From assembly GCA_965221905.1 (NCBI GenBank), contig OZ244922.1, positions 3,039,504 through 3,071,503 on the forward strand: a stretch of 32,000 nucleotides of DNA. The letters are read 5' to 3'. A program made the translations under genes and the position numbers. The notes under the pieces were generated by a model. The model saw only the letters and a program-made list of their open reading frames with translations, was not told where the DNA came from and did no database searches. Shown in pieces: positions 1 to 32,000 of the stretch. Source of the stretch: Chloroflexota bacterium (GTDB lineage Bacteria; Chloroflexota; UBA11872; VXOZ01). Position 1 is the stretch's first letter. Every line of letters begins with the position of its first letter.

Positions 1-172
1 ACCACTTACCCAAATTAGCTAGTTTGACACAGTAGCGATAACGCTTGCGCCGCTGTTTCGGTTTGACCTAGCCACCCATGCGGGCGATGTCAGCCTCAAG
101 CTGCACCTGCGCATAGAGAAGTTTTCGACGACTAATTCGCTGCATGGGCATTTCCTCCCTCGCACACTTCAC

Positions 173-230
173 AAAAAAAACTGGAGCAGGCCGTTCTAGC
201 GATAGAAGCTTTCTACCGCAACTGCTCCAG
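173..230 (-). terminator. Putative intrinsic terminator about 320 nt downstream of rpsU (stem plus T8)
   Basis: Inverted repeat ctggagcag (181-189) / ctgctccag (222-230) enclosing a 32-nt loop. On the minus strand it is followed directly by T8 (plus-strand A8 at 173-180). Confidence 0.4.
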
Positions 231-550
231 ATTCCTAACTGAACCCACAATTTTTCCCGCTGTCAAACAACCTGCTACAGCAGGCTCTTGCTTGCACGTA
301 ACAGAGGTGGGTAGAGATGCGTTCGCCCCTGCGGGCCTACTCCATGAACCAGCCTAATTGGCGTGTGGCTCTCGTGTCGAAGCGCTTATGACCCTTAACG
401 CTAAGCCTCACACACCCAACAGCTAGGACTGACGCTACGCAACCGCACCCCAACGTACACACGCAGCATTTTAAATGACGAAGCCTAAAGCAAACCTAGC
501 TGCTCTTGGGGCAGTTGCTACCCGGGCAGGCATAGACCACCCTTGGCCTC

Positions 551-760
551 TTAGGCTCCCATCGTCCTTCGGACTTTAGCCTCGCGTCTACGCTGACGGC
601 GAATAGCCCTTTGTAGTGCCAAACGCTCTTTTTCTGATTTCGAGCGATAGAACCGCCGCAAGCGGACTTCTCGCATTACTCCGGACCGGTTTATAGATGA
701 GCGAAAACGCTGCAAGAGACTATCAAAGCTCTCACCGTCGCGCAAGGACACTGCTGACAA
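551..760 (-). CDS. rpsU: 30S ribosomal protein S21
   Basis: From the TTG at 760 the product MSAVSLRDGESFDSLLQRFRSSINRSGVMREVRLRRFYRSKSEKERL... aligns position-for-position with E. coli S21 ([47 protein letters not shown]). GAGGAG lies 10 nt upstream of the TTG. The ORF track extends to 826, but that N-terminal extension has no S21 counterpart. Confidence 0.85.
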   Translation of the reverse strand: MSAVSLRDGESFDSLLQRFRSSINRSGVMREVRLRRFYRSKSEKERLALQRAIRRQRRREAKVRRTMGA

Positions 761-870
761 ATCAACCACACTCCTCTTGACGTATCTGCACTTTGCAAAT
801 AAGAAACATGCGTACGTTCGCATCAAACCTAACCTAGGCTAACTACAATACCATACTTCGCGCATTGCAA

Positions 871-926
871 CAATCCAAGAACTACACTACCTTCCCGACA
901 ATCCAAGAATTACACCACCTCCCTGA
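871..926. repeat. Imperfect 28-bp tandem duplication (x2) spanning the gmd stop codon
   Basis: caatccaagaactacactaccttcccga (871-898) versus caatccaagaattacaccacctccctga (899-926), 24/28 identical. On the minus strand the units read ..VREVV-TAA (the real gmd end) and ..VGKVV-TAG. Confidence 0.7.
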
Positions 927-1884
927 CGGCGCTCTCTTGCTTCAAATCGCTATCCACCATCATCTTAATGAGACCTGGAAAGTCTACGGTTGGCATCCAA
1001 CCCAGCTTCTCTTTTGCTTTCGAGTTGTCGGCGATCAAGAGGTTGACTTCTGCCGGGCGGAGGAACCGCGGGTCTTTGCCCACAAATTCCTGCCAGTCCA
1101 AGCCAACGTGATCGAATGCCACCGCGCACATCTCCTGGATCGAGTGCGTTTCGCCGGTGCCGACCACATAGTCGTCAGGCTCGTCCTGTTGCAGCATCAG
1201 GTGCATCGCCTGCACGTAATCACCGGCGTATCCCCAATCGCGCTTCGGCGACAGATCGCCCATTAGAAGGCTATCCTGCTTGCCAAGCTTGATGCGCGCT
1301 GCCGCGTTTGTCGTCTTGCGCGTTACAAATTCCAGGCCGCGGCGCGGCGATTCATGATTGAAGAGAATCCCTGAGCAAGCAAACATGTCGTAGCTCTCGC
1401 GGTAGTTCACCGTAGTGTAGTGCCCGTACGCCTTGGCCACGCCGTAAGGGCTGCGGGGATGAAAAGGCGTCGCCTCGCTCTGCGGCATTTCGCGCACCTT
1501 GCCAAACACTTCACTGCTCGACGCTTGGTAGAAACGGATGTCCCGGTTTACCATGCGGATAGCTTCCAACAGTCGAATGACTCCCAATCCCGTAATCTCA
1601 CTCGTGAGCACCGGCTGGCGCCACGACAATGGCACGAAGCTGATCGCACCCAGGTTGTAAACCTCATCCGGTTGCGCGCTCTCCACGGCGGCGATGAGTG
1701 AACTCTGGTCTAAGAGGTCTCCTTCAATGAGTTCCAGATCGGGGACGAGCCGCTGTACGGCCTCCGCTTTGGGGTTGTTCTGGCCCCGAATGAGGCCGTA
1801 TACGCTATACCCCAAGCCGATAAGATACTCGGCAAGATAGGTGCCGTCCTGCCCGGTGATTCCAGTAATTAGTGCTGTTTTCAC
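910..1884 (-). CDS. gmd: GDP-mannose 4,6-dehydratase
   Basis: Full-length match to the Gmd family: [18 protein letters not shown] Rossmann motif, YGVAKAY (YxxxK), [11 protein letters not shown] and [10 protein letters not shown]. The likely start is the GTG at 1884, with GGGGGA 7 nt upstream. The ORF extends to 1929. Confidence 0.95.
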
Positions 1885-2458
1885 ACGCGATCCCCCACAA
1901 GCGACTGGTGACAAAACCGTAGGGCACACACAAGTTTCAAAAGCTCAATTCGTGTTTCTCAGTGAAGAGCCCGCCGCTATGCACAAGCCCCTCCACGCTT
2001 TGGCCTTGCCTCGGACCCGAATTCTACAGCGCACAGCATCGCGAGTAGAGAGAGAAGGGAGGCCGAGCGAACGACACCGCTAGCACCCCAGCGCACAAAC
2101 GAATGCACCTGCTTGCGCCCACCTATCCGGCCAACAGGCGCGGCTGGAAGCCCCTGGAGGTCGACTCTTCAAGACTACAATCATGCTATATATTCTAATG
2201 CTATCATAGGAGCGAAGACATGCGCATTGGGCCCACCACGTGCGGCAATCAGGGCGAAGGCGCCGCTGTGTAGTGCGCAATTAATTGCTGGAGTGTAAGC
2301 TGTGTCATCGCGAAGGTACGGCCGCATTGCTTAGACTGAATGGATTTGTGCCGCCATGCTAGCGTCCAGCCAACACAGAATTCGATTGTTTCGCTGACCA
2401 ACGCAAGAATGTCCGGCAAGTCACGTGCCTGCCGCTGGAAGCCCCCAGGGAGAAGAGA

Positions 2459-2713
2459 ATGGCCGAAGAACGGCAGCCGCTAACGCTAAAAGTGGAAACT
2501 GCGCGCGGCGTGCGCACGCTCACCTTTCCCGAAGAAATCGTCGCGCAGGGACGCGGTGTGCCGCGCACTGTTAGATGCTACGCCATGTCGGACGAGGTGC
2601 GCATGATACGCATCGAAGCACGGCGAGCAGACGGTCTGCGCTTCAACGTGCTCGACGAGTACAATCAGCCGCTCAATGACGCCCCGGTGCAATGGGAAAT
2701 TATCTGGCGCTAG
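2459..2713 (+). CDS. Hypothetical small protein (84 aa), possibly a single beta-sandwich domain
   Basis: ATG preceded by GGGAGAAGAGA. GC3-rich codon usage matches neighbouring genes. No confident family; LRFNVLDEYNQPLNDAPVQWEI is only vaguely Ig-like. Confidence 0.5.
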   Translation: MAEERQPLTLKVETARGVRTLTFPEEIVAQGRGVPRTVRCYAMSDEVRMIRIEARRADGLRFNVLDEYNQPLNDAPVQWEIIWR

Positions 2714-2839
2714 TATTCATCCGGCAGTGAGCGGTCACGCGCCGCAACCTGTGTACAAATCACTCCTATCGCCTTGCCGTGAAGGGCGAGATTGTTACAC
2801 TTAAAGCGGCAAGCGTCGTTCGAGAGGATCGGATAGGCA

Positions 2840-3169
2840 ATGAGAAAACGGGACGAGTGCCGCGATATGCAGGACATTCGCGCAGAGATCGACAGGATAG
2901 ACCAAGCGGTCATCCGGCTGCTCAGCGAGCGGTTCGAGTATGTGCAGCAGGCATCTCGGTTCAAGACCAGTGCCACCTCGGTGCGCGCACCGGACCGCTT
3001 CAAGGCCATGCTGAAGCAACGTCGGGTCTGGGCGCAGGAAGCCGGCCTGGACGCTGACGTTATCGAAAGCATGTACCGCGACCTGGTGAACTACTTCATC
3101 GAGGAAGAGTTGAAGCGGTGGCAAGCGGAAAAGAGTGGAAGTGATCCAGCGCCTGATGCCACCGCCTAG
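2840..3169 (+). CDS. AroQ-class chorismate mutase (PchB / isochorismate-pyruvate-lyase-like)
   Basis: The product MQDIRAEIDRIDQAVIRLLSERFEYVQQASRFKTSATSVRAPDRFKAMLKQRRVWAQEAGLDADVIESMYRDLVNYFIEEE parallels P. aeruginosa PchB as I recall it (LADIREAIDRIDLDIV...YVKAASRFKASEAAIPAPERVAAML..RARWAEENGLDA). Confidence 0.85.
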   Translation: MRKRDECRDMQDIRAEIDRIDQAVIRLLSERFEYVQQASRFKTSATSVRAPDRFKAMLKQRRVWAQEAGLDADVIESMYRDLVNYFIEEELKRWQAEKSGSDPAPDATA

Positions 3170-3265
3170 GGCAGTTGCACACAAGCTACTTTCATTCAAG
3201 TAGTCGCCGCCCTTAGTCATGATTCAGCACAAAGATTAAACGCCGCTCCCTATTGATCGATATCT

Positions 3266-4254
3266 ATGCCTTACGTAGACGATGCTCTTCTCTTGCCCCT
3301 CGGCACCAGCCTCCTGCTCTTGCTTTGGCTCTCTTTCTGCGGCGCCGTCCTCGTCCGCTTCTGCTGCTCTATTCGCAGTTGGACGCTGCTGCCTCCCCTC
3401 GGCCTCGCTGCCGGTTGCGCTATCTTCCTCGTCTGCGCCAATCTCCTCGGCAAGGTCGGCGCTCTACCTGAGGGTTCCGGAATCGCCGTCCTTGTCGGCA
3501 CAGTCGGCACTGTGCCTCTGGCCTTCGGCGGCGCCTTCCTCTTGCTCAGCGCCCTCGGCATCTTCGCCTCTTTCCAATTACGGCCACACTCCTGGCAGCT
3601 ACCCTCCCGTCGAACGCTCCTCGCAGTCTGCGGCTATTCCCTCTTAGCTCTCGTGCTCGCCTACGTCTGTCTCGCCATTCGCAACCAGTCCTACTTCTAT
3701 GACTTCCCTACCCACTTGGCATTCGCGACTACCATCGCACGCGACAACCTGCCCGTGCGCAACCCCTACTCTCCGGTCTCCCCCTCCGGCTACCACTACG
3801 GCGCCGCTCTCCTCGTCGCTGCCCTCTCCCGCGCCGCCGGCCTGCCCGCTGTTACCGGTTATCAACTCCTCGCTGCTTTGCAAGGCGCAGCACTTCTCCT
3901 GCTCGTCTTCGCCTTGGGCCGCGAGGCCGGTAAACTCTTCCTCTGGGGCCTTGCCTGCCTCCTCGCCGCTCTCTCCATGGGAAGCTTGGTGCTCTGGCGG
4001 CCTTTCGCCGCGTTACCTCCTGCTCTCTCTCATTTGCTTGGCGGCAATCTGTCGCTCGATGCCCTCCTCCAGTTCCCCAGCCTCCGCCAATATATCGAAC
4101 TCGTCTATCCCATCGTCTCTTTCTCTTCCGACCTCCACTGGCTCTTGATCTATCCCCATCGACTCGCGGCCTTCTTCACTGTCGCCGCGTTGGCCGTGTT
4201 GCTTGTCGGACCAGGGCGCCGACGTTGGGGCCACACCACTATGGCCTTATCTAT
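3266..4254 (+). repeat. 989-bp direct repeat, copy 1 (100% identical to 6633-7621)
   Basis: Checked base by base over 3266-3650 and 4201-4254. In between, identity is supported by identical translations in the coding frame and in five overlapping alternative-frame ORFs on both strands. Confidence 0.9.
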
Positions 4255-6424
4255 TACCATCGCTGCTGCCATCGCCCTCTATGATGAAACTATGCTCCCC
4301 CTTGCTCTCATGGCCCTCGCTTGGCCTCTGCTCTCCCTCCGCCGTAATCCCCAACGCCTCGCCATTTGGTCGGGCGGCATCATCGCCACTATCGGCCTCA
4401 TTGCACTTCAAGGCGGCTCTGTCACCGACGCGCTATTTGGCACTTCCGGCTCGCGACCCCCTTTTTCCCTTTACTCCCCTGCCGAATTCTCCCGCTCGCT
4501 TATCTTTACCAAAGCGTTGCCTGAGGGGTGGCTCTGGATACTCCCTCCCCTACCCCTCGCCGCCTCCGCCCTCATCTTCATCTGGAAACGCTGGTGGCTG
4601 GGGCTCATGCTCTGCGGCTTCGGCTTCGCAGGCTACCTCGGCTTTCATATTGTGGATTACCAGGGAGCCATCGGTTCTGGCCAATGGGCCCGTGTCGTGA
4701 ACCTCTCATTTCTCACACTCGCTTTGGTAACGCCCTTGGCGGTTGCCCGTCTTCTCCGTGATGCACAGCCGTGGCGCACAGCGCTTGTCGCCTTCTTACT
4801 GATGCCCGTTGCATTGCCTACGCTCTTGCAGCCAGTGGCAAGCGTCTTATCCGAGCTCCCCCGTGAAATTTCACTCCACGATCCAGATCTCCCGGGCCTA
4901 GCTTATACTCCCCAAATCACCGACCCTTACGTACACCAAGAGCTTGTCAACTTTCACGATGTCTATCGGGACGTCGGGCAGTTGCTTCCCGATGACAGCG
5001 TCGTGCTGACGCAGCATCCCGTTTCATTCGCAATTGCCACGGGCCTCACCACAGCCTATGCCCCGACCTCCGGTCTCACACTGTTTCCTTCTCACCGCTA
5101 CATTCCGGATCCGGCGTTCTACGATGCTTTCTGGCGTCTTGATCCCGCTGCCTGGCGCGCCTTGGGCGCGACTGCCGTCCTCTATCACCACAATACCTAC
5201 CACTCCCTCCCACTAGCAGCTCGCAGACTGGTCGAGGACAGTGGCTGGTTCATTACGCACTACGATGAGAGCGACTTCTTGCTTCTAGCGCCTAACGAAG
5301 CCTTCTTCCGCTATGGGAATGCGTCTCCCAGTACCTTCGCCTCGTTCCGCGCGGCCCTTACTCCCAGGGATACCGTATTTCTTTCGCCTAATCTGCCTTA
5401 CGGCGTCGGACAAGCACTGGTGCATCTCCTGAGCGACCATCCTGTTGCGGGCCTAGGGCCCGACCTCAGTTCACACCACTGGATGGAGCTCATGCGGCCC
5501 CCAGGGCTTGATGCGGCGTCCGCCGTGTGGCACGCGCGCAGCCATATGGATACGCGGCTTGCCGGCGTCTTTCCAGAGGCTGCTCTTTGGGAGTGGCGGG
5601 CGCCAAGCGAAAGCGCGGGCGTGTACCCCAATGCTCCGATTCCCGCATTCGCTCCCCTAGAGCTTTCCGCCGGCCAGTCATTGGCCTTGCAAGCTAATCA
5701 CAGTAGACTTGCCTTGGACGACGCGCCCGGCATGGCCACATCCGTTCACTTCCGCTCACTCTCTCTCGTGCTTGCCGGGCACCCTGGAAGCGTGGTCCAG
5801 ATCTGTGCGCCCGCAGGATGTGCGCAGCGCGACCTGGGCGGCGCCACATGGACGTACAGCCTGCCCTTGATCGCAGAAAACACCCAATTCACGCTCTCGG
5901 TACTGCACGGCCGGGCCTTTGTCGCCGGCACGCTTGGCTTCTCCGACCGGCTCGCCGCGGTCCGCACTACCGGCGTTGTCATTCGACCCCGGCAAACTGA
6001 CAATGCCATTAAAGTAGACGTGAGTTACTTCAACTTTCAAGGATGGACACTTGGCAACGGCATAGCGTGGCAACTTGTGCGCGTTGACTCTGAGCAGGAG
6101 CGTCGGGTGCTTTCCCGCCCCAGCCAACTCATCATCTTTGGTGAGCTCGGCGACGTAGTCTACACGCTTGGTCCTGACGGGAGCCACGCTGAGCACAATT
6201 TCACTGAATCGCCGCCGCTGTTCGAGCAGGCTCGGGCACTGACCGATGGCGAGTACCGCCTCTTCCTCAGCTTCTTCATCGATCAATTTAAGGCCGCCGA
6301 TTGGATACCTGCCGCTCACTTTCGCGTGCAAGAGGGTACCATAGTATCGTTCACTCCACTGCCCCAGATTGCACGCCTGAGTTTTGGCGCGGAACACACG
6401 GAAACTGTTGTCTTGGAAGAATGA
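3266..6424 (+). CDS. Large polytopic membrane protein, paralog A (about 530-aa multi-TM N-terminal half plus about 520-aa non-membrane C-terminal half); possible GT-C-fold / YYY-type (DUF2298-like) protein
   Basis: 1052-aa uninterrupted ORF with at least 12 hydrophobic segments in residues 1-530. Loop motif YFYDFPTHLAFATTIARDNLPVRNPYSPVSPSGYHYG (nt 3692-3802). No SD sequence upstream. Confidence 0.85.
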   Translation: MPYVDDALLLPLGTSLLLLLWLSFCGAVLVRFCCSIRSWTLLPPLGLAAGCAIFLVCANLLGKVGALPEGSGIAVLVGTVGTVPLAFGGAFLLLSALGIFASFQLRPHSWQLPSRRTLLAVCGYSLLALVLAYVCLAIRNQSYFYDFPTHLAFATTIARDNLPVRNPYSPVSPSGYHYGAALLVAALSRAAGLPAVTGYQLLAALQGAALLLLVFALGREAGKLFLWGLACLLAALSMGSLVLWRPFAALPPALSHLLGGNLSLDALLQFPSLRQYIELVYPIVSFSSDLHWLLIYPHRLAAFFTVAALAVLLVGPGRRRWGHTTMALSITIAAAIALYDETMLPLALMALAWPLLSLRRNPQRLAIWSGGIIATIGLIALQGGSVTDALFGTSGSRPPFSLYSPAEFSRSLIFTKALPEGWLWILPPLPLAASALIFIWKRWWLGLMLCGFGFAGYLGFHIVDYQGAIGSGQWARVVNLSFLTLALVTPLAVARLLRDAQPWRTALVAFLLMPVALPTLLQPVASVLSELPREISLHDPDLPGLAYTPQITDPYVHQELVNFHDVYRDVGQLLPDDSVVLTQHPVSFAIATGLTTAYAPTSGLTLFPSHRYIPDPAFYDAFWRLDPAAWRALGATAVLYHHNTYHSLPLAARRLVEDSGWFITHYDESDFLLLAPNEAFFRYGNASPSTFASFRAALTPRDTVFLSPNLPYGVGQALVHLLSDHPVAGLGPDLSSHHWMELMRPPGLDAASAVWHARSHMDTRLAGVFPEAALWEWRAPSESAGVYPNAPIPAFAPLELSAGQSLALQANHSRLALDDAPGMATSVHFRSLSLVLAGHPGSVVQICAPAGCAQRDLGGATWTYSLPLIAENTQFTLSVLHGRAFVAGTLGFSDRLAAVRTTGVVIRPRQTDNAIKVDVSYFNFQGWTLGNGIAWQLVRVDSEQERRVLSRPSQLIIFGELGDVVYTLGPDGSHAEHNFTESPPLFEQARALTDGEYRLFLSFFIDQFKAADWIPAAHFRVQEGTIVSFTPLPQIARLSFGAEHTETVVLEE
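4526..4806 (+). repeat. 281-bp second near-identical block, copy 1 (matches 7893-8173)
   Basis: Same 3367-bp offset as block 1. The only mismatch I saw is 4581 T versus 7948 C (Ile/Thr). Much more diverged sequence flanks it on both sides. Confidence 0.8.
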
Positions 6425-6596
6425 CGGAGGCCGGTCAGCCGCTTCCCTTTGGCATGGGCTTGCGTTCTAACGTTTTCCATTGCTGTCTAGTGCTGTCTAG
6501 CCGACCGGTCGAATTCGTAGAACAGCGAAAAATTCTAATACCGAAAATTTCGAGAATTCCCTCGCCTTGTGAAAGACTGCGAAACTTAGAACCAAG

Positions 6597-6614
6597 GGCG
6601 GCCTTTCGGCCGCC
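6597..6614 (+). other. GC-only hairpin 13 nt upstream of paralog B
   Basis: ggcggcc (6597-6603) - tttc - ggccgcc (6608-6614). There is no U-tract, so it is not a canonical terminator. Confidence 0.4.
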
Positions 6615-6626
6615 TACTGCAAAGTA

Positions 6627-9600
6627 ATGCCCATGCCTTACGTAGACGATGCTCTTCTCTTGCCCCTCGGCACCAGCCTCCTGCTCTTGCTTTGGCTCTC
6701 TTTCTGCGGCGCCGTCCTCGTCCGCTTCTGCTGCTCTATTCGCAGTTGGACGCTGCTGCCTCCCCTCGGCCTCGCTGCCGGTTGCGCTATCTTCCTCGTC
6801 TGCGCCAATCTCCTCGGCAAGGTCGGCGCTCTACCTGAGGGTTCCGGAATCGCCGTCCTTGTCGGCACAGTCGGCACTGTGCCTCTGGCCTTCGGCGGCG
6901 CCTTCCTCTTGCTCAGCGCCCTCGGCATCTTCGCCTCTTTCCAATTACGGCCACACTCCTGGCAGCTACCCTCCCGTCGAACGCTCCTCGCAGTCTGCGG
7001 CTATTCCCTCTTAGCTCTCGTGCTCGCCTACGTCTGTCTCGCCATTCGCAACCAGTCCTACTTCTATGACTTCCCTACCCACTTGGCATTCGCGACTACC
7101 ATCGCACGCGACAACCTGCCCGTGCGCAACCCCTACTCTCCGGTCTCCCCCTCCGGCTACCACTACGGCGCCGCTCTCCTCGTCGCTGCCCTCTCCCGCG
7201 CCGCCGGCCTGCCCGCTGTTACCGGTTATCAACTCCTCGCTGCTTTGCAAGGCGCAGCACTTCTCCTGCTCGTCTTCGCCTTGGGCCGCGAGGCCGGTAA
7301 ACTCTTCCTCTGGGGCCTTGCCTGCCTCCTCGCCGCTCTCTCCATGGGAAGCTTGGTGCTCTGGCGGCCTTTCGCCGCGTTACCTCCTGCTCTCTCTCAT
7401 TTGCTTGGCGGCAATCTGTCGCTCGATGCCCTCCTCCAGTTCCCCAGCCTCCGCCAATATATCGAACTCGTCTATCCCATCGTCTCTTTCTCTTCCGACC
7501 TCCACTGGCTCTTGATCTATCCCCATCGACTCGCGGCCTTCTTCACTGTCGCCGCGTTGGCCGTGTTGCTTGTCGGACCAGGGCGCCGACGTTGGGGCCA
7601 CACCACTATGGCCTTATCTATAGCCATCGCCGCTGCCATCGCTCTCTACGATGAAACTATGCTCCCCCTTGCTCTCATGGCCCTCGCTTGGCCTCTGCTC
7701 TCCCTCCGCCGTAATCCCCAACGCCTCGCCATTTGGCTCGGCGGCGCCCTGGCCGCTATCGGCCTCATTGCACTTCAAGGCGGCTCTGTCTCATACGCAC
7801 TGTTTGGCAATGCCGGCACCGGCTCCCTCTTATCTCTGCGATCTGTGCCGGACGCCGCCCGCTCTGTCACCTTGACCAGAGTGCTCCCGGAAGGGTGGCT
7901 CTGGATACTCCCTCCCCTACCCCTCGCCGCCTCCGCCCTCATCTTCACCTGGAAACGCTGGTGGCTGGGGCTCATGCTCTGCGGCTTCGGCTTCGCAGGC
8001 TACCTCGGCTTTCATATTGTGGATTACCAGGGAGCCATCGGTTCTGGCCAATGGGCCCGTGTCGTGAACCTCTCATTTCTCACACTCGCTTTGGTAACGC
8101 CCTTGGCGGTTGCCCGTCTTCTCCGTGATGCACAGCCGTGGCGCACAGCGCTTGTCGCCTTCTTACTGATGCCTGTATTCCTACCCACGCTTACCCAACC
8201 AGCGGCCAGCATCATCTCCGATCTCCGTAAGGAAGTTACGTTTCACCACCCGGAGTCTCCAGGGCTGGTTTACACCCCCCAGATCACCGATCCATGGGTC
8301 ACGCGCCGGTTATTCGAGAATCGAGATGTCTACAGGGATATCGCCCAAGTGCTGCCCGATGACAGCGTCGTGCTTACTCAACATCCCGTCTCATTCGTCA
8401 TCGCAACAGGCCTACCTGCCGCCTATGGATCTATCGACGGCATTACCCTATACGCTTCCCACATCTACTTTCCCGGCCCAGCCTTCTACGATGCTTTCTG
8501 GCGACTTGATCCCGCAGCGTGGAGCTCATTAGGCGCTACTGCGGTTCTCTATCACCAAAGAATGTACTACTCACTGCCACAATCGGCGCGGGAACTCTTA
8601 GAAACCGATGGCTGGTTTTTACGCCGCAACGACGACCGCCAACTTCTGCTCTTCACTCCTACCGAGGCATTCCTCCAGTATGGCCCAACCCCTGCGAACA
8701 CTCTATCCGCATTGATGACGTTACTACCGTCTACAGATACGCTCTATCTGTCGACTGACTTACCCTTTGGGATGGGACAAGCACTTGTGCGGAAACTTAA
8801 GGATCGCCCAACGGTTGGCCTCGGGCCAGAAAATAGAGTACACCAGTGGATAACGGTAAATAGACCTGTATGGTTAACAGAAGCTGAGGCGACATGGCAC
8901 GTGCGCAAGGATTCGGAGGTGCGGCTATCCGGAACACTCCCTGAGGCCGCGTTGTGGCATTGGCGCGCGCCAAGCGAAAGTGTAGGGGTCTACCCAAACG
9001 ACACGATACCGGCCTTTTCTCCCAGACTGCTTGCGGCCGGCCAGTCCTTACGCTTGCACGCAAGCCGCCAAGACCTTGTTTTGGAAGATGGGCCCACCGT
9101 CACCTCGCCTGTGCAGTTCCGCTCACTCTCTCTCGTACTTGCCGGGCATCCTGGTAGCGTTGTCCAAGTCTGTGGCCCGACAGGATGTGCGCAACGAGAC
9201 TTGGGTGGTGGGACGTGGGTCATTGGGCTGCCACTGAATGCTGATCTTTCGCAGTTCACGCTCTCCGCAGTACAAGGCGAGGCTTTCATCGCTGGTACGC
9301 TCGGCTTCAGTGAACACCTCACTGCGGTTCGCGCACCCGGTGTCGTCCTTCGATCTCGGCAAACTGGCAACACTATTGAAGTGGATGCCAATTACTTTAA
9401 TCGCCAAGGGTGGACCCAAGGGGATGGCGTAGCGTGGCACCTTGTCAAAGCAAAAACCAGTAAGGGCGAGGGCGGACTGTGGTGGCCCAGCCAGCTCATC
9501 ATCCATGGTGAGCGCGGTGACGTTCGCCTTACCCTGGACCCGTCCGGCACATTCGCCGAATATAACTTCACGACTCCCCCGTCGCTAAATCAAGTCGAAG

Positions 9601-9785
9601 CGTTGACTGATGCAGAATATCAGCTATACCTCGCCTTCACCATTGATCCCTTTGGGGTTGTAGATCGGGTACCTGCAGCGCGGTTTCTTGTTAGTGAGGG
9701 TTCTATCGTAGCGTTCACCCCGCTACCGCAAATAGCGCTCCTGAGCTATGGTACGGAACACGTCGAGCCATTTATTTTAGAGTAG
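6627..9785 (+). CDS. Large polytopic membrane protein, paralog B of 3266-6424
   Basis: 1052-aa ORF. The homologous start is the second ATG at 6633, where nucleotide identity with paralog A begins. Same TM architecture as A; the C-terminal half is clearly homologous but much more diverged, by eye. Confidence 0.85.
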   Translation: MPMPYVDDALLLPLGTSLLLLLWLSFCGAVLVRFCCSIRSWTLLPPLGLAAGCAIFLVCANLLGKVGALPEGSGIAVLVGTVGTVPLAFGGAFLLLSALGIFASFQLRPHSWQLPSRRTLLAVCGYSLLALVLAYVCLAIRNQSYFYDFPTHLAFATTIARDNLPVRNPYSPVSPSGYHYGAALLVAALSRAAGLPAVTGYQLLAALQGAALLLLVFALGREAGKLFLWGLACLLAALSMGSLVLWRPFAALPPALSHLLGGNLSLDALLQFPSLRQYIELVYPIVSFSSDLHWLLIYPHRLAAFFTVAALAVLLVGPGRRRWGHTTMALSIAIAAAIALYDETMLPLALMALAWPLLSLRRNPQRLAIWLGGALAAIGLIALQGGSVSYALFGNAGTGSLLSLRSVPDAARSVTLTRVLPEGWLWILPPLPLAASALIFTWKRWWLGLMLCGFGFAGYLGFHIVDYQGAIGSGQWARVVNLSFLTLALVTPLAVARLLRDAQPWRTALVAFLLMPVFLPTLTQPAASIISDLRKEVTFHHPESPGLVYTPQITDPWVTRRLFENRDVYRDIAQVLPDDSVVLTQHPVSFVIATGLPAAYGSIDGITLYASHIYFPGPAFYDAFWRLDPAAWSSLGATAVLYHQRMYYSLPQSARELLETDGWFLRRNDDRQLLLFTPTEAFLQYGPTPANTLSALMTLLPSTDTLYLSTDLPFGMGQALVRKLKDRPTVGLGPENRVHQWITVNRPVWLTEAEATWHVRKDSEVRLSGTLPEAALWHWRAPSESVGVYPNDTIPAFSPRLLAAGQSLRLHASRQDLVLEDGPTVTSPVQFRSLSLVLAGHPGSVVQVCGPTGCAQRDLGGGTWVIGLPLNADLSQFTLSAVQGEAFIAGTLGFSEHLTAVRAPGVVLRSRQTGNTIEVDANYFNRQGWTQGDGVAWHLVKAKTSKGEGGLWWPSQLIIHGERGDVRLTLDPSGTFAEYNFTTPPSLNQVEALTDAEYQLYLAFTIDPFGVVDRVPAARFLVSEGSIVAFTPLPQIALLSYGTEHVEPFILE
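6633..7621 (+). repeat. 989-bp direct repeat, copy 2
   Basis: Identical to 3266-4254 at a 3367-bp offset. Confidence 0.9.
7893..8173 (+). repeat. 281-bp near-identical block, copy 2
   Basis: Matches 4526-4806 with one observed mismatch. Confidence 0.8.
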
Positions 9786-10030
9786 TAACATTTTTGAACG
9801 GCAAGTGCCACGCAAGTAAGCGCCCGAGCTCTTCACTGGTGCCCATCGCAATTGCAACGAAGGAGCGAAGCAAAGGCATACCCAGGTTCGCCCAATGCCC
9901 AGATTTTACAACTGCATTCGCGCCAGATACCTAGCTCAATTGGGAGTGGTGGACGGCACTGACCGACTGTGTGCGCGGACAGGCGTGCATCCACGCCGTG
10001 GCCGAGACTAATACGGTAAAATCCATGTGT

Positions 10031-10060
10031 TTGAGCGGCCTTCGCTCGCCGGATTAAGAT
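10031..10060 (+). promoter_or_regulatory. Possible sigma70-type promoter for the CinA-like operon
   Basis: TTGAGC (10031-10036) - 18 nt - TAAGAT (10055-10060), 28 nt before the GTG at 10088. Pattern match only. Confidence 0.3.
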
Positions 10061-10087
10061 ACCCTCATCTGGGAGTAAGATCACTCT

Positions 10088-10582
10088 GTGACACCCTCAC
10101 AACTCATGGGCCTGCTCCACCGGCACATCGCGGCGGGCCTTGCCTCCCGGAATGAGACACTCGCGTGCGTTGAAATCGGAAGCGGCGGGCAGGTCTCCTC
10201 CTTCCTTACGTCAGAGCCGGGAAGTTCAGCCTTCTTCGCCGGCGCACTGATACTTACTGCGGATGCTTCCGTTTGGCCCCGGTCAATCATGGGCCGCTGC
10301 GGCTGGCGACATGACCCGTTGGAGAGTCTCGATCGCTTGTGCGGGCTTGCTGCAATTGCACAAAGTGAGTTTGGCGCGGATTGGGGACTTGCGGTGGTTT
10401 GCAAGGCTGCTGCAGCCCGGCACCCCGCGCATTTCGCGCTGCGTTCCCCAAGTGGCAATGCAACCCTTGAGACCGCGTTACTTTCGGAGGAAGTGCTGCA
10501 ATTTGGCGGGGCACAACTGGTACATTACGTCCTACAGCACGTGGCAGAGCGCCTAACAGACTACCGTGAGGATCCACCATGA
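10088..10582 (+). CDS. CinA C-terminal-domain (PncC-like) family protein, divergent
   Basis: ETLACVEIGSGGQVSSFLTSEPGSSAFFAGALIL corresponds to the CinA/PncC signature TLATAESCTGG....LT..PGSS..F.GG.V.Y, but SCTGG is replaced by IGSGG. GTG start; an ATG at 10106 is an alternative. Confidence 0.7.
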   Translation: MTPSQLMGLLHRHIAAGLASRNETLACVEIGSGGQVSSFLTSEPGSSAFFAGALILTADASVWPRSIMGRCGWRHDPLESLDRLCGLAAIAQSEFGADWGLAVVCKAAAARHPAHFALRSPSGNATLETALLSEEVLQFGGAQLVHYVLQHVAERLTDYREDPP

Positions 10583-10851
10583 TGCGCGCCCCCCATGATC
10601 GCGCCGCACTCCTACTGCAAGTCGAAACCTACGACCTACAGGGAGTCGATCACTACAAACTAATGCTCGTCTGGCGAGAGGACCGTCACACCATTCACGA
10701 AGTGCATCTTCCTGCGGATTCGGTCTACGCCGACCCCCAAGCCGGACACCGCATAGCAATCACGTACTTAATGGATACGCCCCTGCGTGTCAAACCCCTT
10801 TCAGATCCTCCAACCGACGTTTCCCCTAACAACTCGGATGCGCAAGTATAG
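10579..10851 (+). CDS. Hypothetical protein (90 aa), translationally coupled to the CinA-like gene
   Basis: Its ATG overlaps the upstream TGA in an ATGA arrangement (10579-10582). No recognisable family. Confidence 0.45.
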   Translation: MMRAPHDRAALLLQVETYDLQGVDHYKLMLVWREDRHTIHEVHLPADSVYADPQAGHRIAITYLMDTPLRVKPLSDPPTDVSPNNSDAQV

Positions 10852-10948
10852 GCGGGTTCGGTACTATAGCAAGAGAGTTTTAGTATTTGCTGGAAGGCGC
10901 AGGCAGTGCTCTAGACTCTGGCAACCCGCCGCTAACCAAGGAGCAAGT

Positions 10949-12079
10949 ATGCCGACAATAGAGAACGTAGAAGTTTTCTCATTTACCCTCCCTTTCAAGG
11001 GACTGTTCCGCACGTCGCGGGGGACCGTGGGCAGTGCCGCAACCGGACGTCCCATCGTGTTGACGAAACTGACCGCCAGTGACGGCACCGTCGGGTGGGG
11101 TGAAGGTTCGCCTTCCCACACGTGGTCGCCGGAGACTCGCGAATCGGTGGTGAGTGTACTCAATGATCACTTCGTTCCCGCTGTGATCGGCAAGCCGCTC
11201 GCCGATCTCGATGGCCTTCATCAAGCCATGAATGGCGCGATCGCACCCCTCTGGGGCCTGAGCATGCCAATTGCCCGCGCCGCGATTGATGTTGCGGCCC
11301 ACGATGCCCTGGCGCGGCACTACGGCGCGCCCCTCTCCGACCTGCTCGCGCACCGCCGAGCGGACCGCATTCGCCTGAGCTGGACCGTGACCGGAAGCAC
11401 CCCGGCTGAAGTGGAAGAAAGTCTGCGCGAGGCTGAAGAGCGCGGCTATCGAAGCTGCAATGTCAAGGTAGGTGGCTCCATGGAATGGGACCTTCAACTC
11501 TGTGCCTTGGTGCGGAGCGCCTTTCCCGAAGGCTTTCTTTGGGCCGACGCCAATGGCGGCTTTCCGCCTCATGAGGCGCGCCAGCGGATGCATGCGCTCG
11601 TAGACACAGGCGTTGCACTGCTCGAACAGCCCGTTGCGCCGGACCGTCCCGACGTTGCAGCGCGCATTACGGCAGAATCGCCAATTCCCGTGGCGCTGGA
11701 TGAGTCCATTTCCGGGCCGGTACCGTTGCTCACCATGATCAAGCAAGAAGCGCTCACAGCCTACACGTTCAAGGTCACGCGCACCGGCGGACTTTGGCCG
11801 TCCCGAATCTGTGCGTCGCTTGCGGACGCCGCCGGGCTGATGCTGGTGTGCAGCGGCCTTACCGAGTGCAGCGTGGCGTTCGCCGCCAGCGTCCATCTTG
11901 CCGCGGCATGGGGCATAGTGCACCCGTGCGCGCTAAACGGCCCACAGTTTCTCACCGACGACGTGGCAGCCAAGACCCTCCCCCGTGAGGGCGACGCGGT
12001 GCTCGTCACCGATGATCCGGGACTTGGTATCGAAGTAGACGAGGACAAAGTCCGGCATTTTGCCGCGCAGGAGGCTTGA
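10949..12079 (+). CDS. Enolase-superfamily enzyme, mandelate racemase / muconate-lactonizing subgroup (dipeptide-epimerase-like)
   Basis: ATG at 10949 with AAGGAG 6 nt upstream. N-terminal capping domain IENVEVFSFTLPF. KxK motif (CNVKVGG), metal ligands in WADANGG / LEQP / ALDES, and a second Lys in FKVTRTGG. The ORF-track extension back to 10787 is non-homologous. Confidence 0.9.
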   Translation: MPTIENVEVFSFTLPFKGLFRTSRGTVGSAATGRPIVLTKLTASDGTVGWGEGSPSHTWSPETRESVVSVLNDHFVPAVIGKPLADLDGLHQAMNGAIAPLWGLSMPIARAAIDVAAHDALARHYGAPLSDLLAHRRADRIRLSWTVTGSTPAEVEESLREAEERGYRSCNVKVGGSMEWDLQLCALVRSAFPEGFLWADANGGFPPHEARQRMHALVDTGVALLEQPVAPDRPDVAARITAESPIPVALDESISGPVPLLTMIKQEALTAYTFKVTRTGGLWPSRICASLADAAGLMLVCSGLTECSVAFAASVHLAAAWGIVHPCALNGPQFLTDDVAAKTLPREGDAVLVTDDPGLGIEVDEDKVRHFAAQEA

Positions 12080-12084
12080 CCGAC

Positions 12085-13095
12085 ATGACTGGGCAAGACC
12101 CTATTCGTACTATTCACGTTGGTGTCGGCCGCCGCGGCCGCTGGCCGCTGGAAGTGCTTACCGCCGATCCGCGATTTCGGCCCGTGGCCCTAGTCGACGT
12201 TTCCCCCGATTTGCTCGCGGAGGCGCAGGCGCTTACGGGACTCGATGAGTCAGTTTCGTTTTCGCATCTGGAAATAGCACTCGCAACCGTGCAGGCCGAC
12301 GCCGTCATCATCTGTACACCCACGGCTTTCCACGCCCCTTTGGCGAGGCTGGCGTTTGATGCGGGCAAGCACGTGCTGGTTGAAAAAGGCATGACGACCA
12401 ATTGGCAAGATGCAGTGGGTCTCGTAGCCGAGGCGGATCGCGCGGGCGTAAAGTTCTGCGTCTCGCAGAATTACCGCTATCGGCCTGAGGTGCTTACCCT
12501 GAAATCCGCTATCGAAAGCGGCGACCACGGTACGCCGCATCTCATCGACCTGGTTCATCACCGCTTCCGGCCCACGCCCCGCACGCTGGACTATCCCTTT
12601 GCCATGGTTTGGGACATGAGCGTGCACCATCTGGATAACCTGGTCTTCTGCTTTGGGCCGGTTGCTGAAGCCACGGCAAGGAGTTTCACTGCGCCCTGGT
12701 CGCAGTACTCCCACGACGCGGGCATCTCTGCGGTGCTGCACTTTGCAAGCGGGCCCGTTGCCACGTACGCCATGACTCACATCGCCAGCTACAACGACTA
12801 TCGCTTTGTGGTGCAGAGCGCCGAAGGCGTGTTGGCCTGGGACGGTGCCGACTGGCAATGGCAGGAAACACCTGCGTTGGATTTCGGCAAGGCGCAGCCG
12901 CCCCGGGCGGTACCCCACGCGCCGGCGCCACATCGAAGCGAGCAGGGCGTTATCGACGACCTCTACCGGTACATCGTGGATGGCATCGAGCCCGGCATCA
13001 GCGGGCGCAATAACCTGGAAATTCTCCGCGCCTGCGAGATGCTCTGCCGCTCAAGCCAAGAACAGGGCACCGTGCACAGAGATGAGGTAAGTTAG
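12085..13095 (+). CDS. Gfo/Idh/MocA-family NAD(P)-dependent oxidoreductase
   Basis: IHVGVGRRGRWPLEVL Rossmann start, ADAVIICTPTAFHAPLA and AGKHVLVEKGM (EKP-like motif). AGGAGG lies 10 nt upstream of the ATG at 12085. A TTG at 12076 overlaps the upstream stop. Confidence 0.9.
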   Translation: MTGQDPIRTIHVGVGRRGRWPLEVLTADPRFRPVALVDVSPDLLAEAQALTGLDESVSFSHLEIALATVQADAVIICTPTAFHAPLARLAFDAGKHVLVEKGMTTNWQDAVGLVAEADRAGVKFCVSQNYRYRPEVLTLKSAIESGDHGTPHLIDLVHHRFRPTPRTLDYPFAMVWDMSVHHLDNLVFCFGPVAEATARSFTAPWSQYSHDAGISAVLHFASGPVATYAMTHIASYNDYRFVVQSAEGVLAWDGADWQWQETPALDFGKAQPPRAVPHAPAPHRSEQGVIDDLYRYIVDGIEPGISGRNNLEILRACEMLCRSSQEQGTVHRDEVS

Positions 13096-13222
13096 CGATT
13101 TGCAGAGGGGCGCTACCGCGTTGGGTTGAGAGGTAGACCACACTGCTTAGCACAATGACTTAGAATCAAATACAATACGCCGGTCGTAATCGTAGAAAAG
13201 CAATCGACGGTATCGATTTGTA

Positions 13223-13813
13223 ATGAAAACTCGCTTTTTAGTATTGTTGGCAGCGCTCATAGCAGTCATGGCTTGCGAATCCCCGGCTGAATCCACTCTG
13301 GTTTACACGCCGGAGCGGCAGCCTACGGTTGCTCCATCGGCCACGCCTCAAAACGCGATCCCAACTCCATCTCCTGAGAGCCTCATCATGCTGCGGGATC
13401 CGCTCGACGAGCCGGAATTCTATTGCGTAGACGTTGCGGGCTTTGGCAACAATCTAAATCTGAACAGTCCGCTCCAGGCCCACACGTGCAAGCCAGGGGC
13501 CGACGACGAACTCTTCATCTTCAACCATCCCACACCAGGTCAGTTCTACATGGACGCTTACGCTGTCTGTCTCGAGGCGGCGGAAGGCTTGCTCTACGTG
13601 CGAGCATGCTCGGAATCACCAAACCAACGATTCGTCTTGAGCGACGACGGCGCAATTCGTTTGGGTGACTCCGATCTATGCCTCGCGGTCAAGTCCGGTG
13701 ACGGTCAGCCCGCAGGCGGCAGATCGCACGTGCGCCGCGACTTGCTGCTGCAAAGCTGCGCCGACGCGGAGCAGAGCCTCACCCGTTGGTCACTGCCGGG
13801 ACCGAGTCCTTAG
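13223..13813 (+). CDS. Secreted lipoprotein, possible ricin-type beta-trefoil (lectin-like) domain
   Basis: Signal peptide MKTRFLVLLAALIAVMAC with a lipobox Cys, followed by a Pro/Thr/Ser linker. A Cys-rich region of about 130 aa has QxW-like repeats (NQRFVL, LTRWSL) and paired cysteines. Confidence 0.7.
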   Translation: MKTRFLVLLAALIAVMACESPAESTLVYTPERQPTVAPSATPQNAIPTPSPESLIMLRDPLDEPEFYCVDVAGFGNNLNLNSPLQAHTCKPGADDELFIFNHPTPGQFYMDAYAVCLEAAEGLLYVRACSESPNQRFVLSDDGAIRLGDSDLCLAVKSGDGQPAGGRSHVRRDLLLQSCADAEQSLTRWSLPGPSP

Positions 13814-13855
13814 CAGCAATTCTTACCCTGCTTGCCGGCCCCGCACTTTCCCAAG

Positions 13856-13876
13856 TACTCACCGGCGTGGTGAGTA
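13856..13876 (+). other. 8-bp hairpin 43 nt after the lipoprotein stop (possible terminator without a U-tract)
   Basis: tactcacc (13856-13863) - ggcgt - ggtgagta (13869-13876). Confidence 0.3.
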
Positions 13877-13983
13877 ACGCGCCCAATCTGAGTGAATTGC
13901 GCCGCGGAATTAGTAGATTTAGGCTTACATGGGTCACATGCAAGACACGTGGCCGTACCCAGGCCAAAGCCAGATTCTCAAAC

Positions 13984-14075
13984 TGTCATTCCGAGGAGCG
14001 CAGCGACGAGGAATCTAGAGTCAGGAGCTTTCTAAATTCCTTGAACTCTGGTTCGCCGCTACGCTCGGAATGACA
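13984..14075. repeat. REP/MITE-like palindromic element
   Basis: 12-bp terminal inverted repeats tgtcattccgag (13984-13995) / ctcggaatgaca (14064-14075) flank 68 bp. The gtcattcc.../...ggaatgac motif recurs at 28180-28190 and, degenerate, at about 21976-21986. Confidence 0.45.
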
Positions 14076-14135
14076 AGAACCGCTGCCTCGCAAAAGCTTC
14101 AAGCCTATATCTACTAATTCCGTTGCGCCGCTAGT

Positions 14136-14165
14136 TTGACACGCTCATTTGCCGCCTGTTATCAT
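14136..14165 (+). promoter_or_regulatory. Sigma70-like promoter upstream of the aroF leader
   Basis: TTGACA (14136-14141) - 18 nt - TATCAT (14160-14165). Pattern match only. Confidence 0.35.
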
Positions 14166-14220
14166 GCCTCAGTATTTGCAGCGTGCCATGCACGCTTGGC
14201 AGTGCAACAAAGGAATTAGT

Positions 14221-14280
14221 GTGGTAGTCGCAGCTCTCAACTATTATTATCTGTTTATTGAGCCGGAGGGTCCGGCTTAA
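14221..14280 (+). CDS. Candidate leader peptide MVVAALNYYYLFIEPEGPA (19 aa) with a Tyr-Tyr-Tyr-Leu-Phe run
   Basis: GTG at 14221 with AAAGGA 6 nt upstream. TAT TAT TAT CTG TTT at 14242-14256 and TAA at 14278-14280. In-frame ATGs at 14188 and 14164 would give 30- and 38-aa versions. The ORF is too short to appear in the ORF track. Confidence 0.35.
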   Translation: MVVAALNYYYLFIEPEGPA

Positions 14281-14337
14281 GCAGATTTGCTTTGTCCCAG
14301 CGGACAATACGAGAGCAGACGACACCCTCCGGCGATA

Positions 14338-14370
14338 GCAGAAAGTGAAAGACTTTCTGCTTTTTCTTTT
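14338..14370 (+). terminator. Canonical intrinsic terminator inside the aroF 5' leader (attenuator candidate)
   Basis: gcagaaagt (14338-14346) - gaaag - actttctgc (14352-14360), followed by tttttctttt (14361-14370). The T-tract is on the plus strand only. It lies 145 nt upstream of the aroF ATG. Confidence 0.6.
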
Positions 14371-14515
14371 ATAGAAGGGAGTAGGTGGCAGCATAGATTC
14401 GCTAGAGCGACAACCACCGCGGAACCAGTTGTCAAAGACGTTGTGCATATAAGGCAGCCTCACACAACGAAGGCGCAATGCAGCAACTATGCAAAGGAAT
14501 GAAAGGTAGAGCGAC

Positions 14516-15565
14516 ATGATTGTGATAATGCGACCCGAAGCAACACCGGAGCAGATCGCTGCCGTACGCCAGCGCATTGAAGACGAGGGCTTGGAGTCGA
14601 CCGTCAGCCAAGGTGTTAATAAGGCAGTGATCGGCCTCATCGGCAAACGTCCTCCCGGCATGTTGGAGCGCGTACAGGTGCTGCCGGGAGTGGAGATGGT
14701 CATTCCGGTTGACAAGCCGTACAAGTTCGCAGCCCGGGGTGAGGGCGGCGATGATACGCAAATTCGCGTTGGCAACGTGACCATCGGCAGCAATGAAATT
14801 GCCGTGATTGGCGGTCCGTGCAGCGTGGAGAGTGAGGAGCAAATCGTCGCTACGGCAGAGGCCGTGAAGGAAGCGGGCGGGCACATCCTGCGGGGCGGCG
14901 CCTTCAAGCCGCGCTCCTCTCCATACAGCTTCCAAGGCAAGGGCAGAGAGGGCCTGGAGCTACTCCGCACTGCCGCAAATGCCACCGGTCTGCCCCTCAT
15001 TACGGAGGTCATGGAACCCGGTAGAGTGCCGCTGGTAGCCGAATACGTCGATATCCTGCAGATCGGCACCCGCAACATGCAAAACTTCCCCCTGCTGCAA
15101 GCTGTCGGCAACACCGATAAACCGGTGCTGCTCAAACGCGGCATGGCGGCAACCATCGAAGACTTGCTGATGTCCGCGGAATACATTATGGCCGCCGGTA
15201 ATATGCGCGTGATCCTCTGCGAGCGGGGCATTCGCACCTTTGAAACGGCCACCCGCAACACACTAGACCTGAGTGCCATACCGGTGATAAAAGAACAATC
15301 TCATCTGCCGGTGATCGTCGATCCCAGTCATGCCACGGGTATGTGGGAGCTGGTAAAGCCGATGTCGCTAGCTGCTGTCGCCGCCGGAGCTGACGGTGTG
15401 ATGATTGAGGTGCACCCACATCCGGAGCTGGCGCTTTCAGACGGGCCCCAGAGCGTCACACCGGCACGTTTCTTCGACATCATGGATGCCATTCGCAAAG
15501 TGGCGGCCTCGGTAGGTCGGGAAGTACCCGCCGCCACAGCCGAGATGGAAGCCGCCACCCCGTAA
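14516..15565 (+). CDS. aroF: 3-deoxy-7-phosphoheptulonate (DAHP) synthase, type I-beta, with an N-terminal ferredoxin-like regulatory domain
   Basis: The catalytic core [43 protein letters not shown] and VDPSH matches KDO8PS-like type I-beta DAHPS. An extra domain of about 75 aa ([26 protein letters not shown]...) resembles the one in the Thermotoga-type enzyme. Confidence 0.95.
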
Positions 15566-15580
15566 CCGGAACACGCATGC

Positions 15581-16147
15581 TTGCATGGGAAGAAAAACGT
15601 GAACGCCTGGGTGCAGATGATAGCGGAGGACAAAGCAGAGGGTCAGTTACGCGCGGTCTACCAAGAGCTTCTCGGTGAAGGAAGGCAGGGCAATGTCCCT
15701 GACTTCCTTCGTTTGCACAGCCTCGTGCCCGGCGCGATTGCTCCGCTGGCCCAACTACACAGAGCCATAGCGTATGGCCCTGGCGAATTGTCGCGCGTAC
15801 AACGCGAGTTGATCGCCACAGTGGTGTCAGTCATAAACGGCTGCGCACTCTGCCAGGAACTCCATAGCCGCCTGCTTCTCCATCGCACACGTGACGAAGC
15901 GCTCGTGGCGCAAGTCCTACGCGACTTTCGCAGCGCGCCGCTCTCGGCGGCGGACCGCGCATTGCTAGAGTATGCGGCAAAGCTCACGACTTCACCGGCC
16001 GCCGTAACCCAGGAAGACGTTGGCCGCCTGCGCCGGATCGGCTTTAGCGACGCAGCTATCGTCGAGACGGCTACGCAAACCGCACTCTTCAATTACCTGA
16101 ATCGCGTCATTCAAGGTCTCGGTCTTGGAGAACCTGCCCTACCATGA
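15581..16147 (+). CDS. AhpD/carboxymuconolactone-decarboxylase (CMD) family protein, peroxidase-related subgroup
   Basis: CxxCxxxH motif present as CALCQELH, and an overall all-helical AhpD-like pattern (EDKAEGQLRAVY..., LSRVQRELIATVVSVINGC). The start is uncertain: TTG 15581, GTG 15599 or ATG 15617. The stop overlaps the aroA ATG (ATGA at 16144-16147). Confidence 0.8.
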   Translation: MHGKKNVNAWVQMIAEDKAEGQLRAVYQELLGEGRQGNVPDFLRLHSLVPGAIAPLAQLHRAIAYGPGELSRVQRELIATVVSVINGCALCQELHSRLLLHRTRDEALVAQVLRDFRSAPLSAADRALLEYAAKLTTSPAAVTQEDVGRLRRIGFSDAAIVETATQTALFNYLNRVIQGLGLGEPALP

Positions 16148-17433
16148 AGCGAATCGATCCTATCGATCACCCCGTAAACGCGACCGTTACCCTGCCGGGA
16201 TCGAAAAGCTATACCAACCGAGCGCTCATCATCGCCGCCATGGCCGCCGGGACGTCGCAGTTGCGACAGGCCCTCTTCAGCGACGACACCGTCTACATGG
16301 CCCAAGCGCTCCGGGAGCTTGGCATTCCCGTAACGGCGGATGAGACCACCAATACGTTCACTGTGGAAGGCCGGGGCGGCTCCATTCCCGCCAGCCGGGC
16401 CGATCTCTTCGTCGGTCTTTCCGGTACAAGCTCCCGCTTTCTCACGGCACTCGCCGCTTTGGGCCACGGTCAATACTGCATCAATGGGGTCGCGCGCATG
16501 CGCGAGCGTCCGATGCAACCCTTACTCGCAAGCATCCGTCAGCTTGGCGGCACGGTTCGGTCCCGTCATGACAACGACTGCCTGCCCATTGAGATTTCTG
16601 GGCACGGACTGCGTGGCGGTGCTGCCGTGATGGCCGGCGACCAGAGCAGCCAATACTTCAGTGCTCTCCTGATGGTAGCGCCATACATGACACAAGGACT
16701 TGATCTCTCTGTGGAAGGGCGCCTGATTCACGGTCAGTACATCACGATGACGATGAAGAGCATGGCGGACTTCGGGGTTGTGGCAACCGGCGAGGAAAAC
16801 AAGCGCTTCCGCGTGGCGCCCGGGCAACGCTATCAGGCCCGCACGTACGATATCGAACCGGACGCCTCAGCCGCTTCGTACTTCTTTGCTGCCGCTGCGC
16901 TTACGGGAGGTACCATGCGCGTGGAGAATCTCGGCGCTGACTCTGCCCAGGGAGACTTGGACTTTGTCGACGTGCTGTCAGAGATGGGCTGCAACGTTGA
17001 AAAGGGCGCCGATCACGTGAGAGTAACTGGGCCCGGAAAACTACGGGGCGTGGACGTTGACATGGGATCGCTCTCCGATACGTTCATGACTCTTGCCGCC
17101 CTTGCGCCGTTTGCGGACGGCCCGACCGTCATTCGCGGCATAGCGCACACCCGGCTGCAAGAAACCGACCGTGTCCATGCCACCGCCCAAGAGTTGCAGA
17201 AGCTCGGGGTTGCAGTTGAAGAATTCGAAGACGAACTACACATCAGGCCCGGCCCCATGCACGGGGCTACCATCGATCCCCACAACGACCACCGCATTGC
17301 CATGAGCTTTGCGCTGGTGGGTCTACGGCAGCCTGGTGTTGTAATCGGCAATCCCGCTTGCGTAGCCAAGACATTCCCCGATTTCTTTGACCGTTTGGAT
17401 GCGGCAACATCCCCCACCAGCGCGCCGGTCTAG
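16144..17433 (+). CDS. aroA: 3-phosphoshikimate 1-carboxyvinyltransferase (EPSP synthase)
   Basis: LPGSKSYTNRALIIAA, GLSGTSSRFL, RMRERPM, SSQYFSALLM, DHRIAMSF and FPDFF are all hallmark EPSPS motifs. Confidence 0.95.
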   Translation: MKRIDPIDHPVNATVTLPGSKSYTNRALIIAAMAAGTSQLRQALFSDDTVYMAQALRELGIPVTADETTNTFTVEGRGGSIPASRADLFVGLSGTSSRFLTALAALGHGQYCINGVARMRERPMQPLLASIRQLGGTVRSRHDNDCLPIEISGHGLRGGAAVMAGDQSSQYFSALLMVAPYMTQGLDLSVEGRLIHGQYITMTMKSMADFGVVATGEENKRFRVAPGQRYQARTYDIEPDASAASYFFAAAALTGGTMRVENLGADSAQGDLDFVDVLSEMGCNVEKGADHVRVTGPGKLRGVDVDMGSLSDTFMTLAALAPFADGPTVIRGIAHTRLQETDRVHATAQELQKLGVAVEEFEDELHIRPGPMHGATIDPHNDHRIAMSFALVGLRQPGVVIGNPACVAKTFPDFFDRLDAATSPTSAPV

Positions 17434-17793
17434 CGTGTAATGCCGCCATTGCGCCTGCGATCGGCTTGGGTCTGTCCGGTATTTCGGAGGGATGTGCTAT
17501 TAACGTGGTTTCATGCGCCTTTGGCTGAATTCCTCCCGCTTGCTTCTCGCTCAATGTGCTGCCGCTCAGTCCAGGAGCGGGCCTCCCTAACGCAGTCGCA
17601 AGAGCGTTGGCTGTAAAGCTCACGGTCGGAAGGACACTAGTGCCGCGCGGTGAAGGGGAAGGACTCAACTCGCACAGGGCTGCGGAAAATTCCATTGAGA
17701 CCGGTCGTAATCGCGTTGTTGCAGAGGCGCTCTGCCTAGCGTAGAGTGAGGTTATCCCGTTAGGTAGCAAGCAACTATATACGAGAAACACGC

Positions 17794-18540
17794 ATGCCCA
17801 GGCAAGAGAGCATCTCTGTCTTTTTTCCCGCCTACAACGATGAGCACACGATTGGTACCCTCGTAGAGCAGTCCATTTCCGTGATTGAACGGCTGGGATT
17901 CACTGACTATGAGGTCATCGCCATCAATGACGGCAGCGAAGACGGCACAGCGGCAGTGCTGGCGCGGTTGGAAAGCGATCTACCGCAATTTCGCGTGATT
18001 ACGCACCCAAAGAATCGCGGCTATGGCGGGGCGCTCCGCAGCGGCTTCAGCGCAGCCTGTAAAGACTTGGTCTTCTACACTGACGGCGACGCCCAGTATG
18101 ACGTGGAAGAGCTACCATTGCTCTTGGAAAAACTGGCGGATGCCGTTGACGTTGTGAACGGCTACAAAATTTCACGGAAAGATTTCTGGGTTCGAGATAT
18201 TGTTGGAAAGCTGTATCGCAGCACTATGCGTTTGTTCTTCAAGACACCGATTCAAGACATTGACTGTGATTTCCGCCTCATCCGGCGTCGGGCATTGGAC
18301 TCAATTCACCTTACTATGAATAGTGGCGCCATTTGCTTAGAGCTCGTCGCAGAGCTAGCTGCTAGTGGCTCCCGCTTCGCCGAGGTAGGCGTGACACATC
18401 TTCCCCGTCAATATGGCCGCTCACAGTTCTTTCGTCCGCGCCACATCATTCAGACGTTGGCGGATGATTTTCGCTTTTGGTTTCGCTTGCGCCAGGCGCG
18501 CCGATCCTACATCGCGCGGGAAGAGCAAGATACCCCCTAG
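17794..18540 (+). CDS. Family-2 glycosyltransferase, polyprenyl-phosphate sugar synthase type (DPM1/GtrB/ArnC-like)
   Basis: ISVFFPAYNDE, AINDGSEDGT, NRGYGGALRSG and YTDGDAQYD (DxD) fit the GT-A fold of the Dpm1/GtrB subgroup. No C-terminal TM domain. Confidence 0.9.
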   Translation: MPRQESISVFFPAYNDEHTIGTLVEQSISVIERLGFTDYEVIAINDGSEDGTAAVLARLESDLPQFRVITHPKNRGYGGALRSGFSAACKDLVFYTDGDAQYDVEELPLLLEKLADAVDVVNGYKISRKDFWVRDIVGKLYRSTMRLFFKTPIQDIDCDFRLIRRRALDSIHLTMNSGAICLELVAELAASGSRFAEVGVTHLPRQYGRSQFFRPRHIIQTLADDFRFWFRLRQARRSYIAREEQDTP

Positions 18541-18862
18541 GCACGCTTTCAACCTCGCCTGTGCTCTCCAATTGCGGCTAAGACTCTCTCCCAGTTCGCC
18601 CTAGAACCATGCTGCCCTAAGCCCAATCTAAACTGAAGGCAACCTGTCAAGAGACATGGACTGCGATCGGGGATTTTGGCAATCCTTGCCACGTATTTCC
18701 CAAACCAGCGAGAGTTTCCAGGCCAAATTCTAGTACATACGAAGTCGTTCGCAGCCGAGCGCCTTGGCTGAGAATACCACCACTGGCCGACTCCTTCTAA
18801 GCCAGGCACCGTCTACATAGCGTGTTTGCTACAGTGCGCGATTGCCTGCTACTATCGCTTGT

Positions 18863-21139
18863 ATGAGGCGCTTTCACTCTACTCATGCGACACCGCTCGC
18901 AGGATTCCATCCCTCCCTGGAAGACGCACCGAAGCACACACTGCGGCTGCTTGGCGTAATATTCCTCTTCTTTTTCTTGGTGTACGTCTTGACTGCAGGC
19001 GGTCATGAGTATAGCCCTGACGGACGCTTTGCGTACAACATGGGGCAAAGTCTCATATTGGACCCCGATCACGCCTACTTAAGGCAAGAATATCGCGGTC
19101 TGGCGTGGTGGGGAATTGGGTTACCCTTGCTCTTCCAACCTACCTTGGTCTTGGGCGGCATGATCAGCCCCTTGCTGCCGCAGAAGGACACTTTTGAGCA
19201 CGAGGGGCGCACGTATGTGCTCGGAGACTATCCTGTACTCGCATTTAGAGGCACTCCCAATAGGGTGGAGACGTTCTACATTCCTATTAAGGACGTGCGC
19301 GCCAGAGGTCTTGTTATTTTTTCCTACCTGGCGTCGTCCTTAGAGATCAGTGAAGGTACACGAGTCGCCACAGTCACGTTAGATACCGTTCCGACAGGCA
19401 GATTCTTTGGAGAGATGATAGCTGGGCGAGACACGGCGGAGTGGGCATACGACCGCCCGGACGTGCGCGGTAAGGTGGCACACGGCAAGGCAAGTGCCGC
19501 GGCGAGCCGTATTGGGATCCCAAGTTCCAGCATTTACGTTTCCGAACTGCTCTTTCCGCAGAGCGTGACCGTAAAGAGCGTGACCATCCAGTATCTGGCT
19601 AACGAAGGCAACTTGCACATTTCATCCCTCAACCTCATCGATGCCGAAACTGACCAGCCGATAATGATCGGCGCCCGAGGTAGGGTCTGGTCCGAGCGGG
19701 AAAACAGCGGCTTCTTCACGCGCTTGTTTGCTCTATTCACCAACGCCTGGGTAACGGCCCTGAACGCCGTACTGTTATTTCTCATTGCGCGTCGACTTGG
19801 GTATCACGGCCACGTTGCACTTTCCTTGACATTCCTATTTGGTTTTGCAACGCTTGCGTGGCCGTACGCAAAATACGACTTCGCTGAACCAGGCGTTACG
19901 CTAGCGCTTCTTGGCACAGTCTACTTCCTGCTGCGCGGTCTCCAAGACCAGCAGTTAGGCTGGCTGCTTGTTGGTGGATTTACAATACTAGGCGGCATCG
20001 CCATAAAATACGTAACGGCCATGAATCTTGCTATACTGGCAGCTATCCCGGCACTTGTCACTTTGCAAAGCGCCAACCGGTCTCTGCGAACCCTTGCCCG
20101 GGCCCTCGCACGCACCATCGTGTTTTTGGCCCCAGCAGGCGTACTCGGTTCGGCAGCACTTGCCGTACTCGTATTCGTTCTTAACATACGGCCTCCTGTG
20201 CTGACGAATTTCGCTGACAGGTTTGCTGCCTGGCTTGACCTCCCAATCTGGATCGGCCTCTACGGCAACCTGCTGAGTCCGGGAAAGAGCGTCTTCCTCT
20301 ATGCGCCGCCCCTGATCCTGGCCCTATTCGGCAGCCTACCCTTTATTTCACGGCACAAGTGGTGGGCGCTGCCCTTTATTGGAATACCGCTGCTTTATTT
20401 GCTGGTCTATAGCGCCAAGGGTGTCTGGTACGGAGGCAGTAGCTGGGGGCCGCGCTATCTGGTTCCGGCGGTACCCCTCTTCCTCGTCATGGCCTCTCCT
20501 ATAATCGAGAAAGCCATCTTCGACAATGGCATCAGGGAGCTTCGGGCAACTCTAGTGCTAGGTGCTACCGGAATCGGCATCCAGATTCTTGCAATTGCCA
20601 ATCACTTCGACTGGTACTTCGGCCTGTTGCGCTCCCAGATCCTCCCGCAAGTACCGGAAAGCGGTGCTTTTCTCGCCGGTCGAGTGGGTCAAGCCTATTT
20701 TGCCCACCCTACGAACAACCCTTGGGATCAAGAGAATGTCCTATATCTTTTCGCGGCTCCGTTTTCACCCATCTTTGCCCATGTCTGGATGCTGGCAGCA
20801 GACTTCGCAAAACTCTTCTTGCCGACACGACCCGACCTCCTCCTCGGTATACTCGGTCACCCGCCCTGGTCTATTCTCGGCGTTGCCATATGGCCGCAGA
20901 ATCCAGAATACCTCCTGGGCCTTGACTTTTGGTCTATGATTCTCTGGCGGGAATATTCCAATCACATGTTCTTTCTGGCGATCGTGCTGATCGTTGTCTT
21001 GGCCGTAGAAGCGGCAATCCTCTATTGCTGGTCCTGGCTGTGCCGGAAATTTGAACTGCCCCTGCGTCTCTATTGGGGCGGGATTGCCGGCTTGGCGGCG
21101 TTTTTCATTCTCTTCGACATGGCTCACATCCTGCAGTAG
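18863..21139 (+). CDS. Polytopic membrane protein, probable GT-C-fold (ArnT/PMT_2-like) glycosyltransferase with a loop insertion of about 175 aa
   Basis: About 13 TM segments. The first-loop acidic motif GGHEYSPDGRFAYNMGQSL (18998-19054) is analogous to the D/E-x-x-Y/H loop of ArnT/PMT enzymes. A beta-rich insertion is encoded at about 19184-19712. GPRYLVP motif. The ORF opens at a TTG at 18842; the first ATG is at 18863. Confidence 0.7.
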   Translation: MRRFHSTHATPLAGFHPSLEDAPKHTLRLLGVIFLFFFLVYVLTAGGHEYSPDGRFAYNMGQSLILDPDHAYLRQEYRGLAWWGIGLPLLFQPTLVLGGMISPLLPQKDTFEHEGRTYVLGDYPVLAFRGTPNRVETFYIPIKDVRARGLVIFSYLASSLEISEGTRVATVTLDTVPTGRFFGEMIAGRDTAEWAYDRPDVRGKVAHGKASAAASRIGIPSSSIYVSELLFPQSVTVKSVTIQYLANEGNLHISSLNLIDAETDQPIMIGARGRVWSERENSGFFTRLFALFTNAWVTALNAVLLFLIARRLGYHGHVALSLTFLFGFATLAWPYAKYDFAEPGVTLALLGTVYFLLRGLQDQQLGWLLVGGFTILGGIAIKYVTAMNLAILAAIPALVTLQSANRSLRTLARALARTIVFLAPAGVLGSAALAVLVFVLNIRPPVLTNFADRFAAWLDLPIWIGLYGNLLSPGKSVFLYAPPLILALFGSLPFISRHKWWALPFIGIPLLYLLVYSAKGVWYGGSSWGPRYLVPAVPLFLVMASPIIEKAIFDNGIRELRATLVLGATGIGIQILAIANHFDWYFGLLRSQILPQVPESGAFLAGRVGQAYFAHPTNNPWDQENVLYLFAAPFSPIFAHVWMLAADFAKLFLPTRPDLLLGILGHPPWSILGVAIWPQNPEYLLGLDFWSMILWREYSNHMFFLAIVLIVVLAVEAAILYCWSWLCRKFELPLRLYWGGIAGLAAFFILFDMAHILQ

Positions 21140-21408
21140 CTACAGCGTGCGCTGTAACGGGCTCTGGGCGGCCCGTGCCGGAGCCACTTGAAGAGGTGGG
21201 CTTAGTAGCGGCCGCCCTGCCTATTCAATCACACAGCAGCGGCGGCACTCGACTATGCGGCAATGCAGGTACGGTTTGGTGAGAATCGCCCGCCGCAGAC
21301 ACGCCTCAGATAGGAATTGAAGCCTGAATGAAGTGCCGCTTTAACTCAATGAGACGCAGCGAGAGACAGTCCACAGGGGTGGTGGAACTCAAGAGACAAG
21401 AGCGAGAC

Positions 21409-21813
21409 CTACACGTTGCACGGAATTATTTGCACTGCCACTGTGCGCCGCGGGCGCGGCCCGTCAAGCTCCACGAAGAAGACGCTTTGCCAGGTCCCCA
21501 GAACCAAACGGCCTTCATGGACCGGGATCATAAGATTGCTCCCTACGATCCCTGCGGTTAGGTGTGACCGCGCATTGTTGTCCAGGCAGTCATGCCGATA
21601 ATGAGCTTGCGGTAACAGTGCTTCCACAACGGTTTCGAAGTCCTGCTTTAGGCCATGCTCGTTCTCGTTGACAATCAAGCAAGAGGTAGTATGCAAACAG
21701 AAGACACTGCATACACCTTCATGTATGCCGGATTCCCCTACAGCGTCGTGAAGATCGCTGGTTATGTCGAGGAGTTCAGTTGATTGTGTGGAAGCAAGAG
21801 TAATCGTCTTCAT
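21409..21813 (-). CDS. YjbQ/UPF0047-family protein (secondary thiamine-phosphate synthase family)
   Basis: MKTITLASTQSTELLDITSDL..., GVCSVFCLHTTSCLIVNENE, NARSHL and LGTWQSVFFVELDGPRPR are typical of YjbQ. The start is the ATG at 21813; the ORF extends to 21855. Confidence 0.85.
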   Translation of the reverse strand: MKTITLASTQSTELLDITSDLHDAVGESGIHEGVCSVFCLHTTSCLIVNENEHGLKQDFETVVEALLPQAHYRHDCLDNNARSHLTAGIVGSNLMIPVHEGRLVLGTWQSVFFVELDGPRPRRTVAVQIIPCNV

Positions 21814-22309
21814 AGCTCTAATCTCACAATACCACACGCTTCCGCACCCAAACAAAGACGCAAGGTAAGATTTCTCTCAGCTTGCTATGTGCACAGACTC
21901 AGTCTTTTATTTCCAAATAGTCGGCCCCCCACGGAGGAAATCACAAGGAGAGATTCTTCTTCCTTACCAAAGCCGTCATTCGGCCCCGTACATTCTCTTC
22001 GACCAACGTAGTTTCGGGCGCAGTTTGTGCTCACGTGCAGGATGTTTCGCGAGCTCTTGCACACGCCTTCACTCCTGCCCGTTCATCCAGGAAGGACGAC
22101 AAGAAGTGGTCCGAAAGCCACTTCTTATGCCCTCGTTGCACTACATAGTACGAGACGTCCATCGCGACAAAGCAGTCAGGTCGCAGGCGGCCGGCTTTAC
22201 TACTCCAGAATCTCAGTCCTGTCACACGGACTACTGCCACGATGGGCACTACAGGTGACGCGGCGCCGCTGTTATTCAAGACATTTGCAGAGACAAGAAT
22301 GAGTCATGC

Positions 22310-25300
22310 CTACCTCCCCGCATCACTCATTCCTACAGTTCGCGACTGCGTTCGGGTAGTCGCATAAATGAGAGCGCACAACGCTGCAGACAACCAGAAC
22401 CAACTTGCCAAGTCCGGCAGGAAATAGTAATTATCCAACAGCCCATGGCTCACTGCGGCGAGTTGGCTCCCAGCGAGACCAACGCCCATGGCGCGAGCCG
22501 CTCCTTCGTCGCTGCTATAGACTATGCGGTGTGTGAACAGGAAAAATCGCACGAGATAACCGACTATAAAAACAAGACCCACTATTCCAAGGCGTAGCCA
22601 AAAGTCGAGGAAGAGGTTATGGGGGTGCGAGAGGTTTGGTTCACGCCAGGCTGCCGGGTTCAAGTACTGCGCATGGACATAGAGGAAGTTGTCCAGTCCG
22701 ACGCCCGTAATTGGGTAATCTGCGATCATTCGGAGTGAAGACTGCCCTTGAATTAGCCGCGTATGCGTGGTCGTGCCCGGCTCCAGACTCAGCAGCGAGC
22801 GCACGCGCTCCGGGCCGAAGGAGACGCCTCCAGCTACCAGCAGCACTGTCACCAGCACAACGCCCCCCACGATACGAACCCGTTGTCTGCCAGCCGGAAT
22901 GAGCACCCAAATGATGAATAGCAGCAATACGAACCCGGCTATCCAGCCTGCGCGCGAAAAGCTGCCCAGTAGCGTGAGCGCCAGGATACCTGCAATCGGC
23001 CACGCCACCCGGGAGGGCCACAGCTTGAATATGCCTGCAGCGACCACAAAGGGCAGTGCGCGCTCCACTATCATTGCCAGATGATTTGGCGAGGGATAGA
23101 AACCCGTAAGCCGCATCACTCCTTCCGCCCTTACCACGGAGCTGGGAGCGAGGATCGGCTCTGCGAGTGCTGCGACGGCCGCAATTACGGCCCCCGCCAC
23201 AAATGCCTGTATCAACCACCAGGCCTGTTGGCGATTTTCCAAAAGCCAGCTCGCCACCAGAAACAAGAGAACCGGCACGATGATCGTCTGCCGTAGCTCA
23301 CGCAGGCTAAAGACCGCGTAATGCGAAAACAGAAGGGAAACCGCCCCGATCCCGATCAGACCGATTGCCCACCATGAGAACTCGCGCCGCGGGAACGGTA
23401 AGCGCTGTTGAATGTACGCGTGCGCGATGAGCGATCCCGTAAGCAGCACCGCCAAAGTCTCGCTAACCGGCAGTGTCAGACGGCCAGCGGCGGGTATCAG
23501 CACGGTAAAGGGCAGTGTTAGCGCTAGCACGAACAGCAGCGCACGAGGCCAAACGAGCGCACCGAGGGCGAGCAATGCCACAACCAGAATCTGTGGCCCC
23601 GTTCCCGGTGCCATCCAGAGCACCACGGACATCGCGAGGAGCAACGCAAACCTAGCCCGTTCAAATCGCCATACGCCGCTCGCGGTCCATCCCACGGCCC
23701 TCTGGAAAATCCGGTGCGCCCAGCGCCGCTGCCGCAGCCATCCGGTCAGGACCCAGCCCAACGCAGCAAAGAAACCCACGTAGAGTCCGCCCAGAGTGAC
23801 ATAGGGCCACAGCGGTCGTTCGCGAACCACTACCACCGCATCGATGTCTATGCCGGAGGCGCTAGACTGCGGGCTGTGCTCGCCTTTCACCACAACTTCG
23901 ACGTCGTGCACGCGGTCCGGGAGTCGATCTGCCAGCAACACCTCTTCCTGCCATCGGTCCTCGGGAGCATAGAGATCAAGAATGGCCTGTCCACCCGCGT
24001 CTTTGTCCAACCGGTGTGCCAGCGACTGTGTGCCGTTGATGCGAACAAGCGCGAAGCCTTTGTCCGGCCCTTTGTTCACCACCAGCGAAACCGCAGTACC
24101 CCGAAAGTGAAAGCGCAGGCGGGCGCCCGCCAGCGGACTGCCCCGCGCCTGACCCAACGAATAGCGTTCGTGCTCGATGTCAATCCATTCGCTCTCCCAA
24201 TTGAGCGCCGGATGCGTTTCCTGATGGTAGCCGGGACCCAGGACGGGTGGCGCGCGCATCAACTCCTGCATTGCCGTAAGCACCGGCCGCGGCGCAAAGT
24301 TCGCATCCACAATGCCGAAGTACTGTGTGGGGTCATCGGGGTCGGCTTGGGCCCAATAGAAGTGCCAGAGGTTAATCATCGGCATCCACGGCCACTCAGC
24401 CTGTGCGCGCTGCATCCCCTCTACGGTATAGCGCGCCTGTGTCTCCTCCGACACATTGCCCCACGGCGAAGGCTTGCCCTGCCAGTCCGGCGGCAGCGCA
24501 ACCCACCCGTACTCACCGGCCCAGACGGGTTTTGCCGCGTCGCCATTTCTCACCATAACTTCACGAAAAAGAACCGCCCGCGAGAGATTGGTGCGGTGCG
24601 GTGCGACGTAACGGTCGTCCGGGGCATGCCACAACCCATAGGCTGCGCTACTCGCCACGTCGAAGTAGGGTGCACCGCCATGCTCATACATCCCCTGCAG
24701 GAAGATAAGTTCGCTGAGGTTCTTTGGGCCGGTCTCAATGGTAGGCGCGAGTACGGCGGCGACAATAATCGCCTCCGGATTCGCCTCCCGAATCCGCTGC
24801 GAAGCAACTTTCAGCATCTCAACGTATGCCGCCGGATCCGGGTTGTGCGGCCACCATTCTCCATAGAGATTGGGCTCGTTCCAGACCTGAAAGATCTGCA
24901 CGTCCCCGCGATACCGCTGCGCGAACGCATACGCGAAGTCGCCAAAGTCCTCGAGTCGCTCCGGCGGCCCTTGGTTACGCCCATCATCCGGCGGTTGGCG
25001 ATTAGGATACGCCCAGGGCGGCGGCCGTTCGAGGCGGGCGATGATGGTTAGGTTGTGTTGCTTGGCCAGTGCTACCAGCCGGTCGTACTTCTTCCAACTG
25101 CTTTCCTGCAGAAGGTCGTTCCAGTACCTGCCCTTCAGCGGGCGCTCGATGTCTTCCCAGGGAAAGACCTGCCGAATGTAGGTAAAGCCAGCTTCCTCCA
25201 AGAGCGCCATGCCGCGCTCCACTCGTTCCCAGTCCGGCTCCTGGTCGAAGCGCGTGTTGATGCCGTAGCGGTATACGGCGGCATTCTGGATCGGGTAAAT

Positions 25301-25471
25301 CAAATCGCGTCCGTAGGCAACACCGGTTTCAAACCAAAAGCGGAAACCCACCAGTGCAAGCGTCGCCCCGACAAGCAAGATGAGGTAGCCAATTAAAAAG
25401 TAGAATCGCTTCATATTTGGATAGTCTGCATCTGAATGCCCGCGCTCACGCGAGGCAACGGCACGCGGCAT
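22310..25471 (-). CDS. Fusion protein: signal-anchor + clan GH-A glycoside hydrolase + beta-sandwich module + O-antigen ligase/polymerase (Wzy_C-type) membrane domain
   Basis: Residues 21-45 form a TM anchor. A (beta/alpha)8-type GH carries VWNEPN (Glu codon at 24875-24877) and AGEYGW (Glu codon at 24512-24514). A module of about 140 aa (about 23822-24244) follows. Residues 555-1053 have at least 10 TM segments with SFSRAGW and GVGLDNF...HPHNLFLDFWLRLGIVG, which are typical of the WaaL/Wzy family. An alternative start is the ATG at 25414 (MKRFYF...). Confidence 0.85.
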   Translation of the reverse strand: MPRAVASRERGHSDADYPNMKRFYFLIGYLILLVGATLALVGFRFWFETGVAYGRDLIYPIQNAAVYRYGINTRFDQEPDWERVERGMALLEEAGFTYIRQVFPWEDIERPLKGRYWNDLLQESSWKKYDRLVALAKQHNLTIIARLERPPPWAYPNRQPPDDGRNQGPPERLEDFGDFAYAFAQRYRGDVQIFQVWNEPNLYGEWWPHNPDPAAYVEMLKVASQRIREANPEAIIVAAVLAPTIETGPKNLSELIFLQGMYEHGGAPYFDVASSAAYGLWHAPDDRYVAPHRTNLSRAVLFREVMVRNGDAAKPVWAGEYGWVALPPDWQGKPSPWGNVSEETQARYTVEGMQRAQAEWPWMPMINLWHFYWAQADPDDPTQYFGIVDANFAPRPVLTAMQELMRAPPVLGPGYHQETHPALNWESEWIDIEHERYSLGQARGSPLAGARLRFHFRGTAVSLVVNKGPDKGFALVRINGTQSLAHRLDKDAGGQAILDLYAPEDRWQEEVLLADRLPDRVHDVEVVVKGEHSPQSSASGIDIDAVVVVRERPLWPYVTLGGLYVGFFAALGWVLTGWLRQRRWAHRIFQRAVGWTASGVWRFERARFALLLAMSVVLWMAPGTGPQILVVALLALGALVWPRALLFVLALTLPFTVLIPAAGRLTLPVSETLAVLLTGSLIAHAYIQQRLPFPRREFSWWAIGLIGIGAVSLLFSHYAVFSLRELRQTIIVPVLLFLVASWLLENRQQAWWLIQAFVAGAVIAAVAALAEPILAPSSVVRAEGVMRLTGFYPSPNHLAMIVERALPFVVAAGIFKLWPSRVAWPIAGILALTLLGSFSRAGWIAGFVLLLFIIWVLIPAGRQRVRIVGGVVLVTVLLVAGGVSFGPERVRSLLSLEPGTTTHTRLIQGQSSLRMIADYPITGVGLDNFLYVHAQYLNPAAWREPNLSHPHNLFLDFWLRLGIVGLVFIVGYLVRFFLFTHRIVYSSDEGAARAMGVGLAGSQLAAVSHGLLDNYYFLPDLASWFWLSAALCALIYATTRTQSRTVGMSDAGR

Positions 25472-25557
25472 TGAACCACGAGGCGGCCGTTTGCTCGCGT
25501 GCCTATGGGCGCCTGCTGATCGACGCCGGCACTACTCCGGCCGGGAGCCTGAAGGCG

Positions 25558-26523
25558 TCAACTCGATACGTCCGCAAGCATCTCACGTTTGTACCACTCC
25601 ACGAAGCGCCCGACGCCCTCACTAAACGTGATCTTAGGTGCGAATCCAAGCAACTGCTCTGCCCGGTGAATGTCGGCATACGTCCGTGGCACGTCGCCCG
25701 GCTGCGGCGGGAGCATGATTCGCTCCGCCGTCACACCCAGCACCTTCTCAACTGTAGCGATCATGTCCCGTAAGAGCACGGGATGATTGCCGCCTAGATT
25801 GATCACCTTGTGAGGGAATACGTTGTGCAGCGCCGCCACGACGCCATCGATAATGTCGTCAACGTACGTATAGTCCCGCCCGCTGGAACCGTCGCCATAG
25901 AATGGGATTGGCTCATTCTGCAACAAGAGACGGACAAAGGTGTAGACTGCCAAATCTGGGCGCTGTCGCGGCCCGTGCACATTGAAGAACCGCAGACACG
26001 TCATTGGCAGGTCATAGTTATGTGCGTAGGCGTAGCAGTAAAGCTCCGCGGCGCGCTTGCCGGCTGCATACGGCGAGATGGTGGTACTGATTGGATCGTC
26101 TTCGGAGAACGGCACCTTGGCATTAAGACCGTACACCGATGACGACGATCCCAGAATGAACTGCTCCACGCTGAATTCCCGCGCTTGTTCCAGCACATTG
26201 ATCGTACCTTCGCCAAGCACCCGAGCATATGCTGCCGGTTCCTTAAGCGCCAGGCGCGCGTTGGCGCGCGCCGCAAGATGGACTACGCGCTCAGGTCTTG
26301 CTTCCTTGAAGACGTGGTGCAGTCCGCAGCTATCTAAAATATCCGCATCAAACAGGTGAAATCGAGGGTGGTTGTTGACCGCGGCAAGATTCCGACGCTT
26401 GCGCCGAGGATCATAGAACGAATCGAAGTTGTCCACCACGGAAACATCGTGATCTTCATGCAAGAGCCGTTCCACGAGATGCGAGCCAATGAAACCGGCC
26501 CCGCCGGTAACGAGAATCTTCAT
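25558..26523 (-). CDS. NAD-dependent nucleotide-sugar epimerase/dehydratase (extended SDR; UDP-glucuronate/UDP-glucose 4-epimerase-like)
   Basis: MKILVTGGAGFIGSHLV, SSSSVYG, YAAGKRAAE (YxxxK), RFFNVHGPRQRPD and RDYTYVDD. Confidence 0.9.
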   Translation of the reverse strand: MKILVTGGAGFIGSHLVERLLHEDHDVSVVDNFDSFYDPRRKRRNLAAVNNHPRFHLFDADILDSCGLHHVFKEARPERVVHLAARANARLALKEPAAYARVLGEGTINVLEQAREFSVEQFILGSSSSVYGLNAKVPFSEDDPISTTISPYAAGKRAAELYCYAYAHNYDLPMTCLRFFNVHGPRQRPDLAVYTFVRLLLQNEPIPFYGDGSSGRDYTYVDDIIDGVVAALHNVFPHKVINLGGNHPVLLRDMIATVEKVLGVTAERIMLPPQPGDVPRTYADIHRAEQLLGFAPKITFSEGVGRFVEWYKREMLADVSS

Positions 26524-26780
26524 GTTGCTTGGCTAGACTCCTGCATGACTCTACAATTTGCGCTTATTATAGCGAGGTTTGTTACAAGAGACTCACGCCG
26601 GGGCTCAGCCATGACAGCGCAATGCTTGCATCACCATCTAGAAAATGATTTTCCGTGACCACGCAAAGCTCTTGCGTGGAGGGATTGACAGAAGACCGCA
26701 AGGAGAGACCGGAGCAAACAGTCGTCCCTAAGCTCTGCCGGGCGCCCGTCACGAAGAAGACGTTCGTTCCGGAGAGGATG

Positions 26781-27923
26781 TCACACCGCAGTTGCAAGAG
26801 ATTCCTGCACCGGGCTGAGAGCATGTTCAATGCGCCCGCCGCCAATCACCTCGTCGTCCTGATAGAACACCGCAGCTTGACCGGGCGCAACCGCGCGTAT
26901 TGGCTGCGCGAACGCAACCTTCGCTTCCCCGTTCTCCGTCGGCTCCACGGTTGCTTCCACTTCCGCCATGCGGTAGCGGGTGCGCACGCTCACGCGCATG
27001 GGCTCTCGCGGAGGAGTATCCGCCACCCAGTGCACGTCAACGGCCTGCAAGGCATGCGCATAGAGGTCTGCCTCTTCACCGACGAATACGGTGTTTGCTT
27101 CCGGGTCCAATGCAATAACGTAAAGTGGACGCGGCCACGTCAAGCCCAGCCCTCGGCGCTGCCCAACCGTGTAGTTTACGATACCGCCATGCTCACCCAG
27201 CACCTGTCCGTCCTTGTAGCAAATGGGGCCGGAGCGCGCGATACCGGGCTGCCAAGACTCCAAAAACTCGCGATAATTGTCACTGGTCACAAAGCAAATC
27301 TCGAAACTATCCGGCTTATCCGCCACGTGGAGGCCGTATCGCCTTGCCAAATCTCGTGTCTCAGACTTCGATTGGCCCCCCATTGGAAACAGAGTCTGCG
27401 CCAGTTGGTGCTGACCCAGCATATAGAGCACGTAGGACTGGTCTTTCTGGGGATCGAGCGCGCGAAACAGGCGATAGCTCCCCGATTCCGCATCCTGCTG
27501 GATGCGCGCGTAGTGGCCGGTAGCGAGGTAGTCGGCGTCAAGCTCCTGCGCCCGCTTGAGAAAGGCCGCGAACTTCACGAATTGGTTGCAATCGACGCAC
27601 GGGTTCGGTGTGCGACCTGCGGCGTACGAGGCGACAAATCGCGCCATCACCTCCCGCGCAAATATCTCGCGAAAGTTCAGCGAGTAGTGGGGAATGCCGA
27701 TGCGGTCCGCTACCCTCTGGGCGTCGTGAGTCGCGCTCATCGAGCAGCATGCATGCAGGCGGGTATCTACCATGCCTTTCTGCCAGACATTGAGGGTAAT
27801 GCCGATCACCTCATGTCCCTGGTCGGCAAGCATGGCAGCCACCACAGAGGAATCAACGCCGCCGGACATCGCGACCACGATGCGCAGCGGTTTCGTCGTT
27901 CGTGAAAATGCATTAGCTAACAT
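26781..27923 (-). CDS. mnmA: tRNA-specific 2-thiouridylase
   Basis: PP-loop VAMSGGVDSSV, CCS..D, NPCVDCN, ATGHYA and DQSY motifs, and a C-terminal barrel domain. Full length. Confidence 0.95.
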   Translation of the reverse strand: MLANAFSRTTKPLRIVVAMSGGVDSSVVAAMLADQGHEVIGITLNVWQKGMVDTRLHACCSMSATHDAQRVADRIGIPHYSLNFREIFAREVMARFVASYAAGRTPNPCVDCNQFVKFAAFLKRAQELDADYLATGHYARIQQDAESGSYRLFRALDPQKDQSYVLYMLGQHQLAQTLFPMGGQSKSETRDLARRYGLHVADKPDSFEICFVTSDNYREFLESWQPGIARSGPICYKDGQVLGEHGGIVNYTVGQRRGLGLTWPRPLYVIALDPEANTVFVGEEADLYAHALQAVDVHWVADTPPREPMRVSVRTRYRMAEVEATVEPTENGEAKVAFAQPIRAVAPGQAAVFYQDDEVIGGGRIEHALSPVQESLATAV

Positions 27924-28082
27924 AGCATATTAAGTGTAGCACACCTCCCTTGCCACTCCCTTTTGGAGACCCTTGCAAAACCGGGGCCGGAGGTTCATAA
28001 TCCCCCTCCACTGAGGAGACCATCGTATAAATTAAGTCGTAGGTAGAAGACTCCCTCAACCACTGCATATCTATCTGAAACC

Positions 28083-28252
28083 CCTTCCCCCTTGATGGGG
28101 GAAGGCCGGGATGGGGGTGAAAGGTTGTTTGACGGCGCACAACCGCGAACTACCCACACACCTCTGGATTCCGGCTTTCGCCGGAATGACTGGTTAATGC
28201 AAAGTTCCCTTAGAGAAAAAGGGTTAGAGCTTGCCCCGTATCGAGTACGGGG
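28083..28252. repeat. Cluster of three REP-like GC-rich hairpins in the mnmA/thioesterase intergenic region
   Basis: ccttccccc-ttgat-gggggaagg (28083-28105), attccggc-tttc-gccggaat (28168-28187) and ccccgta-tcgag-tacgggg (28234-28252). None has a U-tract. Confidence 0.5.
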
Positions 28253-28339
28253 ATGAGTAGGAATCCTCGCCATTGTGCCCCGACCCCGCTCGCTTGCTCG
28301 ACGTAGGCAATAGTCTTCCTTGCCGCAGACCCGCGTTCA

Positions 28340-28368
28340 TTGGTCGCATGTGGCGCATACGCTATACT
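28340..28368 (+). promoter_or_regulatory. Possible promoter for the thioesterase gene
   Basis: TTGGTC (28340-28345) - 17 nt - TATACT (28363-28368), 50 nt before the ATG at 28419. Pattern match only. Confidence 0.3.
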
Positions 28369-28418
28369 GATAGCAGCGGGAGCCAAGCACAAATATACAC
28401 ACGTCCAGCACGCAGCGC

Positions 28419-28856
28419 ATGACACTCGACGTCCCAATTCGCGTTCGCTATGCCGAGACCGACGCCATGGGCGTGGCGTATCACGGGCATTACTTTACGT
28501 GGTTCGAAGTAGCCAGAGTAGAACTTATGCGCGCGTTGGGGTTGCGGTATCGAGACCTGGAAGCGGAGGGCATCTACCTGCCGGTAGTGGATTGTCGGGC
28601 GCGCTTCCTCGCTGCCGCCCGCTACGATGCTCCCCTACAGGTGAGCACGGCCCTGATGGCGGCAACACGTGCCAAGATTGTGTTCGGCTATCAAGTGCGT
28701 GAACCTGAGGCTTCACCCGCGCTCCTCGCATGCGGCCAAACAACCCATGCGTTCACCACGCGCGTGGGCCGCGCCACGCGCCTGCCCCAAACCCATCCGC
28801 TTTGGCAGGGCATGCGCCAAGTCGCCTACATGCCTGAATTCGTATCCTTTGACTGA
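28419..28856 (+). CDS. Acyl-CoA thioesterase, 4HBT/YbgC family (hot-dog fold)
   Basis: IRVRYAETDAMGVAYHGHYFTWFEVARVELMRALG matches the YbgC N-terminal catalytic-Asp motif, and the length is typical of a hot-dog fold protein. Confidence 0.85.
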   Translation: MTLDVPIRVRYAETDAMGVAYHGHYFTWFEVARVELMRALGLRYRDLEAEGIYLPVVDCRARFLAAARYDAPLQVSTALMAATRAKIVFGYQVREPEASPALLACGQTTHAFTTRVGRATRLPQTHPLWQGMRQVAYMPEFVSFD

Positions 28857-28875
28857 CCGGGAGGAACCGCCACCA

Positions 28876-29040
28876 ATGACCCCCCGCCCCCAGCGGCAGA
28901 CGCCTTCCACCTTACGGCTTGCTCTCTACGCGCTCGTGCTCGTCATGCTTGTCGTAGCGTTCCTCTACGCGTACGAACTCCTTGGCGGGCCGGTCGACGC
29001 CTTGCTGGACGCTATCGGCGACATCATCGGCCAGTTCTAA
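28876..29040 (+). CDS. Small single-pass membrane protein (54 aa), hypothetical
   Basis: ATG at 28876 with GGGAGGA 10 nt upstream. MTPRPQRQTPSTLRLALYALVLVMLVVAFLYAYELLGG... has one clear TM helix. It is part of the longer track ORF 28669-29040, whose 5' part overlaps the thioesterase gene. Confidence 0.4.
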   Translation: MTPRPQRQTPSTLRLALYALVLVMLVVAFLYAYELLGGPVDALLDAIGDIIGQF

Positions 29041-29231
29041 CATCACAAGTTGCCATCATCGCCGCAAGCGCAAGCTCTGAGGCGGCGGCTGGGCGATGTC
29101 CTACAGGGATTGCAGAGACCTACGCTCGCCCAACGATTGAAAGAAGCCATAGCCCGCCCGTCTCAGCACTTACTGGGCAAGATGTACTCACTACGACTCG
29201 AAAGAATGAAGGCAATACAAGGCGAGGAGGG

Positions 29232-30641
29232 CTAACTCTCCGGCACGGGCGTGGGCGGCGGCTTGGGGGTGAGGTATTCTTCGATGGCCGCCTGGGCGTT
29301 TTGCGCCGCCTCTTCTACCGACACTTGGCCGCGGGCCAAGGGCAGCGTGAGCCGACTAAAGAGCAGCCAGCTCAGTTGGGTTGCCGTGGCCAAATGCGAT
29401 GGTACGCTGTGCAACAGGAGATCGAGCAACACGTCGCGCGCCACGGGGTCCAGAAGCAGCGACATGTGCGCGCCGTCCGGCTTAGCAATGTAACCCTGCG
29501 CTTCGTAAACGGCCGGTACCAGTCGCGTGCGACCGACATGATGGGCTAAGTGGAGCATTGTAGTATAGCCCACATCGCCATTCTGACTGCCCGCGGGCAT
29601 GACAAGCGCCTCTTGCAGGCCCAGAGGCGTGCCGCTCCGATCTTCAGTCGGTATCACCGCCGGCATGCGGTCCGCCCGCAAGCGGCCAAAGAACGGGTTG
29701 AAAACCATCGCCGCCTGCAAGCGCTGACCGTTAACGGTGCCGCGCAAAGTATTCGAATCGACTTCCGGCCCGTGGGGCATGGCTTGATGCGTGCGGCCAA
29801 TCTCCTGCCAGAACGTCAGTCCCCGCAACGCCGGCCGCTCGGTAATCTTGATAGTCCCGGTATCCAGGTCTACAGCGTCGCCGCCTTCTTGCAGGACGAA
29901 GGGCAGCCAACCGGGTATGCGCCATTCGGAGTACCCCCAAAAGTCGATCGCAGTATCGCCGTCAACGTCACGCGTCAGCGATTTAGCAGTGAAGACGAAG
30001 TCCTCGTGGTTCCAGGTGTTCGTGGGAGCCGCTACTTTGAACTCATTGAACTTGGTGCTGTTGTACATCACCATGGCGGGCAGCACGGCTACCGGCACGC
30101 CCATGAGCTGGCGCCGATAGCGCATGAGCTGAACCGCGCTGGGCGCAAAGGATTCAAGGACGTCACTCTCATCGGTCTGGGCATAGCGATCCAGCGGCGA
30201 GACGATTTGGTGGGTAAACGTGCGCGGGAAGTCTAGAGCGGAATGCATCCACGCGATGTCGAGCGGCACACCGCTTGCGTCACGCACCACTACGAACTCG
30301 GTAAAGCTGTCCCGCCACGACTTATTGCTCTGGCGGGCGATTTCTACGGCCTCTAGCTGGGAGCGAGGGCTCGGACCGGGAATCTGCTCTTGATTCCAGG
30401 CGGCGATGGCATTGGTGGCCTCATTCGATATGCCTGCCAGACGTCCCATGAAGACAAACGTCAGGGTCACCAATTCGGCAGACTGCCTGCCACTGGATGA
30501 TTTGGGAGCGTCGCGAAACGGCGCTTTGCCTTCCAGTTCAGGCCGCCCAGGCGCGCGCTCCGGGCCTCCGCCGCACGCTGCCAGCGCAACCGTACTGCCG
30601 CATAGGGCGGCAAGAGCCACAACACACTCTCGTCTAGTCAT
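29232..30641 (-). CDS. Extracellular solute-binding lipoprotein (ABC-type, family-1-like)
   Basis: Signal peptide plus lipobox (VALAACGGG). Size and alpha/beta pattern are typical of sugar/oligosaccharide SBPs. Paralogous to the next gene. Confidence 0.75.
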   Translation of the reverse strand: MTRRECVVALAALCGSTVALAACGGGPERAPGRPELEGKAPFRDAPKSSSGRQSAELVTLTFVFMGRLAGISNEATNAIAAWNQEQIPGPSPRSQLEAVEIARQSNKSWRDSFTEFVVVRDASGVPLDIAWMHSALDFPRTFTHQIVSPLDRYAQTDESDVLESFAPSAVQLMRYRRQLMGVPVAVLPAMVMYNSTKFNEFKVAAPTNTWNHEDFVFTAKSLTRDVDGDTAIDFWGYSEWRIPGWLPFVLQEGGDAVDLDTGTIKITERPALRGLTFWQEIGRTHQAMPHGPEVDSNTLRGTVNGQRLQAAMVFNPFFGRLRADRMPAVIPTEDRSGTPLGLQEALVMPAGSQNGDVGYTTMLHLAHHVGRTRLVPAVYEAQGYIAKPDGAHMSLLLDPVARDVLLDLLLHSVPSHLATATQLSWLLFSRLTLPLARGQVSVEEAAQNAQAAIEEYLTPKPPPTPVPES

Positions 30642-30686
30642 TTGGCATTCTCTTGTACGAAGTGCCTCCTGCCCGCTCTTCCAGTA

Positions 30687-32000
30687 CTAGCTCGGCGGTG
30701 AACCAAGCCAGTCACGCACTGCGGCTGCTCCTCTTTCAAGGGCGGCAGCGGCTGTGAGATTGCCGCGGAGCGCAGGCAAGGCCATCTGCTCTGTTAAAGA
30801 TATCCCTAATCCACTATACAACGAGAGCGTGGTGCCGACACTATACGAGAGGCTACGCAAAACGACATCAGCGCGATCCAGCCCCAGGGCCAGATCGGCG
30901 TGCATCCGATTGGGACGCCGAACAAACTCGATTGCGTTGTTTCGCGGCGGTACGAGCAATTGAGAACCCAACTGCGCGGCCAGTGGCTTGGCAGCGGTAT
31001 AGGCCGCGTCAAGGTCCGCGCTGTTTGCGGAAACACCGACCATATCGGTTACCAACATGGGCACGGCTTGCGCCGGCCCGCTTGGTGTTCCAACGAAGGC
31101 GTACGGCAGCGACGACGGATCCGTATTGTGCCAATTGATGAGTTCTAAGCGCAGCGGCGCGTTCGCTGTACCGGTGCGCCGCCGCAGGATGGAATCCACG
31201 GTCACTTGCGGCCCACTCTCAAGCGCCCCGTATTGGCGGGCCAAATCCAACCAAAACTGAAACCCGCGCCGCGCCTCAGACTCATCGAGCGTAGTTCTCC
31301 CGGCGCCGAGGTCTGCCACACGCCCGCCTGCGCCGATAGTGAACAGCAGCCAGGCGGGAACCGTCCTCGTGCCAAACCCCCACACAGTAGCGCCATTCGC
31401 GGTGTGCGTGAGCGCCGCAGCTTTTGCGGCAAATTCATCCCATGTCCAACTTGACACCGGCGGCGGCACCTCGCGCGCAGAGAGCATGTCAGTATCGTAA
31501 CGCACGGAAAGCACACCCAATGCGGCGGGGAGCGCCATCTGCTGTCCCCAATAACGCAGGGCGTGCAGAGATTCGGGATGGTAGCCTTTGAGCGTGTTGT
31601 CGGAATCGTTGTCGAGGAAGGGATTAAGGGGACGCAGCAAGTCGCCGCGCAATATCTCCGGCAGGTCGTCCTGCAGACTATACCAGACAATGTCCGGCGC
31701 CTCGCCCGCCGCAATGCGCTGACGCACGGCAGCCACAAACGAACGCTCCGGCCTAGGCACGATTGGGATTTCCGTGATGGTGGGCATCCCGCCGCGTCCG
31801 CCGGGCGCCATCCCATAGCGAACGAAGGGCAACACCTTCTCCAGCACAGCGCTCACCCGCTCGCCCGCTCGCACCGCAACGGTTACGTTGACGTCCCTTG
31901 GTTCCGGAGTCGGCGCATCGGAAGCGCCGCGCTTGCCGCAAGCAAGCAACAAGGCGCTGCCCACCACTGCACTTCCCGCCCGTAACAGGTCACGTCGCGT
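30687..32000 (-). CDS. Extracellular solute-binding lipoprotein with a Tat-type signal; 5' end beyond the window
   Basis: The reading frame stays open upstream of the track start. Codons 31968-32000 read TRRDLLRAGSA followed by VVGSALLLACG, which is a twin-arginine motif plus a lipobox. The body resembles family-1 SBPs. Confidence 0.75.
   Translation of the reverse strand, partial: TRRDLLRAGSAVVGSALLLACGKRGASDAPTPEPRDVNVTVAVRAGERVSAVLEKVLPFVRYGMAPGGRGGMPTITEIPIVPRPERSFVAAVRQRIAAGEAPDIVWYSLQDDLPEILRGDLLRPLNPFLDNDSDNTLKGYHPESLHALRYWGQQMALPAALGVLSVRYDTDMLSAREVPPPVSSWTWDEFAAKAAALTHTANGATVWGFGTRTVPAWLLFTIGAGGRVADLGAGRTTLDESEARRGFQFWLDLARQYGALESGPQVTVDSILRRRTGTANAPLRLELINWHNTDPSSLPYAFVGTPSGPAQAVPMLVTDMVGVSANSADLDAAYTAAKPLAAQLGSQLLVPPRNNAIEFVRRPNRMHADLALGLDRADVVLRSLSYSVGTTLSLYSGLGISLTEQMALPALRGNLTAAAALERGAAAVRDWLGSPPS

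Follow-up and report, generated by a model that had tools for sequence, protein, structure and literature searches.

Two adjacent genes and their mosaic of identity

The window, a 32,000-nucleotide stretch of DNA from a Chloroflexota bacterium, contains two adjacent genes on the plus strand. Gene A (3266–6424) encodes a protein of 1052 aa with about 14 TM helices (aa 1–530) followed by extracytoplasmic domains, which in an AF2 model comprise an alpha/beta domain and beta-sandwich domains (aa 554–1052). Its tandem paralogue, gene B (6633–9785), is separated from A by a spacer (6425–6632, same strand) that carries a conserved GC-rich palindrome at 6597–6614. The first-pass annotation had given both products as 1052 aa, which is correct for A. 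In B this length is reached from an ATG at 6627, but that codon is not conserved in the relatives (AAT or AAC), so B likely starts at the ATG at 6633 and encodes 1050 aa. The B product is identical to a protein (P0009) encoded on a 3.52-Mb contig. In six genomes both copies are intact along their whole length and evolve under purifying selection.

The two genes are identical from the ATG onward, with no mismatches over 989 bp (3266–4254 versus 6633–7621, at an offset of 3367 bp); position 3265 is mismatched and the DNA upstream of the two genes is unrelated. This segment, conversion tract 1, encodes TM1 to about TM8. It is followed by an unconverted island (4255–4525) with 54 mismatches to 7622–7892, thinly scattered as far as 4388 and closely packed over 4424–4525; the island holds the alleles of an extracytoplasmic loop. 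Conversion tract 2 (4526–4806), encoding TM11 to TM14, differs from 7893–8173 at a single position (4581) in 281 bp. The remainder of gene A (4807–6424), its position-specific 3′ half, encodes the extracytoplasmic domains and has ∼ 64% nucleotide identity to 8174–9785 (52–79% per 100 bp) and a dS of 1.5–1.8, the longest exact match being 20 bp. Over alignment nt 1–1542 the two genes are 96.4% identical and over the rest 64.1%. All of these boundaries had been described in the first-pass annotation and hold, and the peptides and conserved C-terminal islands that it quoted are present. The offset that it took to be constant holds as far as 6205, after which a 3-nt indel (6206–6208) shifts it to 3364. 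Among the codons for identical residues in the C-terminal islands, only 7 of 15 and 17 of 28 are themselves identical; because of these synonymous differences, the islands are to be read, at the codon level, as protein-level conservation and not as small conversion tracts.

Between A and B, concordant polymorphic sites form runs of up to 281, where 2000 permutations gave longest runs of 10.4 on average and 20 at most; the mosaic is far beyond chance. This Sawyer-type runs test, of the recombination-detecting kind that had been proposed as a check, also gave a significant result in each of the five further two-copy genomes to which it was applied. Uniform drift after duplication cannot account for the mosaic, as originally argued.

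Related genomes: grouping by genome and by position

We compared the window with seven related Chloroflexota loci that likewise have two copies and with one-copy and three-copy relatives; all genomes compared are MAGs. In the window and in L001, L006, L008 and L010, the first kilobase of A is 99–100% identical to that of B in the same genome, whereas orthologues in different genomes are 91–97% identical in this region, the same level as the flanking genes (92–98%). Four-taxon comparisons over alignment nt 1–1530 gave 43–81 sites that group the copies by genome; sites grouping them by position numbered 0 versus L006, L008 and L010, 11 versus L007 and 27 versus L001, the last all in the loop (nt 1171–1260). 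From nt 1531 to the end the pattern is reversed, with ∼ 310–485 sites by position versus 0–6 by genome. Neighbour-joining trees of the TM core and of three 3′ segments conflict in the same way, the former grouping by genome and the latter by position. These results support the proposal that gene conversion homogenises the TM core, and they answer the question whether the C-terminal halves cluster by position or by species: they do so by position.

Each two-copy genome has its own set of tracts with 99–100% identity. In L007 only nt 151–450 are homogenised and the rest of the TM half has 61–77% A/B identity, whereas L008 has an extra tract inside the 3′ half (nt 1801–2250). A 3′ tract has been exchanged in L008 and L009, and in the segment trees L8_A and L9_s move to the B clade for nt 1951–2250. 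The identity of the 5′ tract breaks off no more than 5 nt from the edge of homology at the ATG. Copy number among the relatives, another point raised in the first-pass annotation, is one, two or three: L009 and L002 have one copy each, L003 has three, and L004 has a single gene in which the A upstream flank and an A-type 5′ end are joined to a B-type 3′ half and the B downstream flank. By its sequence and flanks, the L004 gene is an A5′/B3′ hybrid of the kind produced by unequal crossover.

The 3′ halves have a different history. Those of A and B differ from each other with a dS of 1.4–1.8 and a dN/dS of 0.18–0.22, and A-type C-terminal orthologues are present in L001, L006, L007, L008, L010 and L011. 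Between orthologues of different genomes the C-terminal halves are 93–99% identical, a divergence not above that of flanking housekeeping genes. These data show that the duplication is older than the split of the window clade from a clade whose flanking genes are only ∼ 80% identical, and that each 3′ half has since followed its own course under purifying selection. We conclude that recurrent homology-dependent gene conversion and unequal crossover, acting mainly in the membrane-domain half after an old duplication, are very probably the cause of the mosaic.

Directions of conversion can be proposed by parsimony from alleles that have changed gene position in other genomes. Over nt 1–450 of tract 1 the window allele is that of gene B in L006, L001 and L010, and for this reason B appears to have overwritten A once the L006 lineage had split off; nt 451–990 had probably been homogenised earlier, in the ancestor that the window genome shares with L006. 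The allele of tract 2 is likewise that of gene B in L006, L001 and L010, which makes a B-to-A direction the most parsimonious one, although L011 has a different arrangement for nt 1351–1500. The comparison shows that nt 1–450 and 1261–1542 of gene A were the parts most recently overwritten in the window lineage, with B as the donor on parsimony. The loop at aa 387–420 (4424–4525) exists as a few discrete alleles: GSRPPFSLYSPAEFSRS is found in A of the window and in both copies of L006 and L010, and GSGSLLSLRSVPDAARS in B of the window and of L001 and in A of L008. At aa 350–375 both L001 copies have a common allele that is 17–22% different from the window's, and some segments, such as this one, may have been acquired from other strains instead of from the neighbouring copy.

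A and B are tandem paralogues of ancient origin and belong to an uncharacterised family of large membrane proteins, predicted to have a GT-C-type fold. The 5′ 1.5 kb (the membrane domain) has been overwritten repeatedly between the copies of each genome, leaving genome-specific tracts, and unequal crossover in the 5′ region has yielded one-copy hybrids and three-copy arrays. The exchange is presumably RecA-type homologous recombination between direct repeats, with branch migration carrying it as far as the ATG, where homology ends. It would be self-reinforcing in the 5′ part because identity is high there, and would not cross the domain boundary, as exact matches between the 3′ halves do not exceed 20 bp; in the 3′ half, conversion would also erase two distinct specificities, presumably in acceptor binding.

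Alternative explanations of the mosaic

The first-pass annotation also considered that variable loop and C-terminal cassettes are swapped onto a constant scaffold and diversify under phage, immune-like or substrate pressure. A diversity-generating system of this type, driven by phage, predators or changing substrates, would be consistent with the outward-facing position predicted for the loop and C-terminal domains, with the occurrence of discrete loop alleles at different gene positions in different genomes, with the 3′ exchange in two of the relatives and with the raised dN/dS (0.4–0.8) in the last domain of A-type orthologues. However, segment-wise dN/dS is 0.1–0.8 everywhere and exceeds 1 in no segment (in the island at 4255–4525 it is 0.53 between A and B and 0.3–0.5 between orthologues, and between the C-terminal halves of A and B it is 0.18–0.20), the C-terminal halves are stable orthologues that group strictly by position, and the copies number only two or three, all complete and intact, with silent cassettes absent. 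The reading of the exposed parts as diversifying is unsupported because dN/dS stays below 1 throughout, and a diversity-generating system is unlikely. Of the cassette-swapping proposal, the shuffling of discrete loop alleles between positions stands; no dedicated mechanism was seen, and the same conversion process explains the shuffling. The window ORFs that were scanned encode no reverse transcriptase, invertase or integrase, and the 54 mismatches of the loop region show no adenine bias (A at 10 in copy A and at 8 in copy B). We rejected a diversity-generating retroelement target, as the mismatches involve all four bases and the scanned ORFs include no reverse transcriptase, and also an antigenic-variation system with silent cassettes, as both copies are intact and under purifying selection and the window has no other repeats.

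Homologous recombination between strains could also have imported foreign alleles. At alignment nt 1051–1125 orthologues are only 78–79% identical versus 92–98% for the flanks, and several allele classes per segment circulate among the genomes. Such import may add raw material without explaining the finding, since it cannot make both copies of one genome alike yet different from both copies elsewhere; as the main source of the mosaic it is highly improbable.

An assembly or polishing artefact, in which reads of one copy of a long-read MAG built or polished the other, had been named in the first-pass annotation as a possible source of the identical blocks. Each of the window's two proteins is known from one 3.52-Mb contig alone, and the relatives are all MAGs, with low coverage of some contigs (2x for L011). 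Even so, the seven other two-copy loci, assembled independently from several samples, show the same kind of mosaic with different tract boundaries; both window copies share 43–81 substitutions versus both copies of each relative, which amounts to concerted evolution regardless of the final few per cent of identity; and the L004 gene is a physical hybrid with matching flanks. Cross-mapping would not give blocks that end sharply at segments with 20–40% divergence, and the unconverted TM half of L007, at 61–77% identity, is too diverged for it. An artefact is very unlikely indeed. Recent duplication with very fast 3′ divergence, the identical blocks being remnants of a young copy, would fit the adjacent copies and the perfectly identical 5′ kilobase but has next to no probability: the 3′ synonymous divergence is saturated (dS 1.4–1.8), 5′ tracts differ between closely related genomes, and the position-wise orthology of the 3′ halves, each with orthologues where flanking genes are ∼ 80% identical, refutes it.

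Fold, possible function and known parallels

Searches of A and B against Pfam, NCBIfam and PDB sequences and profiles gave nothing above threshold. The AF2 model (pLDDT 85, pTM 0.86) has GT-C enzymes as all 12 of its best matches in a fold search of the PDB (DPY19, STT3/PglB, AftA, EmbB and ArnT), as did an earlier, poorer model, which gave the same kind of matches. Ten of these have a probability of 1.00 and E-values from 2e-5 to 4e-3, and two EmbB structures have 0.89 and 0.69; the Foldseek TM-scores normalised to the target are only 0.33–0.48 and the best E-values are modest (2e-5 to 1e-3). Judged from fold similarity in a confident model, A and B are predicted to have a GT-C-like fold and are probably sugar-transferring enzymes. 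Loops rich in K/R alternate with acidic loops in a pattern by which the C-terminal domain and the variable loop are predicted to lie outside. A candidate acidic residue, D146, conserved in at least 90% of a 44-sequence alignment (A2), and H150, which does not vary in the 23 sequences that make up alignment A1, directly follow a TM helix and precede a short helix (aa 147–158) in a loop predicted to face outward; a Y-H-Y-G motif (Y176-H177-Y178-G179) is invariant in the family. The family includes 708 clusters at 50% identity (E up to 0.001), often in tandem arrays. The immediate neighbours of A and B are aromatic-amino-acid and sugar-acid genes and not a glycan operon; a GT2 gene lies 8 kb downstream (17794–18540), most similar to polyprenyl-phosphate sugar synthases of the ArnC, PpgS and AglJ type, and NDP-sugar dehydratases and a Wzy_C protein are encoded elsewhere in the window.

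On this model the pair would be two enzymes that share one membrane core for catalysis and lipid-donor binding but differ in their external domains. It is possible, if rather doubtful, that homogenisation of the membrane half is itself selected, with A and B forming an EmbA/EmbB-like heterodimer or sharing one lipid-linked donor, so that the core co-evolves, two heads serve two acceptors and conversion reshuffles loop alleles between the heads. If true, this would be a new GT-C family in Chloroflexota with a constant core and interchangeable heads.

The sole Pfam-type match was to DUF2298 (PF10060), which we take to be the 'Chlor_Arch_YYY' membrane proteins (TIGR03662) of Chloroflexi and Archaea, a family named after its YYYxG motif. 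These are large polytopic proteins of the same phylum, and the Y-H-Y-G of A and B (aa 176–179) recalls that motif. The start of the profile matches aa 79–243 of copy B below threshold (E 0.0056; 16.1 bits versus a 27.8-bit cut-off). No match to DUF2298 was found at E 1 in the 44 members of alignment A2, and none to Pfam at E 0.01 in 10 more distant family members. We rejected membership in DUF2298, as this match falls short of the cut-off and comes from one of the two copies only.

The EmbC, EmbA and EmbB proteins of mycobacteria, encoded by the tandem embCAB genes, are also side-by-side paralogues of ∼ 1050–1100 aa with an N-terminal multi-helix membrane domain and a large extracytoplasmic C-terminal domain rich in beta-sandwiches (∼ 520 aa in A and B, as predicted), and EmbB structures are among the fold matches (6x0o, E 0.024; 7bwr, E 0.069). 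However, A and B have no similarity to them by Pfam, NCBIfam or PDB profile search, their better fold matches are DPY19, STT3/PglB and AftA, and their host is a Chloroflexota bacterium. The emb genes are not known to undergo partial gene conversion.

Domain-restricted concerted evolution of tandem paralogues has been described for mtrA-1 and mtrA-2 of methanogens (PMC4632066). As in A and B, these are adjacent products of an old duplication in which conversion keeps one domain near-identical within each genome, closer between paralogues than between orthologues, and the other domain remains distinct (PMC4632066). Unlike in mtrA, where the reverse holds (PMC4632066), the membrane domain is homogenised here and the soluble domain is distinct; the time depth shown for A and B is only about genus level, their tracts are patchy and differ between near-identical genomes, and variants with one, two and three copies are present.

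A and B are a well-documented case of a known process in an uncharacterised family, with no new mechanism. They provide a legible natural case of partial gene conversion in bacteria, in which concerted evolution switches to independent evolution exactly at a domain boundary and close relatives differ in their tracts by lineage and include a hybrid from unequal crossover as well as a triplication; phylogenies and orthology calls for such genes need to be made segment by segment. The sizeable family with a GT-C-like fold to which they belong, one without a Pfam or NCBIfam model, may bear on the poorly known cell-envelope glycans of Chloroflexota.

The mosaic of identity between genes A and B

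Genes A (3266–6424, 1052 aa) and B (ending at 9785) adjoin on the same strand and encode large membrane proteins with the transmembrane (TM) half at the 5′ end and the extracytoplasmic half at the 3′ end. The reading frame of B can start at 6627 or 6633; because the upstream ATG at 6627 is not conserved among relatives, the start at 6633, with a product of 1050 aa, is most likely. Aligned 3367 bp apart, a spacing that is constant up to a 3-nt indel at 6206–6208, segments 3266–4254 and 6633–7621 match with no mismatches. There are 54 mismatches within 4255–4525, concentrated in 4424–4525, and a single one, at 4581, in 4526–4806; the rest, 3′ of 4806, shows 52–79% identity per 100 bp. In terms of the codon alignment, counted from the ATG, the two genes are 96.4% identical over nt 1–1542 and 64.1% identical over the remainder. 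Identity starts at the ATG, and the DNA upstream of the two genes is unrelated. In a permutation test on the polymorphic sites, the longest run of concordant sites was 281, whereas runs in the permuted data never exceeded 20. Thus, coordinates, mismatch counts and the permutation test all confirm the mosaic described in the first-pass annotation. The window contains no repeats other than the A/B pair.

Orthologous loci and concerted evolution

Close homologues of A and B amount to ∼ 40 proteins among 5.8 billion, and all five of their genome records with a named organism are Chloroflexota MAGs; one protein, P0009, encoded on a 3.52-Mb contig, is identical to the product of gene B. We recovered the syntenic locus from 11 other contigs, with the gene order GDP-mannose dehydratase, chorismate mutase, A, B, CinA, enolase-superfamily gene, GFO oxidoreductase, ricin lectin, DAHP synthase, CMD and EPSP synthase. 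The locus carries two copies in L001, L005, L006, L007, L008, L010 and L011, three in L003 and one in L002, L004 and L009. Flanking genes are 92–98% identical to those of the window in the close group and ∼ 80% identical in L002, L003 and L005. Gene A of the closest relative, L006 (10001–13189), encodes 1063 aa, 11 residues more than window A, a length common to several members of the cluster (P0193, P0196, P0200). A 16-residue segment, GKVGALPEGSGIAVLV, in the TM2–TM3 region (3449–3496 in A, aa 62–77; 6816–6863 in B) is an insertion/deletion polymorphism: both window copies have it, whereas gene A of L008 and L010 and every copy in the L002/L003/L005 clade lack it. At 6597–6614, 18 nt upstream of the start of B, there is a perfect GC-rich palindrome, GGCGGCCTTTCGGCCGCC, which is conserved in L001, L006, L007, L008 and L010, in some with 1–2 changes. 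The palindrome lacks a T-tail on the + strand and may act as a terminator or attenuator between the two genes or as a hairpin that stabilises the mRNA; a scan for promoters and terminators around A/B was uninformative.

At the sequence level, aligning 19 gene copies by codon gave an unambiguous answer as to the cause of the mosaic. In the first 1.0–1.5 kb, copies within a genome are 99–100% identical and orthologues from different genomes are 91–97% identical. For the 3′ half, identity is 93–99% among A-type copies, likewise 93–99% among B-type copies, and 52–75% between A and B. Four-taxon site patterns for the window and L006 included 43 sites grouping copies by genome and none grouping them by gene position in nt 1–1530, as against 0 and 485, respectively, beyond nt 1530; the other close genomes behave in the same way. 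As to how the C-terminal halves cluster in relatives, a check proposed in the first-pass annotation, in neighbour-joining trees the TM core clusters by genome and each of three 3′ segments by position, and the A-type and B-type 3′ halves each have orthologues in the distant L003/L005 clade. Because of these distant orthologues and the dS of 1.4–1.8 in the 3′ half, the A/B duplication is old, and the identity of the 5′ halves is secondary, gained separately in each lineage. Site patterns, trees and identities thus support gene conversion between A and B.

The tract maps vary from genome to genome. Homogenised tracts span alignment nt 1–990 and 1261–1542 in the window, 1–1050 in L001, 451–1350 in L006 and L010, and 1–150 and 301–1050 in L008, which has an additional 3′ tract at 1801–2250; in L007 the only tract is 151–450, with 61–77% identity elsewhere in the TM half. 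In the distant clade, concerted evolution is limited to the first ∼ 450 nt. The 5′ tract stops ≤ 5 nt short of the point at the ATG where homology ends; in the 3′ half, exact matches between A and B reach 20 bp at most. According to allele clustering, nt 451–990 were homogenised already in the common ancestor of the window and L006. Window A carries, in nt 1–450 and 1261–1542, the type found in gene B of L006, L001 and L010, which implies B-to-A conversion in the window lineage after its split from that of L006. Exchange between strains may have contributed certain alleles, such as those at aa 350–375, but cannot make two neighbours identical. An assembly artefact is a very unlikely source of the identical blocks: seven other two-copy loci show the mosaic with differing borders, the two window copies have dozens of substitutions in common that set them apart from both copies in other genomes, and the unconverted sequence of L007 has diverged too far for reads to cross-map. 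Recent duplication is excluded by saturated dS and position-wise orthology.

Some arrays have been rearranged. The single gene of L004 joins the upstream flank of A and A-type first codons to a B-type 3′ half and the downstream flank of B, the structure expected if a crossover inside the homogenised region had caused a deletion. The frame of this gene (10001–13152) is broken by a 1-nt indel near alignment column 2057, which points either to a pseudogene or to a homopolymer error in long reads. L009 has a single A-type gene with a B-type patch. In L003 (3399–13111) and L005 (6703–13108), the window order is reversed, with the B-type C-terminus encoded by the upstream gene and the A-type one by the downstream gene, and in L003 a deeply branching third copy precedes them; the array of this distant clade is rearranged, probably by unequal crossover. 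L012 (2402–10796), like L013, carries three head-to-tail distant members (∼ 26% identity) of 931–935 aa with overlapping stops and starts. The L012 triple array is uniformly 45–73% identical at the nucleotide level, as is a fourth copy on the opposite strand (17352 onwards). Tandem multiplication seems to recur within the family. The mosaic was rejected as a general family property and is specific to the clade of the window, because the distant L012 array shows the uniform divergence typical of plain drift.

Selection on the exposed parts

The first-pass annotation ascribed the mosaic to gene conversion or cassette swapping and held that the exposed parts would then be diversifying. Segment-wise dN/dS is below 1 everywhere: 0.2–0.3 in the TM core, 0.3–0.5 in the loop region, ∼ 0.2 in the 3′ half (A versus B) and 0.4–0.8 in the last domain of A-type orthologues. 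The loop at aa 387–420 exists as a few discrete alleles, which occupy different gene positions in different genomes. Substitutions in this loop show no adenine bias, and DGR-type mutagenesis was therefore rejected. Given these dN/dS values, the few loop alleles, the lack of adenine bias and the tract evidence, the gene-conversion part of that interpretation is supported, whereas diversifying selection is not. The conserved peptide islands that it listed in the 3′ half contain many synonymous A/B differences; we therefore rejected them as micro-conversion tracts and attribute them to protein constraint, not exchange.

Protein family, fold and gene context

Searches of Pfam and NCBIfam found nothing above threshold for A, B, 10 distant relatives or the 44 alignment members, the sole trace being a sub-threshold DUF2298 match on B, and a profile search of PDB sequences gave no match. 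The family proved wider than it first seemed, with 708 representatives at E ≤ 0.001 and 123 at E ≤ 1e-30 in an exhaustive HMMER scan; two further word-indexed profile searches returned fragments and one weak match, nothing that would deepen the alignment. A first AF2 model, built from 23 mostly close sequences, was poor (pLDDT 58) and was replaced by an AlphaFold model based on a 44-sequence alignment that included distant representatives. This model is confident (pLDDT 85, pTM 0.86) and has ∼ 14 TM helices up to residue 530, followed by an alpha/beta domain and beta-sandwiches. All 12 of its top PDB fold matches are GT-C glycosyltransferases (DPY19, STT3A/B, yeast STT3, AftA, PglB and EmbB), with AftB and ArnT coming next. 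The match probability is 1.00 for 10 of these 12 and 0.89 and 0.69 for two EmbB entries; TM-scores are modest (0.33–0.48) and E-values lie between 2e-5 and 7e-2. Matches of the same kind were obtained with the earlier, weak model. Loops rich in K/R and acidic loops alternate, and we infer that the C-terminal domains, the variable loop and the conserved D146, H150 and Y176-H177-Y178-G179 face the outside.

The immediate neighbours of A/B are not glycan genes. The window does hold a GT2 (17794–18540, + strand, 248 aa) most similar to polyprenyl-phosphate-sugar synthases (ArnC, PpgS, AglJ), two NDP-sugar dehydratases/epimerases and a Wzy_C protein. The GT2 is followed on the + strand by a 765-aa ORF (18842–21139) that belongs to no Pfam family and matches the putative glycosyltransferases LA_3751/LA_3752 only weakly; it was rejected as a relative of A/B by hhalign (probability 0.2). 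The GT2 and this ORF could form a donor-synthase/membrane-transferase pair. The Wzy_C protein is a 1053-aa ORF on the minus strand (22310–25471) with a C-terminal Wzy_C/O-antigen-ligase membrane domain (E 1e-21); it is unrelated to A and B and was rejected as a third paralogue. Its N-terminal soluble region of ∼ 550 residues has no Pfam hit and looks by eye like a glycoside hydrolase (TIM-barrel); the fusion is an unusual one.

On the basis of the fold matches of the model, the loop alternation and the gene context in the window, A and B are probable GT-C-fold glycosyltransferases with an Emb-like layout. We assign them to no curated family; GT-C is what these proteins most likely work like.

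Concerted evolution of prokaryotic paralogues has already been documented (PMC6053082), as has conversion restricted to one domain of tandem copies, in mtrA-1/mtrA-2 (PMC4632066). Like mtrA-1/mtrA-2, A and B are tandem copies with conversion confined to one domain, and they represent a very clean new case of this known phenomenon; the family to which they belong is uncharacterised and has a GT-C-like fold.

Follow-up and report, generated by a model that had tools for sequence, protein, structure and literature searches.

A Probable Tyrosine-Responsive Leader-Peptide Attenuator Upstream of an aroF-CMD-aroA Operon in Chloroflexota

Introduction

The leader that lies 5' of the aroF-CMD-aroA operon in a Chloroflexota MAG is probably a ribosome-mediated (leader-peptide) transcription attenuator that tunes this operon to the level of charged tRNA-Tyr, low charging most likely resulting in more enzyme being made. 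The mechanism itself is well known; the family of leaders described below is phylum-wide in Chloroflexota, previously undescribed, and unusual in its layout. Leader-peptide attenuation is a textbook mechanism that is known chiefly from Proteobacteria and Actinobacteria and, in a few instances, from Firmicutes, and a literature search did not find it described for Chloroflexota or for Thermotoga-type (FL-domain) DAHP synthases. If real, the attenuator would add the charging of tRNA-Tyr as a second control layer for the enzyme that opens the shikimate pathway, in addition to that enzyme's allosteric inhibition. Annotators would also gain a signature, namely a mini-ORF with an aromatic run, a stop codon enclosed in a helix and a terminator directly adjoining that helix, which suits dozens of lineages of uncultured Chloroflexota.

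The Locus and the Sequences Compared

The whole analysis was performed in silico on sequences from MAGs. The window, by which we mean the entire 32,000-nt stretch of DNA analyzed, contains the following genes:

14516..17433, + strand: putative regulated operon aroF-CMD-aroA (Pfam domains)
14516-15565, + strand: aroF, DAHPS I-beta with FL (ferredoxin-like) domain (Pfam)
15581-16147, + strand: CMD-family gene (Pfam)
16144-17433, + strand: aroA, EPSP synthase (Pfam)

The aroF product combines PF00793 with PF18152, i.e., a DAHP synthase with a ferredoxin-like domain, and its top PDB matches, over the full length, are the Thermotoga-type enzymes 1RZM and 3PG9. The gene order aroF-CMD-aroA is identical in two of the related loci (L113 and L114). 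Two sets of relatives were used: a close clade of 15 GTDB species genomes plus two assembled contigs, with DAHPS proteins 83-98% identical, and a distant set of 61 Chloroflexota DAHPS loci at 50-62% identity, drawn from several classes of the phylum. Two other ORFs, one of 71 aa with a TTG start (14287-14502) and one of 382 aa in antisense orientation (14131-15279), were judged spurious, given that they run across the terminator or share positions with aroF. The tRNA genes found close to some of the relatives' loci are those for Ser/Arg and are irrelevant here.

Promoter and Leader ORF

The 5' part of the leader comprises the following elements:

14136..14165, + strand: sigma-70-type promoter TTGACA-18 nt (with TG)-TATCAT, 11/12 match, extended -10
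14172..14205, + strand: 5'-terminal stem-loop of the leader transcript (MFE; inverted repeat 14180-14186/14190-14196)
14209..14214, + strand: SD-like AAAGGA, 6 nt 5' of GUG (sequence read directly)
14221..14280, + strand: leader ORF of 19 codons, MVVAALNYYYLFIEPEGPA-stop, frame and length conserved
14242..14250, + strand: putative regulatory Tyr codons UAU UAU UAU, Tyr (TAT or TAC) invariant in 18 close loci

The promoter proposed by the first-pass annotation is thus present, with TTGACA at 14136-14141 and TATCAT at 14160-14165 when the sequence is read directly. It is the top promoter-like site of 13000-16000, and TTGACA and TGnTAnnAT are retained in 15/15 orthologous loci. Transcription would start near 14172, leaving a 49-nt 5' UTR with an SD. 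The 5'-terminal hairpin is also found in the orthologues, where its sequences differ. A purine-rich box (AAGGA, AGGGA or AGAGA) stands at equal spacing to the start codon in 16/16 sequences.

The same annotation had pointed to a mini-ORF running from the GTG at 14221 to the TAA at 14280, with AAAGGA 6 nt upstream and TAT TAT TAT at 14242-14250; all of this is found, and the expectation that a Tyr-rich mini-ORF and a terminator would recur 5' of aroF orthologues holds more strongly than anticipated. Promoter, SD, GUG, YYY-L-F-x-x-PEGPA, an in-place stop and the terminator are retained by 17 orthologous loci, and SD, start and frame are common to 18. Codons 2-7 (about seven N-terminal codons) vary across the close clade. 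The position of the stop codon is fixed, its identity being TAA, TAG or TGA, and synonymous changes occur at Tyr1 (TAT/TAC), Thr13 (ACG/ACA/ACC/ACT) and Gly17 (GGT/GGC/GGA). Nucleotide conservation of the ORF core is nevertheless so high in this clade that constraint on the RNA and constraint on the codons are inseparable within it. The ORF would be translated, and ribosomes may stall at its Tyr codons. Tuning to Tyr, and possibly to Phe, had been suggested; Tyr stands, but in the window clade the UUU codon lies in a stem and the leader is therefore probably Tyr-specific rather than responsive to both amino acids.

A Three-Way Junction, Its Competing Segment and the Terminator

The leader RNA can be divided into these structural elements:

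14223..14238, + strand: P1 5' strand (start codon, codons 2-6), predicted partner 14311-14326 (MFE)
14251..14284, + strand: P2 hairpin (protector), lower stem CUGUUU:AAGCAG, upper stem GAGCCGGA:UCCGGCUU
14262..14271, + strand: segment A (GCCGGAGGGU), partner of either B (inside P2) or C
14292..14307, + strand: P3 hairpin, the variable third arm of the junction (MFE; compensatory change in one pair)
14311..14326, + strand: P1 3' strand, ending in 3 nt (ACC) shared with the 5' end of segment C (MFE, pair counts)
14324..14333, + strand: segment C (ACCCUCCGGC), pairs with A in the starvation-specific helix A:C (putative antiterminator core)
14328..14342, + strand: direct-repeat copy of the P2 3' arm (UCCGGCGAUAGCAGA versus UCCGGCUUAAGCAGA at 14271-14285; 15 nt, 80% identity)
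14337..14371, + strand: intrinsic terminator with arms T5 and T3, 10-bp stem 14337-14361, loop GAAAG, U-tract TTTTCTTTT / UUUUCUUUU

The 204-nt leader folds with -76.5 kcal/mol (z = -5.6 against 200 shuffles). Because RNAalifold run on the raw alignment chose A:C plus the terminator and missed P1/P2, these helices were analyzed by per-sequence folds and explicit pair counts. Free of ribosomes, nearly all 16 sequences are predicted to form the three-way junction P1/P2/P3 together with the terminator, and this structure as a whole exceeds shuffles. P1 covaries, with changes on both sides in 6/14 pairs. P2 spans the last codons and the stop of the leader ORF; its stems are paired in 100% and 97% of cells and change only from A-U to G-U, the stop-codon variants also fitting this pairing. 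The hairpin initially placed at 14261-14277 is thus real and extends to 14251-14284.

The distal 10-mer proposed as an alternative partner is indeed a perfect complement of 14262-14271 (10 nt, 100%), at coordinates one nucleotide downstream of those originally assigned (14324-14333, not 14323-14332). Its position is homologous to that of helix H1 of the distant relatives (see below). The repeat at 14328-14342 runs from C through the spacer into the terminator, of which it takes in the first 6 nt, so that the 3' arm of P2 is copied as C+T5; both copies are conserved in 16/16 sequences. The intrinsic terminator that had been recognized about 145 nt before the aroF ATG is present, ending at that distance from position 14516, and is the sole terminator-like site found by a 3-kb scan (13000-16000). 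Its stem is invariant in the 16 sequences while its loop varies, and in the orthologues sharing the stem the hairpin has a predicted dG of -13.5 kcal/mol.

Ribosome Position Is Predicted to Select Between the Two Pairings

That the P2 hairpin and the distal 10-mer exclude each other had been proposed from the sequence, and constrained folds recover this as a switch that depends on the position of the ribosome. When a ribosome mask is placed on the Tyr codons, A:C replaces P1+P2 in most of the 16 sequences; with the mask on the stop codon there is no switch to A:C and P1+P2 stays. The free RNA favors P1+P2 (-63.1 versus -59.2 kcal/mol). A:C can be extended by CUGUU(14251-55):AGCAG(14337-41), 5 bp that reach into the terminator 5' arm; only a ribosome with Tyr1 in its A site leaves them free. 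In this register, and as long as T3 has yet to be transcribed, A:C plus the extension is the MFE structure (-53.6 versus -52.5 kcal/mol for P2). The antiterminator that could not be derived by eye in the first-pass annotation is predicted only in part, limited to this register.

The 5-bp overlap required both Tyr1 in the A site and a +12 footprint; a +15 footprint left T5 unsequestered up to the transcription of T3. The overlap is invariant in the clade, and as a consequence lacks support from covariation; L112, an intermediate locus of 72% identity, does not have it. No overlap of antiterminator and terminator nucleotides was found in L112 or in the distant relatives, and the same masking applied to 43 distant leaders gave no consistent sequestration of T5. 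A thermodynamic antiterminator was also sought, and the terminator had a probability of 0.999 under every ribosome mask. Once the terminator 3' arm exists, the terminator state is better by about 8-10 kcal/mol whatever the ribosome register, so that antitermination could work only kinetically or sterically. Two other pairings, GAGAGCAGA (14311-19) with UCUGCUUUU and AAGCAGA (14279-85) with UCUGCUU, were rejected as non-conserved or too weak. Note also that the folds predicted for L112 depart from the simple scheme.

The following sequence of events is proposed. RNA synthesis would begin near 14172, and a ribosome would load at the SD/GUG and read the 19-codon ORF. With plentiful Tyr-tRNA, it would reach the stop codon (14278-14280) and depart, allowing the P1/P2/P3 junction to form, in which P1 holds the ACC(C) end of C and P2 holds A; the terminator (14337-14361) would then fold behind a single-stranded flank, and the transcript would end near 14370. 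When Tyr-tRNA is scarce, the ribosome would wait with a Tyr codon in its A site and unwind the 5' strand of P1, thus freeing C, which would displace the P2 3' arm from A to form A:C (14262-14271:14324-14333). With Tyr1 in the A site, this helix would be prolonged by CUGUU:AGCAG into the terminator 5' arm, and in every stalled register it would lie only 2-3 nt from the terminator base. Its proximity would delay or block completion of the terminator hairpin during the passage of RNA polymerase over the U-tract, resulting in read-through into the operon. The antitermination step, in which the antiterminator would win kinetically, and the direction of the regulation are inferred.

A Family of Aromatic Leaders Across Chloroflexota

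In 43/61 distant loci, a mini-ORF ending in an aromatic run is followed by a terminator. The encoded tails (e.g., FYFYRNPA, FFFFYRSPA and WYYYFSRPV) consist of a run of F/Y/W followed by x-x-P-[AV]-stop. At least four aromatic codons occur within the last 16 in 35/47 distant loci, compared with 1.1 (maximum 4) in shuffles, and UUC, UUU, UAC, UAU and UGG interchange among loci. The nucleotide sequences of these leaders are unrelated to that of the window and still encode aromatic runs, which argues for selection on codons and against a riboswitch. L112, whose ORF encodes WYYYFYFTRPEGPA..., bridges the close and distant groups, and many of the distant relatives have apparently leaderless ORFs of 11-12 codons.

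The family-wide equivalent of A:C, helix H1, starts 4-5 nt past the last aromatic codon, includes the stop codon and covaries. In 58 leaders it is separated from the terminator by a spacer of 0-3 nt (2-3 nt in the window clade; among the others, 28 leaders have 0 nt, nine have 1 nt and six have 2-3 nt). Helices of 8 bp or more directly adjoin the terminator in 49/58 leaders, compared with 1/30 other terminators from the same loci. The leader is linked to DAHPS in 58/58 loci, spanning several classes. A trend between spacer length and terminator stability was driven by phylogeny only, with nothing inside the distant set.

We tentatively suggest, while regarding it as rather doubtful, that these leaders constitute a Chloroflexota aromatic-leader family, with many leaderless 11-12-codon ORFs, in which the starvation-specific helix starts at the leading edge of the stalled ribosome and abuts the terminator (0-3 nt) without sharing nucleotides with it. 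Read-through would in that case arise sterically, the ribosome gating a 'tug-of-war' for the exit channel of RNA polymerase rather than the classical competition for base pairs, and would represent the first natural non-riboswitch example of this mechanism. The consistent abutment of 0-3 nt would offer a natural test bed for such newly proposed overlap-free antitermination.

Searches for known RNA families gave no counterpart. At gathering thresholds, Rfam returned no leader or riboswitch family for the window (Phe/Trp/His/Leu/Thr leaders, T-box, known riboswitches); at E<=10, the region 13800-14700 gave only a sub-threshold SAH match and two chance matches on the terminator, and ten related loci gave tRNAs only. 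The SAH-riboswitch-like match (13987-14092) scored 26.6 bits against a threshold of 37, falls in a MITE-like insertion 5' of the promoter and is spurious. A metagenome scan with the pattern GCCGGAGGGNCCGGC...CCCTCCGGC retrieved 31 unrelated GC-rich loci and no leader.

Alternative Explanations

The conserved P1/P2/P3 junction with its covarying P1, the nucleotide-level conservation of UAUUAUUAUCUGUUUA including synonymous sites, and the sequestration of the start codon by P1 are all what a ligand- or protein-binding structured RNA, i.e., a riboswitch-like junction with a terminator, would show, the mini-ORF being incidental. We consider this unlikely: Rfam has no match in the window or in the related loci, the distant relatives drop both junction and sequence while retaining a start, an aromatic run in frame and a stop that falls inside H1, and the interchange of UUC/UUU/UAC/UAU/UGG is expected of selection on amino acids, not on RNA. 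The retained peptide could instead act as a nascent-chain sensor of the TnaC type, its C-terminus arresting the ribosome at the stop codon in the presence of free Tyr/Phe, independently of tRNA charging. The C-terminus is indeed conserved (PEGPA-stop here and P-[AV]-stop family-wide, Pro at -2 before the stop being kept throughout), and since the stop lies within the switching helix, dwell time there matters. However, CCG-GYN-UGA is also the GC-rich base of H1, where the 3' arm carries compensatory substitutions for the Ala/Val/Thr changes, so that RNA pairing explains the C-terminal conservation; runs of 3-7 aromatic codons are a hallmark of charging sensors, and the N-terminal residues are not conserved. 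Such a peptide sensor therefore appears improbable.

Two further readings concern the output of the leader. Its strong promoter, strong terminator and very stable fold, together with 145 nt of poorly conserved spacer 5' of aroF, would also suit an independent small or dual-function RNA of about 200 nt, or a constitutive terminator/insulator, with the aroF promoter located downstream of 14372. Yet the leader is always linked to DAHPS (58 loci across classes), no promoter-like site was found between terminator and aroF, and the ribosome-dependent switch and the aromatic codons would be left unexplained; we regard this possibility as equally improbable. It is also conceivable, and we think very improbable, that the logic is reversed, the terminator-adjacent helix aiding termination and the aromatic run pairing with T5, so that stalling would cause termination and free translation read-through. 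Ribosome-free folds do allow the run to pair with T5 (UAUUAUCUGUU with AGCAGAAAGUG here and, by eye, UUCUACUUU with AAGCAGAG in the distant locus L065), and many distant loci show more T5 pairing without a ribosome than with a stalled one. This complementarity is weak, though, and largely a matter of composition (pyrimidine-rich run, purine-rich arm), and aromatic biosynthesis would be shut off precisely when Tyr/Phe are lacking, the opposite of all characterized biosynthetic attenuators. Attenuation responding to charged tRNA-Tyr remains our preferred reading.

Comparison With Known Attenuators

Escherichia coli pheL-pheA, pheM-pheST, trpL and hisL follow the classical 1:2 / 2:3 / 3:4 scheme of attenuation. 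The window leader resembles them in its promoter, SD, mini-ORF with cognate codons, protector, antiterminator and terminator, as well as in having a biosynthetic or aminoacylation gene as target. The leader tails are comparable as well (pheM ...FRFFFYFST; Chloroflexota family ...FYFFSTPV). Differently from the E. coli attenuators, the window leader has as its protector a three-way junction into which the start codon is drawn, and the overlap of antiterminator and terminator amounts to no more than 5 nt, with most relatives having no overlap at all. The Chloroflexota leaders match no Rfam leader family, and many relatives are apparently leaderless.

The nearest counterpart by target gene is aroR-aroF of Corynebacterium glutamicum, although the aroF DAHPS of that organism is type I-alpha-like and not I-beta with an FL domain. 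The first-pass annotation had been aware of no Tyr leader for the latter class; the literature searched describes no leader for FL-domain DAHPS either, but a Phe/Tyr leader controlling a DAHPS gene is known from this system (Neshat et al. 2014 via PMC11802643). According to that source, aroR is likewise a short ORF in the leader of a DAHP synthase operon, with aromatic codons side by side (Phe-Tyr-Phe), and ribosome stalling raises read-through, as proposed for the window leader; aroR answered to Phe without responding to Tyr (PMC11802643), the amino acid encoded by three codons of the window leader. The two leaders are unrelated in sequence, aroR being actinobacterial, and the three-way-junction protector and abutting antiterminator of the window are not described for aroR.

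In 'tug-of-war' riboswitches, a stable structure 0-4 nt 5' of the terminator suppresses termination with no overlap, the length of the spacer being critical, and stable terminators were only weakly affected by simple hairpins (Bushhouse, Fu & Lucks, bioRxiv 10.64898/2026.06.17.733018). The 0-3 nt spacer of the 58 Chloroflexota leaders resembles this arrangement; the adjacent structure is stabilized there by a ligand-bound aptamer, whereas here it would be permitted or prevented by the position of the ribosome. The distant relatives also resemble the leaderless poly-Cys short ORFs of mycobacteria, which are reported to be amino-acid-responsive attenuators (bioRxiv 10.1101/834739): both are very short, apparently leaderless and contain runs of one amino acid, while the window leader differs from them in its 49-nt 5' UTR with an SD and its canonical intrinsic terminator.

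The leader and the genes downstream

In the window, every element on which the first-pass annotation had based its proposal of a tyrosine-sensing leader-peptide attenuator was found by direct reading of the sequence. The leader and the genes that follow it are laid out as listed here, P1, P2 and P3 being the helices of a three-way junction.

14136-14165, plus strand: promoter (TTGACA 14136-14141, 18-nt spacer with TG, TATCAT 14160-14165; 11/12 match)
14209-14214, plus strand: SD-like AAAGGA, 6 nt upstream of GTG 14221
14221-14280, plus strand: leader ORF, product MVVAALNYYYLFIEPEGPA
14223-14238 with 14311-14326: P1 (start codon and codons 2-6), from MFE folds
14242-14250, plus strand: Tyr codons UAU UAU UAU, inside the leader ORF
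14251-14284, plus strand: P2 hairpin
14262-14271 with 14324-14333, plus strand: segments A and C, 10-nt perfect complementarity
14292-14307: P3 hairpin, from MFE folds
14337-14361, plus strand: intrinsic terminator, 10-bp stem, then U-tract
14516-15565: DAHP synthase (DAHPS) with N-terminal ferredoxin-like domain
15581-16147: CMD-family gene
16144-17433: EPSP synthase

Two positions differ from those first reported: the distal complement does pair over 10 nt but had been placed one nucleotide off (14324-14333 is correct), and the hairpin assigned to 14261-14277 is present but longer, really extending over 14251-14284. The promoter is the top promoter-like match within 13000-16000, the terminator is the sole terminator-like site in the scanned 3 kb, and the 204-nt leader has a fold energy of -76.5 kcal/mol (z = -5.6 versus shuffles). 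The window enzyme is a full-length match to Thermotoga maritima-type DAHPS structures (1RZM/3PG9); the Thermotoga enzyme is inhibited by Tyr via the ferredoxin-like domain.

Conservation in the close clade

The same leader is found in the genomes of 15 GTDB species, whose DAHPS are 83-98% identical, and in two other contigs; the nearest genomes are Chloroflexota MAGs. Its promoter (TTGACA-N17/18-TGnTAnnAT), 5' hairpin, purine-rich SD and GUG start are conserved, followed by exactly seven variable codons and the peptide core Y-Y-Y-L-F-[ITM]-[EK]-P-E-G-P-A; CACCCUCCGGCG and the terminator are conserved as well. The stop is fixed in position and varies in identity (TAA, TAG or TGA), and synonymous variation is seen at Tyr1 (TAT/TAC), Thr13 (four ACN codons) and Gly17 (GGU/C/A). 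When each sequence was folded (MFE), nearly all adopted one architecture, with the terminator located after the P1/P2/P3 junction. Compensatory changes occur at 6 of 14 P1 pairs, and in the whole structure double changes affect 7 pairs versus 3.5 +/- 1.2 in shuffles, with 88% of cells paired (~40% with partners slid). P2, A:C (the alternative helix) and the terminator do not vary across the clade, so that covariation neither supports nor contradicts them. Sensing of Tyr, and also of Phe, had been suggested; since the Leu-Phe codons after YYY sit in the P2 lower stem, the close-clade signal is probably Tyr alone.

Aromatic mini-ORFs in the wider Chloroflexota

The evidence that we regard as decisive is comparative, and comes from loci whose DAHPS are 50-62% identical and whose leaders are unrelated in sequence to that of the window. 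In 43 of these 61 loci a mini-ORF carries an aromatic run just upstream of its stop (FYFFSTPV, WYYYFSRPV, FFFFYRSPA, FFYFYRDPA, FYFYRNPA, FFFMDPA, FYYWFSPPA, AYFAFTRPARPAGLPM), with a strong terminator 22-49 nt downstream. Of 47 loci, 35 have four or more aromatic codons among the last 16; shuffles gave 1.1 (maximum 4). Relatives' leaders mix Phe, Tyr and sometimes Trp codons, and among near relatives UUC, UUU, UAC, UAU and UGG swap for one another, as predicted by selection on decoding and not by a riboswitch. The family covers several Chloroflexota lineages, including Limnocylindrales, Thermoflexus and Ktedonobacteraceae (names as in records); the non-Chloroflexota DAHPS loci retrieved yielded no aromatic leader.

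Many relatives have a -10-like box (TACTGT, TATAGT, TACAGT) 10-14 nt upstream of the start codon (ATG/GTG) of an ORF with 11-12 codons (M-R-x-F-F-Y-F-Y-R-x-P-A), a spacing by which many distant leaders are probably leaderless or nearly so. In the distant loci L016-L080 (L027, L037, L049 and L065 among them) these leaders lie ~100-370 nt upstream of DAHPS, with -35/-10 pairs such as TTGACA...TACTGT; longer upstream "ORFs" (VAYCS...), produced by mechanical listing, were rejected as the promoter read in frame. Judged by its sequence, locus L112 (JGI Ga0137716_10027648, 1270-1490; DAHPS 72% identical) is an intermediate bridging the window clade and the distant group. It encodes W-Y-Y-Y-F-Y-F-T-R-P-E-G-P-A-W-V-G-G, with the stop four codons further downstream, and its segment C (ACCCUUCGGC) meets the terminator without a gap (0-nt spacer); folding predicts that this segment pairs with the G-rich SD region when the RNA is free. 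The states predicted for L112 deviate from the simple scheme worked out on the window RNA.

A helix adjoining the terminator

All sub-families share H1, a long GC-rich helix that begins 4-5 nt past the last aromatic codon, includes the stop or final codons in its 5' arm, and reaches the terminator with its 3' arm (spacer of 0, 1, 2 and 3 nt in 28, 9, 6 and 15 loci, respectively). No architectural feature of the family is better conserved than this abutment. Contiguous helices of 8 bp or more lie at most 3 nt from the terminator in 49 of 58 leaders; of 30 other terminators at these loci, one has such a helix. Positions -7 to +2 about the stop are paired in 26-27 of 27 distinct P-[AV]-stop leaders, and compensatory changes are seen (CCGGUGUGA/CACACCGG, CCGGCAUGA/UCGUGCCGG, CCGACA/UGUCGG, UCCAGCA/UGCUGGA). 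A:C of the window is the positional counterpart of H1.

Predicted switch and antitermination

Constrained folding of the window RNA gave P1+P2(+P3) when it was free or carried a ribosome on the stop, and A:C in place of P1+P2 when the Tyr codons were occupied by a ribosome, which bears out the mutually exclusive pairing proposed earlier. The P2 3' arm (14271-14285, UCCGGCUUAAGCAGA) has a second copy at 14328-14342 (UCCGGCGAUAGCAGA; 12/15 identical), consisting of C, the spacer and the terminator 5' arm (T5), so that the P2 5' arm is able to pair with either. For a transcript ending after T5, free RNA prefers P1+P2 (-63.1 versus -59.2 kcal/mol). With Tyr1 in the A site and duplex permitted from +13, an assumed limit modelled on where published work places the ribosome helicase, A:C plus CUGUU(14251-55):AGCAG(14337-41) is the MFE state, at -53.6 versus -52.5 kcal/mol for P2; when the A site holds Tyr2 or Tyr3, A:C alone remains, 2-3 nt from the terminator. 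P1 would mask the ACC(C) of C, a potential invader of the GGG loop in P2, and a ribosome on codons 3-10 would lift this block. Once the terminator 3' arm is transcribed, folds with the terminator win by 8-10 kcal/mol in every ribosome register, and read-through must therefore be kinetic, as in classical attenuators. Antitermination itself is inferred, as is everything that concerns behaviour in vivo.

For L112 and the distant relatives, H1 is not predicted to extend by base pairing into the terminator. In a study of riboswitches, a stable structure 0-4 nt upstream of an intrinsic terminator suppressed termination although the two shared no sequence; its authors explain this by structures competing sterically inside the RNA-polymerase exit channel. 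About 10% of natural ZTP riboswitches are built this way, and stable terminators were little affected by simple hairpins (10.64898/2026.06.17.733018). The predicted H1 matches the geometry of these "tug-of-war" riboswitches, with the addition that its base lies at the stalled ribosome's entry site. Steric antitermination by H1 is therefore plausible, though less likely than not.

Relation to known systems

The working principle is that of pheL/trpL-type attenuation; functionally, the closest known case is the Phe-Tyr-Phe leader aroR, which precedes aroF in C. glutamicum (PMC11802643). Conservation at the codon level over unrelated leader sequences speaks against a riboswitch-like RNA. The conserved P-[AV]-stop might point to a TnaC-like nascent-peptide sensor, but the covarying H1 pairs account for this motif and make such a sensor less likely. 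An independent sRNA or constitutive terminator leaves the strict DAHPS linkage and the aromatic codons unaccounted for, and reversed logic would be maladaptive.

Close-clade conservation, together with aromatic runs in sequence-unrelated leaders, supports the attenuator reading, that is, a real and conserved representative of a known mechanism. No Rfam leader family matched the window or the related loci searched, and we found no description of an aromatic leader in Chloroflexota in the literature. What is new is the previously undescribed representative, part of a broad Chloroflexota family, and not the mechanism.

Other observations

The leader transcript starts with a stem-loop (14172-14205) that may be a pause element or transcript stabiliser; orthologues retain the hairpin with different sequences (GCUGCAAAAC...GUUGCAGC in locus L004). 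An inverted repeat, CGTTGTG/CACAACG (14439-14469), lies in the 145-nt terminator-aroF spacer; at roughly this position, orthologues carry a GCCUC...GAGGC hairpin. A MITE-like insertion of ~210 nt (13909-14119), bounded by inverted repeats of 19 nt (aattagtagatttaggctt/aagcctatatctactaatt) and containing a further inverted repeat (GTCATTCCGAG, 13985-13995/14064-14074), ends 16 nt upstream of the leader -35 box; it is also present in locus L002, and L001 has the same site without it. A weak SAH-riboswitch match (13987-14092) within this insertion is spurious.

A metagenome pattern scan yielded no leader but repeatedly matched one unrelated conserved element (...GGTGTTCCGGGCGCCGGAGGGCCCGGCCGCCCGCGAGGCTAGGC...CCCTCCGGC; contigs L086, L090, L091, L093, L099, L101, L102, L104, L105), by its look a structured element or a repeat conserved in other GC-rich bacteria. 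The remainder of the window holds chiefly polysaccharide and envelope genes. Two tandem plus-strand ORFs of 1052 aa (3266-6424 and 6627-9785), without Pfam match, look like paralogues from their sequences, with CCCTCCGGC common to both at near-identical offset.

Follow-up and report, generated by a model that had tools for sequence, protein, structure and literature searches.

A PslG-like glycoside hydrolase is fused to a WaaL-fold (Wzy_C) membrane transferase in Chloroflexota

Why a single polypeptide should carry both a module that cuts glycans and a membrane domain that transfers them is the question raised by one gene in a 32,000-nucleotide stretch of DNA (hereafter the window) from an uncultured Chloroflexota bacterium. 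A first-pass annotation had divided the gene product into four parts, namely a single N-terminal transmembrane (TM) anchor, a clan GH-A hydrolase, a beta-sandwich module and a Wzy_C/WaaL-type domain. Pfam, the matches to PslG and an AlphaFold2 (AF2) model agreed on this architecture, and all the motifs were found where they had been placed (VWNEPN, residues 196-201; AGEYGW, 318-323; SFSRAGW, 837-843; GVGLDNF, 923-929; HPHNLF, 949-954; and DFWLRLG, 956-962). The domains are ordered as cytoplasmic tail, TM1, GH-A barrel, beta-sandwich, TM2, basic linker and WaaL-fold Wzy_C domain (Table 1). The full-length AF2 model (pLDDT 85.5, pTM 0.79) showed a beta/alpha barrel at residues 69-413 and an all-beta module at 414-549, followed solely by helices. 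Since a pTM of 0.79 exceeds the value expected of two freely hinged halves of ~500 residues, the model suggests a defined packing between the domains. An alternative start codon, M20 at nt 25414, would give a 1034-aa product and may be the true start, because homologues with 79% identity are 1034 aa long. Homologues of the fusion are publicly annotated merely as "O-antigen ligase family protein". The architecture had not been recognised as a characterised one in the first-pass annotation, and a literature search likewise found no published description of a PslG-like::Wzy_C protein, which has apparently gone unstudied so far.

Table 1. Features of the fusion gene and its upstream neighbour, in window coordinates.
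Feature	Position	Strand	Details
Whole gene, PslG-like::Wzy_C fusion protein	22310..25471	(-)	1053 aa, one uninterrupted ORF
N-terminal cytoplasmic tail (predicted)	25403..25471	(-)	residues 1-23, 5 Arg/Lys; positive-inside rule; pLDDT <50 at 1-16
TM1, first anchor, in to out	25343..25402	(-)	residues 24-43; Kyte-Doolittle peak 2.43
(beta/alpha)8 glycoside-hydrolase domain, clan GH-A, nearest GH39 PslG, extracytoplasmic	24233..25309	(-)	residues 55-413; phmmer, profile, Foldseek
VWNEPN motif, E199 = predicted acid/base	24869..24886	(-)	aligns with PslG E165 (HMMER)
AGEYGW motif, E320 = predicted nucleophile	24503..24520	(-)	aligns with PslG E276 (HMMER)
Beta-sandwich module, CBM-like, counterpart of the PslG/GH39 C-terminal beta-sandwich	23825..24232	(-)	residues 414-549
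TM2, second anchor, out to in	23732..23809	(-)	residues 555-580; hydropathy and AF2 helix
Arg-rich cytoplasmic linker	23672..23731	(-)	residues 581-600; Arg run extends to 607
WaaL-fold (Wzy_C, GT-C_B) polytopic membrane glycan transferase domain	22313..23671	(-)	residues 601-1053
Large extracytoplasmic catalytic loop with R905, GVGLDNF and H949-P-H951-N	22616..22816	(-)	residues 886-952
SFSRAGW motif, R840 = pyrophosphate-binding Arg candidate	22943..22963	(-)	aligns with CmWaaL R191
SDR nucleotide-sugar epimerase/dehydratase, probable operon partner	25558..26523	(-)	upstream, 86-nt gap; Pfam Epimerase E=1.7e-56

The GH half gave nothing above threshold in the Pfam search and fell short of the GH39 family PF01229 (E=0.066, 12.4 bits against a gathering cut-off of 26), but its identity was established by its matches to PslG of Pseudomonas aeruginosa. 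PslG was matched in the PDB by phmmer (E=2.6e-9) and by the family profile (E=5.9e-26), for which the next 12 GH matches were all GH39 xylosidases. Foldseek likewise retrieved PslG (4zn2_A; E=5.8e-18, TM-score 0.67, ~20% identity); ranks 1-11 comprised PslG and other GH39 enzymes, the ranking was mixed from rank 12, and all of the top 50 were GH-A barrels (GH39, GH30, GH53, GH164 and GH2). The alignment to the 413-residue PslG extended over 473 columns and covered both barrel and sandwich. In the AF2 model, residues 69-413 form alternating strands and helices, most of them at a pLDDT above 85, and the sandwich showed a weak Pfam match to CE2_N (E=0.034). Barrel and sandwich, annotated earlier as two parts, are both present; what had been overlooked is that together they form one complete PslG-like (GH39-type) module. 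Because the PF01229 threshold was missed and many homologues carry precomputed PF00150 (GH5) matches, we place the domain in clan GH-A and call it GH39-like, short of certified GH39 membership. In PslG, E165 and E276 are the catalytic residues (PMC9075953). In the PslG alignment, N198-E199-P200 and E320 of the fusion fall at the clan GH-A catalytic positions, which bears out the earlier assignment of an intact hydrolase motif pair.

The N-terminal anchor was confirmed as TM1 (helix 18-47 in the AF2 model, pLDDT 89-94), but its description as single did not hold, since a second TM helix had been overlooked. TM2 follows the beta-sandwich, precedes the Wzy_C domain and is predicted to bring the chain back to the cytoplasm, and the ectodomain is therefore tethered at both ends. 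The following region, 580-607, contains eight Arg, with low pLDDT at 593-601. A C-terminal TM helix and basic tail resembling TM2 and the linker also end nearly all of the stand-alone GH homologues of ~590 aa. The basic N-terminal tail, TM1, TM2 with its eight Arg, and the placement of loop 886-952 outside according to the WaaL fold together point to a topology in which the GH and Wzy_C active sites would both face outward.

The membrane domain had been proposed to be of the Wzy_C/WaaL type, and this was upheld by each search. Pfam Wzy_C (PF04932) matched residues 828-969 well above its gathering cut-off (E=1.3e-21, 77.4 bits against 31.7), and the profile of the C-terminal domain found WaaL of Cupriavidus metallidurans (7tpg) as its sole PDB match (E=6.5e-14). 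With the AF2 model of residues 555-1053 (pLDDT 85.6, pTM 0.86), Foldseek ranked 7tpg_B first (E=2.2e-8, TM-score 0.69, 426 columns, 18% identity), and SEDS proteins next. WaaL (PDB 7TPG/7TPJ) and the fusion have in common the fold, the Arg residues and the H-x-H-N catalytic loop, whereas the fusion carries ~600 extra N-terminal residues. R840, R905 and H949/H951 aligned with R191, R265 and H311/H313 of CmWaaL, where we take the Arg residues to bind pyrophosphate and the His to be catalytic. The domain did not pass the RfaL equivalog model NF012031 (40.2 bits against a cut-off of 277). In a recent preprint, Chloroflexota are described as increasingly regarded as lacking an outer membrane (bioRxiv 10.1101/2025.08.19.671072). 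The host is thus probably monoderm and probably without a lipid A-core acceptor, and a strict-sense O-antigen ligase is therefore unlikely.

The lack of such an acceptor would also fit a protein O-oligosaccharyltransferase of the PglL/PglS/WsaB type, which would glycosylate S-layer or other surface proteins while the GH module trims or edits the glycan. The Wzy_C family does include O-oligosaccharyltransferases, with a common Wzy_C/RfaL core and a WaaL-type active site in which Arg and His have their roles (PMC12800693), and the family profile gave a weak match to the "Oligosaccharyltransferase" chain 9rmk_A (E=3.5e-4). The match to WaaL was far stronger by both profile and fold, however; the fusion lacks the additional periplasmic domain that PglS-type enzymes carry at the C-terminus, and no conserved candidate acceptor-protein gene was found next to it among the related loci. 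We know of no O-oligosaccharyltransferase with a fused glycosidase, and we regard this identity as quite improbable.

Next to be weighed is whether the two halves belong together. A sequencing or assembly frameshift could have joined two genes, or the halves could be functionally unrelated neighbours; a few near-identical genomes do carry a broken gene (e.g., 411 + 622 aa on one contig), and genuine split pairs exist. Against this, of the 80 best related loci, all of them from Chloroflexota and taken from independent assemblies, 46 had the fusion as a single ORF, and both halves lay on one protein in 106 of 147 distant representatives at the 50%-identity level and in 67 of 120 clusters at 90% identity among the matches listed. 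The junction is a conserved TM helix with a basic linker and not a read-through spacer, and the two halves co-diverge (Spearman 0.88 between the pairwise identities of the GH halves and those of the Wzy halves). An artefact is thus ruled out for practical purposes and carries a negligible probability. The fusion is real and widespread in Chloroflexota; it is probably also ancient. The architecture recurs in dozens of genomes, down to ~28% identity, far more than chance would allow. Its family counts no fewer than 106 clusters at 50% identity, with hundreds of species-level genomes, and among the named matches it appears limited to Chloroflexota.

In six of the 80 loci, the GH and Wzy_C halves were encoded by adjacent genes. 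The break point was exactly after TM2 wherever the boundary was readable, cleanly so in four pairs (L053, L055, L074 and L006), and the GH genes of these four among the six pairs checked end in the same C-terminal TM helix and basic tail. The junction reads TGAtcGTG in L053 and L055 and is an ATGA overlap in L074, and the Wzy_C halves of these three pairs are nearest to those of the fusions. Taken together, the fusion, the coupled split pairs and the co-diverging halves constitute an argument of the "Rosetta-stone" kind for action of the hydrolase at the transferase, and the fusion is genetic evidence that the two work as one machine. The stand-alone, doubly anchored GH homologues usually had no detectable Wzy_C gene within 10 kb, so that the GH cassette can function with no sequence-detectable Wzy_C partner next to it.

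The gene neighbourhood is consistent with glycan assembly. The SDR sugar epimerase that had been noted upstream on the same strand is indeed there; it stayed below the NCBIfam cut-offs for the GalE, RmlB and TviC types, and its homologue adjoins the fusion in 16-21 related loci. The recurrent neighbours were SDR, GT4, GtrA, LPG_synthase_TM, a second Wzy_C, G5, Macro, 4HBT and AAA proteins, of which the SDR epimerase, GT4, GtrA or LPG_synthase_TM and the second Wzy_C paralogue are repeatedly found in one operon with the fusion. Wall-associated G5/DUF348 proteins are frequent upstream neighbours. No Wzx flippase, PCP (Wzz/Wzc) or priming phosphoglycosyltransferase gene was found in the window or among the recurrent neighbours, and no OPX gene was seen in the operons of the fusion; the first three could be located elsewhere in the genome.

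The catalytic residues of the GH module were then compared across the family. Both catalytic Glu were kept in 41 of 42 stand-alone GH relatives, whereas at least one was lost in 52 of 98 fusion representatives. In the aligned fusions, Glu occupied the E199 position in 54 of 56 and the E320 position in 47 of 56, including every member of the clade to which the window's protein belongs. The other GH residues checked (R100, W105, W153, W197, P200, N201, W206, D271, Y278, R298, W317, W323, W360 and W362) were as conserved in "dead" as in "live" fusions. On the Wzy_C side, R905 and H951 were invariant in all 104 fusion representatives, Arg or Lys stood at the R840 position in 80 of 104, and E671, R727, R787, R804, R905, D927, H951, H1009 and D1013 were kept in at least 100 of 104. 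With a catalytic Glu missing from over half of the fusions, cutting cannot be what the fusion serves in every case, and since the other residues are kept, the constant role of the ectodomain is probably glycan binding. The earlier designation of a glycan-cleaving module thus probably still holds for the present protein, whose dyad is intact and which is predicted to be active, but not for the conserved core of the family.

These losses, together with the equal conservation of the remaining residues and the operons without a visible PCP/Wzz gene, are also what a purely glycan-binding or positioning ectodomain would leave, acting as a co-polymerase, a ruler or a means of acceptor recognition, with the intact dyad an ancestral leftover or marginally used. 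All of the ~42 members of the window's clade (36-97% identity), however, keep N-E-P and the nucleophile Glu, which argues for purifying selection on catalysis in that lineage; judged from its canonical dyad, this clade probably still cuts glycan, and a purely binding ectodomain is unlikely here. A broader form of the idea, less likely than not, is that the ectodomain is a membrane-stapled chain-handling module for the WaaL-fold enzyme, replacing Wzz/PCP or recognising the acceptor, for which hydrolysis is ancestral and optional. Its task would be to keep the growing chain or the acceptor glycan above the active site; hydrolysis would have persisted in the window's clade and disappeared from over half of the family.

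Retaining glycosidase mechanisms permit transglycosylation, and the intact dyad is that of a retaining GH-A enzyme. The module could then be mainly a transglycosylase, cutting the nascent chain and grafting it onto a wall polysaccharide in a polymerise-and-crosslink machine; the double tether would keep it at the membrane-wall interface, and the upstream G5/DUF348 proteins would fit such a place. No transglycosylase-specific feature was identified, PslG itself is a hydrolase, and widespread loss of the nucleophile would abolish transglycosylation as well, so that we give this proposal very little weight.

PslG (GH39; PDB 4ZN2, 5BX9) is the nearest known counterpart of the ectodomain, being its best sequence, profile and fold match, and has in common with it an N-terminal TM anchor, a (beta/alpha)8 barrel with a beta-sandwich, and the NEP acid/base and nucleophile Glu at aligned positions. 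The identity is only ~20%, and PslG, a protein of its own in a diderm proteobacterium, has a single anchor, whereas the Chloroflexota module has a second TM helix and a covalently joined Wzy_C transferase. The polysaccharide pathway in which PslG works is of the Wzx/Wzy type; membrane-bound PslG, with its hydrolytic activity, is a required component of the Psl machinery (PMC6813494), and both its attachment to the membrane and its activity matter for synthesis (PMC6813494, PMC9075953). PslJ is the Wzy polymerase of Psl, for which PslG has been proposed as a failsafe (PMC13434223), so that one machinery handles a single polymer with both a Wzy-type polymerase and a GH39 endoglycanase bound to the membrane (PMC13434223, PMC6813494). 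The fusion resembles this pair written as one polypeptide, and the split pairs L053, L055 and L074 resemble its operon version. In Pseudomonas, by contrast, PslJ and PslG are separate, and PslJ sits inside an octamer of the PCP PslE, which has been proposed to shield the chain from PslG; the fusion operons lack a visible PCP. Glycan cutters also stand alongside polymerases elsewhere, as in MltG with SEDS/PBP, KORRIGAN with cellulose synthase, BcsZ, AlgL and PgaB. By analogy, these may share with the fusion the logic of a membrane-tethered cutter that tunes chain length, release or quality, although their enzyme families and polymers differ; SEDS proteins, the partners of MltG, are the closest fold relatives of the Wzy_C domain after WaaL. 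To our knowledge, none of these systems is a GH39-type domain fused to a WaaL-fold transferase.

In summary, we favour, with moderate confidence, an envelope-glycan assembly protein in which a WaaL-fold transferase is joined to a polymer-cutting PslG-like module with a built-in trimming, length-limiting or release role. At the cytoplasmic membrane's outer face, the Wzy_C domain would take a glycan linked to polyprenyl diphosphate and pass it to an acceptor hydroxyl, either on the next lipid-linked repeat unit, as a Wzy-type polymerase, or on another envelope glycan, as a ligase. The barrel and beta-sandwich would be held above that face by the two TM helices, and their cleft would bind the same polysaccharide. 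In the present lineage, the module most likely cuts the chain endolytically with retention, because its N-E...E dyad is intact; such cutting may serve as a "terminase" or failsafe activity, much as the separate PslG may do for PslJ.

In nearly all exopolysaccharide gene clusters there is a gene for an enzyme that degrades the cluster's product, for reasons still under debate: it may be a failsafe, control chain length, release the polymer or form part of the machine. The natural fusion of a PslG-type hydrolase to a Wzy_C transferase, the translationally coupled split orthologues and the co-divergence of the halves are evidence on that debate. The retention of catalytic residues in stand-alone GH proteins and their frequent loss after fusion amount to a natural experiment, which indicates that glycan binding is what selection has maintained. 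The envelope glycans of Chloroflexota are almost unknown, and the fusion family appears specific to that phylum among the named matches; it provides, in one polypeptide, a subject for structural studies of polymer handling by a WaaL/Wzy-fold enzyme. If the ectodomain is indeed a chain-handling module, the family would represent a distinct and compact route to Wzy-type glycan assembly for bacteria that lack an outer membrane, and a natural series of transitions from active enzyme to pseudoenzyme within one architecture.

The fusion gene was read as a single ORF in the ORF list, and every motif quoted for it in the first-pass annotation was found at the position given there. A full-length AlphaFold2 model built from 56 homologues had a mean pLDDT of 85.5 and a pTM of 0.79. 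The four-part architecture described at first reading (anchor, GH barrel, beta-module, and Wzy_C domain) was recovered, but a second transmembrane helix, TM2, had been overlooked. This helix matters because WaaL-type domains start on the cytoplasmic side of the membrane: TM1 leads the chain out and TM2 leads it back in, and thus each end of the ectodomain is fastened to the membrane. According to the positive-inside rule and homology to WaaL, the GH and Wzy_C active sites would both face outward, and the full-length pTM suggests that the two halves pack against each other in a defined manner. Since homologues at 79% identity have 1034 amino acids, M20 may be the true start, and the architecture would be unaffected either way.

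Features of the fusion protein (segments delimited by hydropathy and AlphaFold2), related loci in other genomes, and neighboring genes of the window
Feature	Position	Strand	Remark
Fusion gene	22310-25471	-	1053 aa
Basic tail	residues 1-23	-	
TM1	residues 24-43	-	
Beta/alpha barrel	residues about 55-413	-	
All-beta module	residues 414-549	-	
TM2, second TM helix	residues 555-580	-	
Arg-rich linker	residues 580-607	-	8 Arg
Polytopic all-helical domain	after linker to residue 1053	-	
W-D-E-P-N sub-clade, examples	L048:3798-6959, L075:6588-9815, L028:2689-5877		proteins P0085-P0111
Second stand-alone Wzy_C	L049:14623-16134 and 18 other loci		~500 aa; two to three genes downstream of fusion
Stand-alone barrel paralogue	L002-L005, L007, L012, L014, L029, L034, L057		~385 aa; e.g. 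L003:9914-11062
GDP-mannose 4,6-dehydratase	910-1929	-	
Tandem paralogues	3266-6424, 6627-9785	+	1052 aa each
CinA-like ORF	10088-10582	+	164 aa
ORF antisense to DAHP synthase gene	14131-15279	-	382 aa
DAHP synthase gene	14516-15565	+	
GT2	17794-18540	+	248 aa
Multi-TM protein	18842-21139	+	765 aa, ~10 TM
ORF facing fusion gene	23714-25051	+	
ORF facing mnmA	26655-27905	+	

For the GH half, Pfam and NCBIfam gave no match above threshold, and PDB profile and fold searches were therefore used. Among solved structures, the N-terminal half matched PslG, the GH39 hydrolase of the Psl pathway of Pseudomonas aeruginosa (phmmer, E=2.6e-9), and the motifs VWNEPN and AGEYGW lined up with those of PslG. 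The family profile also matched PslG (E=5.9e-26), and the next twelve matches were GH39 xylosidases, before any other GH family. The Foldseek alignment with PslG (E=5.8e-18, TM 0.67) extended over 473 columns for a target of 413 residues, indicating that the whole of PslG has its counterpart in the barrel plus the beta-sandwich. Counted along the alignment, E199 and E320 fall on E165 and E276 of PslG, the mutation of which from E to Q abolishes PslG function (PMC9075953). The clan GH-A hydrolase domain with catalytic Glu residues, as first proposed, was thus supported by phmmer, profile, and fold comparison.

The Wzy_C domain expected in the C-terminal half was confirmed by Pfam (E=1.3e-21); RfaL was the sole NCBIfam match and lay below threshold. 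Residues 555-1053, modeled separately (pLDDT 85.6, pTM 0.86), had one significant Foldseek match, WaaL (7tpg_B, E=2.2e-8, TM 0.69), with the SEDS polymerases FtsW and RodA ranking after it. WaaL was likewise the sole PDB match of a profile of 50 C-terminal domains (E=6.5e-14), in which R840, R905, and H949/H951 fall on R191, R265, and H311/H313 of CmWaaL, the O-antigen ligase of Cupriavidus metallidurans. These are the Arg positions (for pyrophosphate) and His positions (for catalysis) by which the active site of the Wzy_C family is defined (PMC12800693). A strict lipid-A-core ligase is unlikely because the phylum is reported to be probably monoderm (bioRxiv 10.1101/2025.08.19.671072).

A protein search returned 129 relatives; among the 120 matches listed, both halves were present in 67, with identity down to about 28%, and the sole source names were 'O-antigen ligase family protein' from MAGs of Chloroflexi or Anaerolineae. 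When 1.84 billion representatives were scanned exhaustively with HMMER, 705 matches were obtained at E<=1e-30, and both halves were found in 106 of the 147 best new representatives. With each species represented by a single genome, at least 572 relatives were detected, of which the best 80 all belonged to Chloroflexota (Anaerolineae, Chloroflexia, Thermomicrobiales, Dehalococcoidales, Thermoflexus, and Ca. Chloroploca). The survey of fused and split genes suggested at first reading gave, among these best 80 loci, 46 single-ORF fusions, 6 adjacent-gene pairs, and 28 loci with the GH-sandwich gene alone. A frameshift, named earlier as a possible refutation of the fusion, and a misassembly were both ruled out by the 46 single-ORF loci and the 106 representatives with both halves. 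The gene is broken in a few near-identical genomes; in at least one of them, at 90% identity or more, it was called as two proteins of 411 and 622 amino acids (P0130 and P0132) on one contig of 20,369 bp. This breakage is probably a long-read frameshift or assembly error and not evidence against the fusion; because of such errors, automated annotation will sometimes hide the fusion architecture.

The split pairs group in a separate clade, with Wzy_C genes that are closest to the Wzy_C halves of the fusions. Wherever the boundary was readable, the break lay exactly past TM2 and a basic tail. The junctions are typical of translational coupling: loci L053 and L055 have TGAtcGTG, and in L074 the genes overlap by ATGA. 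Across 56 fusions, pairwise identity in the GH half was correlated with that in the Wzy half (Spearman 0.88), and thus the two halves have been inherited together. Whereas PslG has a single anchor, the stand-alone relatives of ~590 amino acids (P0054-P0114) almost all carry one TM helix at the N-terminus and another, with its basic tail, at the C-terminus, so that their ectodomain is stapled by two helices. The loss of a stop codon is sufficient to join such a GH cassette to a downstream Wzy_C gene, with no extra helix. Within 10 kb of the stand-alone GH genes, usually no recognizable Wzy_C gene was found.

Representatives were then compared for their catalytic residues on the fusion alignment, in which the flanking W...GW was in register in 93 of 98. 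The canonical pair (N-E and nucleophile E) was retained in 41 of 42 stand-alone GH proteins and in 24 of 98 fusions. Among the same 98 fusions, 21 had D-E with the nucleophile retained, 11 had D-Q with the acid/base lost, and about 40 had the nucleophile changed to A, Q, N, H, D, or others; at least one catalytic Glu was missing in 52. Other residues of the GH half (R100, W105, W153, W197, P200, N201, W206, D271, Y278, R298, W317, W323, W360, and W362) were conserved equally in 'dead' fusions, which have lost catalytic Glu, and 'live' fusions, which have kept it. This pattern argues that, once fused, hydrolysis is dispensable and the sugar-binding scaffold is not. The canonical dyad is present in every sequence of the window's clade (about 42, at 36-97% identity). 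In a large fusion sub-clade, W-D-E-P-N replaces W-N-E-P-N, and the nucleophile is exchanged for Asn, His, Ala, or Gln. In other GH families, a D-E pair that lacks a nucleophile marks substrate-assisted catalysis on 2-acetamido sugars, and by this analogy the W-D-E-P-N fusions could be putative HexNAc-polymer enzymes instead of dead ones.

In the Wzy_C half, E671, R727, R787, R804, R905, D927, H951, H1009, and D1013 were each conserved in at least 100 of 104 sequences. The constant and essential activity of the protein would be that of the WaaL-fold transferase, which would pass a polyprenyl-PP-linked glycan at the outer leaflet to an acceptor as a polymerase or ligase; that the acceptor chemistry is that of a protein O-oligosaccharyltransferase seems improbable. 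The PslG-like ectodomain, held above the transferase by two helices, would bind polysaccharide. A purely binding, co-polymerase-like ectodomain agrees with the many fusions lacking a catalytic Glu and is set against the invariant dyad of the window's clade; we consider it unlikely. The same intact dyad would serve a transglycosylase, a role that we regard as very improbable. In the window lineage, the ectodomain most likely cuts the chain as well and would then be an enzyme tethered in cis that trims the chain, limits its length, or releases it ('failsafe'). A comparable role has been assigned to membrane-bound PslG beside the polymerase PslJ (PMC6813494; PMC13434223), although these are separate proteins in the Psl system, whereas here one polypeptide carries both domains.

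In agreement with the first-pass annotation, an SDR nucleotide-sugar epimerase/dehydratase gene precedes the fusion gene; the gap is 86 nt. Because the synteny of the window is common only to L001, a relative at 79% identity, context was taken from more distant loci. A larger operon recurs in more distant Anaerolineae: (PD40) - methyltransferase - G5/DUF348 protein - fusion - Macro - SDR - second Wzy_C - GtrA/LPG_synthase_TM - GT4 - thioesterase - MoxR-like AAA. The second Wzy_C was present in 19 of the 52 loci with both halves (46 fusions and 6 split pairs). The fused and stand-alone Wzy_C alignments are homologous over their full length (hhalign, 6e-41), and both matched WaaL alone and about equally well (6.5e-14 and 3e-11, respectively), which favors neither of them as the polymerase or the ligase. 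Two Wzy_C proteins per operon recall a polymerase-ligase pair, and the second could be a candidate partner of the fusion. Near the fusion gene, neither Wzx nor PCP nor a priming transferase was detected in the window or the recurrent operon. In about 10 genomes, a stand-alone GH-barrel paralogue without the beta-sandwich (38-44% identity to the fused barrel; Pfam Cellulase, E=3e-6) is the gene just upstream of the fusion, in the same orientation.

Several other genes of the window may concern envelope glycans. The GDP-mannose 4,6-dehydratase scored just below the TIGR01472 cut-off (399.9 against 415 bits) and suggests a local envelope glycan with a 6-deoxyhexose of the fucose, rhamnose, or perosamine type. 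The GT2 resembles polyprenyl-phosphate sugar synthases, with matches to ArnC, AglJ, PpgS, and DPM types all under cut-off. The 765-aa protein that follows it had no significant PDB or Pfam match and only a faint one to 'LA_3751/LA_3752 putative glycosyltransferase'. This pair looks like a lipid-P-sugar synthase with a GT-C, that is, a second extracytoplasmic glycosylation system near the fusion. The tandem paralogues are 76% identical overall and nearly identical across the first ~200 amino acids, with about 11 TM segments up to residue ~530 and then a non-membrane domain of ~500 amino acids. They had no significant Pfam, NCBIfam, or PDB match, the sole trace being sub-threshold DUF2298 (E=0.0056), and may be GT-C-like envelope glycosyltransferases that arose by recent duplication or were homogenized by gene conversion. 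The ORF antisense to the DAHP synthase gene, which had no family match, and those opposite the fusion gene and mnmA are most likely spurious shadow ORFs in GC-rich DNA. The 164-aa ORF, a possible CinA-like gene in truncated or divergent form, matched the CinA domain only at residues 11-56.

In summary, both parts of the protein come from known families, the hydrolase being GH39-like and of clan GH-A and the transferase being of the GT-C_B type with a Wzy_C/WaaL fold, and the functional association of hydrolase and polymerase as separate proteins is already known from the Psl system. A literature search for a GH-Wzy_C fusion found no publication, and its database labels are generic. New are the covalent fusion with its two anchors, the abundance of this fusion in Chloroflexota, the existence of orthologous split pairs, and an erosion of the hydrolase active site that is specific to fusions. 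Accordingly, the fusion is a variant and not a new principle, and it gives clean natural access to an old question, namely why machines for polysaccharide synthesis come with a glycosidase of their own.
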